Origin: a virus
Virus record (IMG/VR): IMGVR_UViG_3300046809_000507
Location: 4,910 to 68,909 of that record
Length of the DNA stretch: 64,000 nucleotides
Reading direction: 5' to 3' (one strand)
Positions 1 through 64,000 of this stretch are shown here, piece after piece (positions within the stretch are counted from its first letter, which is position 1; each line of letters starts with the position of its first letter). A model generated the notes under the pieces. The model was not told the origin of the DNA, did no database searches, and worked only from the letters and a program-made list of their open reading frames with translations. A program made the translations under genes and the position numbers.

Positions 1-1
1 G

Positions 2-214
2 CCGGTCCTTGAGGCAGCAGGCGTGGAAGGCGTCGACGCGACCACCCTGTCCAACCGGCTCCGCAAGCACGCGCCCGGCGCGAAGTCCGATCGCACTGAC
101 TGCCCTGAAGGGACCTACCTGCGGGGCTGGCGGCGAGACGACGTCGAGCGTGCCGCGGCGGGCCTCCTGGACCCGGCGCAGACCCGGCAAGACCCCGGCA
201 CAAGGGCGGCGTAG
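2..214 (+). CDS. C-terminal fragment of a probable TraB (FtsK/SpoIIIE-family) conjugative DNA translocase, winged-helix end; 5' truncated by the window
   Basis: Frame open from base 2 (PVLEAAGVEGVDATTLSNRLRKH...YLRGWRRDDVERA); overlaps a clt-like repeat array; ATPase domain not visible, so a DUF3631-type C-terminus is the alternative. Confidence 0.6.
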   Translation, partial: PVLEAAGVEGVDATTLSNRLRKHAPGAKSDRTDCPEGTYLRGWRRDDVERAAAGLLDPAQTRQDPGTRAA

Positions 215-299
215 CCCCGGCGCCGACCCGGCGGACGCTCAACCCATCGGCGCAGGTCGCCGGGTGTCCGCCGGGTCCGCGCCGGGCTCCCGCCGGGTC
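170..299. repeat. clt-like locus: GACCCGGC-type 8-bp repeats on an 11-bp grid, in two oppositely oriented arrays
   Basis: Forward copies at 170, 181 and 225 (exact) and 192, 214 (variants); inverted GCCGGGTC at 270 and 292 (exact) and 259, 281 (variants). Confidence 0.8.
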
Positions 300-349
300 A
301 CCACCACCCTATTGATCCATATATGTGAAGTTCTTGAAGAGGAGTCCTC

Positions 350-1123
350 ATGCCGCCCGCGAAGCGCAAGCCGGCCCGCCGGACCACCGCCGCGAAGGGC
401 CGGAAGCCCACCGCCCGCAAGCACCCGGCCAGCCGCGTGAAAGTCCCCCGCACCGGCCCGCTCCACGCCCAGATCGGGTCGCGCATGGTCCTGTTCGCCG
501 TCTCCCGCCTAGACACCCACGGCGACACCGTCCTGTCCCGCAAGAACGCCGCGATCCTCCGCGCCACCCACAAGGGCTGCCCCACCTGCAAGGGCAACGG
601 GCAGATCTTCACCAAGGGCAAGGACGGCTCCTTCACCGGCTCCAAGCCCTGCCCCGCTAAGCCCACCAAGCAGAAGGCCTCCCGCTGGGAGGTGTACAAG
701 GCCAGCCGGTTCGGCGCCGACAAGAACACCGGACTGATCGGCTGGGCCTGCCCCTGCGGCAAGAAGGAGAAGCCCCGCTTCCGAGACGCCCGCGCCGCCA
801 CCAAAGCCCTGCGCACCCACGAGCGGCAGAAGCACGGCGGCAACACCGTCGGCGGCGCCTGGTACGCCCAGACCGCCCAGGCCGCCACCGAACAGCCCGC
901 CCAGGCCGAGCCGACGCCGTCGAAGGTTGTCACCAACTCCGGCATGACCGACGGCAAGTGGGTCGGCCAGAACAAGGGCATGCCCGTCGGCAAGGCCATC
1001 GCCGCAGGCAAGTGCTGGAAGTGCTCTGGTGACGGAAAGATCCACGCCGTATGCGGCAACGAACAGCTCCTCGTCGTCTGCCCGGAATGCCGGGGCAGCG
1101 GCGCGGCGGCGAAGGCCGCCTGA
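350..1123 (+). CDS. Basic zinc-finger protein of the kind found in Streptomyces plasmids and AICEs (pRL2-8-like)
   Basis: RBS gaaggag; CPTCKGNG, CPCG, CWKCSGDG and CPECRGSG motifs. Confidence 0.7.
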   Translation: MPPAKRKPARRTTAAKGRKPTARKHPASRVKVPRTGPLHAQIGSRMVLFAVSRLDTHGDTVLSRKNAAILRATHKGCPTCKGNGQIFTKGKDGSFTGSKPCPAKPTKQKASRWEVYKASRFGADKNTGLIGWACPCGKKEKPRFRDARAATKALRTHERQKHGGNTVGGAWYAQTAQAATEQPAQAEPTPSKVVTNSGMTDGKWVGQNKGMPVGKAIAAGKCWKCSGDGKIHAVCGNEQLLVVCPECRGSGAAAKAA

Positions 1124-1632
1124 TGTCCGCGCCCGCCACGACCATGAAGGTCGCCGCCCCGGTCGTTCTCGACCTGGAGGCGCGGCTGGTCGAGGTGGGC
1201 CTGGTCATGGACGGACGCCTCGCCCTCGCCAACCTGTCCTTTGAGGTCGACACCGCCCACATCCCGGCAGCCGACCCCATCCCGGAGATCACCGCCCCGT
1301 TGCCGCTCACCCCCACCGCGGTCCCATGCCCGTACCCGACCCCGATCGCCGCCACCCTCCACCGGGCCCGCCTGCGCCTCGATGCGGCCGGCTGGTGCAC
1401 CGGGCAGCTGCGAGATGAGCAGGGCGCCCGATGCCTCATCGGTGTCATCCAGGCCGCAGCCTCGACCCGCGGCCAAGCCGACGACGCCTGCGTGCTGCTG
1501 CTGGAGGCGATCCGCCGCGACTTCCCGACCGCCGAGACCGTCCCCTCCTGGAACGACAACCAACGCGACCCCCGACTCCCCGCCCGCTACCTCGACCGCG
1601 CCGCCGAACTCGCCCACGCCCGCGGGCTATAG
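1123..1632 (+). CDS. DUF6197-like protein
   Basis: TGATG coupling; GWCTG...RCLIGVI...VPSWND motif. Confidence 0.7.
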   Translation: MSAPATTMKVAAPVVLDLEARLVEVGLVMDGRLALANLSFEVDTAHIPAADPIPEITAPLPLTPTAVPCPYPTPIAATLHRARLRLDAAGWCTGQLRDEQGARCLIGVIQAAASTRGQADDACVLLLEAIRRDFPTAETVPSWNDNQRDPRLPARYLDRAAELAHARGL

Positions 1633-1726
1633 GCGCCGGCCCCGATCCGATGAACCTCGCCCAGACCCGCCCGTAACCGCCGTCACCAGCGCTAACATCC
1701 CGACCCTGACCAGTCCTGGGGGGACC

Positions 1727-2083
1727 ATGACGAACAACCAGCCGCAGCCCACCATCCCGCCCATGCCCGGCCACGCGCCCAAGCCGACAACGAAGAGACG
1801 CACCGGCAGGATCATCGCCGCCATCACCGCCGGAGCCCTCGCCACCGGAGGCGGCATCTACTGGCTCACCCGGCCGTCCTACAACGACATCGTCAAGGAC
1901 TGCCAGCAGGCCCTCGTCGCCCAGTACAAGGCCGACGGGAAGGGCAAGCCGTCCGCCTGTAATGACGTGCACGACGACGACTACGACGCGCTCGTCCTCA
2001 ACGCGGCCATGGGCAACCTCGGCTGGCTCGACGGCGACGGCAACTTCGACAAGAACAAGATGCTCAACTCGACCCAGCCGTAG
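1727..2083 (+). CDS. Membrane-anchored hypothetical protein
   Basis: Pro/basic N-terminus, one TM helix, two Cys in the ectodomain. Confidence 0.7.
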   Translation: MTNNQPQPTIPPMPGHAPKPTTKRRTGRIIAAITAGALATGGGIYWLTRPSYNDIVKDCQQALVAQYKADGKGKPSACNDVHDDDYDALVLNAAMGNLGWLDGDGNFDKNKMLNSTQP

Positions 2084-2086
2084 CAG

Positions 2087-2284
2087 TCACCCGGAAACGC
2101 CAGGGCCCCGGTCATCGACCGGGGCCTTCGTCTTGCGTGGGACTGCGCGAGCGACCCAGTGCCGGCCGGCCGCGTCCGTGGGATCCGTTACCACTTCGGC
2201 ATCCAGTTGCGCGCAGAGCCGGTCCAACTCCCGCTGACATGACGCCCTGCTCTTCGTGCGGACCATGTACACCACGTCACCCAT
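2087..2284 (-). CDS. Small hypothetical protein
   Basis: 65-aa ORF converging on a hairpin at about 2103-2128. Confidence 0.55.
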   Translation of the reverse strand: MGDVVYMVRTKSRASCQRELDRLCAQLDAEVVTDPTDAAGRHWVARAVPRKTKAPVDDRGPGVSG

Positions 2285-2440
2285 GACGGCAGTGTGGCGC
2301 GCGTTCCGGGGTCGGGGGCGGGTTCACGGGAAGTGACCGCGCACGTCGACTCCTGTGCCATTGGCCTGCCTTGTCAACCCTCGGGTGCACAATTGGCTCA
2401 AGCGTCACTGCTTCCCCGTACCACCGCCGAGGAGCCTGCC

Positions 2441-3145
2441 GTGCACGACCACCCCGCCTTTGACGAATACGCCTGGCCGACCTGCGTGACTCCGAACTGT
2501 GGACGCCAACTCTGGGTCTCCGAGACCGGCCGGCAGTCGTGCCGACCCTGCGAAGACAAGACAGCCACTCGCATCGCCGAACTCCCGGCCCTGTTCCGGC
2601 GGATGGACACGACTGCCTCGCTGATGCGGGGCGCCCGGCGTCCTGGCGGCGCCAGTTCCGGCAGTAAGACCCCGCCGATCCCGCCCCGGCTCGAAGTCCT
2701 TTCCCTCGTCGGGCCGGGCGGTGTCGCTGCCCGGCTGCGGGACATCGAAGACTCGTGGCGGAAGGCGCTCGGTTGGACCGTCGCCCCGTGGCGCGGCTCC
2801 CCGGCTCAAGCGGTGCCGGACCACGCCCGATTCCTGGCGAACAACTTGCCGTGGGCGTGCGACGCCTACGACTCTGTCGGGCAGGACATCGACGACCTGC
2901 GGCGGTTGCACGCCGAGTGCGTGGCCCTCGTCAACGACGAACGCAGGCCGGGCCGCATCCAGGTCGGCAACTGCCCCGTCGACTCCGGCGACGGCCCGTG
3001 CTGGACTCCGCTGACCGCCACGGCCGCCACTCACCGCATCCGATGCGGCAGTTGCGGAACCCGATGGGAGACGCTGGGGGAGTGGCGGGAACTCCGGGCC
3101 GCACAAGAAGCCGTACTCGCCGCAGCGACAGGAGTCGCAGCATGA
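2441..3145 (+). CDS. Zinc-binding phage protein, candidate late-gene regulator
   Basis: RBS gaggag before GTG; N- and C-terminal CxxC pairs; lies upstream of the packaging module. Confidence 0.7.
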   Translation: MHDHPAFDEYAWPTCVTPNCGRQLWVSETGRQSCRPCEDKTATRIAELPALFRRMDTTASLMRGARRPGGASSGSKTPPIPPRLEVLSLVGPGGVAARLRDIEDSWRKALGWTVAPWRGSPAQAVPDHARFLANNLPWACDAYDSVGQDIDDLRRLHAECVALVNDERRPGRIQVGNCPVDSGDGPCWTPLTATAATHRIRCGSCGTRWETLGEWRELRAAQEAVLAAATGVAA

Positions 3146-3585
3146 GCGAGCAACCCGAGGACGAGCCTGAGCCGGTGACGGTCGAGATCACCGTCGACGC
3201 AAGCCGAGCGATCAACGCCCTGCAGAAGACGCAGGCGTCCCTCATGTTCGCCTTCCACCCCGACCTGCGCGAGGGCCCGGTGTGCCCCGCCGGGATCCGT
3301 CTCGTCAACGGCCGCCGAATGCAGTGCAAGGACATCCCCGACGCGACGTTCCTAGATGCCGTGCGACGAGCCCCCGGCACCTCGTCCGCGAACTGGCGCA
3401 TGCGCTGGAATGTTCACGCCATCCTGGAAGCCCAGCTCGGTCCCATCCCTGGGAATTTGTTCCTCGCCAAGGCCCGCAAACTCATCGCGGCTGGAAAGCT
3501 CGGAGGGTGCCCCTGTGGATGTCGAGGGGACTGGCATCTGCCCGAGGAATGCATCGGTGGGTCGACCTGCTGCCGGATCCCTTGA
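3142..3585 (+). CDS. Hypothetical phage protein with GCPCGCRGD motif
   Basis: ATGA overlap with the upstream gene; RBS ggag. Confidence 0.7.
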   Translation: MSEQPEDEPEPVTVEITVDASRAINALQKTQASLMFAFHPDLREGPVCPAGIRLVNGRRMQCKDIPDATFLDAVRRAPGTSSANWRMRWNVHAILEAQLGPIPGNLFLAKARKLIAAGKLGGCPCGCRGDWHLPEECIGGSTCCRIP

Positions 3586-3710
3586 TGCCGTTTCGGCAAC
3601 GCCACTTGCCGTTTGATCAGCGCTGAGCGTATGGTGTGCTCCAATCGATCTCGCTGTGTCTGGAGGGCCACCCCCGCAGGTGGCCCTTTCGCATGTTCGG
3701 GGGTGACCTG

Positions 3711-3953
3711 ATGCCCGAGCAGCTCATCACCGAAGACCTCGCGGCCTACTGGACCGGGCGACCCGCCACCACCATCCGCCGATGGGCAGCCGAAGGCCGA
3801 CTCACCCGCCATCAAGACCGGGCCCGACGGCGCAACGGCGTCCTCTACGACCTCGCCGAACTCCCCGAAGCCCAACGGGACCCCGACACCCGAGCGCTGA
3901 TCACACCCGGGCCGATGCCCGTCATCATCGAGACGGCCCTACTTGCCGCATAG
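3711..3953 (+). CDS. Small HTH DNA-binding protein
   Basis: GRPATTIRRWAAEGRL...LYDL, a MerR/Xis-like HTH. Confidence 0.7.
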   Translation: MPEQLITEDLAAYWTGRPATTIRRWAAEGRLTRHQDRARRRNGVLYDLAELPEAQRDPDTRALITPGPMPVIIETALLAA

Positions 3954-4066
3954 ACCCCTGCGCGGCGGTGGCGCAGGCGGGCCTTGAGCGCCACGCGTTC
4001 GGCCCCACCGTCCGCCCGGTCCTAGCGGGGGCCGGGCGGACGCACAACGCAAGGGAGGCGGTCCAC

Positions 4067-4396
4067 ATGGCGACAGTCGGCACCAGCACTCTTCGCTGCC
4101 CCGTCTGCGGCACCGACCTCGACGTGGCAATCTCGGCCAGCCCGTTTGAGCGCCGATCAGGCACGACGATGTACCTGTCGTTCGATCTGGCCCAGGTGCG
4201 TGACCATGTTGCCGAGCACGACCTTGGATCAGCCGTCGCCGTAGACCTGCCGCTGCCAACCTCGTCCGCCCTGGATGATCCGCCGGTGCAGTGCTGGCAC
4301 ATCGAGGCTGACAGCCCGTGCGACTGGGACATCTGCCGCCAGCCCGAGCGCCTTGTCGCTGGAGACTGCGGAACCGACCCTGCCCGTGGGATGTAG
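4067..4396 (+). CDS. Hypothetical zinc-ribbon protein
   Basis: RBS ggagg; CPVC motif. Confidence 0.55.
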   Translation: MATVGTSTLRCPVCGTDLDVAISASPFERRSGTTMYLSFDLAQVRDHVAEHDLGSAVAVDLPLPTSSALDDPPVQCWHIEADSPCDWDICRQPERLVAGDCGTDPARGM

Positions 4397-4421
4397 AAGG
4401 CGATGCGAGAGGGGGTGCGGC

Positions 4422-4649
4422 ATGCGACGTGCCATGGTCACCGCAGCCCTGACCGTGGGCCTGCTGCTGGGAAGTGCAGGGTGCACCAAGGACTGCCCCA
4501 CCCCGGCACCCACCACCCCCAGCAGGAGCCCCAGTACGGCACCGACCGCCACCAGCAGGCCGCCCTCACCAGCCCCCAGTAGGCAGCCTTCCCCTAGCCC
4601 TACAGCAGTGCCCACAGTGGAGCCCAGTAGCGCACTGAGCACGGCCTGA
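4422..4649 (+). CDS. Small Pro/Ser/Thr-rich putative lipoprotein
   Basis: MRR + hydrophobic stretch + GSAGC lipobox. Confidence 0.55.
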   Translation: MRRAMVTAALTVGLLLGSAGCTKDCPTPAPTTPSRSPSTAPTATSRPPSPAPSRQPSPSPTAVPTVEPSSALSTA

Positions 4650-4687
4650 GTGGACAGCAGGACCACGGCCCAGTCAGGGGGGTGGCC

Positions 4688-4984
4688 ATGGCCTACAGCA
4701 GGGGACGCTCGGGCACAGCGTGGCTGCGGGTGCAGGCACGGGTGTTCGCCGAGGAGACAGACTGCTGGCTCTGCGGTAGGTACGTCGACCAGTCCCTCGA
4801 TGGACGGACGCATCCGATGGGCAAGACGGCCGATCACGTGCGCGAGCTGTGGGAGGGCGGAGACCCGCTCGACCGGTCGAACCTGCGGCTGGCCCACAGG
4901 CGCTGCAACACGGCGAAGTCGAACCGGAGGCGCGCCCGGTCGCGGCCTAGGCCGGCGATGTCGGTGGATGCGACAAGCCTCTGA
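4688..4984 (+). CDS. Packaging-associated HNH endonuclease
   Basis: CWLC...ADHV...LAHRRCN, immediately upstream of terS. Confidence 0.9.
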   Translation: MAYSRGRSGTAWLRVQARVFAEETDCWLCGRYVDQSLDGRTHPMGKTADHVRELWEGGDPLDRSNLRLAHRRCNTAKSNRRRARSRPRPAMSVDATSL

Positions 4985-5165
4985 CCTGCGGACATGGCTC
5001 TGACCTGTGGCGATGCGGGATTCAATCTGGCCGTGATCATCGCGAGAGTGCAGGCCTGTAGTGCTCTGACCTGCGAAAACGTCAGAATGTCCGATTTTTT
5101 GATCACGCCCGTCCTGACCCCGCCCTCACCTAAAAGTCCTCTCCCCCCGCGAAAAAATCACAGGG
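4979..5165. other. Probable cos/packaging region
   Basis: Intergenic between HNH and terS; three CTCTGACCTG repeats (4979, 4998, 5064); T-tract, C-run and A-tract. Confidence 0.55.
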
Positions 5166-5169
5166 GGCG

Positions 5170-5559
5170 GTGATCATGGAAGACCCGCTCGATCTCGGTT
5201 CCCGAGGTTCTCGGCTCTGGCGGGAGATGACGGCCTCTGGCTCTCTGACTCCGGCGCACTTGGTGCTTCTGGAGGAGGCCTGCCGTCTCGCTGACCGGCT
5301 CGATTGGCTCAACTCCATTCTCCAGCGGGTCTGTTCGCCGGTCAAGGCGGATGACGAAGACGGCGAGGGTGAATCTCCGGCTATCGGGCCTCTTCTCGCG
5401 GAAGCTCGGCAGCAGCAGACGGCTCTTCGGGGACTTGTGGCGGAGATTCGGCAGGCTCAGAAGGGTTCGGTGCCGGATTCGGTTCCGAGGGCGGGGGGTT
5501 CTGGTGTCTCGGACCTCTCGGCGCGGATCGCTGCAAGGAAGCGCGAAGCCCAGGGTTGA
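5170..5559 (+). CDS. terS: Terminase small subunit
   Basis: LGSRGSRLWREMT...LEEACRLADRLD...PLLAEARQQ; position before terL. Confidence 0.85.
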   Translation: MIMEDPLDLGSRGSRLWREMTASGSLTPAHLVLLEEACRLADRLDWLNSILQRVCSPVKADDEDGEGESPAIGPLLAEARQQQTALRGLVAEIRQAQKGSVPDSVPRAGGSGVSDLSARIAARKREAQG

Positions 5560-7033
5560 GTGCGTCCCGCCGGCCGACTTCTCGCTGGGCGAGGAGGCGG
5601 TGGAGCTCGCGCGGCGGGCCGGCCTGGTCTTGGACCCGTGGCAGGCGGATTCGATCGAGCTGATGCTGTCGGTGCGCGGTGACGGCAAATGGAGCTGCTT
5701 CGAGTACGGCGAGATCGTCGCCCGGCAGAACGGCAAGGGCGCAATCCTCGAAGCTCGCGCGCTGGCGGGCTTGTTCCTGCTGGACGAGCGGCTGATCATG
5801 TGGTCGGCGCACGAGTACAAGACGGCGATGGAAGGGTTCCGCCGGTTCAAGGCGCTGCTGAAGCAGCTGGGCGAGCCGCTGTCGGAAAACATGATCGACG
5901 TCGATGGGGTGCTCATCAAGGTCATCAACACGAACGGCGAAGAGAGCTTCGAACGCCTCGACACCGGCGCCCGCGTGAAGTTCATCGCGAGGAGCAAGGG
6001 GAGTGGCCGCGGGTTCTCCGGCGACTGCAACATCATCGACGAGGCGTTCGCGTACACGCTGCTCCAGCAGGACGCGCTGATGCCGACCATGTCGGCCCGC
6101 CCGAACCCGCAGATCGTGTACACGAGTTCTCCGCCGCTGGACGGTGATGACGGCTCGGGCGAGGTGATGTTCGCGCTGCACGCGCGAGCGGAAGCCGGCG
6201 GTGACGACAGCTTCGGCTGGCGGGACTGGGGTGTCGCGGGCGACCTCGACCACCTCGACGACATCGACCTCGACGACCGGCGTCTGTGGGCGGCTTCGAA
6301 TCCGGCGCTCGGCTATCGGCTGTCGGAGGAGGCGGTCCTGCGGGAGCGCCGCTCGATGGGCGACGCCGGTTTCGCGCGGGAGCGGCTCGGGGTGTGGCCG
6401 CGCAAGAGCCAGGGCAATGCGGTCATCGATACGGCGGCCTGGCTGGCGCTGGTGGACGCGTCCTCGGAGCGGGACCGCGAGCACGGTGTGGCGATCGGCT
6501 TGGACATCAGTCCGCTGCGGGACTACGCGGCGGTGCAGGTGTACGGGCTGCGGTCGGACGGGCTCGGGCATACGCAGCTGGCGGACTATCGGCCGGGCAC
6601 GAAGTGGCTGATCCCGCGATTGGTCGAGCTGCGGGAGGCGCTGGGCCCGATCTCGATCGCTATGGGTCGCGGGACGTTCGCGTTCCTGGAGACGGCACTC
6701 GATGCGGCCGACTTCCACCGGCCGGAGGATCCGGACGCTCCGGAGCCCGGTGATCTGGCAGTGACGAACGCGGTCGACATGGCCGCGGCTGCCGGGCAGT
6801 TGCTGGAGGCGGTCCGCGAGGAGTCGTTCCGGGTGCTGCCGAACCGGCACCTCGATGTGGCGGTCGCCTCGGCGAAGACGAAACAGACGGGCGAGACGAT
6901 CGCCTGGACGGTGAAGGGCGTGGACAGTGACATCAGCCCGCTTGTGGCGATGACGCTGGCCCGCTGGTCCTACATGTCCCGCTCCCATCTGCTCCAGGGC
7001 AGCCAGTACGACGTTCTGCAATCGGTGTTCTGA
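5504..7033 (+). CDS. terL: Terminase large subunit (start approximate)
   Basis: Walker A ARQNGKG, Walker B IIDEA, ASNPALG, nuclease motifs GLDIS and DISPLVA. Confidence 0.95.
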   Translation: MSRTSRRGSLQGSAKPRVECVPPADFSLGEEAVELARRAGLVLDPWQADSIELMLSVRGDGKWSCFEYGEIVARQNGKGAILEARALAGLFLLDERLIMWSAHEYKTAMEGFRRFKALLKQLGEPLSENMIDVDGVLIKVINTNGEESFERLDTGARVKFIARSKGSGRGFSGDCNIIDEAFAYTLLQQDALMPTMSARPNPQIVYTSSPPLDGDDGSGEVMFALHARAEAGGDDSFGWRDWGVAGDLDHLDDIDLDDRRLWAASNPALGYRLSEEAVLRERRSMGDAGFARERLGVWPRKSQGNAVIDTAAWLALVDASSERDREHGVAIGLDISPLRDYAAVQVYGLRSDGLGHTQLADYRPGTKWLIPRLVELREALGPISIAMGRGTFAFLETALDAADFHRPEDPDAPEPGDLAVTNAVDMAAAAGQLLEAVREESFRVLPNRHLDVAVASAKTKQTGETIAWTVKGVDSDISPLVAMTLARWSYMSRSHLLQGSQYDVLQSVF

Positions 7034-7048
7034 CGGAGGGAGTGCGTC

Positions 7049-8293
7049 ATGCGCAATCCCTTTCGCGGGATGCGGAAGCGTGACAGCGAGAGGCGGGCGC
7101 TCGATTCGTCGTCCGTGTCGTGGCCCTCTGATCCGCTGGCCTCACCGGCGGCCCTGAACGAAGACGGCGCGCTGCGCCTGGGGCCGGTGCTCGCGGCGGG
7201 CCGGCTGCTGGCGGCGACAATCTCCGGGATGCCGCTGTGTGTGTACCGGCAGGCGGGGGATACGAAGCAGTCGCTTCCGTTGCCGAGTCTGTTCACGCAG
7301 CCGTGCGCTCAAGGCACCCTGCACGACTGGGTGTTCCGGGCGGTGACGTCGCTCGCGTACCGCGGCAACGCGGTCGGGGTGGTGACGTCCCGGGACTATC
7401 TGGAGTATCCGACCGAGATCGAGTGGCTGGACCCGGCATTCGTGCTGTGCGAGGACCGGATGGCGTCGATCGGGGAGCCAGGCTCGTTCACGAACCCCAA
7501 GTTCTCGTACCTGGGGGAGCGGCTGCCCAACGAGGACGTCGTGCACATCCCCTGGTTCCAGCTTCCGGGCCGGGTGTGGGGGCTCAGTCCGATCGGCGCC
7601 TACGCGGTGACTGTGTCGACAGGGCTGGCGGCGCAGCAGTTCTCTGACGACTGGTTCCGCAGCGGCGGGGTACCGCCGGGCCGTTTCAAGAACAACACGC
7701 AGACGCTGGACCAGAAGGACGCCAACATCATCAAGCGGCGTCTGGTGCAGGCGATTCGGTCGCACGAGCCGATCGTGTACGGCAAGGACTGGGACTACGA
7801 GCCGACCACTGTGTCGCCGAACGAGGCCCAGTTCGTGCAGACGATGCGCCTGACCGCATCGCAGATCGCGGCGATCTACGGAATTCCGCCGGAGATGATC
7901 GGCGGCGAGACTGGCGGGTCGATGTCGTACAGCTCGCCCGAGCAGCGGCAGATCGAACTCGTGCAGTTCAGCCTGCTGCCGTGGCTGGCCCTTCTGGAGT
8001 CGCACCTGTCGACGCTGCTTCCCCGCGGCCAGTACGTGAAGTTCGACCCCGACGTCCTTATCCGTGCCGACTTGGCGACCCGGTTCGAAGTCCACGAGAA
8101 GAAGCGCCTCATCGGCTGGGACAACATCGATGGGCTGCGCGCCCTGGAGGACGAGCCGCCGCTTCCGAACGGCGCCGGATCCGACTACACGCCGCTGCCG
8201 ATCGCTGCCGGCGCCACGATCTCGCCTCCTGCTATTCGCAGTGATGACCCGGGGCCGTTGCGCCTCATCCGAAAGGACGGCACCGATGGTTGA
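7049..8293 (+). CDS. HK97-family portal protein
   Basis: GLSPI, AQFVQTMR, IYGIPPEMIG motifs; follows terL. Confidence 0.95.
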   Translation: MRNPFRGMRKRDSERRALDSSSVSWPSDPLASPAALNEDGALRLGPVLAAGRLLAATISGMPLCVYRQAGDTKQSLPLPSLFTQPCAQGTLHDWVFRAVTSLAYRGNAVGVVTSRDYLEYPTEIEWLDPAFVLCEDRMASIGEPGSFTNPKFSYLGERLPNEDVVHIPWFQLPGRVWGLSPIGAYAVTVSTGLAAQQFSDDWFRSGGVPPGRFKNNTQTLDQKDANIIKRRLVQAIRSHEPIVYGKDWDYEPTTVSPNEAQFVQTMRLTASQIAAIYGIPPEMIGGETGGSMSYSSPEQRQIELVQFSLLPWLALLESHLSTLLPRGQYVKFDPDVLIRADLATRFEVHEKKRLIGWDNIDGLRALEDEPPLPNGAGSDYTPLPIAAGATISPPAIRSDDPGPLRLIRKDGTDG

Positions 8294-9332
8294 CCGGCAC
8301 CAGCTGCGTGATTCGCCGGAGCGGCGTTCGATCGCAGCGGACGGTTTTGAGATCCGCAGCACGGGCGACGGCCTGGCTCTCACCGGCTACGCGAGCGTGT
8401 TCGACAACGGCTACCAAGTGCTTGGCGGGCCGCCTTACGGCTGGACCGAGCGTGTCGACAGGCGGGCGTTCGATGTGACGCTCGGCGCCAAGCCCGACCT
8501 GCACCTGCTCATCAACCACGAGGGCATGCCTCTCGCGCGAACGAAGAGCGGCACGTTGCGCCTGTCCACTGACTCCAAGGGCCTCCTCGTCGAGGCCGAC
8601 CTGGACCGCCGCGACCCGGACGTGCAGCGCCTGGAAACCAAGATGGAACGCGGCGACATGGACGAGATGTCCTTCGCGTTCCGCGTGAAGGCCGACCAGT
8701 GGTCCGACGACGACACCGAACGCACCCTGACCGAGGTCTCCCTCCACAAGGGCGACGTCAGCGTCGTCAATTTCGGCGCCAACCCGGCAACTTCGGCTCA
8801 GCTGAACAGTATGAGCGAGGCGCTGGACCTGCTCACGAGCATCGACCCCGACCAGGCCATGGCCGAGCTCCGCTCCGGCGATACTCGGGCGATCGAGCGG
8901 CTTGCCGCAGCCCGCGAGAGCCTTGCCGTGCTACACCGCGGACTGACCCCGTCTGTCAAGCGCACCGGCATGTCGGTAGCCGAGGCGCTGGCCGCACAAG
9001 GAGGCGAGCCCCGCAGCGTCACCCTTGCTGCCGGGATCCCGGCCCACTCGACGACCGTCACGGACATGCCCCTCGACCGGCGGGCGGCGTTGTCCGCGGC
9101 CCCCGGCGATCAGGTGGTGCTGCGCTACATGCACGCCTGGGTCGACCCGAGCGGCAACGCGGACGACAAGGCCAGCTACTGGGGCGCCCACCACGAGGGC
9201 CGCATTGGCGCGCCCGCCCACCTGGCGGCGGTGCGCTACCACCTGTCGATGCTGGAGCACTCCGACGTCCCCGAGGACCAGCGGGCCGCCATCGAGCGGC
9301 ATCTGCGCCGACACCTCGACGAAGCCGAATAG
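8286..9332 (+). CDS. HK97-family prohead protease with a His-rich C-terminal extension
   Basis: GYASVF, LINH, GLLVEA, MSFAF, SVVNFGANPAT. Confidence 0.92.
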   Translation: MVDRHQLRDSPERRSIAADGFEIRSTGDGLALTGYASVFDNGYQVLGGPPYGWTERVDRRAFDVTLGAKPDLHLLINHEGMPLARTKSGTLRLSTDSKGLLVEADLDRRDPDVQRLETKMERGDMDEMSFAFRVKADQWSDDDTERTLTEVSLHKGDVSVVNFGANPATSAQLNSMSEALDLLTSIDPDQAMAELRSGDTRAIERLAAARESLAVLHRGLTPSVKRTGMSVAEALAAQGGEPRSVTLAAGIPAHSTTVTDMPLDRRAALSAAPGDQVVLRYMHAWVDPSGNADDKASYWGAHHEGRIGAPAHLAAVRYHLSMLEHSDVPEDQRAAIERHLRRHLDEAE

Positions 9333-9353
9333 TTCGGGTTCCCCACCTACCTA

Positions 9354-9438
9354 GCGCGGTCTGGCACTGACCGCGCCGCTGTCGCATGCCTGGCACTGGC
9401 TGACCGACGGCACCACAGACCCGGCACGGGTCGCCGTC
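9354..9438 (+). promoter_or_regulatory. Three GGCAC-loop hairpins in the capsid gene leader
   Basis: GCGCGGTC-TGGCACT-GACCGCGC; GCC-TGGCACT-GGC; GACGGC..GACCC-GGCAC-GGGTC-GCCGTC. Confidence 0.6.
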
Positions 9439-9471
9439 ATGCCCATTTGCCAACGAAAGGCAGGCTCGCTC

Positions 9472-10863
9472 ATGGACGAGCGACTGAAGCGGCTCATTGT
9501 TCGACGCGAGCAGGCCGCGAAGGACCGCGAGACTCTGATCTCGAAGCGGAAGGCCATCACCGACCTCGCCGAGGAGGAGGCCCGTGATGACCTCCTGCCC
9601 GAGGAGGACGCCGAGTTCCGCGAGCTGACCGCCCAGGTCAAGTCGAAGGACGAGGAGCTCCGCAGCTACGACGAGCGGATCGGCGAACTGTCGGAAGAGG
9701 GCGAGCGCGGCCGGCAGGTCACTGCCGGCGCCCTCGCGGTGAAGCGGGCTGCGGCCCGCGCCGAGTCCGTCACCGAGGCCCGCACCTACGAGCGCGGCAA
9801 CGGCCGCTCGTACCTGCAGGACCTGGCCCGCGTCCAGCTCAACATGGACGCGGACGGCGGCGCCCGCGAACGGCTCCAGCGCCACGCACAGGACGTGTCG
9901 ACGGGGCAGGAGTACCGCGACCTCAACCGCACGGACGGCAACGGCGGCTACGCCATTCCGCCGCTGTGGCTGATGAGCCAGTACGTCGAACTGGCCCGCG
10001 CGGGACGCGCCTACGCGAACGTCGTCAACAACCAGCCGCTGCCCGGCGGCACCGACTCCATCAACATCCCGAAGGTCGCCACCGGCACCGCCGCCGCCAT
10101 TCAGACGGCGGACAATGCGGCGGTGCAGGAGACAGATCTGACCGACACGTTCATCAACGCGCCGGTCCGCACCGTCGCCGGCCAGCAGGATGTCGCCATC
10201 CAGCTCCTCGACCAGTCGCCGGTCTCCTTCGACGAGGTCATCTTCCGGGACCTGGTCGCCGACTACGCGACGAAGACCGACCTCCAGGTCATCTCTGGCT
10301 CCGGATCGTCGGGCCAGGTGACGGGTGTCCGTGCCACTTCGGGTATCACCACGGTGACGTACACGGACGCCACGCCGACGATCGCGAAGCTCTACTCGAA
10401 GATCGCCGACGCGGTGCAGCGGGTCCACACCCTCCGCTTCATGGCCCCCACGGTCATCGTGATGCACCCGCGCCGGTGGGCGTACCTGCTCGCCGCCTCG
10501 GACTCCAACGGGCGCCCCCTGGTCGTCCCGGATGTGGGGAACCCGCAGAACGCGGTCGCCACGCTCGGCACGGTCGGTTCGCAGCAGGTCGTCGGCCAGA
10601 TGCACGGCCTGCCCGTCGTCACCGACCCGTCGATGCCGACCACGCTGGGTGCGGGCACGAACGAGGACGTGATCCACGTCCTGAGGGCGTCGGACATCCT
10701 GCTGTACGAGTCGGGCATCCGCTCCCGCGTGCTGCCCGATGTCGGCTCCGGCAACCTCACGGTTCGCCTGCAGGTGTACGGCTACCTCGCGTTCACGGCC
10801 GCCCGCTACCCGGCGAGCGTCGTGGAGATCGGCGGCACCGGCCTGGTCAGCCCGACGTTCTGA
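9472..10863 (+). CDS. Major capsid protein (HK97 fold, with N-terminal delta domain)
   Basis: Coiled-coil N-terminus, GGYAIPP, VMHPRRW, GLPVVTD. Confidence 0.95.
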   Translation: MDERLKRLIVRREQAAKDRETLISKRKAITDLAEEEARDDLLPEEDAEFRELTAQVKSKDEELRSYDERIGELSEEGERGRQVTAGALAVKRAAARAESVTEARTYERGNGRSYLQDLARVQLNMDADGGARERLQRHAQDVSTGQEYRDLNRTDGNGGYAIPPLWLMSQYVELARAGRAYANVVNNQPLPGGTDSINIPKVATGTAAAIQTADNAAVQETDLTDTFINAPVRTVAGQQDVAIQLLDQSPVSFDEVIFRDLVADYATKTDLQVISGSGSSGQVTGVRATSGITTVTYTDATPTIAKLYSKIADAVQRVHTLRFMAPTVIVMHPRRWAYLLAASDSNGRPLVVPDVGNPQNAVATLGTVGSQQVVGQMHGLPVVTDPSMPTTLGAGTNEDVIHVLRASDILLYESGIRSRVLPDVGSGNLTVRLQVYGYLAFTAARYPASVVEIGGTGLVSPTF

Positions 10864-10908
10864 TCACGGAAAGGGGCCGGACTGCGGTCCGGCCCCCGCG
10901 GGGGTGTC

Positions 10909-11409
10909 ATGCAGGACGAGAAGCAGTTCACGCCGCACGCCGAACTCGGCTGGCTGTCGTGGGACGAATGGTCGCCGGAGCAGGACTTCTGCCGCTTCGT
11001 CGGCATGCTCCAGCGGATGCTGCAGCCTGCGGTCGTCGTCGAGACCGGCGTCGGCGTGGGCCGCATCACCGAGCACCTGGATCTCGACGCGTGCCAGTTC
11101 TTCGGGTTCGAGTCAGATCCCGCATGGCGTCGGCCGCCAGCCGACCCCGAGCTGGCGACGCCGAGTTGGCTGCACATGACGAGCGCCGACCTGGTGATCC
11201 TCGACTCGGAGCCGGACGTCAGGTTCGCCGAGCTCGAACTGTGGGCGGAGCACGGCAAGGCGGGCTCCGTCGTCGTGGTCCATGACGCAGGCAACGGCCA
11301 CGATGCGGCGACACTGCATTCCCGGATCGGCTTCGCGTGCGCCAGCACCAGCCTGCCGGGTGTCTTCCTGAAGAATCCGCGCGGCGGTTGGATGGGGGTG
11401 CATCCGTGA
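10909..11409 (+). CDS. Class I SAM-dependent methyltransferase-like protein
   Basis: VVVETGVGVG motif I, LVILDS, VVVHD. Confidence 0.75.
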   Translation: MQDEKQFTPHAELGWLSWDEWSPEQDFCRFVGMLQRMLQPAVVVETGVGVGRITEHLDLDACQFFGFESDPAWRRPPADPELATPSWLHMTSADLVILDSEPDVRFAELELWAEHGKAGSVVVVHDAGNGHDAATLHSRIGFACASTSLPGVFLKNPRGGWMGVHP

Positions 11410-12092
11410 GGATCATCGGTCTGCTGTCCTGGTATGAGGAGCCCGCCTCGTGGCTCGCCGAATGCGTGGCCAGCGCGGCACGCCTGTGTGACCACCTGAT
11501 CGCGGTGGATGGGCCCTACGCCCTCTTCCCGGGCGCCACCCGCAAGCCGGCCTCGGGTTCGGAGCAAGCGGAGACGATCACACACACTGCGGCCGGCGCC
11601 GGGATGGGCTGCACCATCCATACCCCGCGGCAGCCGTGGTGGGGCAACGAGGTGGAGAAGCGGGACTTCATGTTCCGTCTCGGTTCGACGGTGGCAGAGC
11701 CGGGGGACTGGTTCCTGCGGATCGACGCGGACGAGGTTCTCACGCAAGTCCCCACCGATACGCGGACGCTGCTCGCGGCGACGACGCTGGACGTCGCCGA
11801 GGTCACCATGTGGGAGCGGGATGACCTCGACTCCCAGTTCCCGCTGCGTGCCCTGTTCCGTGCCCTCCCGGGTATCGGCATCCAGCAGGCCCACTACGTG
11901 GTGACCGTGCCCGGCGAATCGGGAACGCGCGTGCTGTGCGGCAACGACCTGAAGCACCGCGCCGAGCACGCCGAGGCGCTGTGGGACGTGCGCATGGAGC
12001 ACCGGACGAAGCAGCGTTCGCCGCTGCGTAGGCGACTCAAAGACGACTACTACTCGAAGCTGCCCGAGATCGAGCAGGTGAGGGAGCTATGA
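11406..12092 (+). CDS. GT2-like glycosyltransferase
   Basis: GTGA overlap; SWYEE...LIAVDG...DWFLRIDADE (DxD). Confidence 0.78.
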   Translation: MRIIGLLSWYEEPASWLAECVASAARLCDHLIAVDGPYALFPGATRKPASGSEQAETITHTAAGAGMGCTIHTPRQPWWGNEVEKRDFMFRLGSTVAEPGDWFLRIDADEVLTQVPTDTRTLLAATTLDVAEVTMWERDDLDSQFPLRALFRALPGIGIQQAHYVVTVPGESGTRVLCGNDLKHRAEHAEALWDVRMEHRTKQRSPLRRRLKDDYYSKLPEIEQVREL

Positions 12093-12358
12093 CGAGCATC
12101 GACGAACGCTACAAGAACGCCCTGATCGAAGAGCACGCCTCCTACGCGGGAGCCGGTCGCGCCAAGGATGCTGCAGAGGTCGCCAGGGTCCTGAAGGCGC
12201 AGTACGGGCACGACGTCTCGGACACGAGCGACGACCCCGGGGGCGACAAGGCGCCCGAGAAGGCCGACGCCGAAAAAGCGCCGGAGAACACGGCGGAGCC
12301 GAAGCCTCGCCGCACCGGACGCCCGAAGGCGGCCTCGGACGAGAAGCCCAACGGCTGA
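12089..12358 (+). CDS. Small head-associated protein
   Basis: ATGA overlap; charged tail typical of genes following the capsid gene. Confidence 0.65.
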   Translation: MTSIDERYKNALIEEHASYAGAGRAKDAAEVARVLKAQYGHDVSDTSDDPGGDKAPEKADAEKAPENTAEPKPRRTGRPKAASDEKPNG

Positions 12359-12465
12359 TGGATGCCCAGGTGTTCATCCTGACCGTAGAGGCGTCGGGCG
12401 AGGTCACCCCCGCATCCGACCGCGAGGCTGCCGAGGTCAACGAACCCGAGGAGGCCGAGCGATGA
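12358..12465 (+). CDS. 35-aa hypothetical peptide (MDAQVFILTVEASGEVTP...)
   Basis: Coupled by overlaps at both ends. Confidence 0.55.
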   Translation: MDAQVFILTVEASGEVTPASDREAAEVNEPEEAER

Positions 12466-12869
12466 CCGCAGGACTCGCCCCCGGCCTCGTCTCCGGCTGG
12501 CTCAATACGCAGCGGACCACCGGCAACGGCGGCGCTGCATACTCGGCCGTCGCGGGCACGTTCGTGCAGCTCCACACCGGAGACCCGGGTGCGGCTGGTA
12601 CCTCCAATGTGTCCGTTGGTTCCACCACCCGGAACTCCTTCATCTTCTCCAGTTCGTCATCGGGCTCGGCGTTGTCGCTGGGCACTCCACCGTCGGCATG
12701 GACGAACGGCGGCACCAGCGAAACGCTCACCCACATCTCCGTGTGGACAGCGTCGACGGCCGGGACCTTTCTGTTCTCAGTGGCGCTGACGGCGTCGAAA
12801 GCCTGGGCCTCGGGGGACACGTTCACCCAGAACACGCTCGGAATGTCGCTCGGGGTGCAGGCGGCGTAA
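12462..12869 (+). CDS. Virion structural protein (fiber/decoration-like)
   Basis: VQLHTGDPG...THISVWTASTAGTFL. Confidence 0.75.
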   Translation: MTAGLAPGLVSGWLNTQRTTGNGGAAYSAVAGTFVQLHTGDPGAAGTSNVSVGSTTRNSFIFSSSSSGSALSLGTPPSAWTNGGTSETLTHISVWTASTAGTFLFSVALTASKAWASGDTFTQNTLGMSLGVQAA

Positions 12870-12889
12870 CGCCCTGACGGGGAGGGCTC

Positions 12890-14086
12890 ATGACGACCTT
12901 CACCGACGACTTCAACCGCTCCAACGGCGCCCCCGGAGCCAACTGGGCCGACGGGACCGGCCTCTGGGCCATCGTCTCCAACCAGCTCTCGTCGGGGGCC
13001 GCCGGCGGAACAATCGTCATCCGTGCCGTCACCGCGATGGCCACGAACGACAACTCGGCGCAGGTTACGATCGCCGCCACCGCAGCCGTCAGCCACGGCA
13101 TCTGGTGCCGCGGAAATGCCGGTTTCACGCAGGGCTATCTCTGGCGCAACGACGGCGCCTCGTGGACTCTCTTCAGCGTCGTCGGCGGTAGCTTCACCTC
13201 GATCGGCTCCTTCGCCGCAGCAGCCGTCGCGGGCGACGTCATGAAAGTCCAGGCCGTCGGCAGCACCATCAAGGGCTTCGTCAACGGGGTCCAGCGCGTC
13301 TCCGTCACCGACACTGCAGTCGCGACCGGCACCAGCGTCGGCCTCCGCGCCGAATCCACCAACTCGCTCCGCTTCGACGACTTCACCGCGGCAGACGTCA
13401 CCAGCGGCGTCACGGGTGACGCCACGCTCTCGGGTGCCGCCTCACTGTCCGCGAGCGGCGTGCGGGCCACCAGCGGCGCCTCCTCGCTGGCCGCGACAGC
13501 AAGTCTGACGGCCGCGGGCCAGCGCGCCGCGGCGGGCGATTCCGTTCTGGCGGCCACAGCCGGACTGACTGCGAGCGGCCAGCGAGCCACTAGCGGCAAC
13601 GCGGGCCTGACCGCCACAGCAGGCCTGACGGCCGACGGCGTCCGAGGAACCTCCGGGGGTGTCAGCCTCGGCGTTACCGCAGGGCTGACGGCGGACGGTG
13701 TCCGAGGCGCGGCCGGATCGGCTGCCCTCGCCGTGGCGGCGTCTCTCACGGCGTCGGGAGTGGTGGTCACCAGCGGGACGGGTGACGCGACGCTCACCGT
13801 CACCGCGACTCTCGCGGCAGCTGGCTCGGTCGGCCGCCGCCTTGACGCATCACTCACGGGCACGGCCGCTCTGGTGGCTGCCGGAGCGATCGGAACCGCA
13901 TCCGGCGGCAGCTTGGCCGTCACCGCCAGCCTGCATGCCTCCGGGCAGGTCGCCGGCGCGATCGTCCGTGGCAGTGCGCGGCGAGGAGCAGGAGTCCAAC
14001 CAGGGGCCCGCCGTGGAGAACCGGCCGGGCCTCGGGCGCGGCGCGCAGAGCCGGCCGTACCGACAGCGAGGGGAGGAGCCCAGTGA
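12890..14086 (+). CDS. Fiber-like protein: N-terminal beta-sandwich/lectin-like domain plus about 19-aa Ala/Ser/Thr/Gly repeats
   Basis: FTDDFNR...FDDF domain, then repeated A-S/G-L-T-A-x-G units. Confidence 0.75.
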   Translation: MTTFTDDFNRSNGAPGANWADGTGLWAIVSNQLSSGAAGGTIVIRAVTAMATNDNSAQVTIAATAAVSHGIWCRGNAGFTQGYLWRNDGASWTLFSVVGGSFTSIGSFAAAAVAGDVMKVQAVGSTIKGFVNGVQRVSVTDTAVATGTSVGLRAESTNSLRFDDFTAADVTSGVTGDATLSGAASLSASGVRATSGASSLAATASLTAAGQRAAAGDSVLAATAGLTASGQRATSGNAGLTATAGLTADGVRGTSGGVSLGVTAGLTADGVRGAAGSAALAVAASLTASGVVVTSGTGDATLTVTATLAAAGSVGRRLDASLTGTAALVAAGAIGTASGGSLAVTASLHASGQVAGAIVRGSARRGAGVQPGARRGEPAGPRARRAEPAVPTARGGAQ

Positions 14087-14889
14087 TCGACCTCGGAGCC
14101 GTGTACCAGGTGGCCGTCGACGTCGCCGACGCGTCGGGTACTCCCACGAACCCGTCCTCCGCTGACCTCACGATCATCCTGCCGGACGGGACGACGGTCA
14201 GCCCGGGTGTTCCGGCGCCGACGACCACGGGGCAGGTGCGCGTCGACTACGTGACGGCTCAGGCTGGCCAGCATGTGTGGCGGCTCGTCACCAGCGGTCC
14301 GACGACTGCGTATGCGGACGTCTTCGACGTTCAGCCGGCCGCCCCGGACAGCATCGTCTCCCTCGCCGAGGCACGCGCCCACCTCAACATGGGGCCGACG
14401 GAGACGGCGGACGACGACGAGTTGCGCAGTTTCGTCGCTGCGGCGACGCGGGCTGTGGAGCGCGCGCTGGGCCGGAAGGTCGTCCGTAGGACGGTGACGG
14501 ACCGGTTCTTCTTCTCCGGCCCGGAGCAGCAACTGCTGCTCCGGAACGTGCCGGTGCTGTCACTCACGTCCGCGGTCTCGGCCGACGGCGCCACGACATG
14601 GAACGTCGCCGACCTGCGGCCCGATGTCGAGAGCGGCTACGTCACGGTCGTCTCCGGCCCCGCCCTTACCGGCATCGTCGACTTCACGTACCAGGTCGGA
14701 ATGGTCGTCGTCCCGGATGACTACCGCCTCGCCGCGAAGATCATCATTCAGCATCTATGGGAGACGCAGCGCGGCACCATGGGTGTCCAGCTCGGCGGCG
14801 ATGACGAGCACTACATGGCGGGCCGCGGCTTCGCGATCCCCCGCCGTGCTCTGGAACTCCTGGATACGCAACTGCCGGGGGTGGCGTGA
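14083..14889 (+). CDS. Head-tail connector (gp6-like) with an N-terminal Ig-like domain
   Basis: IVSLAEARAHLN...DDDEL...HLWETQRG. Confidence 0.85.
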   Translation: MIDLGAVYQVAVDVADASGTPTNPSSADLTIILPDGTTVSPGVPAPTTTGQVRVDYVTAQAGQHVWRLVTSGPTTAYADVFDVQPAAPDSIVSLAEARAHLNMGPTETADDDELRSFVAAATRAVERALGRKVVRRTVTDRFFFSGPEQQLLLRNVPVLSLTSAVSADGATTWNVADLRPDVESGYVTVVSGPALTGIVDFTYQVGMVVVPDDYRLAAKIIIQHLWETQRGTMGVQLGGDDEHYMAGRGFAIPRRALELLDTQLPGVA

Positions 14890-15347
14890 TGGCGTGGACC
14901 TCGAAACTCCCGGTCGCGATGGACGCCCTGGTGGCCGCGCTTACGGACTGGCCCGGACTGTCCGGCGTGACAGTGCGGGACGGTCCGTCGACGTCACAGG
15001 CGACTCTGCAGGAGATCGTGTCGGTCGGCTACACCGGCGAGGACGGGACAGACGCCGAGTCCACCCTGCTGACCGAAGGCATGGGCGGCTCGATCGACCG
15101 CGAGCAGTTCACCATCCGTTGCGCCACGGCGGTCCTGATCGGCGGGGACGGTGTTTCCGGCGCCCGGCGGCGCGCCTATGAGCTGCTCACCGAGGCCGGT
15201 GCAGCTATCGCAGCGAACCGGCAGCTCGGCGGCAGCGTCATGCGGGCCATGATCTCGTCACACAGTCTGGCGATGGATCAGACGCCCAAGGGCGCGCAGG
15301 CGGTCGTGATGTTCGAGGTGTCCTGCGACGCCTACAGCGGAGGCTGA
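14889..15347 (+). CDS. Tail terminator/completion protein
   Basis: Position and size in the neck gene block. Confidence 0.65.
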   Translation: MAWTSKLPVAMDALVAALTDWPGLSGVTVRDGPSTSQATLQEIVSVGYTGEDGTDAESTLLTEGMGGSIDREQFTIRCATAVLIGGDGVSGARRRAYELLTEAGAAIAANRQLGGSVMRAMISSHSLAMDQTPKGAQAVVMFEVSCDAYSGG

Positions 15348-15571
15348 CCCGGCGCATTCTCGGGGCGCCGCTTGTAGGCGTTGGCGACGCCGACGATGGC
15401 CCACAGCGCCTGGAACCCGAACAGAGCGTGGAACCAGCTCGGGGCGCCGGAAAGCGTGCCCCAGACGGTGAACGCGATGACCGTCATCCCGCCACTGAAG
15501 ATCAGCAGCCATGCCCACGCCTTGCCGACCCCAGCAGGTTCCGCCTGGTCCTTGGTGTCGTCGATATCCAC
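15332..15571 (-). CDS. Small two-TM membrane protein, antisense within the tail operon
   Basis: GTG start with AGGGG RBS; two hydrophobic helices. Confidence 0.6.
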   Translation of the reverse strand: MDIDDTKDQAEPAGVGKAWAWLLIFSGGMTVIAFTVWGTLSGAPSWFHALFGFQALWAIVGVANAYKRRPENAPGQPPL

Positions 15572-15651
15572 GATCGTCCCCCTGTGCGCTCTAGGCGCGG
15601 ATCGTCCCATTCCCCGCTAGCCGGGTCAACGAAATCGACAAGGAGAAGCGG

Positions 15652-15990
15652 ATGACCGCGCTCGTCACGCAAGTCGTGCCCAACGTCGGGCTCGACATTG
15701 CCACTCTGCCCGTCGCCGCCACGAACGGCGACACCGCCGCGTGTGGCAGCGGCACCTTCCTCTACGTCAAGAACGGCAACGCCGCAGCCTGCACGGTCAC
15801 CCTGACCACGCCGGGGCAGGTCGACGGCCGACTCGCCATCGCCGACAGCACGTTCATCGTCGCCGCAACCACCGGGATCGGGGTCATCCCGCTCCCCGCC
15901 AGCCTGTACGCCGACCCGACGACCGGGCTGGCCACCATCACCTACTCGGTCACCTCCACCGTGACGGTCGCGGTGGTGAGGGTCCCGTGA
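15652..15990 (+). CDS. Virion structural protein
   Basis: RBS aggag; beta-rich, LYVKNG motif. Confidence 0.7.
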   Translation: MTALVTQVVPNVGLDIATLPVAATNGDTAACGSGTFLYVKNGNAAACTVTLTTPGQVDGRLAIADSTFIVAATTGIGVIPLPASLYADPTTGLATITYSVTSTVTVAVVRVP

Positions 15991-16280
15991 GCGACGTGAT
16001 CGTCATGCGGCACCCGACGCTGCCGGACCGCCAGGAGATCGAAGTCCCCCGCGACGCCATGCCGCACTACACGTCGGCGGGCTGGCAGCTCGTACCGCAG
16101 AAGGAGCTCGACGAGCGAGCGGCCCTGAAGGCGCAGGCCGAAGCCGAGGCTGCCGCTGCGGCGTCGGGCGAGGTCACGGAAACCGCAGACGAGCCGGAGC
16201 AGTCGGAGCCGGCGGAACCCACAGAGAAGCCGGCGCGGTCGCGCGTCAAGGCGTCCGAGAAGAAGACCGAGGAGAGCTGA
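15987..16280 (+). CDS. Hypothetical virion-region protein
   Basis: GTGA overlap; MRHPTL...GW motif. Confidence 0.65.
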   Translation: MSDVIVMRHPTLPDRQEIEVPRDAMPHYTSAGWQLVPQKELDERAALKAQAEAEAAAAASGEVTETADEPEQSEPAEPTEKPARSRVKASEKKTEES

Positions 16281-16281
16281 C

Positions 16282-16761
16282 ATGGTCGCCACGCCGATCG
16301 CCGCCACTTCCCGCTACATCCCGCCGGGCACGACCCGCTACTACTGGGTTGCGACCATCGCGAACAAGAACAGTCCGACACGTTCCGAGCTGAACGCCGG
16401 GTCCGACCTCACGGCGGAGATCGCCGCCGTGTCCGGGTTCGCGACCAACTCGGACCAGCAGGACACCCCGGACCTCGGCTCCCGGTTCGTGTCGAAGATC
16501 CCGGGGCGCATCACGGCGGACGACTCCAGCATCACGCTGTACCTGTCGTCGACGTCGTCGGACGTGCGGACGCTGCTCCCGCGCGACACGGCGGGCTTCG
16601 TCTGCATCTTCCCCGAGGGTGACACGGCGGGCCTGAAGTACGACGTCTTCCCCGTCAAGGTCACCGGGCAGCCGAAGGCCAGGGACGTCGAGAACCCGGC
16701 GCAGATCACCATCCAGTTCTCGGTGACCAGCATCCCGGTCGAGAACATCACGGTGCCGTAA
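16282..16761 (+). CDS. Major tail (tube) protein
   Basis: PTRSELNAGSDLT...TPDLGSRFVSKIPGR. Confidence 0.85.
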   Translation: MVATPIAATSRYIPPGTTRYYWVATIANKNSPTRSELNAGSDLTAEIAAVSGFATNSDQQDTPDLGSRFVSKIPGRITADDSSITLYLSSTSSDVRTLLPRDTAGFVCIFPEGDTAGLKYDVFPVKVTGQPKARDVENPAQITIQFSVTSIPVENITVP

Positions 16762-17240
16762 TGCGTGGCGAGTGGGGGTTGCGTCACGGGAACGACCTGC
16801 GGCGCATCTCCCGCGAGCTGCGCGGCATCGACAACAAGGAGATCAAGAAGCGGTTCACCAAGGAACTCCGGGCAGCCGCCAAGCCGCTCGTCCCCGTGGT
16901 CCGCAACTCGATCCGGTCCATCCCGTCGAGCCGCGCCTACAGCCCGACCGGGCTGCGAGGGAACCTGGCCCGCGCCACGAAGCTCGAAGTCCGCACTGTC
17001 GGCAAGCAGGCGGGCATCGCGATCCGCGTCGACGGCCGCAAGATGCCCACCCACATGAAGGGTCTCCCGAAGGCCGTGGAGGGCACGAAGCGTTGGCGGC
17101 ACCCCGTCTTCGGCCACCGCGAAGTGTGGGTCAACCAGCCGAAACAGCCCTACTTCTTCCACGTCGTGCGACCGCTGGGACCGGCCTCCCGCAAGGCCGT
17201 CAACCGCGTCCTCGACGGCATCTCACGAGACATCCGCTAG
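16761..17240 (+). CDS. Basic neck/tail-completion protein (HK97 gp10-like)
   Basis: Arg/Lys-rich; WRHPVFG...QPYF. Confidence 0.65.
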   Translation: MRGEWGLRHGNDLRRISRELRGIDNKEIKKRFTKELRAAAKPLVPVVRNSIRSIPSSRAYSPTGLRGNLARATKLEVRTVGKQAGIAIRVDGRKMPTHMKGLPKAVEGTKRWRHPVFGHREVWVNQPKQPYFFHVVRPLGPASRKAVNRVLDGISRDIR

Positions 17241-17247
17241 GAGAATC

Positions 17248-17712
17248 ATGGCCCTGTCCCGCGACGGCATCCTCGGAGCCGACGACATTCAGGTCGAGAA
17301 GGTCGACGTCCCCGAGTGGGACGGCACCGTCCTCATCCGCGGCCTGACCGGCGAAGAGCGCGACGCCTACGAGTCCTCGCTCCGCCAGATCCGCAACGCG
17401 GGTACGCCGCAACAGGAACTCGTCATCGTCCAGCTCAACGCCCGCGCCAACCTGCTGGTCAAGTGCCTCGTCGACGAGAGCGGCGAGCGCGTCTTCACCG
17501 ACCGCGACGCTCCCGCCCTCGGCGCGAAGAACGGCCGCATCATCGACCGGCTGTACGACGTTGCGACCCGCCTGTCCGGCCTGAGCGACGAGGCGGCCCA
17601 GGAGATCGAGGGAAACTCCGACGGGGCGAGCGAAGGTTCTACTTCCTCCTCGCCCGAGAGCTCGGATGCACCGTCGCCGAGCTCCTACGACGTATCAGCT
17701 CCCGCGAACTGA
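17248..17712 (+). CDS. Tail assembly chaperone G
   Basis: VPEW.G.V.IRGL motif; precedes the tape measure gene. Confidence 0.85.
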   Translation: MALSRDGILGADDIQVEKVDVPEWDGTVLIRGLTGEERDAYESSLRQIRNAGTPQQELVIVQLNARANLLVKCLVDESGERVFTDRDAPALGAKNGRIIDRLYDVATRLSGLSDEAAQEIEGNSDGASEGSTSSSPESSDAPSPSSYDVSAPAN

Positions 17713-17798
17713 CCGAGTGGGAAGCGTTCTACCGCATCGAGGACGAGGAACGCGAAGCCGCCGAGAAAGAGGCTGCTGAGCCCCGCCATCGCAACTGA
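17248..17798 (+). CDS. Tail assembly chaperone GT, made by -1 frameshift at GGGAAAC (17610-17616)
   Basis: G GGA AAC slippery site; -1 frame reads LARELGCTVAELLRRISSRELTEWEAFY. Confidence 0.85.
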
Positions 17799-17833
17799 CC
17801 GTGACCGACCACCCGTGAGTGAGGGGAGGCGTC

Positions 17834-20800
17834 ATGGCCAGCTCCAGCATCGTCTACCGGCTCATCGCCCACGATTCGGCGAGTCGCACGTTCAACTCCG
17901 TCGGACGTTCGGCGAGCGGCACGGAACGGACGCTCGCGAAGCTCGGCGCTACCGCTGTGAAGGCGGGGGCGGCGTTGGCTACGGGTCTCGCCGTGGGCCT
18001 GGCCAAGGGCGCCAAGGACGCGATGGCGTTCCAGGCGGAGATGACCCGCATCTCGACGCAGGCCGGCGGCACGGCGAAGGATGTGAAAGTCCTCAGTGAC
18101 GCGGTCCTGAAGCTGGGCACGTCCACTCAGCAGGGTCCGCAGCATCTCGCCGAGTCGCTGTACCACCTCAAGTCGGTGGGCATGGACAACGTGCAGGCGA
18201 TGAAGGCGCTGAAGCAGAGCGCCGACCTGGCTGCGGTCGGTCACGCCAACTTGGAGGAGACGACCAACGCGCTTGCGGGCGCCTGGCGTACCGGCATCAA
18301 GGGCGCCACGAGTTTCCATGAGGCCGTGTCGACGGTGAACGCGATCATCGGCGCGGGCAACATGTCGATGGATCAGTTCAACGCGGCTATCGGCACCGGC
18401 ATCCTGCCGTCGGCGAAGACGTTCGGTCTGTCGATGAAGCAGGTCGGTGCCGCGCTCGCGCTGATGACGGACGAAGGTATCGACTCCGCGTCCGCGGCGA
18501 CGCGGCTGCGCATGTCCTTCAGCCTGCTGGGCGCCCCGTCCGCTGCGGCTGAGAAGCAGTTGAAGAAGATCCACCTGACCGGGCTTCAGATGGCCGATGC
18601 GATGCGTGGCAAGGACGGCCTGATCGGCGCCCTGACGCTCCTGAAGGACCACCTCGACAAGAGCAGCCTGTCCGCGTCGAAGCAGTCCCAGCTGCTGTCG
18701 CACGCGTTCGGCGGCGGCCGGTCCTCCAGCGGCATCCTGATGATGCTCAACAACCTGGACGTCCTCAAGAAGAAGCAAGACCAGATCAACCGCAGCACCG
18801 GCAAATTCGACGACGCGGTCAAGCAGCAGCGGAAGACCGCCGAAGCCCAATGGCATCTGCTCACCTCGAATCTCGAAGTGATGAGCATCCGGGTCGGCAC
18901 GAAAGTCCTGCCGCCCGTCACGAGCTTCGTGCACTTCCTCGCCACCACCGCCATGCCTGCGGCTGCGGGCTTCGGCAAGGTCATGCGCAACCTGATCCCG
19001 GTCGATGCGATCAAGCGAGGTGTCGGCGAGGCCAAGTCGACGATCGGCGGATTCCTCTCCGGCCTCACGGGCGGCAAGTCGCCGACGAGCATGCTCGGCG
19101 ACTTCATGGACGGCCTCACAGGGGCCGGGTCGAAGAAGGCTCCGAGCGTGCCCACGTCCACGGGTCCGTCGCCGATGCTGACGGTGCCGCAGGCGCCGCG
19201 CCTGCTGGCGAAGCCGCAGAAGGCCACAACGCCGATGCTCAAGGCACCTTCGGTGCCTCGGCTGTTGGCGCGCCCGAAGTCCCTCGCGGCGCCTGCGCTG
19301 TTCAAGCAGCCCTCGTCACCCGGGCTGCTTGCGATGCCCAAGGCGGTCAAGCCGCCCAAGTCTGCTGCCGAGAAGATCGGCGCCCAGATCCACGACGCCA
19401 TCAGTGGCGGCTTCAAAGACATGGACTGGGGCAACCTCGGCAGCGTCCTGGGGAAGGGGCTCGGCGACGCGATCGGCTGGGTCGCAAAGCACACCGCCGA
19501 CTTCACCAAGAAGATCGCCAAAATCCTCGCAGGCATCGACTTTGTGCAGATCGGCAAGAGCTTCGGCGCGTCGGCGATCCCGCTCGCGATCGGCTTCATC
19601 GCCAGCCTGTTCGACCCGCTGTTCTCCCTGGACTTCTGGAAGAAGCACTGGCTCGACACGATCATCGCGGTCTTGTCGGTCATCCCGATCGGACGTGTCG
19701 CCGGAGTCCTCGGCAAGGTCTTCGAACACCTCCCGTTCCTGAAGATGTTCGAGCCGCTTCTCCGCGGCGTCGGCAAGCTCGGCGGCTGGCTGGAGAAGGC
19801 CGCCAGCAAGGCCATGAAGTTCTTCGGTGAAAGCCTGTGGAAGGGAATCGCCAAAGTCTTCCCCGAGGCGACCGCGACTCTGGAGCGCGAGGCCGGACTT
19901 TTCACCACGCGCATCGGCTCGTGGGGCCTGGACCTCATGGCGAAGGGCAAGGGCGCGATCCTCTGGCTCGGCCGGGGCATCCGCGACGGTGCCGGGTTCG
20001 TCATCTCGAAGATCGGAGAGGTCGCCGCCCTGATCGTGAAGCCCTTCGCGAAGGCCGGCGGCTGGCTGATCGGCAAGGGCCGTGTTCTGCTGACCGGCTT
20101 CAAGGACGGCATCGTCACCGGCGCCAAGGGGATCGGTTCCTTCCTGTGGCGCCGGGCGGGCAAACCGGCCGTGGACGCCTTCAAGGGCGCCGGGTCGTGG
20201 CTGCGGTCTAAGGGCAGCAGTCTGGTCTCCGGCTTCAAGTCGGGGTCGGTGTCGGCGGCGAAGGGGATCGCCGGGTTCACGAACCGGTGGGTCGTCCGGC
20301 CTGTTGTCGACACTTTCAAGGGCGCGGGCTCGTGGCTGTGGTCCAAGGGCAGCAGCCTCGTGTCGGGCTTCAAGTCCGGGTCCATCTCGGCCGCCAAGGG
20401 CATCGCAGGCTGGACCAACCGCACCGTCATCAAGCCCGTGACCGGCGCGTTCAAGAGTGCCGCTTCCTGGCTGAAGAGCGCAGGCGGGCACCTCCTCTCC
20501 GGTCTGAAGGACGGCATTTGGAGCGCGATCAAGGGCATCGGATCGTGGATCAAAAAGAACATGATCGACCCGATCGTGAATTCGGTGAAGCACTGGTTCG
20601 GGATCAAGAGCCCCTCCCGCGTCTTCATGAGCATCGGCGGTCACCTGGTCGGCGGCCTCATGAAGGGCATGGCCAAGACATCGGGCACGGCCATCGCGAA
20701 GAAGATCTTCGGGGATCTTCCGCACGCCCTCAGTCGGATTGTCCACAAGGGCTTGGTCTCGGTCTCCAAGCTCCCCGGCAAGGCTCTCAAGGCCCTCGGC

Positions 20801-22522
20801 AGCATCGGGGACTCGATCGGCCTCGGCGACAACTCCACGTCCGGTAATGCGCAGCAGTTCGCGCAGGCATCCCTCGCATCCTATGGCTGGGGGCCCTCTC
20901 AATGGCCTGCCCTGAAGGCCCTCTGGAACGGCGAATCGGGCTGGAACTACAAGGCGCTGAACGCCTCTAGCGGCGCCTACGGCATCCCGCAGGCGCTGCC
21001 CGCCTCCAAGATGGCCTCAGCCGGCTCCGACTGGAAGACGAACGCGTCGACGCAGATCAAGTGGGGTCTGGGCTACATCAAGTCGGTGTACGGCAGCCCC
21101 GGAAACGCGTGGTCGCAGTGGCAGGCCCGCAGCCCGCACTGGTACGCGAAGGGCACCGGCGGCGCCGCGAAGGGCCTCGCCTGGGTCGGCGAACGCGGCC
21201 CGGAGCTGGTGAATTTCAGGGGCGGCGAGGACGTCCTCAGCAGCCCGCAGTCGATGGCGTTCGCCAAGACTCATGGGATCAAGCTGCCTGGCTACGCGTC
21301 CGGCACCATCACCAACGCGGCAGACCGTGTGCGCCGCGACCACCAGCGCATTCAGGATGCGAAGGACGATGTTGCGCGGGCCAAGCGGCGGCACAAGGGT
21401 GTGGCCGCGGCAGAGACCCGGCTCCGGGCCGCCCAGAAGGAGCTGCAGGCTGCCGAGATCGCCCTGAAGAACGCGAAGCGCTCCGCCAAGACGTCGATCA
21501 GCAACACCATCGCCACGGGGCTATTGAAGAAGCTGGAGACGGGCACCAGCAGCGCTATCGCCTCGGCCATCAAGTCCGTGGCGACGAAGCTCCTGAACGC
21601 GGGCTACAACAAGACCGCCGCGAGCATCCAGAAGAAGGGCGGGCAGTTGGAGAAGCTCGCCGACAAGCGAGCCAGCGTCCAGAAGACGATCGCCGCGGCC
21701 AACCAGTACGCCTCGGACCAGGCCGGGAACATCAAGGACTTCCTGTCCATCAGCGGGACATCGGCGATGAACGTCGGTGACCTCATCTCGCAGGCTGGGG
21801 CCCAGCAGAAAACGGCGAGTTCGTTCGTCGCGCTGAGCAAGTCCCTGAAGGCCAGGGGCGCGTCGAAGGAACTGCTGCAGCAGCTTTCCGACGCCGGGCC
21901 GGGTAGCCAGCTCGCGACGATCCTCAGCGCGAAGAACGTCACGACGACGGACATCGGGAAGCTGAACAAGCTGATGAGCAGCGGCGGCAAGTTGGCCACG
22001 TCCTTCGGCAAGGACATGGCCGACATGATGTACGACACCGGGAAGAACGCTGGAAAGGGCTTCCTCGCAGGTCTGAAGGCGACCGAGAAGGATCTGCAGA
22101 AGCAGATCGACAAGCTCGCGAAGGGCCTCATCTCGGCGATCAAGAAGGCGCTGAAGATCAAGTCCCCGTCGGTCGTCATGCGCGACGAGGTCGGCAAGAA
22201 CGTCGTCCTCGGCGTGGTCCACGGCATGGATATGCACGGCCACCTCGTCGGGGGAGCAGCGCAGCGCCTCGCGGACACCGCGACCGGCGTCAACCTGCGC
22301 CGCCGCTACGTCCCGACAGCGGCCGGGCAGAACGGTGCCCGCAACGAGGCGCTGTGGGACCGGCTCGCGACCGCTCTGGAAAGCCGCGATGCCACCGAGG
22401 TCCACGTCCACTTCAACGACGACCGGCTGCGCGACCTCATCGACGTCCAGGTGAAGCCGAAGATCAAGGCATCTGCGGATGCTCAGGCGCACCGAGCGAA
22501 GGTTGGGCGGAGGAGCAGCTAA
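17834..22522 (+). CDS. Tape measure protein with lytic transglycosylase domain
   Basis: TP901-type core, Trp/Phe repeats, FGIKSPS, ESGWN...GAYGIPQALP, WVGERGPE. Confidence 0.95.
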   Translation: MASSSIVYRLIAHDSASRTFNSVGRSASGTERTLAKLGATAVKAGAALATGLAVGLAKGAKDAMAFQAEMTRISTQAGGTAKDVKVLSDAVLKLGTSTQQGPQHLAESLYHLKSVGMDNVQAMKALKQSADLAAVGHANLEETTNALAGAWRTGIKGATSFHEAVSTVNAIIGAGNMSMDQFNAAIGTGILPSAKTFGLSMKQVGAALALMTDEGIDSASAATRLRMSFSLLGAPSAAAEKQLKKIHLTGLQMADAMRGKDGLIGALTLLKDHLDKSSLSASKQSQLLSHAFGGGRSSSGILMMLNNLDVLKKKQDQINRSTGKFDDAVKQQRKTAEAQWHLLTSNLEVMSIRVGTKVLPPVTSFVHFLATTAMPAAAGFGKVMRNLIPVDAIKRGVGEAKSTIGGFLSGLTGGKSPTSMLGDFMDGLTGAGSKKAPSVPTSTGPSPMLTVPQAPRLLAKPQKATTPMLKAPSVPRLLARPKSLAAPALFKQPSSPGLLAMPKAVKPPKSAAEKIGAQIHDAISGGFKDMDWGNLGSVLGKGLGDAIGWVAKHTADFTKKIAKILAGIDFVQIGKSFGASAIPLAIGFIASLFDPLFSLDFWKKHWLDTIIAVLSVIPIGRVAGVLGKVFEHLPFLKMFEPLLRGVGKLGGWLEKAASKAMKFFGESLWKGIAKVFPEATATLEREAGLFTTRIGSWGLDLMAKGKGAILWLGRGIRDGAGFVISKIGEVAALIVKPFAKAGGWLIGKGRVLLTGFKDGIVTGAKGIGSFLWRRAGKPAVDAFKGAGSWLRSKGSSLVSGFKSGSVSAAKGIAGFTNRWVVRPVVDTFKGAGSWLWSKGSSLVSGFKSGSISAAKGIAGWTNRTVIKPVTGAFKSAASWLKSAGGHLLSGLKDGIWSAIKGIGSWIKKNMIDPIVNSVKHWFGIKSPSRVFMSIGGHLVGGLMKGMAKTSGTAIAKKIFGDLPHALSRIVHKGLVSVSKLPGKALKALGSIGDSIGLGDNSTSGNAQQFAQASLASYGWGPSQWPALKALWNGESGWNYKALNASSGAYGIPQALPASKMASAGSDWKTNASTQIKWGLGYIKSVYGSPGNAWSQWQARSPHWYAKGTGGAAKGLAWVGERGPELVNFRGGEDVLSSPQSMAFAKTHGIKLPGYASGTITNAADRVRRDHQRIQDAKDDVARAKRRHKGVAAAETRLRAAQKELQAAEIALKNAKRSAKTSISNTIATGLLKKLETGTSSAIASAIKSVATKLLNAGYNKTAASIQKKGGQLEKLADKRASVQKTIAAANQYASDQAGNIKDFLSISGTSAMNVGDLISQAGAQQKTASSFVALSKSLKARGASKELLQQLSDAGPGSQLATILSAKNVTTTDIGKLNKLMSSGGKLATSFGKDMADMMYDTGKNAGKGFLAGLKATEKDLQKQIDKLAKGLISAIKKALKIKSPSVVMRDEVGKNVVLGVVHGMDMHGHLVGGAAQRLADTATGVNLRRRYVPTAAGQNGARNEALWDRLATALESRDATEVHVHFNDDRLRDLIDVQVKPKIKASADAQAHRAKVGRRSS

Positions 22523-23985
22523 TGACGATCTCCTTCGGTACGACGGGCACGCAGTCCACCCACACCGACACGATCACCCCTGTGGTGGTCGGGTCGGCCG
22601 GGAATCTCGCCGTCCTTCAGGTGGTCTCCGGGCACCCTCTCGACTCGGTGCCCTCCACACCGTCCGGCTGGACTCTGGTGGGCAGCGCATCGGGGGGCGG
22701 CGGCGCCTTCGGGGCGTCCGCCGGCCCCCGACGGCTGACGTACTTCGCCCGGGTCCTGCTGGGCAGTGACGCGAACCCGACGACGGCGATCCCATCGGGC
22801 TCGACCGGATCCCTCATCGTCGGCCGCATCGTCAGCCTGTCGAAGACCGCTGGCACCGGCTGGCGATGGGCCGCGAGCTTCGGTGACGACCAGACGAGCG
22901 GCACCGGCTTCTCGGCCACCGGCACGACCGCACTCACCTGGAAGGCGGGGGATTTCGCGCTGATCGGCTACGGCGTCGCGTCCGCCGCGGACGCCTACTC
23001 GGCCGAGGCCATCGCAGCAGCCGGCGTGACGTTCGGTACGGTCACCGAACGCGCCGACGCTGCGGTCGCTACTGGCAACGGGACGACGGTCGCACTGGCG
23101 ACGTCCACGGTGTCCTCCGGCACTGCCACGCTGGCGCCCACCGTTACGGCCACCCTGTCGAGCGCCTCGATCGGTATCTCTGGCGTCGTGCGCGTGCGCG
23201 AGGCCAGCTCCGACGTCAACGCCACCGCGCAGTCCGTGTTCCCGCCCCGCAACCTGGTCTCCGCGACCGGGCTGACGGGGGACGACATCGTCACGATCAG
23301 CCTGCTTAGGCAGGCCGGGAGTGACCTTGAGGCGGTGCGGGCCGCCAGCAGCGTCGACGTCACCGGGCAGGCCTCGTTCCTGCGGGTGGATGCGGAGCAG
23401 CCGTTCGGGATCAGCGTCAACTATGCCGCGGTCTTGACCGACGTCAACGGGGTGCAGTGGACCGTGTACTCGGGCCCCATCACCTCGACCGTCACCTCGG
23501 ACGTCATCTCCGACGCGATCCGTGGTGTCGGTGCCGCGGTGAAAATCGAATCACCACTGGAGTGGAAGCGAGACCGCGACGCCACCCAGTTCAACATCAA
23601 CGGTCGGCTCGTCGTGGTGGGCAAACCCCGGTCTTCCCGGTCCGGCACACTCACCGTCCGCACGGAGACCGACGACGACGGCGACACGCTCAACGACCTG
23701 CTGGACGAGGCGACCGAGGGCACGTTCCTCGTGCGCAAGGCGACATCCCTGTCCCGTCTCGACGGCACGTATGCCCTGCTCGACGACACCGAGTCGCCCA
23801 ACTGGTACGACGAATTCCGCTGGTTCGCGCTCAGTGTGGTCAAGGCCGACGACTGGCCCGCCGTAATGGAAGCCGCCGGTTTCACGCTGCAGGACATCGC
23901 CAACAACTTCTCGATCCTCAGCGACATCTCCGCGTTCTTCCCCACGAACCTGCTGGCCATCGCGCAATACGATTTCGGACCCTGA
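22522..23985 (+). CDS. Minor tail protein (distal-tail position)
   Basis: TAATG coupling to the tape measure gene. Confidence 0.75.
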   Translation: MTISFGTTGTQSTHTDTITPVVVGSAGNLAVLQVVSGHPLDSVPSTPSGWTLVGSASGGGGAFGASAGPRRLTYFARVLLGSDANPTTAIPSGSTGSLIVGRIVSLSKTAGTGWRWAASFGDDQTSGTGFSATGTTALTWKAGDFALIGYGVASAADAYSAEAIAAAGVTFGTVTERADAAVATGNGTTVALATSTVSSGTATLAPTVTATLSSASIGISGVVRVREASSDVNATAQSVFPPRNLVSATGLTGDDIVTISLLRQAGSDLEAVRAASSVDVTGQASFLRVDAEQPFGISVNYAAVLTDVNGVQWTVYSGPITSTVTSDVISDAIRGVGAAVKIESPLEWKRDRDATQFNINGRLVVVGKPRSSRSGTLTVRTETDDDGDTLNDLLDEATEGTFLVRKATSLSRLDGTYALLDDTESPNWYDEFRWFALSVVKADDWPAVMEAAGFTLQDIANNFSILSDISAFFPTNLLAIAQYDFGP

Positions 23986-23986
23986 C

Positions 23987-25072
23987 ATGCTCGATATGTC
24001 GACTACCGCCCTCGCCGTCGTGCAGGGCAGCTACACGATGAATGTCCGCGCCGAGTCCTGGCTTGGCGGCACCCTCCTGGCAGATACCATCCCGATCTCC
24101 GATGGCGGCGAGAGCCGCGACCGCTCCCTCGCCATCCCGGAACAGATCAGCCTCACCGTCCCGCGGCGTGACCGCGGCTTCGACTGGGACCCCGGCACCA
24201 ACCCTGCCCACCCTCTCGCCGCCTACGGACAGACGCTCCGCATCGACTACGGCGTCGACGTCGGCGGCCAGATGGAGTGGATCAATCGAGGCTGGTTCCT
24301 CATCACCGAGAGCTCGACCGAGGGCGACACGGTCTCCGTGAGCTGCCAGGGCCTGCTGACGCTCATCGACGAGGCGAACCTCATCGCCCCGTTCCAGCCG
24401 TCCAGCTCGGACACCCTCGGCTCCGTGGTCCGGGCGCTCGTCGAACCGGCCCTCACTGTCGGATTCGACGGGACCCTCGTCGACCGGGCGGTGCCGCTCG
24501 GCATGCAGTGGGACAGCGACAGGCTCGGCGCCGTCACTGAGGTACTCACCGCCTGGGGAGCGGCCGAGCGCGTCACCGAGGACGGCTACCTCCTCATCGA
24601 GCCCGTCAGCGACGCCGGTTCACCGGTCCTGTCCATCAGTGACGACCGCAACACCGGAACGGTCGTCCGCTGGCAGGGCTCCACCACCCGGGACGGCGCC
24701 TTCAACTGCGTCGTCGCCCAGGGCGAGGACGCATCCGGGAACCAGATCCAGGGCGTCGCCTACGACAGCGACGGCACCAGCCCCTATCAGTACGGCGGGA
24801 ACTTCAACCCGCTGCCTGTGCCGTACCCGTACCAGTCGAGTCTCCTGACCACCGTCGCCCAGTGCCGGACCGCGGCGGCGGCCCAGCTCAAGCTGCTGCG
24901 TCGGCAGGCGTTCCGGCGCCTCGGCGTGACGATGGTCCCGCACCCGGGCCTGGTGACCGGCGACATCGTGTCCGTCACCGGCGCAGGACTCACGGCCGCC
25001 CGCTGCGCGATCGAGGCGCTCTCCCTGCCCTACTCGCCCGGCGAGCAGAGCCTCACCGTCCGCGTCCTGTAG
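23987..25072 (+). CDS. Minor tail/hub protein (DUF5047-like)
   Basis: Position; FNCVVAQGE, PHPGLVTGD. Confidence 0.78.
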   Translation: MLDMSTTALAVVQGSYTMNVRAESWLGGTLLADTIPISDGGESRDRSLAIPEQISLTVPRRDRGFDWDPGTNPAHPLAAYGQTLRIDYGVDVGGQMEWINRGWFLITESSTEGDTVSVSCQGLLTLIDEANLIAPFQPSSSDTLGSVVRALVEPALTVGFDGTLVDRAVPLGMQWDSDRLGAVTEVLTAWGAAERVTEDGYLLIEPVSDAGSPVLSISDDRNTGTVVRWQGSTTRDGAFNCVVAQGEDASGNQIQGVAYDSDGTSPYQYGGNFNPLPVPYPYQSSLLTTVAQCRTAAAAQLKLLRRQAFRRLGVTMVPHPGLVTGDIVSVTGAGLTAARCAIEALSLPYSPGEQSLTVRVL

Positions 25073-25080
25073 GGGGTGCC

Positions 25081-25893
25081 GTGCCCGACTTCGCCGACAC
25101 CCGCATCTCCCTCGCCGGGAAGGGAGTAGTGCGCGGAACCGCGCTCAGTACGGTCACCTCCGGGGCCTGCCTCGTCAGAGTGGGGGGCATCCAGGTCACG
25201 GCCCGGGTCGCGACTGGGCTCACCGTCACGGTCGGCAGCATTCTGCTGATGGCCAGGCTCGGCAGCCTGTACTACGTCATCACCGTGGTGCCCGCCGCGC
25301 CGACTTCGACGCCGGCGACACCGCCCCCGGCCGACAGTGCACCGCCTGACACCGGCGATGCACCACCCGCACCGAAGCCGGTGACCACGACCGGCACCCT
25401 CACCTGCGTGCCGACAGCCACCGCCTGCTATCGCGACGGCAGTTGGCGCTCCGACGGCGACCCCACCAATAGCTTCGACCTCTTCCAGGGCCGGTACGGA
25501 GGCAGCAGCTACGGCCGCAACACCGGCGCCGCGTTCTACGGCTCCAAGCCGCACACGCTGAACGGTGCGACGTGCACCAAGGCCACGGTGAAGATCAAGC
25601 GACTGTCCGCCGGTGACTTCGCGGCACGGTCAGCCACTCTCCGGCTCGTCTCGCAGACCAGCCGACCGGGCGGATCGCTCACCCTCAACGAGACCACCAG
25701 CGGCCCCTCTCTGAAGGTCAACGACTCGACCACGTTCACGCTGCCCACCAGCTGGGGCCAGGCCCTCATCGACGGCACCCGCGGAGGCATCGCCATCAGC
25801 GTCAGCAGCGACGACCCGTACATCCAACTCGCAGGCCGGAACTCCTGGTCCGCCGCCATGACCCTCGCAATCTCCTGGAGGCGCACCTCATGA
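25081..25893 (+). CDS. Minor tail protein (spike-like)
   Basis: OB-like N-terminus, Pro linker, QGRYG...GAAFYG domain. Confidence 0.7.
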   Translation: MPDFADTRISLAGKGVVRGTALSTVTSGACLVRVGGIQVTARVATGLTVTVGSILLMARLGSLYYVITVVPAAPTSTPATPPPADSAPPDTGDAPPAPKPVTTTGTLTCVPTATACYRDGSWRSDGDPTNSFDLFQGRYGGSSYGRNTGAAFYGSKPHTLNGATCTKATVKIKRLSAGDFAARSATLRLVSQTSRPGGSLTLNETTSGPSLKVNDSTTFTLPTSWGQALIDGTRGGIAISVSSDDPYIQLAGRNSWSAAMTLAISWRRTS

Positions 25894-26648
25894 CCGCCAA
25901 CACCTCCAAGGGCATCACCTATCCACAGTCGACGGATCACACCCGACTGTGGGAACACATGCAGACCCTCGCCGCGACCGCCGACAGCATCATCTTCGGC
26001 AACATCGACCGGCAGATTTTCACCGCCAACGGCACCTGGACACGGCCCTCCAACGCCATCAGGGTCTTCGTCCAGGTGCAGGCCGCAGGCGGGGGCTCTG
26101 GGGGAGTCGCCTCGACCAGCGCAGGCCAGGCATCGTGCGCGCCCGGTGCGTCCGGCGGCGAATACGCCGAAGGCTGGTTCACCCCAGCGACGACGGGCGG
26201 CACCGTTGCCGTCACCGTCGGAGCGGGGGGAACGTCGGGCTCGTCCGGTGCCAACGCCGGCGGCGACGGCGGCGGCAGTAGCTTCGGGGCGCTCATCACC
26301 TGCATCGGCGGATCCGGTGGCGCGGGCGGAACCGCCTCGACTGCCACCTCGATCGGTGCACCCAACGGCGGCACCGGCGGCACCGGCGGCGACTTCCGTG
26401 TTGCGGGCGGCGACGGGTCGAACGGCCAGGTCGTCGGCGGGGTTCCACTGAAGTACAACAGCGGCGGCTACGCCTACCTCGGCGGCGCCCGCCGCGCATC
26501 CGGTGTCGCCGCGACCACGACCACCGGCTTCAACGGATACCCCTACGGCGGCGGCGCATCCGGCCCCGCCAACGGCGCCACCCAGTCCGCGGTCGCTGGC
26601 AGCACCGGGGCCGGCGGCATTGTCATCGTCACCACCTACACCGCATAG
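25890..26648 (+). CDS. Glycine-rich tail fiber protein
   Basis: FTANGTWTRP...VTVGAGG...GAGGIVIV. Confidence 0.8.
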   Translation: MTANTSKGITYPQSTDHTRLWEHMQTLAATADSIIFGNIDRQIFTANGTWTRPSNAIRVFVQVQAAGGGSGGVASTSAGQASCAPGASGGEYAEGWFTPATTGGTVAVTVGAGGTSGSSGANAGGDGGGSSFGALITCIGGSGGAGGTASTATSIGAPNGGTGGTGGDFRVAGGDGSNGQVVGGVPLKYNSGGYAYLGGARRASGVAATTTTGFNGYPYGGGASGPANGATQSAVAGSTGAGGIVIVTTYTA

Positions 26649-26656
26649 GAGTTGCT

Positions 26657-26896
26657 ATGCCCCTCGCCCCGCCCGAGACATCGACCAGTGACATCGCCTG
26701 GATCGTCAACGGCCGTTACAACGCCAACTCGGTCACGTCCTTCCAGCTCCACATCACCGTCGAGGGCCCGTCCGACGAGGCCGAGGGCGACGCCTGCCTC
26801 CAGGCGCTGGTCGACCTGCTCGGCACCCGCTTCGCCGGAGTGGCCGGAACCAAGGGCTTTACGGCGTACACGACGAGGGCCATGACCCCCTCCTGA
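26657..26896 (+). CDS. Small tail-region protein
   Basis: RBS aggag. Confidence 0.6.
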   Translation: MPLAPPETSTSDIAWIVNGRYNANSVTSFQLHITVEGPSDEAEGDACLQALVDLLGTRFAGVAGTKGFTAYTTRAMTPS

Positions 26897-26919
26897 CCTC
26901 GCCGAACCCCAGACCACCC

Positions 26920-26940
26920 AGCCCCTGCCGGGGCTTTTTT
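26920..26940 (+). terminator. Intrinsic terminator-like hairpin
   Basis: AGCCCC-TGCC-GGGGCT followed by a T-run. Confidence 0.65.
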
Positions 26941-26957
26941 CATGCCCGGGAGGGGCT

Positions 26958-27845
26958 TTGACTCTCACCTTTCGCGGCGGGAAGCTTCCCGCGCAACCGG
27001 CCCGCCCGCATCTGAAGCTGTCCGCTGTCCTCCGCGAGCGGCTTGCGGTACCGCCGGCCGCCATGGACTGGCAGGACGACCGGATCGTCTGGCCGATGTA
27101 CGGGAATGCAGAGGTCGGAGACTGCACGTGTGCTGGTGTCGGGCACCTCGTCAACCAGCTCACCTACTACGGCACGGGCACGGAGGTGGAGCCCGCAGAG
27201 TCGTCGGTCCTCGGCATGTACTCGGCGATCACCGGCTACGACCCGACCAAGCCCGACAGCGACACTGGCGCCTACTGCCAGGACGTCCTCGCGTACTGGC
27301 GGAAGACCGGACTCGAAGGCCACAAGATCACGGCCTACGCGTCGCTGGACGTCTCCAACCTCACCGAGATCAAGCAGGCCATCGCCCTGTTCGGCACCGT
27401 CTACGTCGGCCTCAGCTTCCCCGACAGTGCGATGACGCAGTTCGACAACGACCAGCCCTGGGACGTCGTCCGCGGCGCCACGGTCGAGGGCGGCCACTGC
27501 GTCATCGTCGGCGCCTACGGGGCAGGGAAGTTCGGCCTCGTCACCTGGGGCGCCGAGACGGCGATGACCGAAGCGTTCTGGAAGCGCTACGTCGACGAAG
27601 CCTGGGTCGTTCTCGATGCCGACGGGCTGAAGAAGGCGGGCGTCTACTTCACCGGCGCGCCGTCCTACTACGCACTCGGAGAGCAATTCGCGGCGCTGAC
27701 CGGCGAGAAGAACCCGATCCCGCAGCCCGGCCCGGTGCCGACCCCTCCTTCGCCGCCCGCGCCTTCTCCAGTGGATCCTCGCCTGGCTAAGGCGTTGGGT
27801 CTGATGCAGGCGTGGGCGAAAGACAACCACGTGACGGGAGTCTGA
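26958..27845 (+). CDS. Papain-like cysteine peptidase
   Basis: GDCTCAG (Cys), GGHCV (His), VTWG; RBS ggaggg before TTG. Confidence 0.75.
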   Translation: MTLTFRGGKLPAQPARPHLKLSAVLRERLAVPPAAMDWQDDRIVWPMYGNAEVGDCTCAGVGHLVNQLTYYGTGTEVEPAESSVLGMYSAITGYDPTKPDSDTGAYCQDVLAYWRKTGLEGHKITAYASLDVSNLTEIKQAIALFGTVYVGLSFPDSAMTQFDNDQPWDVVRGATVEGGHCVIVGAYGAGKFGLVTWGAETAMTEAFWKRYVDEAWVVLDADGLKKAGVYFTGAPSYYALGEQFAALTGEKNPIPQPGPVPTPPSPPAPSPVDPRLAKALGLMQAWAKDNHVTGV

Positions 27846-27847
27846 CC

Positions 27848-28741
27848 ATGGTCGACCTGTGGATGCCCGGCGCCGCCCGGCACTCGCTGGGCAACACCGG
27901 CGTGATGAACGGCGGCCCGGCGCGGGCCGTCTGGCACATCACCAGCAACGCGACTGACTGGACGTTCGCCCGCGAGCTGGGCTGGTTCACCGGCGGCGGT
28001 GCCGACGTCGCCCCCCACCTGCTCTGGGACCCGTTCACGGGTGAGCTGGCGCAGTTCTTCCCCGCGGACTCCCGCTCGCTGTCGCTGGAGAACGCGGGCA
28101 GCGTCAGGACGAACCGGACCGGCACGTACTGCATCCAGATCGAGATCGTCTTCACCGAGGGCGAGACCGTCAACGGCAAGAAGTACGCCACGGTCCGAGA
28201 CACCCCGTGCAAGAACCTCGACAAGATCGTCGCCTGGCTGCGAAGCCTCGGCGTCGTCGACGCCTGGCCGGGCGGCACGCCCACCGGGTTCGTCCGCGAC
28301 ACCGTCTCCCTGGACAGCTGGCAGAAGCTCGGCGGGCACTACGGCCACAACCAGGTCCCCGGCAACAGCCACGTCGACCCGGGCCCGATGCCGTCCTTGT
28401 TCGCGCCGGCCCCTACTCCGGCCAAGCCGCCCACCCCGGCAAAGCCCAAGGTGTCGCTCGCGCACGTCGTCTACGCCGCGAAGCACGACCCGACCGCGGC
28501 GCAGGGCCACACCTCCTACAAGGCCGAGGTGTTGATCGTCGAGAAGGCGCTGAAGGCGGAAGGTTTCCTCTCCGCCCAGTATGTCGACGGCTCCTTCGGA
28601 TCCCTCACCGTCGGCGCCTACGCCCGTTGGCAGCGCTCCCCGGCAGGCGGCGGCCACACAGGCAGCGCCGCCGACGGCATCCCCGGCAAGGCCTCCCTCA
28701 AGCTGCTTGCCGCCCGGCACGGCTTCACCGTCACCGACTGA
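27848..28741 (+). CDS. Endolysin: N-acetylmuramoyl-L-alanine amidase plus peptidoglycan-binding domain
   Basis: VWHIT, IQIEIV, GHNQVPGNSHVDPG; DGSFGSLT...ADGIPG. Confidence 0.9.
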   Translation: MVDLWMPGAARHSLGNTGVMNGGPARAVWHITSNATDWTFARELGWFTGGGADVAPHLLWDPFTGELAQFFPADSRSLSLENAGSVRTNRTGTYCIQIEIVFTEGETVNGKKYATVRDTPCKNLDKIVAWLRSLGVVDAWPGGTPTGFVRDTVSLDSWQKLGGHYGHNQVPGNSHVDPGPMPSLFAPAPTPAKPPTPAKPKVSLAHVVYAAKHDPTAAQGHTSYKAEVLIVEKALKAEGFLSAQYVDGSFGSLTVGAYARWQRSPAGGGHTGSAADGIPGKASLKLLAARHGFTVTD

Positions 28742-28758
28742 CCTTCAAGGAGATCACC

Positions 28759-29082
28759 ATGCACCCCACCGACGCACAGCTGTGGGCTGCGGCCCTCGGC
28801 TACCTGCTGCCGCTCGCCATAGCGATCGTCGCGCAGCCCCGCTGGACCGGCGCCGTGAAGGGCCTCCTCATGCTCGCCGTCGCCAGCGGCGACGGAGTCG
28901 GAACCGCGTACTTCAACGGTGAGTTCTCCAGCAAGTCCATCGTCACTTGCATGCTCGTCGCCGCCGTCGCCATCGGCGCCGCCTACCACCTCCTGTGGAA
29001 GCCCTCCGGGATCGCTCCCGGCATCGAGCGCGCCACGTCGACGGGCGGCACCGCTCCGGCGAGCACCCCCCAGGGCGTGTAG
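28759..29082 (+). CDS. Holin-like membrane protein
   Basis: Three TM segments, directly after the endolysin. Confidence 0.75.
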   Translation: MHPTDAQLWAAALGYLLPLAIAIVAQPRWTGAVKGLLMLAVASGDGVGTAYFNGEFSSKSIVTCMLVAAVAIGAAYHLLWKPSGIAPGIERATSTGGTAPASTPQGV

Positions 29083-29517
29083 GTGCGGCGCCGTATCGTC
29101 CGGCGGCTGGGCAGGCTGCTCGGCCGCCGCGGCGCGTTCCTCCTGGCGTTCGGCATGGTGTGGGGGCTGATCGGCTACGGCCAGATCTCCGCTCCACCGC
29201 CGGACCAGCGCGGCCTGCATCTGCTGCTGGACCGGGTGCCGTTGGTGGTGTGGGGCTGGTTGTGGATCACGGCCGGGGTGGTGGCGATCGTGTCGGCGTT
29301 CCTGCCGCAGGGCTCCGACCGGTTCGGGTTCCTCGCGCTGCCGTTGATCGTGACGCCGTGGATCATCTCGTATCTCGTCGCCTGGTGGCAGGGGACATTC
29401 CCCAGGGGGTGGATCGCGGCGGCTCTGTACGGCGGGCTCGCGATCGGAATCCTGGTCGTGGCCGGATGGGGGGAGCCTCCGCGGCCCAAGAGAGAAGAGC
29501 CTCCGTATGACTCCTGA
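29083..29517 (+). CDS. Four-TM lysis-cassette membrane protein
   Basis: LGRRGAFLL start, hydrophobic helices. Confidence 0.75.
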   Translation: MRRRIVRRLGRLLGRRGAFLLAFGMVWGLIGYGQISAPPPDQRGLHLLLDRVPLVVWGWLWITAGVVAIVSAFLPQGSDRFGFLALPLIVTPWIISYLVAWWQGTFPRGWIAAALYGGLAIGILVVAGWGEPPRPKREEPPYDS

Positions 29518-29866
29518 CGCGAACACCATTGCGTCGATCCTCGGCACGGTCGCCACCGGAGGCCTGGCGGCCTGGGCTGCACGCTCAGCGAAGCGAACCA
29601 AGCCGCAGGAGAAGCGAGACGACTTCCTCGCCGTCACCGACCAGCAGGGCAAGGCCATCGAGCGTCTGGAGACCCGCGTGCTGCGCCAGGAGACCGAGGC
29701 GGAGAAGCAGCGGCAGCGGATCGGCGACCAGGACGAAGCGATCGGCTGGCTCCTGTACCGAGTCCGCTCGCTCGTGTCCCACATCAAGAAGGCCGGGCTG
29801 GAGCCGCCGCCGGCCGAGCCGATGTCGGAGCCGGCGGCCCGGTACATCCGCAACATCGACGCGTGA
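29507..29866 (+). CDS. TM plus coiled-coil lysis-cassette protein
   Basis: N-terminal TM, coiled coil, EPPP. Confidence 0.72.
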   Translation: MTPDANTIASILGTVATGGLAAWAARSAKRTKPQEKRDDFLAVTDQQGKAIERLETRVLRQETEAEKQRQRIGDQDEAIGWLLYRVRSLVSHIKKAGLEPPPAEPMSEPAARYIRNIDA

Positions 29867-29883
29867 AGACTGGAGTGCGGCCG

Positions 29884-29970
29884 ATGGACGAGCCCCCGCC
29901 GCCGTTCTGGTTGTCGCCGCGCCCGTTCCTCGAACCCGAACCCGACTGGCCGGACGACGACGAAGACTGA
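29884..29970 (+). CDS. 28-aa Pro/acidic peptide (MDEPPPPFWLSPRPFLEPEPDWPDDDED)
   Basis: RBS ggag; ends just before the terminator. Confidence 0.5.
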   Translation: MDEPPPPFWLSPRPFLEPEPDWPDDDED

Positions 29971-29972
29971 CG

Positions 29973-30006
29973 ACGCCCCCTCCTGCTTCGGCGGGAGGGG
30001 GCGTTT
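29973..30006 (+). terminator. Terminator ending the late operon
   Basis: 14-bp stem, TTCG loop, TTT. Confidence 0.8.
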
Positions 30007-30089
30007 CGCTGTGTCCATCTCTCGTTCGAGCTGTGCCACGGTCGGCTGATGACGGGTATCTCGACTGTGGCCTGGTCGGTATATAGGGC

Positions 30090-30275
30090 ATGAACCGTGA
30101 AGAGCGCCGCCGCATCCTGGGCGACGAAGTGATCGCCGCTATCCGTCAGCGAGTCGCCGAGGCTCCCGATCCGTCTCCGGAGCTAGTGGAGGAACTTCGG
30201 CGCATCATGACCAATCCAGGCGGCTCGGTTCCTCGGGAGCGCCCGGGAGGTCTCGACTCGGGACCTAGCGCATAG
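30090..30275 (+). CDS. Small hypothetical protein
   Basis: 61-aa ORF, possibly leaderless. Confidence 0.6.
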   Translation: MNREERRRILGDEVIAAIRQRVAEAPDPSPELVEELRRIMTNPGGSVPRERPGGLDSGPSA

Positions 30276-30318
30276 CGTCCGCTGAAGCGCGCTCACTCCC
30301 TGAGGGCTTCGAGAATGC

Positions 30319-30354
30319 TCTAACCCTCGATAACCTGACTTATGGAGGGTCAGA
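30319..30354. other. lox/dif-like recombination site
   Basis: TCTAACCCTCGATAA-CCTGAC-TTATGGAGGGTCAGA: 15-bp inverted arms (13/15 match), 6-bp spacer, 240 bp upstream of a tyrosine recombinase. Confidence 0.78.
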
Positions 30355-30363
30355 AACGGTACG

Positions 30364-30597
30364 ATGGAGGGCATGGAAACCCTAAGCGCCTTCCAGGATC
30401 TGATGACCGCACTCACCACCCGGCGCCCCAACCAATCGGCTGCCGCGGACGAACGAACTGTTGCGGCAGCCCTGGACAAGCACGCCCATGAGTTGGCGGC
30501 GCGCATCGCTGAGTACGCCGAGCGTCCCGGCATTGATGAGCCCCAGCGTCAGATCCTCCGAGGCGCCGCCCGAATCGTTCGCGGCGAGGAGTTGTGA
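30364..30597 (+). CDS. Small protein coupled to the recombinase gene
   Basis: GTGA overlap with the recombinase start. Confidence 0.6.
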   Translation: MEGMETLSAFQDLMTALTTRRPNQSAAADERTVAAALDKHAHELAARIAEYAERPGIDEPQRQILRGAARIVRGEEL

Positions 30598-31592
30598 CCG
30601 ACCTCGAACCCCGCGTCGCCGACGTCGTCCCGCACGACCCGAACACGGTCCTCTCCCCGGCCGCCCTCGACCGCCTCGACCGGTCCATCCCCGAGAACAC
30701 GAAGACCGCCTACCGCCGCCAGGCCCGGGACTTCGTCGCCTGGTGCGAGGAACGCGGACGCGACACCCTACCCGCCAGCGCCCAGACCCTCGCCGACTAC
30801 GTCTCCCACCTCTGCGACCAGGACAAGGCGCCGTCCACGATCGAGCAGGCTATCGCCACCATCCGCGTCGCCCACCGCGAAGCAGGCCACGACGGACAAC
30901 CCGACACCCGGGCCGCGTTGCGCATCCTCAAGACCCACAAGCGCGACCGGGCCGATCAGGGGAAGCGCAAGAAGAAGGCCCCCGCTGTCACCCTCGACAT
31001 CCTCCGCGCCATGATCGACGCCACCGACCCCGACACCCTCGCCGGACGCCGCGACCGCGCACTCATCGTCCTCGGCTTCGCCATGATGGCCCGCCGCTCC
31101 GAACTCGCCGCCCTCCACATCGGCGACGTCGCCTTCACCGACGACGGACTCGTCGTCCTCATCCGCACATCCAAGACCGATCAGGAAGCCGAAGGCGCCG
31201 AGGTCCACATCCCCAACGGTGTCCACCCAGACACCGACCCCGTCCGCGTCGTCCGGGCCTGGCTCGCCATCCTCACCGACCACGGCCACACCGACGGTCC
31301 GCTGCTCCGCCAGATCAATCGCTGGGACCAGCTCCAGCCGGGCGGCATGTCCGGCGCCGCCATCAACGAACGCGTCCGCGCCCTGGCCGTCCGAGCCGGA
31401 CTCCCCAAAGCGGCAGACTTCACCGCACACGGCCTCCGAGCAGGCGGACCCACAGAAGCCGCCAAAGCGGGCCACCCCGTCAGCTTCATCGCCGACCACG
31501 GCCGCTGGTCCAAGACCAGCCCCCAAGTGCTGGAGTACATCCGGTCCACCGAGAAGTGGCGCGACAACCCGATGCGCGGCATCGGACTCTGA
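30594..31592 (+). CDS. Cre-like tyrosine recombinase (resolvase type)
   Basis: RDRAL, RRSEL, SKTDQ, HGLRAG, HGRW, terminal Y; no arm-binding domain. Confidence 0.92.
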   Translation: MTDLEPRVADVVPHDPNTVLSPAALDRLDRSIPENTKTAYRRQARDFVAWCEERGRDTLPASAQTLADYVSHLCDQDKAPSTIEQAIATIRVAHREAGHDGQPDTRAALRILKTHKRDRADQGKRKKKAPAVTLDILRAMIDATDPDTLAGRRDRALIVLGFAMMARRSELAALHIGDVAFTDDGLVVLIRTSKTDQEAEGAEVHIPNGVHPDTDPVRVVRAWLAILTDHGHTDGPLLRQINRWDQLQPGGMSGAAINERVRALAVRAGLPKAADFTAHGLRAGGPTEAAKAGHPVSFIADHGRWSKTSPQVLEYIRSTEKWRDNPMRGIGL

Positions 31593-31861
31593 ACGCCAGC
31601 CGGGGGCATCACCGGGGAGCGGATATTTCCAGTCACGCATCTATCCCCGTGGCTGGTTCTGGTGCATCGTTGATCGCGCGGGCCCACCGATCCCCCCAGG
31701 TGAGGCCCCACTCCGGGCCCCGCCGTGTAGCTGCGAGCTGGGCGGGGCCCGCCGCTCCTCCCGGCTCCCCACGGGAGGCATGCGGCTGCCCGGCGCCGGT
31801 GTGCGCCCAGCCGCCGCGCTTCATAGGCTGGCCTCACGGGGGCTGCTCACGGAGGTCTGCA

Positions 31862-32779
31862 ATGCCCCGAACCATTTGGAGCGGAGCGATCAGCTTCGGT
31901 CTAGTCACCGTGCCGATCCACGTCGTGTCGGCCACGGAAGATCACAGCATCCGCTTCCACCAGGTCCACCTGGAGGACATGGGCCGGGTCCGGAACCGGA
32001 AGATCTGCTCGATCGACGGGCAAGAGGTCTCCCAGTCGGAGATCGGCAAGGGCTACCAGCTGTCGAAGGACACGCTCATCCCCGTCCTCGACGAGGAACT
32101 GCGGGAGATGCCCCTGCCGACAGCGAAGGCGATCGAATTGGTGGCGTTCATGCCGGCCGAGAGCATCGACCCGATCCGGATCGGCGAGGGCTACTACCTC
32201 CAGCCGGACGGCCAGGTCGCAGCCAAGCCCTACACCCTCCTCCGTCAGGCGCTGGAGCGGTCGTCGAAGGTGGCCGTCGCGAAGTACGCCTGGTCCGGCC
32301 GCGAGCGTCTCGGCCTGCTCCGGGTCCGCGACAACGTGATCGTGCTGCATGCGATGCGGTGGCCGGACGAGATCCGCAGCCCGGCCGAGCTGACACCGGA
32401 AGCCGTCGAGCTCACCGAAGACGAGATCGCCGAGGCGGAACACCTCATCGACCGGCTGACCATCGACGACCTGGAGGGCGAAGACTTCACCGACCGGTAC
32501 ACAGAGGCCGTGGAGCAGCTCATCGACGCCAAGCGCGAACACCGCGAACCGCCCACGGCCGAGGAACCGAAGGAGCCAGCACAGATCGTCGACCTGATGG
32601 CCGCGCTGCAGGAGTCCGTCGCGAAGGCGCGAGAGTCCCGCGGCGAGGACGCCACCGTCCACGACCTGCCGAAGAAGAAGACCGCGGCCAAGAGGACGGC
32701 GAAGAAGCAGCCGACCAAGAAGACGACCACGAAGAAGACTTCCAAGAAGGTGACGGGGCGGAAGCCGCGGAGTGCCTAG
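31862..32779 (+). CDS. ku: Ku DNA end-binding protein
   Basis: MPRTIWSGAISFGLVTVP...VDLMAALQES plus Lys-rich tail. Confidence 0.95.
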   Translation: MPRTIWSGAISFGLVTVPIHVVSATEDHSIRFHQVHLEDMGRVRNRKICSIDGQEVSQSEIGKGYQLSKDTLIPVLDEELREMPLPTAKAIELVAFMPAESIDPIRIGEGYYLQPDGQVAAKPYTLLRQALERSSKVAVAKYAWSGRERLGLLRVRDNVIVLHAMRWPDEIRSPAELTPEAVELTEDEIAEAEHLIDRLTIDDLEGEDFTDRYTEAVEQLIDAKREHREPPTAEEPKEPAQIVDLMAALQESVAKARESRGEDATVHDLPKKKTAAKRTAKKQPTKKTTTKKTSKKVTGRKPRSA

Positions 32780-32793
32780 GCGCCCTCCTTGCT

Positions 32794-33249
32794 CTACTGC
32801 GGATACCCCTGCTCGCCCATGCACTGCTGGAACGCCTTCTCGTGCATCGTGGCGCTGTACGAGTCAGTGAGCGAATCAAGCGTGTCGTCACCGCTACTGC
32901 TGTTGCCCGGATAGGCCTGGTTGGCGACGGTCTCGCAGTGGGCGCGGGCCTCGGTCTCGGTGAGCTGCGTCTGAGTGTCGCTGTCCTGAACAGGGACGAC
33001 GGTGTCCTTGCCGTCCTTGCCGTCTTTGCCTGCAGGCCCGGGAAGGCCACGGAGACCGGGCAACCCCGCCGGTCCGGGCGCCCCGGATGGACCGGCCGGG
33101 CCGGGTGTGCTGCGCTGGGTTTTCAGGTCGCTGATCTGCATCTGCTGGGCGATGAGCGCCGCCGACTGGGCAGCCAGTATGGCGACGAGGACGCCGCCGA
33201 CTATGAGGTGACGCCGCGGTCTTCGCGGCGGTTCGTTTTCGCTGTTCAC
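32794..33249 (-). CDS. Membrane-anchored collagen-like protein
   Basis: TM helix, about 11 Gly-X-Y triplets, Cys pair. Confidence 0.75.
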   Translation of the reverse strand: MNSENEPPRRPRRHLIVGGVLVAILAAQSAALIAQQMQISDLKTQRSTPGPAGPSGAPGPAGLPGLRGLPGPAGKDGKDGKDTVVPVQDSDTQTQLTETEARAHCETVANQAYPGNSSSGDDTLDSLTDSYSATMHEKAFQQCMGEQGYPQ

Positions 33250-33287
33250 GTGCCCCCCTTGGCCTGGACAGCCGAAGTGTAGGGCAG

Positions 33288-33623
33288 TCAGTCCAGGTAC
33301 CCGAGCTCCGTGTCAGGCCGGCAGTGGGTGCAGGCGGCGACCCCTTCGGCGAGCGCCCGGCGCGCCTGGTCCTCGCTGACGCCCTTGGACCGCTTCCCCG
33401 TCATGTGGCAGTCGCCTGCGTGGACGTACACGGGATGCCCGCCGTTGAGTCCTTGCTCGATCATCCAGTCCGGCTGGGGTGGCCGGGCTTGCTCGCCGCG
33501 CTGCTGCTCGGCCTGCCGCTGCTCCTCGGCTGCGATCCACCTGCGGGTGCGGTCGAGGTCTTGCTCCTGGACGCGGGCGAGGAAGTGCAGGGAGTCGAGA
33601 CGGGACGGGGCGGAGTCGTTCAC
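33288..33623 (-). CDS. DUF6233-like protein
   Basis: VHAGDC...ACTHCRPDTELG. Confidence 0.75.
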   Translation of the reverse strand: MNDSAPSRLDSLHFLARVQEQDLDRTRRWIAAEEQRQAEQQRGEQARPPQPDWMIEQGLNGGHPVYVHAGDCHMTGKRSKGVSEDQARRALAEGVAACTHCRPDTELGYLD

Positions 33624-33631
33624 GTGTTCGA
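33616..33631. promoter_or_regulatory. Degenerate LexA (SOS) box over the DUF6233 start codon
   Basis: TCGTTC-ACGT-GTTCGA versus the actinobacterial consensus TCGAAC-N4-GTTCGA. Confidence 0.5.
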
Positions 33632-33687
33632 TATTACGGCTGTACGCTGCCACCGGCACACCAGGGGTTCGACGAGAGGAGCAGGCC

Positions 33688-34017
33688 ATGACCGACGCTG
33701 ACCTGCTGCTCGCCCTCGGCATCGACCCGGCCACCCTCGACCCGGCGCCGGCTGCCGGCCGGGACGGCTTCGCCCGGGTGGGCCTGGACCCGGCGCCGTG
33801 CAGCTTGTGCGGGCGACCGGCCAGCGTCACGAAGGCCCTCGCCCTGGACGGCGGCCATCGGTGGCTGGACCGCTGTCTTGCCTGCTTCACCGCGACGGCC
33901 CGCTTCGACTCGAACCGGACGCCGTCGACCACGGCCGGGATCGTCGCCGACCTCCGGGCTGCGGCAGCCGAGGCGGGCGTGGCGCTGACCGTGGCCGTCG
34001 ACGGCGAGGCAGGCTGA
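33688..34017 (+). CDS. Hypothetical zinc-binding protein
   Basis: RBS gaggag; CSLC...RWLDRCLAC. Confidence 0.65.
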   Translation: MTDADLLLALGIDPATLDPAPAAGRDGFARVGLDPAPCSLCGRPASVTKALALDGGHRWLDRCLACFTATARFDSNRTPSTTAGIVADLRAAAAEAGVALTVAVDGEAG

Positions 34018-34021
34018 CCGC

Positions 34022-34213
34022 GTGGACCGCTACCACCTGCTCCTCACCCTTGATGGCCGGCCCGCGATGCAGGGCTGGTGGACCTCCGAGGCGACCGCCC
34101 GCCGCCAGTTCACGTCGTGGGTCGGCGAGCGCGGCAGCATGCCCGGCGTGCGCATCACCCTCGTCGACGAGGAGACGGGCGAGACGCTGGAGACCTGGCC
34201 CGAGGAGCCGTAG
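34022..34213 (+). CDS. Small hypothetical protein
   Basis: GRPAMQGWW...LETWP. Confidence 0.65.
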   Translation: MDRYHLLLTLDGRPAMQGWWTSEATARRQFTSWVGERGSMPGVRITLVDEETGETLETWPEEP

Positions 34214-34331
34214 CGACGGCTGCCCCGTTGTCGGTGGCGACTCGTAGAATTGGGCTCATCAATCAGCCATGCTGGCTGCGTGAGCTGAAACCGCCCCGCC
34301 CGCCGAGAGACCGGGCGGGGCGGACTGCTGT

Positions 34332-34535
34332 CTAGGCCGCCTCGACCTCCGCGTGCCGGACGGCCCGCTTGAGCCCCATCTCGACGTCGTACCGCGGCAC
34401 CCCGGCCTGCTTGGCGAACGCGGCGACCCCCTCGTGCACGGCGCGCGCCGTGTCCACGGTCAGCTCGCCGTCCTGGATCTGCTTCCAGGCGGAACGTTCC
34501 AGCTCCAGCAGGGGTTCGGGGAAGTCGATGGTCAC
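34332..34535 (-). CDS. Small hypothetical protein
   Basis: Helical 67-aa ORF. Confidence 0.6.
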   Translation of the reverse strand: MTIDFPEPLLELERSAWKQIQDGELTVDTARAVHEGVAAFAKQAGVPRYDVEMGLKRAVRHAEVEAA

Positions 34536-34702
34536 CGGGGGATCCTACGCGGGGGCGTCTGTCATGCTGACCGCATGCGAGTGTGGCGCGAGTACTGGCA
34601 GGCTTTCGGGATTCGCTACGGCCTCTTCCAGGCACTCATGGCGGTGCTGTGGGTGGCCAGCGGCATGGGTCTGTTCGGCGGCCTCGCATGGATGGCGCTG
34701 AC

Positions 34703-34897
34703 CTAGGCCGCTTCGACGATGTCCCCACGCTCGGCCGCAGTCGCCACCGTCCACTCATCCCGCAGCACCTCGTACCGGCGCCGCGTGTCCCCGTACAGCC
34801 AGCCGCCAGCCCGCACCACCAGGGCGCGGATCTCCTCATTCACCACGGCAGACGGCCGCACGAGGCCCGAGGTCGGGGGAGTGGGAGGCATGGTCAA
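34703..34897 (-). CDS. Small hypothetical protein
   Basis: RPSAVVNEEIRAL motif. Confidence 0.6.
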   Translation of the reverse strand: MTMPPTPPTSGLVRPSAVVNEEIRALVVRAGGWLYGDTRRRYEVLRDEWTVATAAERGDIVEAA

Positions 34898-34923
34898 ATC
34901 CTAGAGCCAGCCTCGGACAGCGG

Positions 34924-35172
34924 TCAGCCCTCAGCCGGGGGCTGCTGGCGGGCGACGAACGACCCGAGGCCCGGCTCCGTGTAGATGAGCCCTTCCTCGC
35001 GCAGCCCGCCGTGGACCTTCTGCGCGGTCGCCTGGGCGATCCCGAACTCGGTCGCGAGCTGGATGACCGACGGGACCCGTGTGCGCGGCGGGTAGGTGCC
35101 GTCGGCGATCCGCTGCCGGATCACTTCGGCTACCTGCTTCCACCTGGGCACATCCGCCTCGAATTCGATCAC
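34924..35172 (-). CDS. Short GntR-family winged-helix regulator
   Basis: WKQVAEVIRQRIADGTYP...GLGSFV. Confidence 0.85.
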   Translation of the reverse strand: MIEFEADVPRWKQVAEVIRQRIADGTYPPRTRVPSVIQLATEFGIAQATAQKVHGGLREEGLIYTEPGLGSFVARQQPPAEG

Positions 35173-35308
35173 ACGGTCAACGTGACACGCCATCCCATGC
35201 CACGCGAGCGGTAGCACACGTAGCAACCCATAGCATGCTATGTCTAAGCTGCTAATACAGCCCCGCCCACGCACGGCCGGGGAGTGCAGGCCGGTGAGCG
35301 GAGCGGAC

Positions 35309-35539
35309 ATGGACGAGCGTAGAGACCGACCCCCGCCCCACGGAACCGGCACGGCAGCCATACCTCCCGGCGCCCGACTCTCCCCGCTCCAGCAGGCCTA
35401 CAGCCGGTACGTCACCCACACCACCGGATGCGACCACTGCCGGGACATCGACCGCGGCTGGTGCGAGAAGTCGGAGCGCCTGCACCGGGAGTGGAAGCGG
35501 CAGGAGGCTGCGGCCGTTCGCGGGCTGGCCGGCGCGTGA
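35309..35539 (+). CDS. Small Cys/His protein, divergent from the GntR gene
   Basis: HxxxCxxC...C. Confidence 0.6.
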   Translation: MDERRDRPPPHGTGTAAIPPGARLSPLQQAYSRYVTHTTGCDHCRDIDRGWCEKSERLHREWKRQEAAAVRGLAGA

Positions 35540-35769
35540 CGATATCCACCGTGCGGATGGGGACACGAATCGTCCACGGTGGGACAAGGCGGCGCGCGAC
35601 GGGGTCCGTCTGGTGGGGTTTGTGTGGATCGCGTGCCCGTGAAGGTTACGGGCGGGTGACGAGTTGTGTGCATCCCGTGCAGATATATGCAGAGAGTGGT
35701 CTTCCGTAACAGCCAGACGTGATGTTGACTGAATTTCTGTCAGCCGCTCGAAATGAACGTCGTGGCAGG

Positions 35770-36024
35770 TCAGCCGTGGAGGAGGTCGGTGATGCGCACG
35801 CCAATGACGCGGGCGATCCGCAGCAGCGTGTTCAAGGACGGGTTAGCGACACCGCTCTCGATCTGCTGGTAGTAGGCCCGGTTGAGTGGGACGGCGAGGA
35901 AGACCTGCTCCTGGGTGAGGTTGCGGTCTGTGCGGACGTTGCGGATGGACCTGCCGATGCGCTGCCGCTCCTCGCGGAGGGCGTCGCTGTCTGGCGGGTC
36001 GGAAGTCACTCGACAAACGCTCAA
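35770..36024 (-). CDS. XRE-family HTH regulator
   Basis: NLTQEQV...IESGVANPSLNTLLRIA. Confidence 0.85.
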   Translation of the reverse strand: MSVCRVTSDPPDSDALREERQRIGRSIRNVRTDRNLTQEQVFLAVPLNRAYYQQIESGVANPSLNTLLRIARVIGVRITDLLHG

Positions 36025-36131
36025 CCCAAGACGATCATGAGTCAGCCTGGTGGTACCAGGCTTTCTGTGATCTTGATCGCCTAGCCGTGCGGTATGGCAG
36101 ACGCCGCAGGGCTAGAGGTAGTGTCCGAGAT

Positions 36132-36147
36132 TCGAACGGACGTTCGC
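36132..36147. promoter_or_regulatory. LexA (SOS) box
   Basis: TCGAAC-GGAC-GTTCGC, one mismatch to consensus. Confidence 0.65.
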
Positions 36148-36249
36148 TCGAAAGAGTGAAGAACCCCTCCCACCTGCATCCGGTTGAACAGGTCGGGCAC
36201 CAGCGAACAAACCACCACCCCCCGACAGAACGCGGCACTGGGAGACGGC

Positions 36250-36489
36250 ATGGACCGACAGCAGATCCTCGACCTCTACGAGTGGGCGGCAGGCATCTGC
36301 TTCCGGCACCCCGAACGGGGCGAGGTGCCCGCGGCGCGCCTCAAGACGCTCCACCCCCGGGTGGGCCACGAGGAACCCGTTCAAGCCTGCCGGGACTGCG
36401 TCATCGAGCTGGAGCAGGAACGCTGGGCCGAAGCCGGCCGTAACGGGCTCGACTACCAGCCCGGACATGCTGGTGAGACGCTCAATTAG
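36250..36489 (+). CDS. Small Cys-containing protein, probably SOS-linked
   Basis: RBS ggag; CFRH...CRDC; downstream of the LexA box. Confidence 0.65.
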   Translation: MDRQQILDLYEWAAGICFRHPERGEVPAARLKTLHPRVGHEEPVQACRDCVIELEQERWAEAGRNGLDYQPGHAGETLN

Positions 36490-36509
36490 GCCAGGCCAAG
36501 GCGGCGGGA

Positions 36510-36880
36510 CTGGGGGAGCGGCTGGGGAGTGAGGCTCCTCGGGGAGTGCCCGGGGAGCCTCGGAAAGCCTAGTCGGGTCAACTCGGCACCACTGAGGTCT
36601 ACTCAGTACCACCAGTTCAGAGGGGTAGTGGCGACCCGACAGGTCAAAGGCCGAGGACCGGCACTCCGTTATATAGGTTCATCGCCAACTGATATGCCAT
36701 CCCGCCCACCAGGCCCGGCAAGGCCACCGGCACCTCGGCCTCAGACGTTCGCGTCAACGGATTCTTGCAGCTCAAGTGCCGTATCCAGCACCTCAGGTTG
36801 CCATAGCTCACCGGCCTGACGGGGGAGCAGGCCACCGCCCGAAACCCCTGAAACAGACACCTGGGGAGCGGCTGGGGAGG
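36510..36880. other. attP-like region with integrase arm-type repeats
   Basis: GGGGAG-N5-GGGGAG pairs at 36513, 36541 and 36863 (first and last identical over 17 bp) flanking an AT-rich stretch at about 36665-36697. Confidence 0.7.
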
Positions 36881-38159
36881 ATGGCGCGGGATCATCCGTC
36901 CTCGCGAACCAGGCGTCCAGAGCCTGCCGGCCACGGCCGTCCGCCTCGGGCATGAAGTGCCCGTACACCCGCAGCGTGATCGAAGCGTCAGCATGACCAA
37001 GCCACTTCGAGACTGCCACGGGATTCTCCCGCGAGTCCAGCTGCACGCTCGCATACGTGTGGCGCAGCGAGTGGAAGCCCATCTCGTGCGTAGGCCCGTA
37101 CACGAGGCGGGTACCCACACCAGAACTCCGGGGGACGCGCTTCGGCTTCGGAATCACCCCGGCCTCGGCCAACGCCCACTTCCAATGATCCTCGTTCCAC
37201 ATGTTCGCCCGGACGGCATTGCCATTCCTGTTAACGACCAACAGTCTGTGCGTCTGCGGCGCCCGCTCCTTCGCCTCCACCTTGCTCGTCGGCGGCCGAG
37301 GATCCTTCCAGGGGAGCGTCACAGGCTTTGCCGGGAAGCGGTCCAGGTGCTGCGCCAGGCGCTGCGCGAGATGGTCCGGCATCGGGACGGTGCGCGTCTT
37401 GTTCCCCTTCGGGAGCGAGAACACGAGCTTCCCTTCGATGCTGCGGATCTGGCGCCGCACGTGGATGAAGCCGCCCTCCACGTCGATGTCGTCCTCCGAC
37501 AGGGCGAGCACCTCCCCCTGCCGCAGTCCCGCCCCTGCCCCGATGTCGACGAGCACGCGGTAGTACTCGGGCAGTTGGGCCTGCACGGCGAGAACCCGGC
37601 TCCTGGTCCACGCGCGGGCCTTCGAGCGGGGCGCGGACGGCGGCTTGAGAGTGGGCGCCCGGCACGGGTTCTTGGAGATGCGCTCGTCGTCGACGGCGCA
37701 CTCCAGGATGTTGTTGAGGTACCCCCACGCGACGACTGCGGTCCCCGGCGCGACCTCCCCCTCCAACTGCTTGAGCCAGACGCGCAGCGAGTCCACCTTG
37801 ATGAGCCTGAGCGGGGTGCTCCCGAGGTGGGGGAGGATCTGGCCGCGGATCCGGTGCCCTACGGTCTGCAGGGTTGCGGGGTCACCGGTTTTGGACGGCC
37901 ACCAGTGCTGGTCCACGTAGTCCCGCAGCAGCATGTTGCCGTCGCGCGGGTCGATGAACTCGCCCCTGTTGCTGTCGGAGATGGCCTTCGCGAGCCACGC
38001 GTTGGCGGCTTCCTTCTGCTTGTCGGGGAACGACCGGGCGCGCACTCCGGGGATGCCGGCGACCTTGTAGCGCTGGCCTTTGCCGTATCGCTCGGTACGG
38101 ATGGTCCGCTTGCCGTCCGGCGCCTTCTTGAGCCAGCGGTCTTCGATGTACCCAGCCAT
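36741..38159 (-). CDS. int: Tyrosine integrase
   Basis: GLRQGE, PKG, FHSLRHTYAS, WLGH, VYGH. Confidence 0.95.
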   Translation of the reverse strand: MAGYIEDRWLKKAPDGKRTIRTERYGKGQRYKVAGIPGVRARSFPDKQKEAANAWLAKAISDSNRGEFIDPRDGNMLLRDYVDQHWWPSKTGDPATLQTVGHRIRGQILPHLGSTPLRLIKVDSLRVWLKQLEGEVAPGTAVVAWGYLNNILECAVDDERISKNPCRAPTLKPPSAPRSKARAWTRSRVLAVQAQLPEYYRVLVDIGAGAGLRQGEVLALSEDDIDVEGGFIHVRRQIRSIEGKLVFSLPKGNKTRTVPMPDHLAQRLAQHLDRFPAKPVTLPWKDPRPPTSKVEAKERAPQTHRLLVVNRNGNAVRANMWNEDHWKWALAEAGVIPKPKRVPRSSGVGTRLVYGPTHEMGFHSLRHTYASVQLDSRENPVAVSKWLGHADASITLRVYGHFMPEADGRGRQALDAWFARTDDPAPSSPAAPQVSVSGVSGGGLLPRQAGELWQPEVLDTALELQESVDANV

Positions 38160-38181
38160 GTTGCCCCCTCAGCCCTCGCGG

Positions 38182-38628
38182 TCAGGCCGCCATGGAGTCG
38201 GGAGGAGAATCCATGGTGACGATCTCTCCGTGCCACAGCTGGAACCACTGTCCCCCGGCCAGGAACTCCTCGATGGAGGTATTGAGGAGCGGCGCGATTT
38301 TGTCGATCGTCGCGGTAGGGGAGACGTACAGGACGACGCGCCCCTTGTGCTCGCGGATGTCGATGTACGGCGCCGGCTGGAACGGAGAGACCTCGAAGAC
38401 AACGCAGATCGGGTTCTCGGGGTGATCGGCGGAGACGATCTCGCCGTCCCACAGCTGGTACCACTGGGCGTTCTTCACGAAGTCGCGCAGGGTCTCGTTG
38501 AGTGAGGGGAGGAACTGCTTGGCCCTGGTCCCCTTGGCTACGCGGATTTCGACGAGTCCGCGGCTTTCGCGCCAGTCGGACATCTTCCCGGGCTTGAGGT
38601 TGGCGGCTTGGTACACAACACGCAGCAT
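38182..38628 (-). CDS. Hypothetical protein built from two tandem copies of an about 72-aa domain
   Basis: QWYQLWDGEIVS and QWFQLWHGEIVT. Confidence 0.75.
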   Translation of the reverse strand: MLRVVYQAANLKPGKMSDWRESRGLVEIRVAKGTRAKQFLPSLNETLRDFVKNAQWYQLWDGEIVSADHPENPICVVFEVSPFQPAPYIDIREHKGRVVLYVSPTATIDKIAPLLNTSIEEFLAGGQWFQLWHGEIVTMDSPPDSMAA

Positions 38629-38785
38629 GGCGCCCTCCCGTTGTGGCGGTGCGCCAGTGACGCAACGGCCACCAGTGCACGGTTGTGGAAGGGTACGACC
38701 TGTTAGCGGATGGCCACAATCTGTTGTAAGAAATGTCTACTTAGGAACTTTCCGATCAGGCGCCATGCTGGTACCCGTGACCGTG

Positions 38786-39214
38786 CTAGTCCTCGCGCCG
38801 CGACCGCTCGTCCGCCTCGATCATGGCGAGCCAGCGCCTGCGCTGCTGCTCGGTCATTGCGCCGACGTGCCCGAGGATGATGCGCGCGGTGCCGCCGTAG
38901 CCGGCCAGTTCCGTGGCCCGGTAGTCGAGCCACTGCTCGGCTGCGGCCTCTTTGATGCGCAGCTCCGACTTGCCGAGCGCGGCTGCGATGGCGCCGATCT
39001 GGGTCGGGTTGGGGGCTGCGGCCGGCGGGTTCCTGACGAGCTTCTGGAAGTACTGCCAGGAGATCTTCGTGCCGGTCTTGGGGTCGATCGCGGCTTTGCC
39101 GAGGTCTCGAAGACTCTTGCCGCCGTCGAGGGCGTCCTGGATGAGCTGGGAGAGCGGGCCAACGGGGGATGGCTCGGCCGCGCTGGAGTCCGGCGCGGGG
39201 GACGCTGCCGTCAT
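38786..39214 (-). CDS. Immunity repressor (XRE-like HTH)
   Basis: Divergent from a Cro-like gene; SLRDL...IAAALG...AAAEQWL. Confidence 0.75.
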   Translation of the reverse strand: MTAASPAPDSSAAEPSPVGPLSQLIQDALDGGKSLRDLGKAAIDPKTGTKISWQYFQKLVRNPPAAAPNPTQIGAIAAALGKSELRIKEAAAEQWLDYRATELAGYGGTARIILGHVGAMTEQQRRRWLAMIEADERSRRED

Positions 39215-39314
39215 GTCCTGGTCGTCCTCTCGGTTCACTCTTCCACCGGCTGTATCTAGGAGGCGTGGGGTGCGCTGGAAAAGTAGCAGGTCACTGCGTA
39301 CAACCATCCTCGTT

Positions 39315-39425
39315 TGTAGACGGATCGTCCACAGGTCGATGCTACTTGGCCGGAACTCTTACCAACACTCGGGGTTGGGTGACCCAATCTGTAGACACAG
39401 CGACGCGGTTGGTGGTCTACTTAGG
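39315..39425. promoter_or_regulatory. Candidate lysis-lysogeny operators
   Basis: TGTAGAC-N5-GTCCACA at 39315; GTAGAC at 39391; GTCTACTTAGG at 39415, repeated at 38735. Confidence 0.55.
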
Positions 39426-39460
39426 TCAAGCCGAAGCCAGTCCGCACCACTGGAGATCCA

Positions 39461-39742
39461 TTGAGCCGACCGCGCTACACGCTCAAATCCGCCGAAATGT
39501 TCAGATGGTTCATGCAGAACCCCTGGACCGGTATCCCCTTCAGGGTTCGCACCTTGGCGGAAGCCGTGAACGTCAGCCCCGGCTTGATTCAGAAGCTCGC
39601 CAGCGGCGCCCAGGACAACGTCGACGTACTCGTCGCCCACGACCTCGTGAGGGCGTTCGGGTGCAGCATCCTCAACCTTTTCGCGCCCCCAGTGACGCCA
39701 AACTGCGTCACTTCGACTACGAATGACGATCAAAAGGAGTGA
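39461..39742 (+). CDS. Cro-like HTH protein
   Basis: VRTLAEAVNVSPGLIQKLASG. Confidence 0.75.
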   Translation: MSRPRYTLKSAEMFRWFMQNPWTGIPFRVRTLAEAVNVSPGLIQKLASGAQDNVDVLVAHDLVRAFGCSILNLFAPPVTPNCVTSTTNDDQKE

Positions 39743-40032
39743 CCGTGCCCCGCAACCCCCCGCAGTTCACGCAAGCGGCCCCACCCGGCCACGTCTACAT
39801 CGACGAGGCGTCCCGCCTCTCCGGTCGAACCATCGAGACCCTCTACAAGGACCGGAAGATCCAGCGCCGCACTGGCAGTTGCAACGGCCCCCGGTCCAAG
39901 ACGATCAACCGCAAGGCCGTCTGGAGCGTCGCCGAGATCGACGCGTGGCTTGACGCGCAGATCGGCCCCGGCCCCGACGAGCAGATGCTCCACAGCTCCC
40001 GGCCGTCCGAGCCGGCCCGCGCCGCCGCCTAG
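39739..40032 (+). CDS. Excisionase/AlpA-like HTH protein
   Basis: EASRLSGRTIETLY...GP...EIDAWL. Confidence 0.72.
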   Translation: MTVPRNPPQFTQAAPPGHVYIDEASRLSGRTIETLYKDRKIQRRTGSCNGPRSKTINRKAVWSVAEIDAWLDAQIGPGPDEQMLHSSRPSEPARAAA

Positions 40033-40121
40033 AGCGGCAAAGAGGCCGCCCCGTAACCGCCAAGCCCGGGACGACCTCGATCGCGAACAACCCTCACGTC
40101 CTGACGAAAGGAGGGAGCCGC

Positions 40122-40928
40122 GTGGCTCCCATGTTCCCAGACCAGCCGAACGAGCTGGTGCTGACCGAGTCCCGGACACTCCGGGACGCGCACGCCGAAC
40201 GAACCGATGTCCTCGACCGCGTCAAAATGCTTCGGACGCTGGACGCCACTCACGTCACCGTCGAGGTGGCCGCAAGCTACTTCGGCACCGAAGTCGACGC
40301 GATCAAGTGGCACGTCAGGAACAACCGAGACGAGCTGCACGCCGACGGCATGCGGGTGCTCTCCGGTCCGGACCTCGCCATCTTCCGTGCGGAGCTTGCG
40401 GGGGAGTCGGACTCCCTCACAAACATCTCGTCCAAGGCGCGCTCGCTGATCCTGTTGCCCCGCCGTGCGGTGCTCCGGTTGGCGATGCTGCTGCGGGACT
40501 CCGAGACCGCAAAGCAGATCCGCACCCACCTGCTGGATGTCGAGCAGACCTATCACGCTGAGTTCTCCGCCTGGCAGGAGGCGCGTACCCGAGCCGCTGG
40601 CCGCGGTCTGGGTGAGCCGATCACGTGGACGCTCGATGAGGCAGTCGCAGTGATCCGGCAGAGGTACGGCATCGACTGGACGGCGGTTTCGTTCGCCCGG
40701 TTGCTGCGGCAGGCCGGCGTTCTGAAGCAGACCACCGCTCCGAAGAAGCCGTTCACGGATCTCTTCTGGTTCACGGGCTCGGCGTGGGAGGTCCACCCGC
40801 ACGCACTGCCGGTGCTGGCGCGACGGGCGAACGCTGAGGCGGAGGAAGTGCGCGGCGCTCAGGGATTCCAGACGCATCTTTCGATCGAGGGCGCGTTCCG
40901 CGAGCTTCCCGAGGGCGGTGCGGCATGA
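40122..40928 (+). CDS. Antirepressor-like DNA-binding protein
   Basis: RRAVLRLAMLLRDSETAKQIRTHLLD; KilAC-like C-terminus. Confidence 0.65.
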   Translation: MAPMFPDQPNELVLTESRTLRDAHAERTDVLDRVKMLRTLDATHVTVEVAASYFGTEVDAIKWHVRNNRDELHADGMRVLSGPDLAIFRAELAGESDSLTNISSKARSLILLPRRAVLRLAMLLRDSETAKQIRTHLLDVEQTYHAEFSAWQEARTRAAGRGLGEPITWTLDEAVAVIRQRYGIDWTAVSFARLLRQAGVLKQTTAPKKPFTDLFWFTGSAWEVHPHALPVLARRANAEAEEVRGAQGFQTHLSIEGAFRELPEGGAA

Positions 40929-42109
40929 CGAAGATCGAGTGGACCGACGAGGTCTGGAACCCGACGACCGGATGCGACCGCATCAGCCCCGGATGCGACA
41001 ACTGCTACGCGCTGGGCATGGCCAAAAGGCTCAAGGCCATGGGGCAGACGAAGTACCAGACCGACGGGGACCCGCGCACCTCGGGACCGGGCTTCGGAAT
41101 CGCCACCCACGAGGAGGCGCTCACTGAGCCGCTGCGTTGGAAGAAGCCGCGCCGCGTCTTCGTGAACAGCATGAGCGACCTGTTCCACGCTCGCGTCCCC
41201 CGTGAGTTCCTGGCTCGCGTCTTCGCGGTGATGGCGGCAACGCCTCAGCACACGTACCAGATCCTGACGAAGCGCCCGGAGCGAGCTGCCCGCATCCTCA
41301 ACGAGCGCTGCAAGTGCGGGCATCCGAACGGTGAGCACTTCCGGGCATCGATGGAGTGGGCCGCGACTTCGCACAGCCCGACTTACGTCCCGGGTCTGGA
41401 GCACGGCATCTACCACCGCGCCGGCTGGCCGCTGCCGAACGTGTGGATCGGTACGAGCGTCGAGAATCAGAAGTACGCCGACCTCCGCATCCCTGCCTTG
41501 GTGAACGTCCCGGCCGCGGTCCGCTTCCTGTCCTGTGAGCCGCTCCTCGGCCCGGTCTGGATCGACGACTACGTCTGGCAGGCCTGCCCGTGCTGTGAGG
41601 GCGAAGGGCATGACGAGGCGTGCTTCCGCTGTGCTGACCGGCGCTGCGAGAACGGCCACATTCGCAAGCTGGACTGGGTGATCGTCGGAGGCGAGTCCGG
41701 TCACCGGGCACGGGCAATGCACCCGGACTGGGCCACCAGTCTCCGCGACCAGTGCAAACAGAACCACGTGCCGTTCTTCTTCAAGCAGTGGGGCGAGTGG
41801 GGACCCGCGCCGTTCCAGGTCCGCGTCTGCGACCCCGACACCGGCTGGCAAGGCACCGACGAGGAGCTGGCCGCCGCGAAGGCCAGCAGCGAGGCCTGCG
41901 GAGCCACTCACGTCCACACCGGCAACTGGTTCGAGGAAGACGGCGAGCGCCGGTACTGGCTACACGAGATCGGGCACAAACCCTGGTCGCTGGAGCGATG
42001 CGCCCTGCCGGACGGGACCGCCGCCATCCGCCGCTGGGGCAAGGGGCGAGCCGGCCGCGAACTCGACGGGCGCACCTGGGACGAGTTCCCGAAGGCGGTG
42101 GCGTCATGA
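40925..42109 (+). CDS. DUF5131 (phage Gp37/Gp68) radical-SAM-like protein
   Basis: IEWTD.WNPTTGC...GCDNCYA, FVNSMSDLFH, GGESG, FFFKQWG. Confidence 0.93.
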   Translation: MTKIEWTDEVWNPTTGCDRISPGCDNCYALGMAKRLKAMGQTKYQTDGDPRTSGPGFGIATHEEALTEPLRWKKPRRVFVNSMSDLFHARVPREFLARVFAVMAATPQHTYQILTKRPERAARILNERCKCGHPNGEHFRASMEWAATSHSPTYVPGLEHGIYHRAGWPLPNVWIGTSVENQKYADLRIPALVNVPAAVRFLSCEPLLGPVWIDDYVWQACPCCEGEGHDEACFRCADRRCENGHIRKLDWVIVGGESGHRARAMHPDWATSLRDQCKQNHVPFFFKQWGEWGPAPFQVRVCDPDTGWQGTDEELAAAKASSEACGATHVHTGNWFEEDGERRYWLHEIGHKPWSLERCALPDGTAAIRRWGKGRAGRELDGRTWDEFPKAVAS

Positions 42110-42492
42110 CGAGCACGATGGAATGGATCCGTCGCACCTACGACGTGCCGGCCCGACACCGGATGCGCATCGAGTACGACGGCAAGCCCGCCACGATCGT
42201 CGGCGCCAGCAACGGTGGCCTTGTCCTTCGGGTCGAAGGCGAGCGCTTCAAGGTCTACACGCACCCCTGCTACCGCATCGTCTACCCGGCCGTCCCCGAG
42301 CCCGTCCGCCCGCGCGGCTGGTGCAAGCACTGCGGCAAGGACCGGGCCATGACCGCGCGCAGGGTCATGGGCGCCCACGCATGGCGCTTCCGCGGGGGAT
42401 CCGAGCTGTGCCCCGGCAGTTACAACCCGCCGTGGAAGCCCGTCCGCAACCAGACCCACCCGGGCGAGCAGCGACCGGAGGCGACCTCATGA
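42106..42492 (+). CDS. Hypothetical protein with zinc finger
   Basis: ATGA overlap; CKHC...H...CPGS. Confidence 0.65.
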   Translation: MTSTMEWIRRTYDVPARHRMRIEYDGKPATIVGASNGGLVLRVEGERFKVYTHPCYRIVYPAVPEPVRPRGWCKHCGKDRAMTARRVMGAHAWRFRGGSELCPGSYNPPWKPVRNQTHPGEQRPEATS

Positions 42493-43058
42493 CCGCCTAC
42501 GACGAGAAGCTCGCTGCCGCGATCACCAAGGCCGGCGTCCCGCTGTCGGCCGACCTAGTGGCGCCGGAGGCCGAGCTGCGAGCCGAGGTCGAGCGGCTTC
42601 GCACCGAACTGGACGCGCACAAGGAGCACCTCGCCTTCCTGGAGCGTTCCACGCTGCCGGAGCTGCGCCGAACGATCCAGCACCACGAGGACGGCAAGAA
42701 GCGCTGGCGCGACCGCGCCGTGAAGGCCGAGGGCGAGCGTGCCAGGTTCAAGCTCGCCTGGGCGTCGGCCCGCTTCCGGGCTGAGGCGCATGGCGAGGGG
42801 ATCCTCCGTGTCGTCAAGGACCGCGAGGCGTACCAGGGCTGGCTGAAGCAGGCCGAACAGAACTACCAGGCGTACCGCGTAGGAGCCGAGGGCGCGAAGC
42901 AGCTCCTCACCAACCGCATCAGCGCCGTGCTGGACATCTGCGACCGCGAGCAGCGGAACGCGATGCGCTGGGAGAACCCCATCCCTGTCCCCGACTGGGT
43001 CGCGCCGGTCCAGCGCGCCGCGCTTGGTGACGACAAGCGGACCGAGGCGGCGTCATGA
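42489..43058 (+). CDS. Coiled-coil hypothetical protein
   Basis: Overlap-coupled in the early operon. Confidence 0.65.
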   Translation: MTAYDEKLAAAITKAGVPLSADLVAPEAELRAEVERLRTELDAHKEHLAFLERSTLPELRRTIQHHEDGKKRWRDRAVKAEGERARFKLAWASARFRAEAHGEGILRVVKDREAYQGWLKQAEQNYQAYRVGAEGAKQLLTNRISAVLDICDREQRNAMRWENPIPVPDWVAPVQRAALGDDKRTEAAS

Positions 43059-43327
43059 CCTTCACCCCGAAGCGTTTCCAGTCCCCGCCGCCGCACATCA
43101 CCAGCGCGGACGTGCCGCTGTCGACGCTCCGCGACCGGATGGCCGCCCTGGTCGAACGGCAGAAGAAGGCCGCGGCAGCCGAGAGTCTGCGACTCCTCCT
43201 CGCCGAGCAGCCCCACCAGCCGGCCAACGCCGGGGAGCTCGCCGAGCAACGCCACTGGCTGCACGACGCCGACCCCGACTCAACCGAGCCGCCCCTCCCG
43301 TACCCGACCACGCAGGAGATGTCGTGA
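43055..43327 (+). CDS. Hypothetical protein
   Basis: Overlap-coupled; AEQRH motif. Confidence 0.6.
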   Translation: MTFTPKRFQSPPPHITSADVPLSTLRDRMAALVERQKKAAAAESLRLLLAEQPHQPANAGELAEQRHWLHDADPDSTEPPLPYPTTQEMS

Positions 43328-43545
43328 CGCAGCCCCGCCTGTCCCAGGCCTCGATGAGCCTCGGCAACGAGCCCGACCTGGTCACCTTCGAGGTCTACGA
43401 CGGCCACTCCATCATCGGCCTCGGCACCGCGCTCGCCATCAACCTGGACGGCTCCGACGAGGCCACCCTCGCCAAGCTCGTCGAGGTCGCCCAGCAGGCC
43501 CTGTCCATCGCGCGGCTGGAGAACAGTCTGGCGGCCGTCTCATGA
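43324..43545 (+). CDS. Hypothetical protein
   Basis: GTGA overlap, RBS aggag. Confidence 0.6.
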   Translation: MTQPRLSQASMSLGNEPDLVTFEVYDGHSIIGLGTALAINLDGSDEATLAKLVEVAQQALSIARLENSLAAVS

Positions 43546-43784
43546 CCATCCTCCTCGACGGCACGGAGATCGACCTCGACCGCGTACAGGCCGCACTGGA
43601 CGGGTCCCGCTGGCTGTGGACGTGCGAGCACACCGAGTCCGGTGACCCGCTCATGCTCCGCGTCGACGAGGCCGGCGCCGGGATTGTGCCGCTGCCGGAC
43701 GTGTACGCCGCCCACGGGCCGCTCGTGCCGGTGCCGCAGCCGACGACCGCCGCCATGTACCGGCAAGTCCTGGAGGCGGCGTGA
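43542..43784 (+). CDS. Small Streptomyces-phage protein
   Basis: IDLDR...LPDVYAAHGPL. Confidence 0.65.
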   Translation: MTILLDGTEIDLDRVQAALDGSRWLWTCEHTESGDPLMLRVDEAGAGIVPLPDVYAAHGPLVPVPQPTTAAMYRQVLEAA

Positions 43785-44032
43785 GCGGCGCCGAGCTTCG
43801 CCAGGAGGGCCTCCTCGTCGGCCGGACCGACACGGACTACGAGGCCGACGAGCGGCGCCGGGCCGCGGTCCGGATCGCCGACCAGATCGCCGCCGAGCAC
43901 CCGGACCCGCGTGACGACTTGATGCCGAAGCTCGTCGGCCGGGAGCTCGCCAAAGACCCGGAGATCGCGGCCGGAGTCCTCGAACTCCTCGACCAGCTCG
44001 GCCTCCGGAAACAACCGAGGAGGGGCAAGTGA
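43781..44032 (+). CDS. Hypothetical protein
   Basis: Overlap-coupled. Confidence 0.6.
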   Translation: MSGAELRQEGLLVGRTDTDYEADERRRAAVRIADQIAAEHPDPRDDLMPKLVGRELAKDPEIAAGVLELLDQLGLRKQPRRGK

Positions 44033-44189
44033 CCGCCCCGCTCCCGTCGCCCCGGATGTCGCCGATCGCGGGCTTCACCAACGCCCTCTACCGCCTGTAC
44101 ATCCGCACAGCCTCCGCCGTCATCACCGAACGGCAGGCCGAACTCGCCGCCCTCATCGACCAGCAGCAGCGCCTGAAAGGAGGCCAGTT

Positions 44190-44660
44190 GTGAGCCTCAC
44201 CCACACGACCCGCGGCAAGCACACCGCCGCCCACCGCATCGCCCAACTGCAAGCCCAGCTCGACCAGGCCGACGCCGACAACCGGGCGCTGATCGCAGCG
44301 AACGAAGACCTCACCTGCGACCTGACCCGGGCCATCATCCGGGCCTGCCAGGACGAGATGCGGATCGCGGTCGCCGAAGAGGAGAACGGCCGGCTGAAGG
44401 CCCGCGTGCGGAAGCTCAGCGACCGGGTGATCCGCGGAGCCGCCGAGCAGGAGCGTCTGCGCCGCGCGGTCGTCAACGCCCGGCCGCGCATCACCGAGAC
44501 CGTTCAGCGACTCGACCGGCCCTACGTCTCACACGTGCAGATCCCGTACCCGGTGCCCGTCGGCCGGTCCATGGCGAACGACGCAACGCAGCAGCTGCCG
44601 ATCCTCGACCAGCCGCAGCCGGCCGTCTGGCCCGTGTACGCGATGCCCGCCGCCCCCTGA
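44190..44660 (+). CDS. Coiled-coil hypothetical protein
   Basis: RBS ggagg. Confidence 0.65.
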   Translation: MSLTHTTRGKHTAAHRIAQLQAQLDQADADNRALIAANEDLTCDLTRAIIRACQDEMRIAVAEEENGRLKARVRKLSDRVIRGAAEQERLRRAVVNARPRITETVQRLDRPYVSHVQIPYPVPVGRSMANDATQQLPILDQPQPAVWPVYAMPAAP

Positions 44661-44769
44661 TCGTCCGGCCGGGCGGTGCCCCGTCCCGCCCGGCCGGCGC
44701 CCAACGCAAGAACCCCGAGCGCTTGAGACGCCCGGGGATCCGACACCAGCATCCCATAGGAGATCAGCC

Positions 44770-45414
44770 GTGATCAGCATCGCCAACCTCACGCTCAGCC
44801 GACTCGTCAACCAGGCCAAGCCCCACATGGGCGACCGCAACGACGTCGAAACCCTGCAGTCCATCACCTTCGACCACGACGGCAGCTACCTGTACGCCAT
44901 GGCCACCAACCGGTTCACCCTCGGCGTCTCCCGCACCCAGCTCCTGAAGGCCGAAGACGAGCCGTGGAGTGCAGTCATCCACCGCACCCAGGTCCAGGAA
45001 CTCGCCGCCGCCATCAAGCTGCTGGACACCAAGCCGGTCAACCTGGAGCGCACCGAGACCCAGCTGATCCTGTCCGGTGAGTCCGGCAGCCGTATCGCGA
45101 TCAACCTGCTGCAGCCCAAGCAGGGGCCGCTGAACTGGCGCAAGTACCTGCTGCCCCAGCTCGACAAGGCCGCCGCCACTGCGCAGATGGCGATGACCCC
45201 GAAGTTCTTCGGCGCCTGGAAGGAACTGCCGGGCCCGGTGCAGATGTGGTCGGTCGGCGAGCACCAGCCGACGATCATCGTCGCCGCCGACTTCATCGGA
45301 ATGCAGATGCCGATCCGCACCAGCGACAGCCACGACCTCACCGTCCGTCGCGAGCTGGACGCCTGGAAGGCCACCAAGGTCGACGAGGCCTCCGTCGAGC
45401 CGGCCGCCGCCTGA
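44770..45414 (+). CDS. Sliding-clamp-domain-like phage protein
   Basis: LYAMATNRFTL...FIGMQMPIR, resembling beta-clamp motifs. Confidence 0.55.
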   Translation: MISIANLTLSRLVNQAKPHMGDRNDVETLQSITFDHDGSYLYAMATNRFTLGVSRTQLLKAEDEPWSAVIHRTQVQELAAAIKLLDTKPVNLERTETQLILSGESGSRIAINLLQPKQGPLNWRKYLLPQLDKAAATAQMAMTPKFFGAWKELPGPVQMWSVGEHQPTIIVAADFIGMQMPIRTSDSHDLTVRRELDAWKATKVDEASVEPAAA

Positions 45415-45536
45415 CCAACCCCCATACGCGGCGTCGAGCGCTTCCCCCAAGCCGCTCCGCCGCAGCCGAGGCCTCCGCCCCGACACCCCCCTGACGGGGC
45501 GGAGGCCCGGCACCCCACACCTATTTGGAGCACCTC

Positions 45537-45776
45537 ATGTATCTCACCCGCACCTTCGGTCGCTGGCAGTTGGAACTGCACCAGCGGGCGATCCACCTGA
45601 CCCGACAGCCGAAGCCCGACCCGCGTTGCGGTGCCTGTTACGGGCGCGGCGGCCACGGCTGGGTGACCGCATCCGGCGACCCGGACTGGGAGGACTGCCA
45701 CTGCCTCGACCAACTCCGCACCTGGCGGCTCCCCCTCTGGCCCGGACGCACAACCACCGAGGAGTACCCCTTCTGA
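45537..45776 (+). CDS. Small zinc-finger protein
   Basis: CGACYGRGG...CHC. Confidence 0.6.
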   Translation: MYLTRTFGRWQLELHQRAIHLTRQPKPDPRCGACYGRGGHGWVTASGDPDWEDCHCLDQLRTWRLPLWPGRTTTEEYPF

Positions 45777-45894
45777 TGACCAGCAACCAGCAGCCGCTGC
45801 GCTGCACACGCTGCGGCGACGAGGACGGCCCGTTCGTCCCCGAGGCCGGACTGTGCGAGGACTGCGAACGCCTCGTCCCCGGGGACGGTGCCGC

Positions 45895-46737
45895 ATGACC
45901 GAGCCCCGACACGCCCACGACACCGACAACGGCAGGTACTACACCGACCCAGCCGGCGGACCGGATCTCGTCTCCGTGACCAACGTGCTCGGGACAAGCG
46001 TCCACAAGCACGCGCTGATGCCGTGGGCCGTCAAGGTCACCGTTGAGTGGATCCTCGACCACCGCATGGAAGTTGCCCGCCGGGCCATCACGGACCGGGC
46101 CGCGCTGGTCAAGCAGCTCAAGCAGATCCACGTCGACGCACGGGACACCGCGTCCGATCTCGGCACGCTCATCCACCGGGCTGCGGAACTCCGTCTCCTC
46201 GGCGCCCCGTTCGCGGTCGAGGCGACGGTCGCCCCCTACCTCGCCCAGCTGGAGGCGTTCCTCGCCTTCTGGGGCGTCGACATCGACAAGCACGTCGAAG
46301 CCGCCGAGATCACATGCCTGCACCGCCGCCTCGGCTACGCCGGTACTGCGGACCTCATGATCTGGCTGCCCACCGGCGAAGCGCGTGCCCTCGAACTCTG
46401 GCTGATCGACTTCAAGACGTCCGCCACGCGCTCCGCGAAGGCCGTCTATCCGGAGAACACCCAGCAGCTCGCCGCACTCCGGTACTGCGAGACCGTCCTG
46501 CTCCCGGACGACACCGAGCAGCCGATGCCGGAGATCCAGAAGACCGGCGTCCTCAACCTGCGGGCCAAGTCCCACGCCCTCGTCGAGATGCCCGCCGGCC
46601 GCGACGCCCACAGGGCCTTCCGCGGCGCCCTCGTCAACGCCCTGTGGCACCACGCCGCCCCCTCCTCCTACCCGGCCCTTCTCGCCCCGGACCAGCCCGT
46701 CCCGGCCCGGTGGCGCAACTTCCGAAAGGTGGCCTGA
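45895..46737 (+). CDS. PD-(D/E)XK exonuclease (RecE/Cas4-like)
   Basis: SVTNVL, GTLIH, YAGTAD, IDFKT, QLAALR. Confidence 0.88.
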   Translation: MTEPRHAHDTDNGRYYTDPAGGPDLVSVTNVLGTSVHKHALMPWAVKVTVEWILDHRMEVARRAITDRAALVKQLKQIHVDARDTASDLGTLIHRAAELRLLGAPFAVEATVAPYLAQLEAFLAFWGVDIDKHVEAAEITCLHRRLGYAGTADLMIWLPTGEARALELWLIDFKTSATRSAKAVYPENTQQLAALRYCETVLLPDDTEQPMPEIQKTGVLNLRAKSHALVEMPAGRDAHRAFRGALVNALWHHAAPSSYPALLAPDQPVPARWRNFRKVA

Positions 46738-46739
46738 CC

Positions 46740-47672
46740 GTGGGCTCCCGACTCCGCAACATCCAGGCCCGTGCCGCCGAGCACGGCCGACTCCGCACCG
46801 GCTACACCCAGGGCAACCGGCCCATGCGGTCCGCGAACTGGGTCGTCACCTCCCACTCCGAAGAGCACGTTCGCGCAGCCGCCGAACTGTGGGGCGGCAA
46901 GCCCGAGCAGTGGGCGCCGCTCAACTCGACGACCCAGCAGTGGCGGGTCATCACGAAGGCGTCCTCGATCGAGGCTCTGATCACGCCCGGCGACCCGCTC
47001 AATCAGTACAACGAACTCTGGACGAAGGGCGGATGCCAGCGCCGATGCGACGGCGAGACCGAGCTCCTGTCGCGGCAGGCCTGCCTCTGCGCGGCCCGGT
47101 TCGGTGAGGACTGGCACCAGCAGAAGAAGGGCGTCGTCTGCTCCACCACGTCCCGCCTGAATGTGATGCTCCCGGACCTGTCAGGGATGGGTCTGTGGCG
47201 GGCCGAGACGCACTCCTTCTACGCCGCATCCGAGTGGGGCGGCATGGTCGACATGGTCCTCGCCGGGACTGACGGCCGCGGGTTCGTGCCGGTGACGCTG
47301 CGGATCGAACCGCGGCAGGTCGTCCGCGAGGGGGAGACGAAGAAGTTCCCGGTCGTCGTGGTCGAGCTGCGTGGGGTTACGCCGCGGCAGGCGCTCGCCG
47401 GGCCGCTGCCGACCGCGGTTGCCCTCAACCCCGCTGGCGGCGGGCAGGCGGTGGCCGCGATCGAGGCGCCCCGCCCGGACTACCTGGCCCTCGCCGAAGG
47501 CGCCCTCACCCCTGACGACGTCGGCGACGTATACCGCCAGGCCAACGCGGCCGGCCACCTGAACGACCAGTTGATCGCCGACCTCAAGGAGATCGCCGAC
47601 CGCAAGAAGTCGGAGAACTCCGGACCCGACGAGGACGGGGTGTACCCCGCCGAGCTCGTCGACAGCAAGTAG
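46740..47672 (+). CDS. Gp3-like recombination protein (candidate annealing partner of the exonuclease)
   Basis: GRLRTG, CQRRCDG, C.TTSRL, G.WRAETHSFYAASE. Confidence 0.72.
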   Translation: MGSRLRNIQARAAEHGRLRTGYTQGNRPMRSANWVVTSHSEEHVRAAAELWGGKPEQWAPLNSTTQQWRVITKASSIEALITPGDPLNQYNELWTKGGCQRRCDGETELLSRQACLCAARFGEDWHQQKKGVVCSTTSRLNVMLPDLSGMGLWRAETHSFYAASEWGGMVDMVLAGTDGRGFVPVTLRIEPRQVVREGETKKFPVVVVELRGVTPRQALAGPLPTAVALNPAGGGQAVAAIEAPRPDYLALAEGALTPDDVGDVYRQANAAGHLNDQLIADLKEIADRKKSENSGPDEDGVYPAELVDSK

Positions 47673-47732
47673 CCCGCACATCGGAGGCCGGCCCGCGGGA
47701 ATCGGGCCGGCCCCTCGACCCAAGGACATCAC

Positions 47733-48122
47733 ATGACCCGTCGTCTGTCTGTTGCCGAGCGGCTCGCGTCCACGGAGAAGGACGCCCTCCTCGACGACAT
47801 CGCCCGCCATTCCGAATGGGACCTGTTCCTCGTCGAACGCGCGGTCCTCCACTTCGGCTCCGTCACCGCGGAGTTCTCCTGCAACGACTTCCGGGACGTC
47901 CTCCCCGACCTCGGTGAAGGCCTCCTCGGTGCGGCGATCAACTCGCTGCGGACCGCGGGGATCATCGCCCACACCGGACGGATGGTGCCGTCCACCTCGG
48001 CCGCCACCCACGGACACCGAATCGCGCTGTGGGAGCTCACCGCGAAGGGCCGCCACATCGCCGCCCGCCGCACCGCCGACCGCATCACAGCAGCCGCCCA
48101 GCAGCGGAAGGCGGCCGCGTGA
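47733..48122 (+). CDS. Winged-helix-like hypothetical protein
   Basis: FSCNDFR...VPST...THGH...W. Confidence 0.65.
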   Translation: MTRRLSVAERLASTEKDALLDDIARHSEWDLFLVERAVLHFGSVTAEFSCNDFRDVLPDLGEGLLGAAINSLRTAGIIAHTGRMVPSTSAATHGHRIALWELTAKGRHIAARRTADRITAAAQQRKAAA

Positions 48123-48526
48123 TGACTGAGCCGTACCGCGTTCTCGTCACCGGCAGCCGTGACTGGCAGGGCATCGGCGTCGTTCGTCGCGCCCTCGACG
48201 AAGTTCTCGCCGTCCGCCCGCACGATCAGCCCCTGGTCGTCGTCCATGGGGACTGCCCGACCGGCGCCGACATCATGGCCAAGGCGTGGGCGTTGACGAC
48301 CTTCACCCCGGCCTGCACGGACGACTTCGAGCGGGTCACCGAGGAACCGCATCCCGCCGCCTGGCACGTCCACGGCAACGCGGCCGGTCCAATTCGCAAC
48401 AAAGTCATGGTCGACAAAGGCGCCGACGTCTGCCTCGCCTTCATCCGCAACGGCAGCCGAGGCGCCAGCCACACCGCAGCCCTCGCCGAGCAGGCCGGGA
48501 TCCCCACGAGGCGGTGGACCGCGTGA
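48122..48526 (+). CDS. SLOG-family (YspA/DUF2493) protein
   Basis: LVTGSR, VHGDCPTGAD, AGPIRN.VMV, SRG. Confidence 0.88.
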   Translation: MTEPYRVLVTGSRDWQGIGVVRRALDEVLAVRPHDQPLVVVHGDCPTGADIMAKAWALTTFTPACTDDFERVTEEPHPAAWHVHGNAAGPIRNKVMVDKGADVCLAFIRNGSRGASHTAALAEQAGIPTRRWTA

Positions 48527-48650
48527 TGGCCCGGCTGGAGGACCGCAGCCTCGGCCGCCTGTACCTGGCCCTCATCGCCGTAGGAGCCGTCGCGGGCGGA
48601 CTGGTCGCGGCCGGGACGGTCGTCGCCGACTGGGCGCGCGGGAGGCGGAC

Positions 48651-48893
48651 GTGAGGGACAACCATGCCGCCGCCAACCCGGTCGCCAACTGGCTGATCAA
48701 CCTCGCCGCCGCCTACGGGGTGCTGATCCTGCTCGCCGCAGTCACCTTCAGCGCCGTCTGGGCCGGACTCAACGCGGCCAGTCGGCGGCTCGAACGGCGG
48801 CGCGCGATCCGCAGCATCCCCGACGGGATTCACCAGCTCGAACGCCACGCCAACAACCCCGACAACCGCCGGAAGGAGGGACCCCGTGGCTGA
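48651..48893 (+). CDS. Small membrane protein
   Basis: One TM helix; overlap-coupled. Confidence 0.55.
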   Translation: MRDNHAAANPVANWLINLAAAYGVLILLAAVTFSAVWAGLNAASRRLERRRAIRSIPDGIHQLERHANNPDNRRKEGPRG

Positions 48894-49296
48894 GATGCGA
48901 GAGCGTCCCTTCATCGCCGCCATCGCCCGCGGTCAAGGCCTCCGCTTCGTGCCGCCCGCGAAAGAGAGCGAGTTCAGCACCCGCCGCGTCGACTGGTACG
49001 CCGTCGAGCGCGTCCTCAACAACGACCAGCCTCTCCCGCCGCTCAACCCCGACGAGCTTCGCGAAGCCGCACTCTGGCTGCGCCGCCACGACGTCAAACG
49101 CGCCACCGTCTCGACCCGCCTCAGCGTCTACGAGCGGCAGATCAAAGAGTGGGAAGCCGACGCCGGCATGCTCCCCGCCGACCAGCTGTGCACTCTCGAC
49201 GACTGCAAGCGGGCCAGCTCCGGCCGCGGACTCTGCGCCAACCATCTGCAGCAGCAGCGGGCCGACAAGCAGGCGCAGCTGGAGGTGGCCGCGTGA
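48886..49296 (+). CDS. HTH plus zinc-ribbon protein
   Basis: DWYAVER...; CTLDDC...RGLCANH. Confidence 0.65.
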   Translation: MAEMRERPFIAAIARGQGLRFVPPAKESEFSTRRVDWYAVERVLNNDQPLPPLNPDELREAALWLRRHDVKRATVSTRLSVYERQIKEWEADAGMLPADQLCTLDDCKRASSGRGLCANHLQQQRADKQAQLEVAA

Positions 49297-49718
49297 GCAC
49301 CCGTGCCGCCATCGAAGAACTCCTCCGCGCCGGCTACAGCGACAAGGCGATCGAGCGACAACTCCACGTCTCGCGCCGCCACGCCCGCGGCCTGCGCGCC
49401 CAACTCGGCCTGCCTCAGCACAAGCCCGGCGTAGCTGCCGCCGCCAGCCCCGAAGACCTGTTCTGGCGGCGCACCGTCCCCACCGTCGACGGCCACCTGA
49501 TCTGGCCCGGCTACCGGCCTGAGCAGGCGCCCAGCGTCCGCCACGGCGGGCGCAAGCACTCCGTCCACCGCATCGCCTTCAGCCTCGCCCACACCCGGGA
49601 GCCCGTCGGCTGGGTCCGCGGCGGCTGCGACGTCACCGGCTGCGTCCACCCGCGGCACGTCGACGACCAGCAGATCCGCGACAACTACCGGGCGATCTTC
49701 GGGGAGGTGGCGGCATGA
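49293..49718 (+). CDS. HTH plus degenerate HNH protein
   Basis: GYSDKAIERQL; VHRIAF...C...GCVHPRH. Confidence 0.7.
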   Translation: MSTRAAIEELLRAGYSDKAIERQLHVSRRHARGLRAQLGLPQHKPGVAAAASPEDLFWRRTVPTVDGHLIWPGYRPEQAPSVRHGGRKHSVHRIAFSLAHTREPVGWVRGGCDVTGCVHPRHVDDQQIRDNYRAIFGEVAA

Positions 49719-50191
49719 CTGGCCTCGCAAACGAAACGCGCCGCCAGGTCGAGGCACTGCTTCACGCCGGGCACAGCGACCGCAGCATCCACCAGGCAAC
49801 CGGCGTTGCCCGCACAACCATCGCCCGATACCGCAAGCGCCTCGACATCCCCAGCTACCTGGTCACCGCCGATAGCCCCGCCTGCAGGCACGGCCACCCG
49901 TTCCCCGAAAACGTCGCCCACTACCCGACCGGCTGGCTGTACTGCCGAGCCTGCGCCCGACACCGCAGCCGGACCTGGTTCGCCGACAACTACGTGCCCG
50001 CCGAACCCGACGAAGCAGCCATCGAACGGGCCGCCGCCGGGGATCCGCCCAAGCGGCTCACCCCGCGGGAACGCCGTGCCGCCATCCGCCAGCTCGACGC
50101 CTGGCAGCTGCCCGCCTCGGTCATCGCCGAACGCGTCAGCTGCAGCCCGCGGACCGTCCACCGCGCCCGCAGCCGACAGCAAGCCGCCTAG
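49715..50191 (+). CDS. HTH-zinc-HTH DNA-binding protein
   Basis: CRHGH...CRAC; IAERVSCSPRTVHRAR. Confidence 0.7.
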   Translation: MTGLANETRRQVEALLHAGHSDRSIHQATGVARTTIARYRKRLDIPSYLVTADSPACRHGHPFPENVAHYPTGWLYCRACARHRSRTWFADNYVPAEPDEAAIERAAAGDPPKRLTPRERRAAIRQLDAWQLPASVIAERVSCSPRTVHRARSRQQAA

Positions 50192-50252
50192 CCCGGACAC
50201 GACGAAGCCCCGCCGGAAGGCGGGGCAGGGAGGAGGAGGGGACGTGAAGCAG

Positions 50253-50453
50253 CTACGACTTCGCGGCGGGCGCGATCTTCGCAACCCACTCACGGGTGAA
50301 GCCGGTCAGCTTCGCCATGTGCGAGGGGCCCTTGTTGGCGGCGCGACCTTCCACAAGCAGTTCGCGCAGCTCGGTGTCGGCGTCGCTGAAGGCCTTCTCG
50401 GCGCGGGCCCGCTTCTTGGCCGCGGCCTGAATCCTCTCGTCCAGCTCATCCAT
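50253..50453 (-). CDS. Small HTH regulator
   Basis: PSHMAKLTGFTREWVAKI. Confidence 0.7.
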   Translation of the reverse strand: MDELDERIQAAAKKRARAEKAFSDADTELRELLVEGRAANKGPSHMAKLTGFTREWVAKIAPAAKS

Positions 50454-50538
50454 GTTGCACATAGTGACACACCGATCTGTGGTCGCGCTACGCCACCGCG
50501 CATTGTGAACGCGGACCGCGAACGCTATTCTCATTCTC

Positions 50539-51105
50539 ATGACGAGGGAGCTTTCGATCGAGCCCAATCGGCGTACCGAGACACGTCACGCCATGCTCGG
50601 CAACACCTGCAATCACTTTCAGAAGTACGGCATGACCTGCAACAGCTTCGACCTGCTGCTAGCTCGGGCGGGCGGGCGATGCGAGCTCTGCGCGACGCCC
50701 GAGGGCGAGACTCCGCGCGGCGCTCTGGTCATCGATCACTTCGAGAGCGCTGGTCTGTTCTTCGTGCGCGGGCTGATCTGCGACCGCTGCAACTCGGTCA
50801 TGTCGAGGCACGACAGGACCGCCACTTGGGGGCCGGCGTCACTGCCGTGGGCGGACAAGGCCCGCGCCTACCACTTGGCTGCTTTCGAGCGGCCAACGCC
50901 AGAGGAATTCGACCTGGCCGACCAGCACATAGCTGGCCGGCGCCCGTACCGGGTCAAGGACCGGCCATCCGTCTTCGTGGTGCGTCCGCGGTCGCTCCAG
51001 CTCCGGTTGGACCGGTCCATGACGGATATCGCCGCGAAGTTGCGCCGCAATCTCACCGACAGGCAACGCGCCCGACTCGTCGAGCTCCTTTCGAAGCCCG
51101 AGTAA
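50539..51105 (+). CDS. Endonuclease VII-like (His-Me finger) protein
   Basis: YGMT...CELC...LVIDH...VRGLICDRCN. Confidence 0.82.
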   Translation: MTRELSIEPNRRTETRHAMLGNTCNHFQKYGMTCNSFDLLLARAGGRCELCATPEGETPRGALVIDHFESAGLFFVRGLICDRCNSVMSRHDRTATWGPASLPWADKARAYHLAAFERPTPEEFDLADQHIAGRRPYRVKDRPSVFVVRPRSLQLRLDRSMTDIAAKLRRNLTDRQRARLVELLSKPE

Positions 51106-51184
51106 CGCGCCCAAGGCCGCCCTAGGGGGCTCGGCCACACAAACCCCAAGCCCCCAACCAGCACTCTCCGAAGGACAACTACTC

Positions 51185-52300
51185 ATGGCACGTGGCCACG
51201 GACGGATCCTCACCAGTGCTTGGGAGGATGACGACTTCCTCGACCTGGACGAGAAAGAACAGCGGCTCTACCTGTTCTTCATCTCGCAGCCGAACCTCAA
51301 CCACGCCGGCCTGCTCGACCTCACCCTCCGGCGCTGGGCACGCAAAGCCCGCGGGCTGACCGTCGCCGAGCTGGAGAAGCGCATCGGCCGGCTGGAGGAC
51401 ACCAACTTCGTCGTCGTCGACCACGACACCGAAGAACTCCTCATCCGCTCCTTCGTCCGCAACGACGGCGTCTGGCGCATGCCGAAGGTCATGGGCGCCA
51501 TGGTGTCCGGCGCGCTCGAAATCTCCTCCCGCAAGCTCCAGCAGGCCCTGCTCGCCGAGATGGACCGCATCCCGCTCCAGGAGCTCAGCGCCGAGCCGGC
51601 GAAGCTGCGCAACGGCGGCACCGGCCCGTCCATCCAGGAGCAAGTCGCCGAGCACATCGACACCTTGCGGAAGGCGTTCGGTACTCCCACCCCGGACCCA
51701 TCCGAAGGGGGTAAGGGAACCCCCTCGGTAACCCCCTCCGATACCCCTTCGCAGCCCCCTGCCGAAGGGGGTCCGAAACCCTCTACGCACGGGCGCGCAG
51801 CCACGCACGTGCGCGCGGCCCCTGCCCCTGCCCCTACCCCTGCCCCTATCCCCAGCCCCATACAAGAGGGGGCGTGGGTTGAGGCAGACGATGAATCCGA
51901 GCTCGTACTCGTCGAAGATTCCGACTTCGTCGGCGCGACAGAAGCCGCCCCCTCGGAGCCTGAGCCCATCACCGCGCAGACGATCGTCGGCGAGTGGATC
52001 GACCGGTGCAGCAAGCGCCCGCCCGGCCAGACCATCGGTCAGACCTCGAAGCAGATCAAGAAGCTGCTCGACGAAGGCATCGACGCCGACGACATCCGAC
52101 GCGGCCTGGCCAAGTGGATGGCCAAGGGCTCCGCGCCCACTGCCATCCCCAGCTTCGTCAACGAAGCCATGAACGCCGCAGCCCCTGCAGGCAACGTCTT
52201 CCAGCTGCCCACCGGTCAGCCCCTCACCGGCACTGACGCCAAGGTCGCCGGCTGGCTGGCCGTCGCCGAACAACTCCGCCAGGAAGGAGATCCCGCATGA
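51185..52300 (+). CDS. Phage replication initiator
   Basis: W.DDDFLDL...QRLYLF..SQP.LNHAG; internal repeats. Confidence 0.82.
   Translation: MARGHGRILTSAWEDDDFLDLDEKEQRLYLFFISQPNLNHAGLLDLTLRRWARKARGLTVAELEKRIGRLEDTNFVVVDHDTEELLIRSFVRNDGVWRMPKVMGAMVSGALEISSRKLQQALLAEMDRIPLQELSAEPAKLRNGGTGPSIQEQVAEHIDTLRKAFGTPTPDPSEGGKGTPSVTPSDTPSQPPAEGGPKPSTHGRAATHVRAAPAPAPTPAPIPSPIQEGAWVEADDESELVLVEDSDFVGATEAAPSEPEPITAQTIVGEWIDRCSKRPPGQTIGQTSKQIKKLLDEGIDADDIRRGLAKWMAKGSAPTAIPSFVNEAMNAAAPAGNVFQLPTGQPLTGTDAKVAGWLAVAEQLRQEGDPA
51702..51785. repeat. Iteron-like repeats inside the initiator gene (candidate origin)
   Basis: CCGAAGGGGGT at 51702 and 51762; inverse ACCCCYTC.G-type copies at 51719, 51731, 51743. Confidence 0.6.
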
Positions 52301-53055
52301 ACGCCACCGAAGCTGCCGCGCTCCTCGCGCACTGCTCCGGGTTCGATAACCGGCAGCCGTCCGTCGCTGCCGCCAAGTCGTGGGCTGCGGCCCTGTACGA
52401 CGTGCCGTTCGACCAGGACGCCCGCGACGCCGTTGCCAGCTACTACACGACGCCGCCGCAGAATCCGAACGAGCGCCTGTGGATCCTGCCCCACCACGTC
52501 AAGACCCTCCGCACGAAGATCCGCAGCGCCCGGCTGGAGAACTTCCAGTACGAGCCCGTCGCCGGCGAGACCGTCCCCGAGTACCTCGCCCGCCTCCGCG
52601 GCCAGACTCAGGCCATCGCCTCCGGTTGCGTCCCCGCCCCGAAGGGTCAGTTGGCGCCAGGGAAGGGTGAGCCGCCTCGCGAGCTCATGGCCGGACTGTC
52701 CGAGCTCGGCTGGCAGGGCAACCGCACCGTCGACGGCGACGAGCACGTCGTCGAGGCCGAGGTCATCGACTCGGTGCGCCGGTCCGGCCCGCTCGGCATC
52801 GAGTGCCCCGCCTGCCACGCGGCGATCGGCAAGCCGTGCAAGGCGCCTGGGGCCTCCGAGAAGCAGCCGATGGGCAAGCCCCGCCTGAAGCCGCACACCG
52901 CCCGGCTACGGGCCGCCAGCGGCGAATCGGAACTCACCGCCGCCCAACTGGCCAGCCAGGAGCAGGCGATCAAAGCCCGGTCCGCGCAGTACCTCGCCCG
53001 CGAAGCCGACGACATCCCCGACGCCGAAATCCTCGACGAGGAGGCCGCATCGTGA
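52297..53055 (+). CDS. Helicase-loader-position protein with zinc finger
   Basis: FDNR...W...L motif; CPAC...C...H. Confidence 0.7.
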   Translation: MNATEAAALLAHCSGFDNRQPSVAAAKSWAAALYDVPFDQDARDAVASYYTTPPQNPNERLWILPHHVKTLRTKIRSARLENFQYEPVAGETVPEYLARLRGQTQAIASGCVPAPKGQLAPGKGEPPRELMAGLSELGWQGNRTVDGDEHVVEAEVIDSVRRSGPLGIECPACHAAIGKPCKAPGASEKQPMGKPRLKPHTARLRAASGESELTAAQLASQEQAIKARSAQYLAREADDIPDAEILDEEAAS

Positions 53056-53459
53056 CCACCGCCGACTGGACACCCGCCCCGACCGACATCGCCGCGACCC
53101 GCGAAGCCCGCCGTAACGGCAGCCTCCGCGCCCAACTCCGCCAGCAGATCGGCGAAGGCCGCGCCCGCCTCGACGCCGCCCCCGCCCAGCGCTGGGCGAG
53201 CGGCATCCGCCGCGACCTGAACGGGGTCACCTGCCCGCACTGCCAGGCCGGCCCGAACCAGCGCTGCCACCTCCGCACCCGCGACCAGACGCTCCCCGCC
53301 CCGCACCAGCAGCGGATCGACCTGTGGGCGCAGACCGTCGCCTGCTGCACCACCTGCCAGGCCGCACCCGGGCAGCGCTGCCACCTCGACGGCATGCCGC
53401 TCCCCGCCGGAACCGTCCATCCCGCCCGCCACCAGGACGCCGAAAGGACCGCCGCATGA
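53052..53459 (+). CDS. Double zinc-finger protein
   Basis: CPHC...C...H twice. Confidence 0.7.
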   Translation: MTTADWTPAPTDIAATREARRNGSLRAQLRQQIGEGRARLDAAPAQRWASGIRRDLNGVTCPHCQAGPNQRCHLRTRDQTLPAPHQQRIDLWAQTVACCTTCQAAPGQRCHLDGMPLPAGTVHPARHQDAERTAA

Positions 53460-53671
53460 GCCCCTTCGACCGCCTGATGGCGGAGGCCCTGCCGACCGGC
53501 ACCTTCGGCCACGCCGAACCCATCCAGCCCCGGCAGGCCGAGCGGGTCTCCCTGTGGACGCCCGCAGAGCAGGCCGATCACGTTGCCGCCCTTGAAGCCG
53601 AGCTGGACCGGCTCGAAGGCCGCGGCACTGGCAAGCCGAAGCTGCGGCTCATCGAAGGAGAAGCCGCATGA
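53456..53671 (+). CDS. Small hypothetical protein
   Basis: Overlap-coupled. Confidence 0.55.
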   Translation: MSPFDRLMAEALPTGTFGHAEPIQPRQAERVSLWTPAEQADHVAALEAELDRLEGRGTGKPKLRLIEGEAA

Positions 53672-54639
53672 CGAACCTCAGCCTCTGCTCCGGCGCCGGC
53701 ACCCTCGACCTGGCCGTCGAGCAGATCACCGGCAACAAGACGTTGGTCTATGCCGAGAACGACCCGTTCGCCTCCCGCGTCATGGCCGCCCGCTTCCAGT
53801 GGGCCGTGAACCTCGGCGACATCACCAAGGCCGACTGGGCCGGCGCTGCCAGCCAGTGGCAGATCGAATCCCTCGCGGCCGGATTCCCGTGCCGCAACAC
53901 CTCCAACGCAGGAAAGCGGGACGGCATCAATGGCCAGTGGTCGAGGGTCTGGAAGAACGTTGCTGAAGCTGTGGGCGTCATTCGACCGCGCATCGTCTTC
54001 CTGGAAAACGTGGAAGCGCTCCGGTCGCGGGGCCTCGACGTCGTCGTCGAAGACCTGGCCGCGATCGGGTATGGCCTCTGGTGGACGTGCCTACCAGCTG
54101 CGGCCGTCGGCAACCCCAGCCTCCGCTGGCGCTGGTTCGGTATCGCCCGTCCCGACGGAGGCGACCACGACGTGACCGCCTGGCGGCAGCGGTGGGAGAC
54201 CCTTCCGCCGGCCGCCACCTTCGCGGACGAGCTCGCCACACTGCCGCTCGTCGCATCCAGGGACTGGAAGTCCAGCGCCTCCAACAAGCTCGACGACAAC
54301 GCCCGGCCGCTGAACGAGTACGTCGCCAACCTGTTCGACCGGCCGGGCGAGAGCTGGGTCACCACCCGCGGCGTCGACCACACCCCGGCCATTCGCCGCT
54401 GGGAAGCCGTCACCGGCCGGGAGGCGCCCGCCCCGTGGACCCGCGGCCCTCGCGGAGGCCGGCCTCTGTCGCCCCTGTTCGCCGAATGGATGCAGGGCAA
54501 CGACCTCGGCTGGATCACCGACGTCGACATCCCCCGCGACAAGCAGATCCAGATCGCTGGCAACCAGGCCATCACCCGCCAGGCCGTCGAGGGCTATCGC
54601 CGGCTGCTTACTGCCGACCTCGACGCGATGGCCGCGTGA
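53668..54639 (+). CDS. Orphan C5 DNA cytosine methyltransferase
   Basis: SLCSGAG, GFPC, ENV, terminal GN. Confidence 0.9.
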   Translation: MTNLSLCSGAGTLDLAVEQITGNKTLVYAENDPFASRVMAARFQWAVNLGDITKADWAGAASQWQIESLAAGFPCRNTSNAGKRDGINGQWSRVWKNVAEAVGVIRPRIVFLENVEALRSRGLDVVVEDLAAIGYGLWWTCLPAAAVGNPSLRWRWFGIARPDGGDHDVTAWRQRWETLPPAATFADELATLPLVASRDWKSSASNKLDDNARPLNEYVANLFDRPGESWVTTRGVDHTPAIRRWEAVTGREAPAPWTRGPRGGRPLSPLFAEWMQGNDLGWITDVDIPRDKQIQIAGNQAITRQAVEGYRRLLTADLDAMAA

Positions 54640-54751
54640 CCTCGCCCGTTGTTCTCCGCCCGACCCCCAGCCCGGGGAAACGGCGTGCGCCTGCCCGACC
54701 GGGGCGGGATGCGAAACGTGGACAAACCAACCGACCGACAGGAGAAGCCCG

Positions 54752-55186
54752 ATGACCGACCCGAAGCCCCTCACCGTCCAGCAGCTCGACGACATCGAGA
54801 CCCGCGCCACCGCCGCCACCCCCGGACCGTGGGGCGTCTACACGTTCGGCGGCGACAGCCTCATCGAGATCGCCGCCGACCTGGAAGACACCGGCTGCGG
54901 CTACCAGGCCCGCCGCACCATCGCCCGCTTCGAGGAGGAGCCCCTCGACAACGACCCGACGCACCGCGAGTGGACCGCGGAGGAGGACTGGGCGCAGGTC
55001 CAGGCGGACGCCGAGTTCGTCGCCCACGCGCCGGAGGACGTCGATGCGCTGCTCGCCGAGATCCGCCGACTCAGCGCCGAACTGGCCGCAGCCGCGGAGG
55101 ACGTGTCGTGGCTGCGCTGCCTGGAAGCGGCCGGCGTCGACAACTGGGAGGGCATCGAGACCGCGATCGACATGCGCGGCGAGTAG
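54752..55186 (+). CDS. Ead/Ea22-like protein
   Basis: AATPGPW...DAEFVAHA...LLAEI. Confidence 0.75.
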   Translation: MTDPKPLTVQQLDDIETRATAATPGPWGVYTFGGDSLIEIAADLEDTGCGYQARRTIARFEEEPLDNDPTHREWTAEEDWAQVQADAEFVAHAPEDVDALLAEIRRLSAELAAAAEDVSWLRCLEAAGVDNWEGIETAIDMRGE

Positions 55187-55283
55187 CCACCCCGTGATCT
55201 TCCGCGACACGGGCCACCTGCCTGCCGGTAACAGGCGGGTGGCCCGCACCCGACATCCTCTCGCAGCCCACCTGGAGCAGCCC

Positions 55284-56024
55284 ATGACCGACACCACCAA
55301 CCCGCAGCAGACCGACCGGCGCGACCGGTACGCCGCAGCGATCCGCGAGACCGACGGCTGGGTCCTCGACGGCGGACAGCACATGCTCGACGCCGTCATG
55401 GCCGTCGCCGACGCCGAGCAGGCCGCACTCCGCCGCGAGCACGCCGACCGCCTGGAGCACCTCGAAGGCGCTCTCTCCCGCATCCGCGACCGGGCCGAGG
55501 TTGCCCAGGTCCGGGTCCGCCGGGTTGTCGCATGCACACCGTTCGCCGCAGCCGTCGAGGAGGCTTTCGCCGGGGGGCAGTTCGCCGCCGTCACGGTCCC
55601 GGCGTCCGCGCCCACCGACCGGGCCGCCCTCCGCGACCGCATCGTTGCCGCCATCAAGGCGTCCCCGTTCGACGAGCTGCGTGCCGTCAACCACGCGCCG
55701 AACGGGCCGCTCCAGATCACCGTGACCGTCGACGACTTGGCCGACACCCTGCTGCGCCGCCTGGCCGACGCCGCGTTCGCCCCGGGGATGCCCTGCGAGC
55801 ACGGATGCCGGGCCGCCGCTGACGAACTCACCCGCGAGGCGCAGCAGCCCGAGACGCAGGCGCGCCGGATGATGCGCTCCCGGTTCCCCAGCCGCCCCGG
55901 CACCGCGACCGTCGCCTCCGACATGTGCCCGCGCTGCAAGGGCGACAACAGCGAGGCATGGGCGCTGTGCGCCCGCTGCGCCGACGAGCCCGCTGCCGTG
56001 TCCCAGCCCGACGGGGAGGCCTGA
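55284..56024 (+). CDS. Mosaic hypothetical phage protein
   Basis: RBS ggag; DAVMAVAD and ALRDRI segments. Confidence 0.65.
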   Translation: MTDTTNPQQTDRRDRYAAAIRETDGWVLDGGQHMLDAVMAVADAEQAALRREHADRLEHLEGALSRIRDRAEVAQVRVRRVVACTPFAAAVEEAFAGGQFAAVTVPASAPTDRAALRDRIVAAIKASPFDELRAVNHAPNGPLQITVTVDDLADTLLRRLADAAFAPGMPCEHGCRAAADELTREAQQPETQARRMMRSRFPSRPGTATVASDMCPRCKGDNSEAWALCARCADEPAAVSQPDGEA

Positions 56025-56027
56025 CCC

Positions 56028-56294
56028 ATGGCTGCGCTGCTGCTGTTCGAGGCCCTCGACGCCGCGGCGGTCATGGCCGACGCGATCCTCGCCTGGATCG
56101 CCGTCCTCGCATTTGCCGTGACCGTCGGCCTGTACGCCGCGATCCTCACCGGGGCGTGGGCGTGGCGTGCCGTCAGAAAGGCCGTGACGGGGCCTCTCCC
56201 GGCCGAACAGGCGCCACAGGCCCCCGAGTCCACTCCGACCCCACAGAGGCACACAGCGCCCGCGTGGGCCCACGCAGACAAGGAAGCCGCATGA
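56028..56294 (+). CDS. Small membrane protein
   Basis: Hydrophobic helix. Confidence 0.6.
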   Translation: MAALLLFEALDAAAVMADAILAWIAVLAFAVTVGLYAAILTGAWAWRAVRKAVTGPLPAEQAPQAPESTPTPQRHTAPAWAHADKEAA

Positions 56295-56758
56295 CCAACC
56301 CCACCATCACCGACCTCCGCCGCGAACTGGAGAAGGCCCGCCTCGCCCTGATCGACACCCAATCCCACCTCGCCTCGCACGCCGAGATGAACGCCGCACT
56401 CCACTGCGCCACGACCGTCATGTACTCCCCGCTCCACGCCAAGGTCACCAACACCATCGCGGGCATCGAGCACGCCCTCGCCCGCACCGACCAGCCCAAC
56501 GCGCCCACCCTCAACAGCGGGAGCAGCGACGGCGTATGGGCCGCGCTCGCCGCCGACCTCGACCGCTGCCACCACGGACGCCACATCGGCGACGACTGCG
56601 GATCCTGCGGCGGCACATCCCGAGGCAACCCGCTCATGATCGTCGGCGACGCCATCGGCTACGACCGCCACGGCCACTACATCGTGCTGCCCGACCGCGA
56701 CCACAAGCACGACCCGGCCGCCTGGCGTACCCGGCCAGAACGCGGCACGCCGTCGTGA
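56291..56758 (+). CDS. Hypothetical protein
   Basis: ATGA overlap; DRC.HGRH.GD.C..C. Confidence 0.62.
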   Translation: MTNPTITDLRRELEKARLALIDTQSHLASHAEMNAALHCATTVMYSPLHAKVTNTIAGIEHALARTDQPNAPTLNSGSSDGVWAALAADLDRCHHGRHIGDDCGSCGGTSRGNPLMIVGDAIGYDRHGHYIVLPDRDHKHDPAAWRTRPERGTPS

Positions 56759-56885
56759 CCCGCGTCGACTGGGGCTGGGTCGCCACCCTCACCCTCATCC
56801 TCTGGCCGCCCGCCTACTGCACCCTCTACGCCATCCGACAGGCCGGACGCGCCCTCACCCGAACCACCCGCAACCGGAGGCAGCC

Positions 56886-57074
56886 GTGACCAGACTCGAA
56901 GCCGCCTACGTCCAAGGCGCGACGCTCATGACCGCGGCCGGGGTCGCCTCCGCCGCCTGCCACCTGTGGCCGGAGACCCTCGTGTTCGCGGGCGTCGCCG
57001 GCTGGCTGGGTGCGGGCGCCCGCCGGGAACGGAAACTCCTGCGGGCGACGCGGGCCGACAGGGGGCGGGCGTGA
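56886..57074 (+). CDS. Small membrane protein
   Basis: Two hydrophobic segments. Confidence 0.5.
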   Translation: MTRLEAAYVQGATLMTAAGVASAACHLWPETLVFAGVAGWLGAGARRERKLLRATRADRGRA

Positions 57075-57445
57075 GCTACCTGACCGACCGGCAGCGGGAG
57101 ATCCTGCTGCTCGCCGCGAACGGCAACAGCAACGCCGACATCGCCCAGTGGGCTGGTACTCGGCGCGACACGATCGCCGAGATCCTCACGGCCGCGTACC
57201 GCCGGCTCGGGGCTGCCGACCGGGCGAATGCCGTCGCGATCGGCATCGCGGTGGGGGAGTTGGGGATCCACGAGATCCAGCTGCCCGAGCTTCAGTGGGT
57301 GGAGCTGGCAGTCGTGGAGCGGCGCCAGGGGCCCGCAGGCGGCCCTCAGAGCGCCCGGGAGGCCGCGGACGGCGCTCGGGACGGCCGGGAGGCTGCGAGG
57401 GCGGCAGGCGGGCGCGTAGCGGCGCGAGGGGAGGCGGCGGCTTGA
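57071..57445 (+). CDS. LuxR-type HTH regulator
   Basis: LTDRQREIL...GNSNADIA...RLGAADRANAV. Confidence 0.85.
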   Translation: MSYLTDRQREILLLAANGNSNADIAQWAGTRRDTIAEILTAAYRRLGAADRANAVAIGIAVGELGIHEIQLPELQWVELAVVERRQGPAGGPQSAREAADGARDGREAARAAGGRVAARGEAAA

Positions 57446-57528
57446 GGACTGACCCGGTCGACAAGCTCGGCTGGTGCTCCCGTATGGGAGATCTCGGATA
57501 GCCGATCGCGGACAGCCAAGCCGTAATG

Positions 57529-57548
57529 CCAAGGTGATATCACCTTGG
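57529..57548. promoter_or_regulatory. Perfect 20-bp palindrome, probable operator
   Basis: CCAAGGTGATATCACCTTGG upstream of a two-gene operon. Confidence 0.65.
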
Positions 57549-57600
57549 GGTAGATATTTCGCTACCCTCAAAACGGCAGCACTTTCAGCAGGAGGCAGCG

Positions 57601-57885
57601 ATGAGCGGCGAGCCGTGGACGATCGAATCGATCCGTGACGCGCTCGGCAATCCTGCTCTTGCCCAGCGGTTTCTTGGCGAGATCAACCGGGCACCTGCGC
57701 ACCAGCTGCTCGCCGTCTTTGCCAAGTGGGAACGCGTAGCGAAGGACACCCTCGCGGCCGTCGAGCGGGGGCGTGAAGTCGCGGCAGCCGAAGCCCGCGG
57801 CGAGGAACCGCCCGGAGAGTGGGTCGACGTCACCGACCGAGTCCTCTCCGAGGCTGCCCGAATCCGTGCACAAGGCGCCGCCTGA
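57601..57885 (+). CDS. DUF6247-like putative antitoxin
   Basis: WTIESIRDAL...VFAKW. Confidence 0.6.
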   Translation: MSGEPWTIESIRDALGNPALAQRFLGEINRAPAHQLLAVFAKWERVAKDTLAAVERGREVAAAEARGEEPPGEWVDVTDRVLSEAARIRAQGAA

Positions 57886-57902
57886 GGTGACAGAGTGGAG
57901 TC

Positions 57903-58145
57903 GTGTACCGGCTCCTCTGTGACGAGACCCTCCTCGCCGTCTGGGACTCCCTCCCCGCCGAGGCCAGCAGTCAGCTCACCCTCGCCTTCGCAGACATCTG
58001 CCATGACCCGGTCACGGCCACCGAACCCTGGGGCTTCGACGACGGCATCCACCGCCAGCTCATCCGGCCCCTCGTCACCGCGCTCATCGCCGTGAATCCG
58101 GAACGACAGACAGTACGGATCTACCAGATCCAACACCGGCAGTAG
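57903..58145 (+). CDS. RelE/ParE-like putative toxin
   Basis: 80 aa; Y.L...W..LP...DP...TVRIYQI topology. Confidence 0.55.
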   Translation: MYRLLCDETLLAVWDSLPAEASSQLTLAFADICHDPVTATEPWGFDDGIHRQLIRPLVTALIAVNPERQTVRIYQIQHRQ

Positions 58146-58198
58146 ACACGACGGCGCCCCCGCAGCGAACCCGGCTGCGGGGGCGCCGTGTCGCGCGG

Positions 58199-58444
58199 CT
58201 ACCGGTACCAGTACTTGACGCCCCGGTGGTGCGAGCACGTCCCCCGGGCGTGGGCGCTGTACGAGTACGTGCCGTCCTTGCACTTCGCCGTCGCCCCACG
58301 CGGATGCGGGCTGTTGGCCTTGCAGACGCCCGTCGTGTGATGCGCACACGAGGCTGCCGCCGCCGGCGTCGCCGCAACCACCGGCACCAGCAACGCCCCC
58401 GCCACAGCGACCGCAGCCAGACCAACCCTCAGCTTGGTGAGCAT
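58199..58444 (-). CDS. Secreted DUF3761-like small protein
   Basis: Signal peptide; ATAKCKDGTYSYS...GTCSHHRGV. Confidence 0.82.
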   Translation of the reverse strand: MLTKLRVGLAAVAVAGALLVPVVAATPAAAASCAHHTTGVCKANSPHPRGATAKCKDGTYSYSAHARGTCSHHRGVKYWYR

Positions 58445-58619
58445 GAAGTCCCCCTCCTGTTGAACGTTGATCATCACAGGCGGGGGAGGCGGTCGGGCCG
58501 GGGGCAGGGCGCCGTCCCCCGAAAGGGGGAACGGGGCGCGGGCCGGACCGAATTGGCGGGCCAGTGCGGTAAGCCAGACGCGGCCGAACGGAATGACGTT
58601 CCGCCCGGCCGCTCGTTCA

Positions 58620-59450
58620 TCAGCCTGCGATAGCCAGCGCTCCGTCACCGCCGAGCCGCTTGTGGAGCTCATGCAGCCCCTTCACGGTGATCCGAACCTG
58701 CGGCGAGTCGAGAACCAGATCACCCGTCTCCGGATGGTTGTGCGACTGCGGCAGCTCCGACAACCAGCCCCGGGTCACCGCCGTCTGCATCGCCCGCGGC
58801 CGACCGTCCGCCTGCTGCCGGTATGTCCAGCGCATCTCCAGCAGCGCCGCGAACAGCCGGTTGCGGCCCACGTTGATCCCGCCGTCACGCGACAGGATCT
58901 TCGCCGCATCCGCCACCGCGAAGTCACCCTCCGCCGCAGCCAGCGTCTGCCACGACTGCGCCGCCGGCTCCAACTCCTTCACCTTCGCCTCGGCCACGTC
59001 GGCGCGATCCGCCTCGGCGATGACCATCAGGGCCAGGTCGCGGTTCGACGGGAGGGCCGGGCGCTGACCGTAGCTGCCGGTCTTGCGGATGGTCGGCAGG
59101 ACTTCGCCGTACACCCAGGACTGGAACCGTTCGACCTTCCCCCGCATCGCCTGATCCTTGACGCGGGCCGCTTGGCGCTGTCCGATGGCCCGGTAGAAAC
59201 CGGACTCGGTCAGCGTCCACACTTGCTGCTCGCCGCCAGGGGTACGGACTACTCCGTACCCCTTCTCGCCGGTGGGGATGCTGCGGACGAGGTCGAGAGC
59301 GTCACGATGGCCGAGCGCCTTGGCGAGACCAGTCGCGAGAACCTTGAAGCTGTGACCGTCCGGAATCATCTCGATGTTGAACTCGTCATTCGCGTACCGC
59401 TCGACGGCCCGGTCGTCGCCGGGATCTTCGGGGGATGCCACGATGGGCAT
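58620..59450 (-). CDS. BRO-N plus KilAC antirepressor
   Basis: TPGGEQ...LTESGFY...EVLPTIRKTGSY...RITVKGL. Confidence 0.92.
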   Translation of the reverse strand: MPIVASPEDPGDDRAVERYANDEFNIEMIPDGHSFKVLATGLAKALGHRDALDLVRSIPTGEKGYGVVRTPGGEQQVWTLTESGFYRAIGQRQAARVKDQAMRGKVERFQSWVYGEVLPTIRKTGSYGQRPALPSNRDLALMVIAEADRADVAEAKVKELEPAAQSWQTLAAAEGDFAVADAAKILSRDGGINVGRNRLFAALLEMRWTYRQQADGRPRAMQTAVTRGWLSELPQSHNHPETGDLVLDSPQVRITVKGLHELHKRLGGDGALAIAG

Positions 59451-59630
59451 AGGTCACTCCTGTGTTGTAGGCACAGCGGATTGATCGACTGGGCCCGTCC
59501 TGGACCGCCAAGAACAGGGCGGGCCCGCCGCGTTTCACGGTAGACCGTTCCGAGGGCATCTCGCTACATCTATGGGTAACTAAGTCCCTTGACGTGGCGC
59601 TAGCTACCTACCACTGGCATACTGGGCGAC

Positions 59631-60053
59631 ATGCCGAGCGCCGACGAACGCGACTACGAGAGGCTGGCGACAATCGCCAGACGCCGCCGAGCCGAGCTCG
59701 GTCTCGCCCTCAACGACACCAACGCCAAAGCCGGCGGCCTCTCCAACCGGACCTGGCAGCGCGTCGAGAAGGGTCTCGAAATCCGCGAGACCAACTATGT
59801 GAAGATCGACAGTCTGCTGAAGTGGGCGCCCGGCAGCTGCATCGCGATCCTTGAGGGCGGAGCCCCGGTCCTAGCCCAGGAAGGCGCGCCCGGCCTTCAA
59901 GTGCCGGCCATTCCGCAGGAGGCCGTCGAAGGCGAGGCCCGCAATGTCGTCCAACTGGCACTCATCGCCACCGCCAAGGGCACGACAGCGGAAGAGATCC
60001 GCGCCATGAGCGAACGCGTAGTCCAAGACCTGCGGGAACGCGGCCTCATCTGA
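59631..60053 (+). CDS. XRE-like HTH regulator
   Basis: RRRRAELGL...TWQRVEKG...L.WAPGS. Confidence 0.75.
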   Translation: MPSADERDYERLATIARRRRAELGLALNDTNAKAGGLSNRTWQRVEKGLEIRETNYVKIDSLLKWAPGSCIAILEGGAPVLAQEGAPGLQVPAIPQEAVEGEARNVVQLALIATAKGTTAEEIRAMSERVVQDLRERGLI

Positions 60054-60062
60054 TCCGTACAA

Positions 60063-60092
60063 AAGCGCCCCGCCCGGGAGGGCGGGGCGCTT
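60063..60092. terminator. Bidirectional terminator hairpin
   Basis: 13-bp perfect stem between convergent genes. Confidence 0.7.
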
Positions 60093-60106
60093 CGCTGTGT
60101 ACGCGG

Positions 60107-60544
60107 CTAGGAAGCGCGCGCCACCCGGGCCATTGCCCGCGCCTGCTCCGCGAACGCCACCAGGCTGTCGGCGAACACGTCCGCCATGTCCGGCGTCATG
60201 TAGGCGTCGTTCGAACCGTCCGTCACGACAACGGCCGCCACCCGCATCCTCGGATCCTCGCTGATCGGGTCCGAGTACAACTGCGAGTAGACCTCGAACA
60301 CCGAGTACGAATCGTCGCCCATCGTCGGCACCTCGACATGGCCGACAGGCCCGCGATGACTGACGTCCTCAACAGCAACGACCCGCTCAGCCACATGGTC
60401 GAGGACACACCAATCCGGGCACGAGACAAAGACCACCTGGACGCGACCCGGCCGGCCGACCGAAGCCGGAACCAGACGGGGGACAGGCGAGACAGGCGCC
60501 GAAGGCGCAACGCAGACGGCCGGCTCGGGGGTTGCTACAGTCAT
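60107..60544 (-). CDS. DUF6907-like protein
   Basis: CPDWCVLDH...H motif. Confidence 0.72.
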   Translation of the reverse strand: MTVATPEPAVCVAPSAPVSPVPRLVPASVGRPGRVQVVFVSCPDWCVLDHVAERVVAVEDVSHRGPVGHVEVPTMGDDSYSVFEVYSQLYSDPISEDPRMRVAAVVVTDGSNDAYMTPDMADVFADSLVAFAEQARAMARVARAS

Positions 60545-60641
60545 GGGCGTAGTCCTTTTCTGGCGAGACGGATTACTGACTGGCGAGTGGCAACTCGCCG
60601 GATGAACTGGCCGGGCGTTGACGCGCCCGGCCGTTCGCGTT

Positions 60642-61151
60642 CTACGGGGTGGATCGCGTGCGAACGAAGTGCCCGAACGCTCGGTACCGGTAGACGTACT
60701 GCTGGCGGATGAGCATCTCGATGGCGTGCGTCGTGGCCCCAACGCCAATTTCGACGGCTGCCGCTAGGTCTCGGGGTGCGGGCAACTTGTGCTTGGCGGG
60801 CCATCTCCCGCTGTCGATCTCCGCTCGAATCAACTCAGCTAGCCGCACCGCCTTTGTGCGACCAGCGTCGGCAAGCGAGGGCCAGTGCATGCCATCGAGG
60901 GAGATGCGGTCGAAGTTCTCCGCGAGGTTGTAGCGGGGGCGCTCTGTTCGGATGGCGAGCGTCTCGGCCGCCGCCGCTTCGGCGCTGCCGGGGAACCATT
61001 CGACCGTGAATGAGGCTGCTTCTTTCGCCCACCGGCTTTGAGCGTGAGCCGTCTTGCGGTCCTTCAGATGGCTCGTGATGCCGATGTATAGCGGGCGATC
61101 CTCGGGGTCCAGGTAGCGGTACAGCGCGGTGTGCCTGGGGGGTGCGCTCAC
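60642..61151 (-). CDS. GIY-YIG nuclease fused to a GntR-type winged helix
   Basis: ALYRY...LYIGIT...R..H...E..AI..E.P.YN, then LIRAEIDSGRWP...G.FV. Confidence 0.82.
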   Translation of the reverse strand: MSAPPRHTALYRYLDPEDRPLYIGITSHLKDRKTAHAQSRWAKEAASFTVEWFPGSAEAAAAETLAIRTERPRYNLAENFDRISLDGMHWPSLADAGRTKAVRLAELIRAEIDSGRWPAKHKLPAPRDLAAAVEIGVGATTHAIEMLIRQQYVYRYRAFGHFVRTRSTP

Positions 61152-61187
61152 GGGCGTCCCTTCGCATGCAGGGGTTATCCCTCTACG

Positions 61188-61239
61188 CTTCTCCGTAGAG
61201 CGGTGCTTCTCTTGGAGTCTGCCCGCTTCTCCGTAGAAG
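61188..61239. promoter_or_regulatory. Two Kor-type operators (CTTCTCCGTAGA)
   Basis: Copies at 61188 and 61226, between the divergent genes. Confidence 0.7.
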
Positions 61240-61316
61240 TACAAGCGTTTCGCAGAGTTCGCATTCGGTCGGAGGTCGCGACTAGCATCTCTGGAGAAGC
61301 CGATCAAGGAGGTGCT

Positions 61317-62066
61317 TTGCCTAGCAAGCCGCAGCGCGAGCCGCGCCGCTACCAAGAAATCGCGGACGAGTTGCGCGCGAAGATCGACAGTGGCGAGCTG
61401 CCGCCAGGCGCCACCGTCCCCGGCGAGAACACGCTCATGAAGACGCATGACGTGGCCCGATCCACCGCGCGCCAAGCCATCGATGTGCTCCGCGCCGAGG
61501 GGCTCATCGAGAGCCGCCAGGGTGTCGGAATCACAGTTCGCGAATTCCGCCCGATCAGACGGCCGGCCGTCCAGCGCCTCTCTGCTGAGGTCTGGCACGC
61601 CGGGCGGTCCATCTGGGATGTAGACCTGGAGGACCGCCCTCGTCGTGTAGAGGTGGACGTCGAAGAGGTCGACGCGCCCGAGCATGTCGCCCGCCTCCTC
61701 GGCGTTGACGAGCGGATGTGCCGTCGAAGTCGCCGCTTCTATGTCGACGGCAAGCTGGTTCAGACGGCTGTCTCCCACCTGCCGATGTCGCTGGCGCAGG
61801 GCACGCGCATCATGGAGCCAGACACCGGCCCTGGGGGTATGTACGCCCGCCTGGAAGAGGTCGGCCACAAGCCGGCGCGCTTCAAGGAAGAGGTGCGCAG
61901 CAGGATGCCCACTCCGCAGGAGGCGGCCGACCTTCAGTTGGGTCCAGGGACCCCGGTGTTCCAGATCATGCGCATTGCGGCGGACGAGGATGACCGAGTC
62001 GTAGAGGTCAACGAGATGATCCTTGACGGCTCCAACTACATCCTGGAGTACGTCTTCTCCTCCTGA
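61317..62066 (+). CDS. KorSA/TraR-like GntR repressor with UTRA domain
   Basis: RBS aaggagg; RYQEIADELR...DTGPGGMYARLEEVG...R.P..QE...L. Confidence 0.88.
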   Translation: MPSKPQREPRRYQEIADELRAKIDSGELPPGATVPGENTLMKTHDVARSTARQAIDVLRAEGLIESRQGVGITVREFRPIRRPAVQRLSAEVWHAGRSIWDVDLEDRPRRVEVDVEEVDAPEHVARLLGVDERMCRRSRRFYVDGKLVQTAVSHLPMSLAQGTRIMEPDTGPGGMYARLEEVGHKPARFKEEVRSRMPTPQEAADLQLGPGTPVFQIMRIAADEDDRVVEVNEMILDGSNYILEYVFSS

Positions 62067-62081
62067 TTTCAGCCAGCTTCC

Positions 62082-62113
62082 GAAGCCCCCAGCCCTTCCA
62101 GGCTGGGGGCTTC
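62082..62113 (+). terminator. Terminator after the GntR gene
   Basis: GAAGCCCCCAGCC...GGCTGGGGGCTTC. Confidence 0.7.
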
Positions 62114-62160
62114 TTCGTACCTGGCTGGTTCCGCGAAACGTGCTCATAGGGAGAGCTTGT

Positions 62161-62214
62161 CTTCTACGGAGAAGTGGGCTTACATGGTGTCAGCGGGATG
62201 GTTCTCCGAAGAAG
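62161..62214. promoter_or_regulatory. Two further Kor-type operators upstream of the putative transfer operon
   Basis: CTTCTACGGAGAAG at 62161 (exact reverse complement of the 61226 copy); GTTCTCCGAAGAAG at 62201. Confidence 0.7.
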
Positions 62215-62253
62215 CCATTCCGGGACAACCTACCCATGCCTGGAGGAGATTCC

Positions 62254-62499
62254 GTGTGCCACGAAGTGCCCGCCGTCGAGGACGCACCCGCTGAGCCCAT
62301 GTTGCGGGCCAAGCAGGTAGCGGAGCGGCTGGACGTCCACGTCTCGACCGTGTACCGCCTCGCGGACTCTGGTGCGCTTCGGGCCCACCGGATCGGCGAA
62401 GGCCGACTCCGCAAGCGAGGTCTCCGCATCCCCGCCTCGGCTGTCGCCGCGTACCTCAACGACTCGCTGATCTCTCAGCCCACCTCGGAGGTGGCGTGA
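62254..62499 (+). CDS. Xis-like HTH protein
   Basis: KQVAERLDVHVSTVYRL..SG.L.A.RIG. Confidence 0.8.
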   Translation: MCHEVPAVEDAPAEPMLRAKQVAERLDVHVSTVYRLADSGALRAHRIGEGRLRKRGLRIPASAVAAYLNDSLISQPTSEVA

Positions 62500-62801
62500 C
62501 CATGAGCACCGCAACCCCGACCCAGCCGCTCACCCCCGCCGTGGTGCGTGCCGTCGCCGTGTACGAGACGGCCGCAGTCCACGCCGCCGAGCTGGCAGCG
62601 AAGGCCATGATGGGCGGCGACCTGCCCGCCCTCGACGTCCGCTCGTGGGAGTTCGCCGAGGAGCTGAAGGCCGGCTCCCTCGCCACCCTCGCCGCCGCCG
62701 GAATGCTCCACCTGGTCGAGGCCGACCACGAGAAGACGAAGGACCCGCTCCCGACGAGGCCGCGCGGCCCGCACCCGCAGCGTGTGACGGCGGGCGTCTG
62801 A
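62496..62801 (+). CDS. Hypothetical protein
   Basis: Overlap-coupled. Confidence 0.6.
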   Translation: MTMSTATPTQPLTPAVVRAVAVYETAAVHAAELAAKAMMGGDLPALDVRSWEFAEELKAGSLATLAAAGMLHLVEADHEKTKDPLPTRPRGPHPQRVTAGV

Positions 62802-62962
62802 TGGCCGAGATCCTCGCCTCCACTCAGGCCGGGCACCCCCGCGGCTCCTGGCCGGCGGAGGAGCAGGCGCAGACGTTCCGTAACCAGGGCATCCCGGTGA
62901 CCGTGGTCATGGACCCGGCCAGCGACAGCTTCCTCGTCGTGAAGACGGGCGAGGCGTCGTGA
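62801..62962 (+). CDS. Small hypothetical protein
   Basis: TGATG coupling. Confidence 0.55.
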   Translation: MAEILASTQAGHPRGSWPAEEQAQTFRNQGIPVTVVMDPASDSFLVVKTGEAS

Positions 62963-63124
62963 CCGCCGCCGAGCGTGAGGCGATGCTCCGGAAGCTCGCC
63001 GAGGTCAACAAGCGCAGCGAGACCAGGCCGCGCTAACCCCCTGATCGCCGCGGGTGGCGGTCGACGACCATCCCCCCGTCCCGCTGCTCGCGGCTCCCAA
63101 TCCAACCCCTTGAGGAGGTTCGTC

Positions 63125-63778
63125 GTGTCTTCATCCGTCCAGTCCGTCGCCGCATGGCACCACGAAGTCGACATCAACGGCGAGCCGTACCCCACCCGTA
63201 ACAGCGCCCCGAACCACGAGAGCACCAGCAGCGCGTACATCGGCGACCTCACCGACGAGCAGAGCACCCAGATGCGCGCCGTCCACGAGGCCGCACACGC
63301 CGTTGCCGCGCTCGCCGCATCAGGGCACGTCCATCACGCGAAGCTCGTCCCCGCCGCCCAGATGAGGGCGATGCCCGACGGCGGCGTCGGCGTTGAGAGC
63401 GGCGACGTCTTCGCCTGCAACCTCATCGAAGGCCGCGACGTCGCCCGATTCCTCGGTGCCGGAGAACGAGCCGAAGATCGATGGCTCCGCGAAGTCGGCC
63501 TCTGGACCCCCAGCCGGGCCGTCGGAGTCGAGATGGGCGCCTGTAGCGACAGGCGTTCCTTCCTCGGCCTCAACCCCCGCTTCGGGTTCGGAATCGACGA
63601 CCACGACTACCGCGTCGTCCACGACCTCGCCGACCAGTTCATCGGCCGGCACTGGACAGCGATCAACGCCGTCGCAGACGTCCTGGCAACCCAGCTGCAC
63701 CTGACGGGCCGCGAGATCGCGGAACTGGCCCAGATACCCAACGGCACCCACATCTGCATCAGCGCAACCGCCGACTAG
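63125..63778 (+). CDS. HEXXH zinc-metallopeptidase-like protein (M41/M50-like)
   Basis: AVHEAAHAV; AG..AE; I.AVA..L. Confidence 0.75.
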   Translation: MSSSVQSVAAWHHEVDINGEPYPTRNSAPNHESTSSAYIGDLTDEQSTQMRAVHEAAHAVAALAASGHVHHAKLVPAAQMRAMPDGGVGVESGDVFACNLIEGRDVARFLGAGERAEDRWLREVGLWTPSRAVGVEMGACSDRRSFLGLNPRFGFGIDDHDYRVVHDLADQFIGRHWTAINAVADVLATQLHLTGREIAELAQIPNGTHICISATAD

Positions 63779-63828
63779 CCCCGCACCACCCATCCATTCC
63801 GTTGATCCACGTGAAAGAAGGCACCCCC

Positions 63829-64000
63829 ATGTCTCCGTTCGTTTTCGATGCCGACCTTCGTACCGTCTCCGCGACTGTCCGGGAGATCTCCGCCGGTATC
63901 CGCGCCGCCCAGATCGATGACTCGTGGGAGTCGGTGCGTGGTGACGAGGGCGCCGAGCTGCTGCTCCGTGCACTCGCCGCCGACAAGGCCGACGACACCC
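63829..64000 (+). CDS. Hypothetical protein, 3' truncated by the window
   Basis: RBS gaagg; frame open to the window end. Confidence 0.5.
   Translation, partial: MSPFVFDADLRTVSATVREISAGIRAAQIDDSWESVRGDEGAELLLRALAADKADDT

Follow-up and report, generated by a model that had tools for sequence, protein, structure and literature searches.

A putative plasmid-type DNA transfer and spread module in a temperate siphovirus of Streptomyces

Genes and features of the locus

The window analyzed in this work is a stretch of 64,000 nucleotides (64 kb) taken from a virus record of 68.9 kb (the contig; G000, as filed), where it covers bases 4910-68909. Positions given below are those of the window unless they are preceded by the word contig. 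The 3' end of a traB-like gene, an array of short repeats and genes of plasmid type are found at the left end, and a repressor gene followed by the first genes of a rightward operon occupies the right end. The features are:

contig 1642-3060, + strand: SpdB2-like gene (472-aa ORF, multi-pass membrane protein), whose stop overlaps the traB start
2..214, + strand: last 70 codons of the traB-like gene, which as a whole occupies contig 3057..5123 and encodes 688 aa
170..299, no strand assigned: clt-like array, five direct and then four inverted CCCGGC cores in 11-bp phase, with five exact GACCCGGC
305..345, + strand: AT-rich conserved motif (CCCTATTGATCCATATATGTGAAG...) and ribosome-binding site ahead of the next gene
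350..1123, + strand: Zn257, N-terminus basic, followed by three zinc-ribbon-like units (CxxC...CxxC)
1051..1632, + strand: DUF6197 protein (Pfam PF19698, E 1.1e-17)
1727..2083, + strand: small protein with one TM-like segment (hydropathy scan)
4682-4984, + strand: HNH endonuclease (phrog_338, E 8e-21)
5351-7033, + strand: terminase large subunit, TerL (phrog_9, E 2.6e-67)
36490..36740, no strand assigned: predicted attP region with CTGGGGAG-type short repeats
36741..38159, - strand: phage tyrosine integrase, 472 aa (phrog_1, E 1e-49; Pfam Phage_integrase)
51185-52300: Rep gene
60642..61151, - strand: small divergent gene, GIY-YIG domain and GntR-type HTH (phrog_16880; start approximate)
61188..61238, + strand: two operator-like CTTCTCCGTAGA(G/A) copies, at 61188 and 61226, in the divergent promoter region
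61317..62066, + strand: GntR/UTRA (HutC-type) repressor (Pfam GntR E 2.5e-17, UTRA E 5.4e-24)
62162..62174, - strand: third operator-like copy, inverted, past the hairpin that follows the GntR gene and before the HTH_17 gene
62254..62499, + strand: excisionase-family HTH_17 protein, first gene of the rightward operon (Pfam HTH_17 E 3.6e-11)
62496-62801, 62801-62962 and 63125-63778, + strand: small ORFs of the same operon
from 63829, + strand: c46-type gene, running off the contig end

The record is a temperate siphovirus of Streptomyces. A single replicon carries terminase, portal, protease, major capsid, tape measure, tail and lysis genes along with an integrase and a repressor, in the layout HNH-TerL...tail...lysin-attP-Int-repressor-early genes, with the transfer and spread module between the early and the late genes. 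The late genes downstream of the array had been taken as intact by the initial annotation, and HNH, TerL, portal, protease, MCP, tail, TMP and endolysin could indeed be identified, intact, from 4682 to around 29.9 kb. In megablast searches the first 7 kb gave no match against phages and one 600-nt match against plasmids, while for the late region only capsid-gene matches, with 73% identity, to Mycobacterium phages were obtained. The predicted attP was located with the help of an integrated relative (G003), whose map is that of the window opened between the homologues of 36184-36489 and 36741-38159, and an integrase homologue (44% identity) adjoins attL of that prophage. No match to ParA/ParB was found among 91 ORFs compared with PHROGs or 45 ORFs compared with Pfam. 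The list of public runs comprises 24, none of them on record as RNA; in the four best DNA runs, the contigs are not long enough to span the junction of the contig ends.

Circularity of the contig had been considered previously, but the contig is not cleanly circular. Its ends have in common a 222-nt segment with 97.7% identity, from which the initial 22 nt of the contig deviate, and no exact terminal overlap of at least 10 nt was detected between them. The sole long repeat is the duplicated c46-type gene, located at the contig ends.

At the far end, the repressor, the operator copies and the Xis-like gene described beforehand were all recognized, on or facing the + strand. The GntR/UTRA protein shows 26% identity with the GntR regulator of plasmid pFP1 (E 6e-16) and, as supported by its sequence, is a predicted repressor of the KorSA/TraR/KorA class, flanked by three candidate operators. 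Allowing up to 2 mismatches, the 13-nt operator word has 4 matches in the 64 kb where 1.16 would be expected, and three of the 4 surround the GntR gene in a span of 1 kb; the count is weakly significant window-wide, with 5 of 100 shuffles reaching 4 matches. In the divergent ORF, both the GIY-YIG and the GntR Pfam matches are located in the C-terminal part. The HTH_17 gene product scored 42.5 bits with TIGR01764 (cut-off 28.8). The operon resumes at the contig start with c46, c597, c903, c1413, the SpdB2-like gene and traB, an order that is conserved in relatives; hydropathy analysis indicated one TM-like segment in c597 and two each in c903 and c1413. The earlier proposal that one module is split between the two window ends is borne out by loci L003, L006, L008, L033, L035, L036, L037 and L041, where the GntR and Xis genes share the strand of traB and precede it by 3.4-8.2 kb.

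The genes that follow the array are of plasmid type, in agreement with the earlier description. Zn257 is homologous to the ORF located after traB-clt in pFP1 (E 1e-7), gives a weak match to DnaJ_CXXCXGXG (E 3.6e-5) and, in 47 of the 48 related loci described below, lies at a distance of 2.1-2.34 kb from the start of traB; the DUF6197 protein was detected by tblastn in 17 of the 48. For the product of 1727..2083 there was no family match in Pfam or PHROGs. The AT-rich motif at 305..345, which is possibly a promoter or an operator, is kept after the array in L002, L004, L006, L007, L009, L014 and L015, and ATTGATCCAYRT is also present ahead of both c46-type genes.

The TraB-like ATPase, the SpdB2-like protein and the repeat array

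The truncated ORF at the left border of the window had been noted to end like a winged helix, and an FtsK/SpoIIIE ATPase in frame with it was thought likely to exist. Both expectations held. The complete 688-aa protein has a hydrophobic N-terminus, an ATPase core of FtsK type and a C-terminal winged helix, and matches phrog_12531 'FtsK/SpoIIIE-like' with E 1e-90. The Walker A (GAMGAGKT) and Walker B (IDEF) motifs are invariant in an alignment of 18 orthologues. The Pfam FtsK_SpoIIIE profile (PF01580) gave 16.9 bits, below the cut-off of 24, and an NCBIfam scan returned no named Tra family. Identity with a plasmid 'DNA translocase FtsK' is 35% over 417 aa (E 3e-72), the nearest plasmid TraB is only around 36% identical, and the sole solved relative in the PDB is FtsK (E 0.004). 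Ala/Gly-rich hydrophobic stretches are kept in the N-terminal part of the alignment (around aa 54-70, 120-145 and 155-172), and no TM segments were called there with the Kyte-Doolittle scale (19-aa window, threshold 1.5).

The last 99 aa are predicted by AF2 to adopt the order H1-b1-H2-H3-b2-b3, i.e. a winged helix, with a pLDDT of 88.2. Structural neighbours of this domain were mostly winged helices with Foldseek and almost all so with VIA-align, where the Z values of 5-5.9 are in the range of common folds and no FtsK-gamma chain appeared among the matches listed. Foldseek against the PDB gave no match at E <= 0.001, and a PDB sequence profile search with the domain produced 0 matches at E <= 10. 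Sequence comparison and structure prediction thus support the assignment of the 688-aa protein as a TraB-like ATPase of FtsK/SpoIIIE type with a predicted winged-helix reading domain.

The presence of spd genes next to traB, an expectation of the initial annotation, was also confirmed, with the 472-aa ORF that overlaps the traB start. Its product combines a charged, coiled-coil-like region (aa 30-100) with a hydrophobic TM core (aa 115-230), is related to the DUF2637 protein encoded upstream of traB in pFP1 (BLASTP E 3e-16) and shows 58% identity over 85% with a protein from a GntR-headed operon of plasmid pSacid_B21-078-1. The Pfam DUF2637 profile is weak on these proteins, matching 3 of 8 relatives with a best E of 0.002, and no match to the SpdB2-like protein was found among GenBank phages. 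There is a precedent in a published remark on SpdB2 in phages phiC31 and VWB.

The CCCGGC cores of the array are located at 172, 183, 194, 216 and 227 on the + strand and at 259, 270, 281 and 292 on the - strand, keeping an 11-bp phase throughout. The array is mirror-symmetric and spans the traB stop. The 8-bp repeats previously noticed over the truncated ORF proved to be the strongest short-repeat cluster of the contig. For GACCCGGC, 20 copies were counted in the 64 kb versus 10.05 +/- 2.9 expected, a number that 0 of 100 shuffles reached, and 5 of the 20 copies, three on the + strand and two on the - strand, fall within 170-299. Among 6,870 sliding windows of 210 nt along the contig, the array site has the top 7-mer count (7), tied only by a CGGCGGC run at around 26352. 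The first 45 nt of the array are inside traB and encode the tail of the protein, DPAQTRQDPG.

Both the architecture of the array and its register relative to the traB stop are conserved in relatives, and the repeated word differs according to the class of TraB C-terminus: GACCCGGC, CCCGTCT, CTGCTCG/CTGCTCA or CCCGTCC. In plasmid pSVH1, the clt word is GACCCGGA. In the GACCCGGC and CCCGTCT classes the repeats themselves encode part of the TraB tail, and word and C-terminus co-vary along the tree, a pattern much of which could stem from relatedness alone.

Related phages and known systems

Within the family, the module was detected in 39 IMG/VR records and at 11 chromosomal loci, and it recurs in 48 related loci. 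The chromosomal loci come from an alignment-based scan; in a scan of genome contigs with a single protein, 0 of 37 stretches were confirmed. Relatives G001 and G009, which have terminal repeats and are 100% complete according to CheckV, carry the module, and in G003, a prophage of 60.65 kb bounded by 32-bp direct att repeats, traB is located mid-prophage. The order of the module and its position between early and late genes are constant over the 48 loci, which have different terminase and portal families; TerL or portal was found downstream in 14 of the 48 flanks and in 6 of 10 further whole records. The survey for the association of terL, int and traB that had been suggested was thus positive, the trio co-occurring in complete phage genomes. 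In a quick tree, 30 sampled TraB proteins of the family formed one group (SH-aLRT 100), apart from plasmid and lytic-phage proteins.

It had also been stated that no separate integrase or Rep is visible for the module, and this is confirmed by the relatives: no int, rep or att of its own was found, the only att repeats being those that enclose the whole 60.65-kb prophage of G003. The integrase is around 29 kb away from traB, and G001 and G003, both of which bear the module, lack a homologue of the Rep gene at 51185-52300. The presence of the module in complete phages, and in the middle of a prophage within att repeats, indicates that it is the phage's own rather than an AICE nested in it. The lack of module-flanking att sites, the distant integrase and a Rep that is not conserved with the module speak against an independent AICE inserted in the phage.

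A close likeness in gene order is seen with pFP1-type plasmids (pFP1, NC_006912.1; the NBC_00285 plasmid, NZ_CP108056.1; pSacid_B21-078-1, NZ_CP122370.1), where GntR, small ORFs, a DUF2637/SpdB2-like protein of around 480 aa, FtsK/TraB, a short-repeat array and a Zn-ribbon protein of around 258 aa follow each other as in the phage, and a CGCAGGTC element accompanies the array. However, the plasmid TraB has 863 aa and is only 35% identical over the core, and these plasmids carry ParA and a MobF relaxase and lack virion genes.

According to its description, plasmid pWTY27 has a single FtsK-like Tra protein, TraA, also of 688 aa and with N-terminal TM segments, and a clt that comprises 16 bp inside traA plus 159 bp, with 7-bp direct repeats and inverted repeats (PMC3583192). 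As in the phage, clt starts inside the 3' end of tra and runs downstream, and is built of direct repeats of 7-8 bp plus inverted repeats; the differences reside in the replicon, a 14-kb theta plasmid versus a 69-kb tailed phage, and in the repeat words, reported as TGACACC and CCCGCCC (PMC3583192). In the systems described for pSVH1 and pIJ101, an FtsK-like pump reads DNA with its C-terminal domain, clt consists of 8-bp repeats, the repressor is of GntR type, and SpdB2, with an N-terminal coiled coil and four TM helices, is accompanied by small Spd proteins (PMC4447253); the difference is that the replicon hosting the set is here a phage. AICEs such as pSAM2 and SLP1 are likewise integrative and move dsDNA by means of one FtsK-like Tra under GntR (KorSA) control, with Xis and Int, but are described as elements of 9-24 kb that group int, xis, rep and tra and lack virion genes (PMC2440964, PMC3218068), whereas in the phage integrase and traB are far apart and the att sites enclose the whole genome.

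Two phage systems are also relevant. The plasmid-phage pZL12/phiZL12 (Zhong et al., 2010) is described as a Streptomyces element that combines phage particles with conjugation through a major tra gene and adjacent genes, and is the already known precedent. It is a plasmid of around 90 kb with ParAB, whereas the family studied here is the integrative form: as regards extrachromosomal maintenance, neither ParA nor ParB was matched by the ORFs of the window compared with PHROGs and Pfam, and integrase, attP and integrated relatives are present. On the other hand, lytic Streptomyces phages of 120-135 kb (Jay2Jay, Mildred21, NootNoot and others) encode an FtsK-type ATPase with 35-41% identity over aa 64-592, and the gene adjoins TerL/HNH in 89 records. 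In Jay2Jay, the lytic record inspected, it lies beside TerL/HNH among tRNA genes, with no array after it and no SpdB2-like or GntR neighbour, which indicates that phages also have such ATPases for purposes other than transfer.

Possible roles of the module

Based on gene content and order, we consider it probable that a plasmid-type module for dsDNA transfer and spread is a conserved part of this temperate Streptomyces siphovirus, and that the phage genome spreads also without virions. The GntR repressor would keep the operon off, in a kil-kor manner, until derepression after infection or induction, when the phage DNA would be a free double-stranded circle. TraB hexamers could then dock on the array through their winged helices and pump the genome across the septa, or into hyphae in contact, by a passage made of the SpdB2-like and the small membrane proteins. 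The arriving genome would integrate through Int/attP or replicate lytically, and the phage would thereby spread through the multicellular mycelium without virions, besides doing so as particles. The passage of circular dsDNA through a hexameric pump is a difficulty for this scheme, as it is for plasmids.

A wider proposal, for which we would give slightly less than an even chance, is that a widespread lineage of temperate Streptomyces phages is bimodal, acting as virus and as AICE-like conjugative element, so that naked dsDNA would move from hypha to hypha or across cross-walls via TraB/clt/Spd and virions would travel between mycelia. The reading head and the array might diversify together, perhaps as an exchanged cassette, so that co-resident phages or plasmids would not be cross-mobilised.

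Alternatively, the TraB-like pump could act within one mycelium in the replication cycle of the phage (septum clearing or segregation, prespore loading, concatemers), with the array as a KOPS-like loading site. FtsK/SpoIIIE relatives do such work for chromosomes, and for the gene next to TerL/HNH in the 89 lytic-phage records the authors suggest replication or developmental roles (PMC11536984, PMC13587820). We regard this as unlikely, although deserving of attention, for the module studied here: the family is temperate and integrates into the chromosome, so a segregation device of its own is not needed; the module comes with a SpdB2-like protein, small membrane proteins, a GntR repressor and a Zn-ribbon gene, ordered as in conjugative plasmids; and the gene of Jay2Jay has neither the companions nor the array.

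The module could also be the remnant of a separate plasmid or AICE landed in the phage as cargo, functional only for itself or decaying. The plasmid type of its genes, the 58% identity of the SpdB2-like protein with a plasmid protein and the excisionase-family gene adjoining the GntR gene, as in AICEs, would fit such an origin. This is nevertheless very improbable, given that no flanking integrase, Rep or att-like repeat was found and the Rep gene of the window is absent from G001 and G003, that order and position are maintained in 48 loci with different terminase and portal families, and that the ORFs are intact, with invariant catalytic motifs, in a family forming a single group in the quick tree. 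Least probable of all is a function in conflict, in which the module would keep out incoming DNA, kill neighbours or arrest their growth (pock-like kil), or mobilise DNA of the host chromosome: unregulated traB is described as toxic in plasmids, in a kil-kor pair with the GntR repressor (PMC4447253), but the weak PADLOC matches (mad8, E 1.4e-5; mad1, E 4.5e-6) are generic P-loop and HTH similarities, and a cis-acting array conserved on the phage DNA and matched to the C-terminus of the pump points to the phage genome as the substrate.

Transfer of the phage genome by its own module, the reading we favour, would have several consequences. Prophages of this kind would blur the line between phages and conjugative elements while being integrative; pZL12, the only precedent to have been studied, is a plasmid. 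Like AICEs, they could carry host DNA along. For learning the code by which TraB-type winged helices recognize DNA, the around 50 loci, each with a reading head matched to a repeat word, would be a natural data set. The mycelium of Streptomyces is septate and multicellular, and the TraB/clt/Spd set of the phage would offer a concrete mechanism for exploiting it beyond the injected compartment. Such prophages would be missed in AICE surveys, where, as described, loci with int far from tra are discarded (PMC3218068).

The TraB-like ATPase and its neighbouring genes

The truncated frame at 2..214 proved to be the end of a 688-aa FtsK/SpoIIIE-like ORF (contig 3057..5123, here traB), which matches phrog_12531 ('FtsK/SpoIIIE-like protein') with E 1e-90 over residues 152-575, the Pfam FtsK_SpoIIIE score being sub-threshold (16.9 bits, cut-off 24). 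Alignment with 17 orthologues (51-93% identity) shows no variation in Walker A (GAMGAGKT) or Walker B (..IDEF) and shared hydrophobic stretches in the N-terminal third; among solved structures, FtsK alone is matched by the alignment profile, weakly (E 0.004-0.009). The initial annotation had described this frame as ending like a winged helix. The last 99 residues fold confidently from a 10-sequence alignment (pLDDT 88.2; topology H1-b1-H2-H3-b2-b3-H4), and winged-helix domains make up most of the best Foldseek rows (none at E <= 0.001) and almost all of those from an independent aligner (Z 5.0-5.9), so that the description holds at the level of the fold, while these neighbours do not single out FtsK-gamma. 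The family comprises 349 matches, the best 120 of which are 51-93% identical, about 690 aa long, derived from Streptomyces chromosomes and metagenomes, and named 'hypothetical' or 'FtsK/SpoIIIE'. In GenBank, a relative occurs in 89 phage records, all of them phage genomes 120-135 kb long, with identities of 35-41%. When 30 family proteins were sampled for a quick, unrooted tree, they formed one group (SH-aLRT 100) apart from the TraB of pFP1-type Streptomyces plasmids, the protein of the large lytic Streptomyces phage Jay2Jay and two outgroup loci (L016, L017). An 812-aa ORF of plasmid pSacid_B21-078-1 stood at the tip of a very long branch in this tree and was not accepted as a TraB.

The main genes around traB are:

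Contig 1642-3060, + strand: SpdB2-like ORF of 472 aa, assigned by architecture, BLASTP to pFP1 and tblastn to pSacid_B21-078-1
350-1123: Zn257, 257 aa with three CxxC...CxxC units, after the array
61317-62066, + strand: GntR+UTRA regulator, at the far end of the window

The spd-type gene whose presence had been anticipated lies directly upstream of traB, its stop overlapping the traB start. In the protein, a strongly charged N-terminal part resembling a coiled coil (about aa 30-100) is followed by a hydrophobic core (about aa 115-230), the layout given for SpdB2 by Thoma et al. (PMC4447253). Searched by itself, it matched no family in Pfam or PHROGs; DUF2637 was reached weakly by three of eight relatives (best E 0.002), and the DUF2637 protein directly upstream of traB in pFP1 aligns to it (BLASTP E 3e-16, 30% over 174 aa). 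A protein of pSacid_B21-078-1, a replicon that encodes ParA and a MobF relaxase and lacks virion genes, is 58% identical over 85% of the length (tblastn) and sits in a rightward operon diverging from GntR genes. Three small genes, c597, c903 and c1413, precede the SpdB2-like ORF, with one, two and two TM-like segments, respectively. By tblastn, c903 was present in only 2 of the first 16 related loci (L004, L011). It is a presence/absence variant, replaced by 8 letters (contig 899-1215 region) in contigs of two public runs.

Zn257 is followed by a DUF6197 gene and a small membrane-anchored protein, and is homologous to a 258-aa ORF located after traB and the repeats in pFP1 (E 1e-7; shared HKGCPxCKGxG...DG..GS..C). 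The GntR gene beside the pFP1 transfer operon is 26% identical to that of the window (E 6e-16). The word CTTCTCCGTAGA(G/A) occurs twice in the divergent promoter region of the GntR gene; a third copy, in inverted orientation, lies behind the terminator-like hairpin of that gene and ahead of the one that follows, an excisionase-family HTH_17 (TIGR01764, 42.5 bits, cut-off 28.8). An AT-rich motif, (A/G)TTGATCCA(T/C)(A/G)T...GTGAA, is found at 311-322, 63801-63812 and contig 45-56, preceding Zn257 and both copies of the small c46-type gene; it is kept after the array in distant relatives and may be a module-specific promoter or operator.

The two ends of the window had been proposed to be halves of one module, with contig circularity as a check. 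No exact terminal repeat of the contig was found. Its last 222 nt (window 63779-64000) are 97.7% identical to contig 23-241, from which they differ by two substitutions and one 3-nt indel, with full identity over the last 127 nt; these segments are two copies of the c46-type gene and the motif ahead of it. The first 22 nt of the contig fail to extend its end, and the record alone thus shares a segment between its ends but leaves the circle unproven. Public-run contigs over this region are not long enough to span the junction of the ends. Contigs of four public runs over the start copy have the end-copy letter at contig position 114, and those of three of the four have the end-copy insertion; assembly may have split variants into these two copies. 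It was the gene order of relatives that settled the matter. Two related loci, L002 and L003, have homologues of the window ORF 62496-62801 upstream of c597 and traB, L003 also has GntR and HTH_17, and the distances fit a direct join of window end to contig start. In eight loci (L003, L006, L008, L033, L035, L036, L037, L041), GntR and HTH_17 share the strand of traB and precede it by 3.4-8.2 kb. In the contig, the + strand carries every gene from HTH_17 up to its end and from its start as far as traB.

The phage genome and the place of the module in it

The window covers bases 4910-68909 of one contig of 68,909 bp, which is classified as a virus record. GC content is 64-73% throughout and, judged by its gene map, the record is a temperate siphovirus.

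Phage genes from PHROGs and Pfam scans
4682-4984: HNH endonuclease
5351-7033: TerL
7049-8293: portal
Within ORF 8064-9332: protease
9439-10863: major capsid, followed by connector and tail genes
17819-22522: tape measure, then tail proteins
27812-28741: endolysin
30594-31592: XerC/D-like recombinase
31868-32779: ORF with Ku domain
36741-38159, - strand: tyrosine integrase, 472 aa
38786-39307, - strand: repressor-like gene, followed by rightward early genes (anti-repressor-like, DUF5131, exonuclease, Gp3-like domain, HNH genes, endonuclease VII)
51185-52300: replication initiator
53668-54639: C5 methyltransferase
54752-55186: T7 gp5.9-like domain (C-terminus, Pfam E 3.6e-12), followed by a LuxR-type gene
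58620-59450, - strand: Ant

No close relative of the backbone was found among 50,697 GenBank phage records, where the sole match was the capsid gene (73% to Mycobacterium phages). The XerC/D-like gene, a second tyrosine recombinase, is adjoined by the Ku-like DNA-end-binding domain, and is 86% identical in the prophage of G003, a complete chromosome, about 5 kb inside attR. The Gp3-like domain (46740-47672, Pfam E 1.3e-38), the directionality factor for recombination by serine integrases of the phiC31 type, is found here in a phage with two recombinases, both of tyrosine type. Three GntR-type HTH genes are present (34924-35361, -; 60642-61151, -; 61317-62066, +), one being a fusion with a GIY-YIG nuclease domain; phrog_9285 and phrog_10724 are common to the two short ones and the full-length repressor. 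The match to the RecBCD-inhibitor domain of T7 gp5.9 would make 54752-55186 an early-region counter-defence gene. AGCGCTG occurs six times within 210 nt (~53172-53390), between genes after the replication initiator and the methyltransferase, possibly as origin iterons; other six-copy clusters are GCCGGCC and CCGGCCG, at ~47512 and ~44492.

For comparison, 39 IMG/VR and 13 chromosomal loci were fetched; after leaving out L010 (truncated gene) and L018 (551-nt contig), and with L016 and L017 (32% identity) as outgroup, 48 family loci were analyzed besides the window. The SpdB2-like ORF is found just upstream of traB in 45 of them, c597 upstream in 46 and Zn257 downstream in 47, and 14 have TerL and/or a portal (one of three types) inside the 10-kb downstream flank. 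A phrog_9 search located TerL in 6/10 further whole records, and the other four may carry other terminase families. Since terminase and portal families differ among relatives, the module has been kept while structural genes were exchanged. Two relatives, G001 of 62.6 kb, with a TraB of 82% identity, and G009 of 61.9 kb, have direct terminal repeats and are classed 100% complete; G001 combines traB, TerL, portal and two recombinases, the synteny that the initial annotation had suggested surveying. The G003 prophage spans 60.65 kb between exact 32-bp direct repeats, GTGCGCGGCGTCATGCAGAACTCCGACTTCCG, at 8,312,268 and 8,372,922. Its order is an integrase homologue (44%), two leftward genes including a repressor homologue (56%) and early genes; then c597, TraB (50%), Zn257, TerS/TerL, portal and tail genes; and finally the XerC/D-like gene, DUF6233, an HTH gene and a homologue of window 36184-36489. 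Opening the window map between 36489 and 36741 gives this order, and attP is accordingly placed in that interval. An independent AICE nested in the phage is not supported, because no int, rep or att-like repeat was found flanking the module, as had been expected, and the window Rep gene has no homologue in G001 or G003.

The clt-like array and the C-terminal head of TraB

The repeat array noted over the end of traB was confirmed: the window holds 20 copies of GACCCGGC where 10.05 +/- 2.9 would be expected, and 0/100 shuffles reached 20. Five copies fall in 170-299, three on the + strand and then two on the - strand, and the 6-bp core is present as five direct (172, 183, 194, 216, 227) and four inverted copies (259, 270, 281, 292), all spaced by 11 or 22 bp. 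None of the 6,870 sliding 210-nt windows along the contig exceeds this site in copies of a repeated 7-mer, and a CGGCGGC run is the one tie. The first 45 nt of the array are inside traB and code for its tail, DPAQTRQDPG. The 11-bp phasing would put all words on one helix face, and with the mirror arrangement pumps could be loaded either way. A smaller GACCCGGC cluster without 11-bp phase (+ strand copies at 33724, 33739 and 33787, extending to 33794) lies within the - strand DUF6233 gene (33288-33932); it may have arisen by chance in GC-rich coding DNA or may serve as a secondary docking site.

Every family locus with downstream sequence has a short word repeated across or just after the traB stop, as direct and then inverted copies, with a spacing of about 11 bp in those whose sequence was inspected. 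The word varies with the class of the TraB C-terminal domain.

Array words and C-terminal classes of TraB
GACCCGGC: '...DCPEG.YLRGW...LLDPAQTRQ.PG..AA'
CCCGTCT, often alternating with GCCCGGCTA: '...PQVRGW...LIDPSKARLQAA'
CTGCTCG: '...PVPIGD.DG..NPRGYKLEAL'
CTGCTCA: '...VTLG....NPRG(Y/F)KLEAL'
CCCGTCC or CCCGTCT: '...VRGW...APS'

The word is GGCAGGCC in the outgroup loci and of CTCTAC type in pFP1-type plasmids. In most phage loci, as well as in those of the outgroup and in both pFP1-type plasmids, a CGCAGGT(C/A) element lies within or beside the array; L004 and L006 lack it. As the classes follow the TraB tree, shared ancestry accounts for much of the match between word and head, and in two classes the repeats themselves encode the protein tail. 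The '...APS' heads partly escape the caution on ancestry, since they appear in three groups that stand apart in the core tree (L037; L040 and L061; L060 and L062), which hints that head and array may move together as a cassette between phages.

Possible role in particle-free spread

It is established for Streptomyces plasmids that a single FtsK-like Tra protein forms a hexameric membrane pore, reads 8-bp clt repeats by helix 3 of its C-terminal winged helix and pumps unprocessed double-stranded plasmid DNA into the recipient, where SpdB2 and other Spd proteins spread it through cross-walls, the toxic tra gene being restrained by a GntR repressor (PMC4447253, PMC3583192). The clt of pWTY27 was mapped to 16 bp inside traA and 159 bp downstream (PMC3583192). 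The phage would apply the same parts to its own circular genome after infection or induction, reaching neighbouring compartments and hyphae without particles, after which Int/attP would yield lysogens or lytic growth would proceed. What is observed is the set of genes and the order in which they stand, together with the array, its phasing and its conservation; we infer that the phage probably uses the TraB/clt/Spd set for such particle-free spread of its genome. An intracellular DNA-handling role of the TraB-like pump seems unlikely, and cargo or conflict roles of the module are less likely still.

In the searched literature on Streptomyces phages and prophages we found no description of a TraB/clt module in an integrative phage. 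The nearest precedents are the plasmid-phage pZL12, cited in PMC3583192 and PMC4487206, and the remark by Thoma et al. (PMC4447253) on SpdB2 in phiC31 and VWB; recent phage papers name an FtsK/SpoIIIE-like gene without analysing it (PMC11536984, PMC13587820). The AICE survey of Ghinet et al. left out loci with int between rep and tra, or missing one of the three (PMC3218068), a rule that may drop elements of this phage kind. A phage carrying a Streptomyces-type dsDNA transfer system was already known. What appears to be new is that the form is integrative, that the GntR-Spd-TraB-clt set is complete, and that this set is conserved as a core module of a widespread, uncultured phage family.

Follow-up and report, generated by a model that had tools for sequence, protein, structure and literature searches.

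The 64,000-nucleotide stretch of viral DNA analyzed here (IMG/VR record IMGVR_UViG_3300046809_000507, positions 4,910 to 68,909; hereafter, the window) probably carries an MrpA/mrpS-type, Cre/lox-like module that acts self-by-self, reducing circular multimers of phage DNA and repressing its own expression. The unit would consist of a 36-bp site, a promoter, a small open reading frame (ORF), and a tyrosine recombinase gene. Protein homology, catalytic residues, conservation and covariation of the site, its single copy, and its position relative to promoter-like elements are properties of the data; from these we infer binding, catalysis, autorepression, and a biological role in the phage. The carrier is a temperate, integrative Streptomyces-type siphophage with structural, lysis, and integrase genes, and the contigs covering the region derive from rhizosphere and soil metagenome DNA, none of the listed runs being RNA.

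RESULTS

A tyrosine recombinase related to MrpA and Cre

The gene at 30594..31592 (plus strand, GTG start) encodes a 332-aa tyrosine recombinase, identified as MrpA-like/Cre-like from its Pfam domains (Phage_int_SAM_1 and Phage_integrase), its PHROG assignment (integrase), its catalytic residues, and its PDB matches. The first-pass annotation of this DNA had proposed a Cre-like enzyme with a full catalytic set, and the alignment to Cre bears this out by pairing R167 with R173, K194 with K201, H279 with H289, R282 with R292, W305 with W315, and Y315 with Y324. All six residues are invariant in an alignment of 19 homologues sharing 56 to 100% identity, and all 17 matches to solved structures are to Cre or to the Cre-derived Tre (E 1e-17 with the single sequence and E 4e-25 with a 19-sequence profile). 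The same annotation had mistaken the ORF starting at 30364 for the recombinase; that frame, 30364-30597, is a separate ORF of 77 aa.

Residues 32-320 of the recombinase align to residues 37-329 of Cre (E ~1e-16) with approximately 22% identity, and in the phylogenetic tree the protein clusters with homologues from actinobacteria, remote from Cre across a very long branch. The closest characterized relative is MrpA of the Streptomyces plasmid SCP2 (SCP2.07c, the integrase/recombinase of SCP2 that adjoins parA), with 36% identity over 332/332 residues (E 1e-47). This kinship, much closer than that to Cre or XerCD, had been overlooked in the first-pass annotation. NCBIfam models of Xer recombinases scored far below their cutoffs (XerD, 53.5 versus 329.6 bits; XerC, 37.2 versus 335.15; XerA, 39.6 versus 220) and matched only the N-terminal half of the protein; the PRK00283 subfamily model was similarly far below its cutoff, and the XerS model gave no match to the recombinase at E<=0.01. 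At the DNA level, the 2-kb region matched none of the 50,697 phage records searched.

A conserved and covarying palindrome upstream of the gene

The candidate recombination site at 30319..30354 (no strand assigned) was located by repeat search and by conservation upstream of recombinase homologues. It is an imperfect palindrome built of a left arm (30319-30333), a 6-nt spacer with the sequence CCTGAC (30334-30339), and a right arm (30340-30354); the 15-nt arms are complementary at 13/15 positions, and the spacer is bordered by ATAA and TTAT. A 36-bp site with ATAA-N6-TTAT geometry and 15-bp inverted arms, as described previously, is therefore present. Judged from the window alone, the palindrome carries little evidential weight. 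Four repeats with 15-nt arms, a 6-nt spacer, and 13 or more matches are present in the 64 kb, namely, the palindrome itself and three GC-rich hairpins, and at least one such repeat appeared in 24.5% of 200 first-order Markov simulations. What lifts the site above chance is its conservation beside homologues of the recombinase.

With all searches combined, the palindrome was found upstream of the recombinase homologue in 18 of 23 loci. A scan of whole loci (roughly ±5 kb) recovered a TAA-N6/7-TTA palindrome in 14 of them, always just 5' of the recombinase gene and as the only one in the locus; a looser scan added one locus and inspection by eye three more, an imperfect conserved motif being recognized by eye in L016, L021, and L022. 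An automated repeat search near the distant homologues L005, L016, L017, L021, and L022 returned no lox-like repeats. Five of the 23 loci (L005, L012, L017, L019, and L025) have no site, including the prophage L017, which has the same gene order. In a second viral set, the scan detected the palindrome in four of eight new loci, and inspection by eye added the site of L034 and a degenerate form in L041 and L043, i.e., in two of the three remaining loci. The palindrome also lies 5' of the homologue in Microcystis phage Mwe-JY05; nothing comparable was found in the scanned region of Streptomyces phage ZL12. The five site-less loci and the site-less ZL12 count against reading enzyme and palindrome as a cognate module. 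Two apparent copies of the site in L015 were traced to a scaffold gap whose edges are duplicated. Besides the recombinase, no neighboring gene is conserved across the homologue loci.

In 16 aligned sites, arm and spacer lengths are fixed, the TAA/TTA beside the spacer is invariant (16/16), and 10 of the 15 arm positions have changed on both sides. Arm complementarity reaches 90.4% in this alignment, versus 78.6% in shuffles; the observed covariation was matched by 0/500 shuffles, and slid controls gave 30-43%. Arms fall into at least six classes that track the recombinase clades, which have starred support in the tree. Spacers measure 6 nt, or 7 nt in a sister clade, none of the sites found having an 8-nt spacer, and their sequences differ between loci with nearly identical arms. 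The first-pass annotation had suggested a lox-type cognate site and named conservation of the palindrome beside homologues as the check; with conservation and coordinated change of the arms both found, the palindrome is very probably the cognate site of the recombinase encoded at 30594-31592, and we propose 30319-30354 as the position at which the enzyme would bind and cross strands over.

The 68.9-kb phage record contains a single copy of the site. The 12 A-arm loci checked (approximately ±4-7 kb around the gene) yielded no additional half-sites, and further half-sites in the 64-kb window were limited to chance-level matches with two mismatches. By this half-site search, the site is a simple one, devoid of accessory binding sites.

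Promoter-like elements and a small ORF between site and gene

A -10-like hexamer, TACGAT (30360..30365, plus strand), starts 5 nt 3' of the site and has counterparts in relatives (TAGAAT, TACAAT, and TAGGAT), a conservation that points to a promoter element. All five close relatives keep the site together with a TAnnAT hexamer 5 nt downstream, with flanks that diverge right up to the site. A related hexamer is present in 8/8 A-arm compact loci, two of them showing weak versions, and in compact loci of this kind the recombinase start codon (ATG or GTG) follows 6-7 nt after it. A scan of 29800-32000 for sigma-70 promoter and intrinsic-terminator consensus sequences called no sites, so the promoter reading draws on conservation rather than on a consensus match. 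On these grounds, the site 30319-30354 probably overlaps the promoter of its own module; its placement in a likely promoter region, already put forward in the first-pass annotation, fits the conserved hexamer and the start codon that follow.

Between the site and the gene lies a small ORF (30364..30597, plus strand), not mentioned in the first-pass annotation as an element in its own right, which encodes 77 aa from the ATG at 30364 or 74 aa from the in-frame ATG at 30373. With only 7 nt separating it from the -10-like hexamer, the latter may serve for leaderless initiation. The TGA of the small ORF overlaps the GTG of the recombinase in a different frame, and this stop/start overlap suggests translational coupling of the two separate ORFs. 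The predicted product has no Pfam, PHROG, or NCBIfam match and is poorly conserved, with only four homologous clusters, and in relatives this position is taken by other small ORFs or by none. As far as these comparisons indicate, the small ORF does not belong to the conserved core of the system.

Genomic context and copy number

A GC-rich hairpin at 29973..30004 (plus strand; repeat search; 14-nt arms, 93% complementary, with a 4-nt loop) follows the last tail/lysis-side gene. No terminator was called here by the consensus scan; the hairpin is likely the end of the late operon, presumably acting as a terminator. Since the late operon would end there, the downstream module would form a transcription unit of its own. 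The window encodes a first recombinase as well, the main tyrosine integrase (472 aa; 36741..38159, minus strand; PHROG_1 integrase, E 9.6e-50), the protein at 30594-31592 being the second.

An HNH endonuclease adjoins the large terminase, an arrangement that suggests cos packaging and cohesive ends in this phage. The plasmid-like or conjugative phase advanced in the first-pass annotation is not supported: the ORFs scanned included no ParA/ParB or transfer genes, the phage has the 472-aa integrase and the HNH/large-terminase pair, and its relatives are located in large, probably linear chromosomes. The phage module does not share the location of mrpA on a circular plasmid, in a stability region beside parA. 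The first-pass annotation also called for a search of the host chromosome, and this found the site once per genome, intact and beside the gene, in five of five host genomes, and at up to two mismatches in none of a further 300 genomes from the genus to which G001 belongs. Across these genomes, the site does not behave as the conserved single chromosomal dif expected of Xer-type systems, and no partner attB or attL/attR hybrid as expected of a lambda-type integrase was found.

DISCUSSION

We favor a multimer-reducing, self-repressing module, which would work as follows. Each 15-bp arm would be occupied by one recombinase monomer, and synapsis of two identical sites would lead to strand exchange over the 6-bp spacer, with no need for accessory sites. 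Because the site is single copy, its sole available partner would be another copy of the same phage genome, and the reaction would convert circular dimers and multimers, or tandem copies, of phage DNA into monomers. This would take place whenever the genome is circular, i.e., once injected DNA has been joined at cos, following excision, or early in replication. Since the site would cover the -35 region of the module's own promoter, the bound recombinase should also repress its own transcription. Points against this multimer-resolution reading are that an integrative and probably cos phage does not obviously require dimer resolution, lambda-like phages managing without it, and that the ORFs scanned include no partition genes.

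Relation to known recombinase/site pairs

The MrpA/mrpS system of Streptomyces coelicolor SCP2* was reportedly described by Warth, Haug, and Altenbuchner in 2011 and by Warth and Altenbuchner in 2013. In the SCP2 locus, a palindrome (L033:2386-2421) ends 17 nt before the annotated mrpA ATG, and from this position it is probably the published mrpS. Both modules consist of a single enzyme, alike over the whole protein (36% identity) including the C-terminal NPxxGIGL tail, and a palindrome of 15-nt arms and 6-nt spacer directly 5' of the gene, with 12/15 arm positions in common and no accessory sites detected. They differ in location, the phage module lying between lysis and lysogeny genes and that of SCP2 on a low-copy plasmid beside parA, as well as in spacer sequence; moreover, the phage has a small ORF between site and gene, and its start looks leaderless, whereas SCP2 has a GGGAGG ribosome-binding-like stretch. 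MrpA is described as a tyrosine recombinase acting in the resolution of plasmid multimers (PMC3218068), and in Escherichia coli it converts plasmid monomers to multimers and back when provided with a synthetic mrpS site (PMC4685060).

The phage pair resembles Cre/loxP in the R-K-H-R-W-Y set, in the site lying beside the gene, and in Cre and Tre being the only relatives with solved structures. The order lox-cra-cre in P1, where cra is a small ORF, likewise mirrors the order of site, small ORF, and recombinase. P1, however, is a plasmid prophage, whereas the present phage has an integrase. Other Cre-type pairs include Dre/rox and Vika/vox. The arms and spacer of the phage site (15 and 6 nt) also depart from those of loxP (13 and 8 nt), as given in PMC10250229, where the discovery pipeline for Cre-type recombinases searched only 8-bp spacers and no Streptomyces is mentioned.

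Linkage of the site to the recombinase gene and a role in dimer resolution recall XerS/difSL, a single-recombinase Xer system with a linked site (PMC2731167), and XerCD/dif. The phage enzyme nonetheless scores far below every Xer model, and its locus is not a chromosomal housekeeping one, the site being absent from the 300 genomes of the genus searched. Comparison with the dif sequence places the ATAA-N6-TTAT geometry and the 6-nt spacer among the likenesses to Xer/dif. TnpI/IRS of Tn4430 and Tn5401 combines a tyrosine recombinase with a resolution site in its own promoter and is said to autoregulate; IRS sites include accessory repeats, in contrast to the phage site, at which none were seen. 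In the literature covered, which leaves out most subscription journals, no MrpA-like or Cre-like module was described in an integrative Streptomyces phage.

Alternative readings

The partner of the single-copy site could instead be a different genome, with an incoming related phage being joined to the prophage or co-infecting phages being crossed at the border between the late (tail/lysis) and lysogeny/early halves; we regard this as unlikely, and the capture of superinfecting DNA or swapping of genome halves that it would entail as equally doubtful. In L003, L006, L016, L017, L021, and L022, the gene does occupy this border, following the lysis/tail genes and preceding the leftward lysogeny genes; the window, L003, L006, L007, and L034 combine the spacer CCTGAC and near-identical arms with unrelated left flanks; and MrpA multimerizes plasmid monomers in E. 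coli (PMC4685060). Mosaic borders are nevertheless general in temperate phages and require no dedicated enzyme, and the occurrence of homologues on plasmids and non-phage elements argues for general replicon maintenance. Metagenome contigs also cross the site unchanged: in four runs mapped on 26000-36000, the shorter side of the only joints matched over 20-26 letters, too few to be reliable, and no joint fell at the site. Likewise unlikely is a programmed crossover point at which the enzyme of a resident prophage captures or crosses relatives with the same arms and spacer; if it existed, the fast-changing spacer would be a compatibility label deciding which phages exchange halves.

A tyrosine recombinase with a nearby site might also constitute a second integration system, the palindrome being an attP for a matching site in the chromosome or a resident plasmid. 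L011 and L013 have the gene at the edge of a PrimPol/D5-helicase element beside host-like toxin genes, and with 12/15 arm positions as in the SCP2 palindrome, plasmids could in principle be targets. We consider this quite unlikely in view of the chromosomal copies, which keep the full palindrome intact, once per genome (5/5), of its absence from 300 other genomes of the genus (0/300 at up to two mismatches), and of the free variation of the spacer between elements, unexpected for a fixed target. Moreover, where an element has an integrase at its edge, this is a different protein, namely, the tyrosine Int in the window and a serine recombinase in L014.

Overlap of the site with the inferred promoter, the lack of a clear need for the reaction in an integrative cos phage, and the absence of the site from 5/23 homologue loci would all suit a palindrome that is a mere transcriptional operator, or a module that is a decaying passenger, with recombination irrelevant to the phage. 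Both are improbable, because the invariance of the six catalytic residues in 19 homologues points to selection for catalysis and the related MrpA is an active recombinase (PMC3218068 and PMC4685060).

In the P1 record, cre is annotated as "cyclization recombinase", and the window resembles P1 in having a small ORF between site and recombinase, which could hint that the enzyme circularizes the linear genome upon injection, in the way that Cre acts on the terminally redundant DNA of P1. This is very improbable for a single-copy site in mid-genome, approximately 25 kb from the terminase gene; in addition, the HNH gene beside the large terminase presumably signals cohesive ends, for which a recombinase would be unnecessary. 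Least credible of all is that the inverted repeat is an RNA hairpin (a terminator or a 5' structure) and not a DNA site: arm covariation alone cannot separate a DNA palindrome from an RNA stem, but the repeat lies upstream of the conserved -10-like element and would not be transcribed from the module's own promoter, a strong GC hairpin presumably already terminates the upstream operon, the invariant TAA/TTA (16/16) and the fixed arm and spacer lengths are traits of protein sites, and a synthetic mrpS oligonucleotide of SCP2 works as a DNA site (PMC4685060).

Implications

With MrpA/mrpS characterized as early as 2011, the multimer-reducing module that we favor does not represent a new type of system, and the find is sound but fairly ordinary. 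The first-pass annotation had presented the enzyme and its site as a possible new orthogonal pair; that they form a recombinase/site pair is well supported, but their novelty is lowered by the prior characterization of MrpA/mrpS from a Streptomyces plasmid, and their orthogonality to MrpA is uncertain because of the 12/15 arm positions held in common with the SCP2 palindrome. What the analysis provides is a well-supported pair from a high-GC phage and, with it, a set of naturally occurring related pairs in which arms and enzyme have coevolved. Published Cre-type screens would have missed these pairs because 8-bp spacers were required (PMC10250229). The series could serve as raw material for orthogonal actinomycete recombination tools and for studies of tyrosine recombinase specificity. 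It also raises the question of why integrative Streptomyces phages would retain a plasmid-type multimer-resolution module at a fixed position in their genomes.

Results

The window spans bases 4910 to 68909 of a 68.9-kb virus record whose completeness is rated at 99%. It has a G+C content of 68.6% and by its predicted genes is of the temperate siphophage type. It encodes head and packaging proteins (HNH endonuclease, large terminase, portal, protease, capsid), tail proteins with a 1567-aa tape measure, an endolysin (27812-28741), a leftward block of GntR- and HTH-type regulators with a 472-aa tyrosine integrase (36741-38159, minus strand), and rightward early genes, among them a replication initiator. 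An ORF whose C terminus matches the T7 gp5.9 RecBCD inhibitor family (54752-55186) and a C-5 cytosine methyltransferase ORF (53668-54639) are likely counter-defense genes of the phage.

The recombinase module comes after the last gene on the tail/lysis side and before the leftward block. A GC-rich hairpin (29973-30004) is followed by a 61-aa ORF (30078-30275), the palindrome (30319-30354), a 77-aa ORF (30364-30597), and the 332-aa recombinase ORF (30594-31592), which joins the stop of the 77-aa ORF in a GTGA overlap. As the first-pass annotation described it, the palindrome has 15-nt arms (13/15 complementary), a 6-nt spacer, and ATAA...TTAT at its inner ends; the ORF at 30364, there taken for the recombinase, is a separate one in a different frame, and neither it nor the 61-aa ORF matches any family. 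The plasmid-like or conjugative phase also proposed finds no support, as neither ParA/ParB nor transfer genes occur among the window ORFs scanned. In metagenome run X4 (window 29302-31281), mismatches number 15 in 525 positions for a contig left of the module and 0 in 735 for one over the recombinase, a contrast between single low-depth contigs that hints at a mosaic relative.

The recombinase matches both integrase-family Pfam domains and PHROG integrase families. Searches of all solved structures returned Cre or Cre-derived Tre in 17 of 17 matches and nothing else (best E 1.2e-17 with the single sequence, residues 32-320 on Cre 37-329; best E 4.3e-25 with a 19-sequence profile). R167, K194, H279, R282, W305, and Y315 align with Cre R173, K201, H289, R292, W315, and Y324, and all six are invariant in 19 homologues (56-100% identity), which upholds the proposal of a Cre-like enzyme with a full catalytic set. 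Scores against Xer models are far under every cutoff (e.g., XerD, 53.5 versus 329.6 bits). The recombinase is about 22% identical to P1 Cre, whereas SCP2.07c of the Streptomyces coelicolor plasmid SCP2 shares 36% over all 332 residues (E 1e-47) and is, by sequence comparison, a much closer relative. The SCP2.07c gene adjoins parA, and a search at E ≤ 1e-20 finds homologues in 427 plasmid records, of which Streptomyces accounts for 111. Parts of PMC3218068 describe MrpA as an SCP2-encoded tyrosine recombinase that resolves plasmid multimers, and passages of PMC4685060 report recombination of a synthetic mrpS site by MrpA in E. coli.

Whole-locus scans for TAA-N(5-8)-TTA palindromes (arm matches of at least 11/13) covered 23 homologue-encoding loci, 3 on viral and 20 on genome contigs. 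In each of 14 loci exactly one palindrome was found; it precedes the recombinase match by 55-697 nt, and the rest of the scanned sequence had none. A looser scan added locus L014, and inspection revealed an imperfect conserved motif in L016, L021, and L022, giving 18 of 23 loci with a site. Scans and inspection found none in L005, L012, L017, L019, and L025; the gene is truncated at its 5' end in L012 and is only a fragment in L025, and L005 is a plasmid-sized IMG/VR contig (154,158 bases), probably a plasmid or phage-plasmid. The percent identity of L005 equals that of the match on plasmid NZ_CP041653.1 of Streptomyces sp. RLB1-9. A second viral scan contributed eight new loci: four have a site by scan and L034 by eye, and of the other three (L041-L043), the two inspected by eye, L041 and L043, carry a degenerate form with a 7-nt spacer. 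In Microcystis phage Mwe-JY05, a 45%-identical gene is preceded by 12-nt perfect arms around a 6-nt spacer, with two small ORFs separating site and gene. SCP2 mrpA is likewise preceded by a palindrome of the same geometry as the window site; no comparable palindrome was seen in the ZL12 region scanned. An apparent site duplication in L015, a Streptacidiphilus contig (4370-4853), was discarded: the N run there, bordered by near-identical 50-nt stretches containing half of the site, has the look of a scaffold gap whose ends overlap. Conservation of the palindrome next to homologues, on which the first-pass annotation had staked its lox-type reading, therefore holds, with co-varying arms. Since no neighboring gene besides the recombinase is common to these loci, the enzyme is the only candidate partner of the site.

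In an alignment of 16 sites, the TAA and TT flanking the spacer are invariant, outer arms sort into classes, and spacers vary even between sites with near-identical arms. Changes occur on both sides at 10 of 15 arm positions. Paired arm cells are complementary in 90.4% of cases versus 78.6% in shuffles, with the observed values matched by 0 of 500 shuffles, a test inflated by relatedness; the safer comparison is with slid partner columns, where complementarity falls to 30-43%. A maximum-likelihood tree of 30 recombinases places the arm/spacer classes on well-supported clades (100/99 for the five sites with spacer CCTGAC, 100/99 for the Streptosporangium class, 100/100 for the 7-nt-spacer class), with Cre as a distant outgroup and several long branches of uncertain placement. 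The spacer is variable yet not random. With the spacers (alignment columns 16-21, window 30334-30339) read in one chosen orientation, the first base is G in all 12 distinct sequences and the fourth is A in 10; which way the spacer faces relative to the gene differs between subgroups, the window CCTGAC being the reverse complement of GTCAGG in L011.

The slot after lysis/tail genes and before lysogeny genes also holds the recombinase in L003, L006, L016, L017, L021, and L022. A crossover between different phage genomes at this late/early border seems unlikely to us. Elsewhere, the homologue lies beside a tape-measure-like gene (L010), at the end of PrimPol/D5-helicase elements (L011, L013), or next to type I-C cas genes (L024). 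In L014, a large serine recombinase (507 aa, 6065-7588) is convergent to the MrpA-like gene at the element's edge, which adjoins conserved host genes (signal peptidases, NUDIX); L014 is thus, after the window, the second element with both the module and a separate integrase. Such varied contexts indicate that the site and gene behave as a portable accessory module of circularizing mobile elements and not as their integrase.

The site is single-copy in the phage record. The host-chromosome search suggested earlier found it only once per genome in all five host genomes with a homologous module. A further 300 genomes sampled from the genus of host genome G001 had no copy (at most 2 mismatches in 22 specified positions). 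Extra half-sites were absent from the 12 loci of the A-arm class that were checked (about ±4-7 kb around the gene), and the three half-site matches in the window are at chance level (1.46 expected). If the site had to pair with an invariable chromosomal target, its spacer should stay constant; it has no partner in the 300 genomes and a freely drifting spacer, so a second integration system is quite unlikely. Single copy and drift are expected where every partner is a further copy of the element itself.

Left of the site, the five closest relatives show unrelated sequence, and the site is conserved in them together with a hexamer 5 nt to its right (TACGAT in the window; TAGAAT, TACAAT, or TAGGAT in the others), with an ATG 5-7 nt past the hexamer in four. 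Eight A-arm loci in which site and gene adjoin have a -10-like hexamer, weak in L011 and L018, followed 6-7 nt later by the recombinase's own ATG or GTG. Leaderless transcripts of actinobacteria typically show this spacing. The 61-aa ORF, with TATATA five bases ahead of its ATG (30090), resembles another leaderless start. If transcription starts at 30373, the site would lie at about -54 to -19, over the -35 region, making autorepression by bound recombinase plausible. The earlier placement of the site in a promoter region thus stands for the promoter predicted from the conserved hexamer, although a consensus sigma-70 scan of the region called none; the autoregulation claimed with it is what we infer from that position. 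SCP2 differs in having a GGGAGG stretch in place of the hexamer-start arrangement. Six compact loci outside the window's subgroup have a CCCTAGG(G)-type palindromic motif 7-10 nt upstream of the site (L004:5886-5915, L008:4864-4893, L010:4885-4914, L011:4914-4943, L014:4912-4941, L018:4883-4912), which may be an operator of a neighboring HTH gene or a divergent promoter element. We consider it improbable that the site is a mere operator or the module a decaying passenger.

The P1 record (L044:1-1467) has lox, then cra ("cre associated function," 207-428), then cre (436-1467), and the order site, small ORF, recombinase is common to P1, the window, and Mwe-JY05. P1-like cyclization is nonetheless very improbable, and an RNA hairpin is barely credible.

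Discussion

The module is probably a self-limiting system of the MrpA/mrpS type, Cre/lox-like, that reduces phage DNA multimers. Recombination between two identical copies of the site would turn phage DNA present as circular multimers or tandem copies into monomers, and the enzyme would keep its own production in check. Homology, the catalytic set, site conservation and covariation, copy number, and placement are the observed basis of this reading, from which we infer binding, catalysis, autorepression, and a benefit to an integrative phage. That benefit is the weak point, because the phage has its own integrase, chromosomal relatives, and probable packaging from cos sites.

The kind of system is already known: Cre/loxP long before, MrpA/mrpS since 2011, and a 2013 study reportedly presented a mutational analysis of mrpS. 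The literature searched, with most subscription journals outside it, describes no module of this kind for integrative Streptomyces phages. New here are a phage-borne member with a fixed genomic slot, a family-wide series of arm covariation, and the promoter-overlap architecture.
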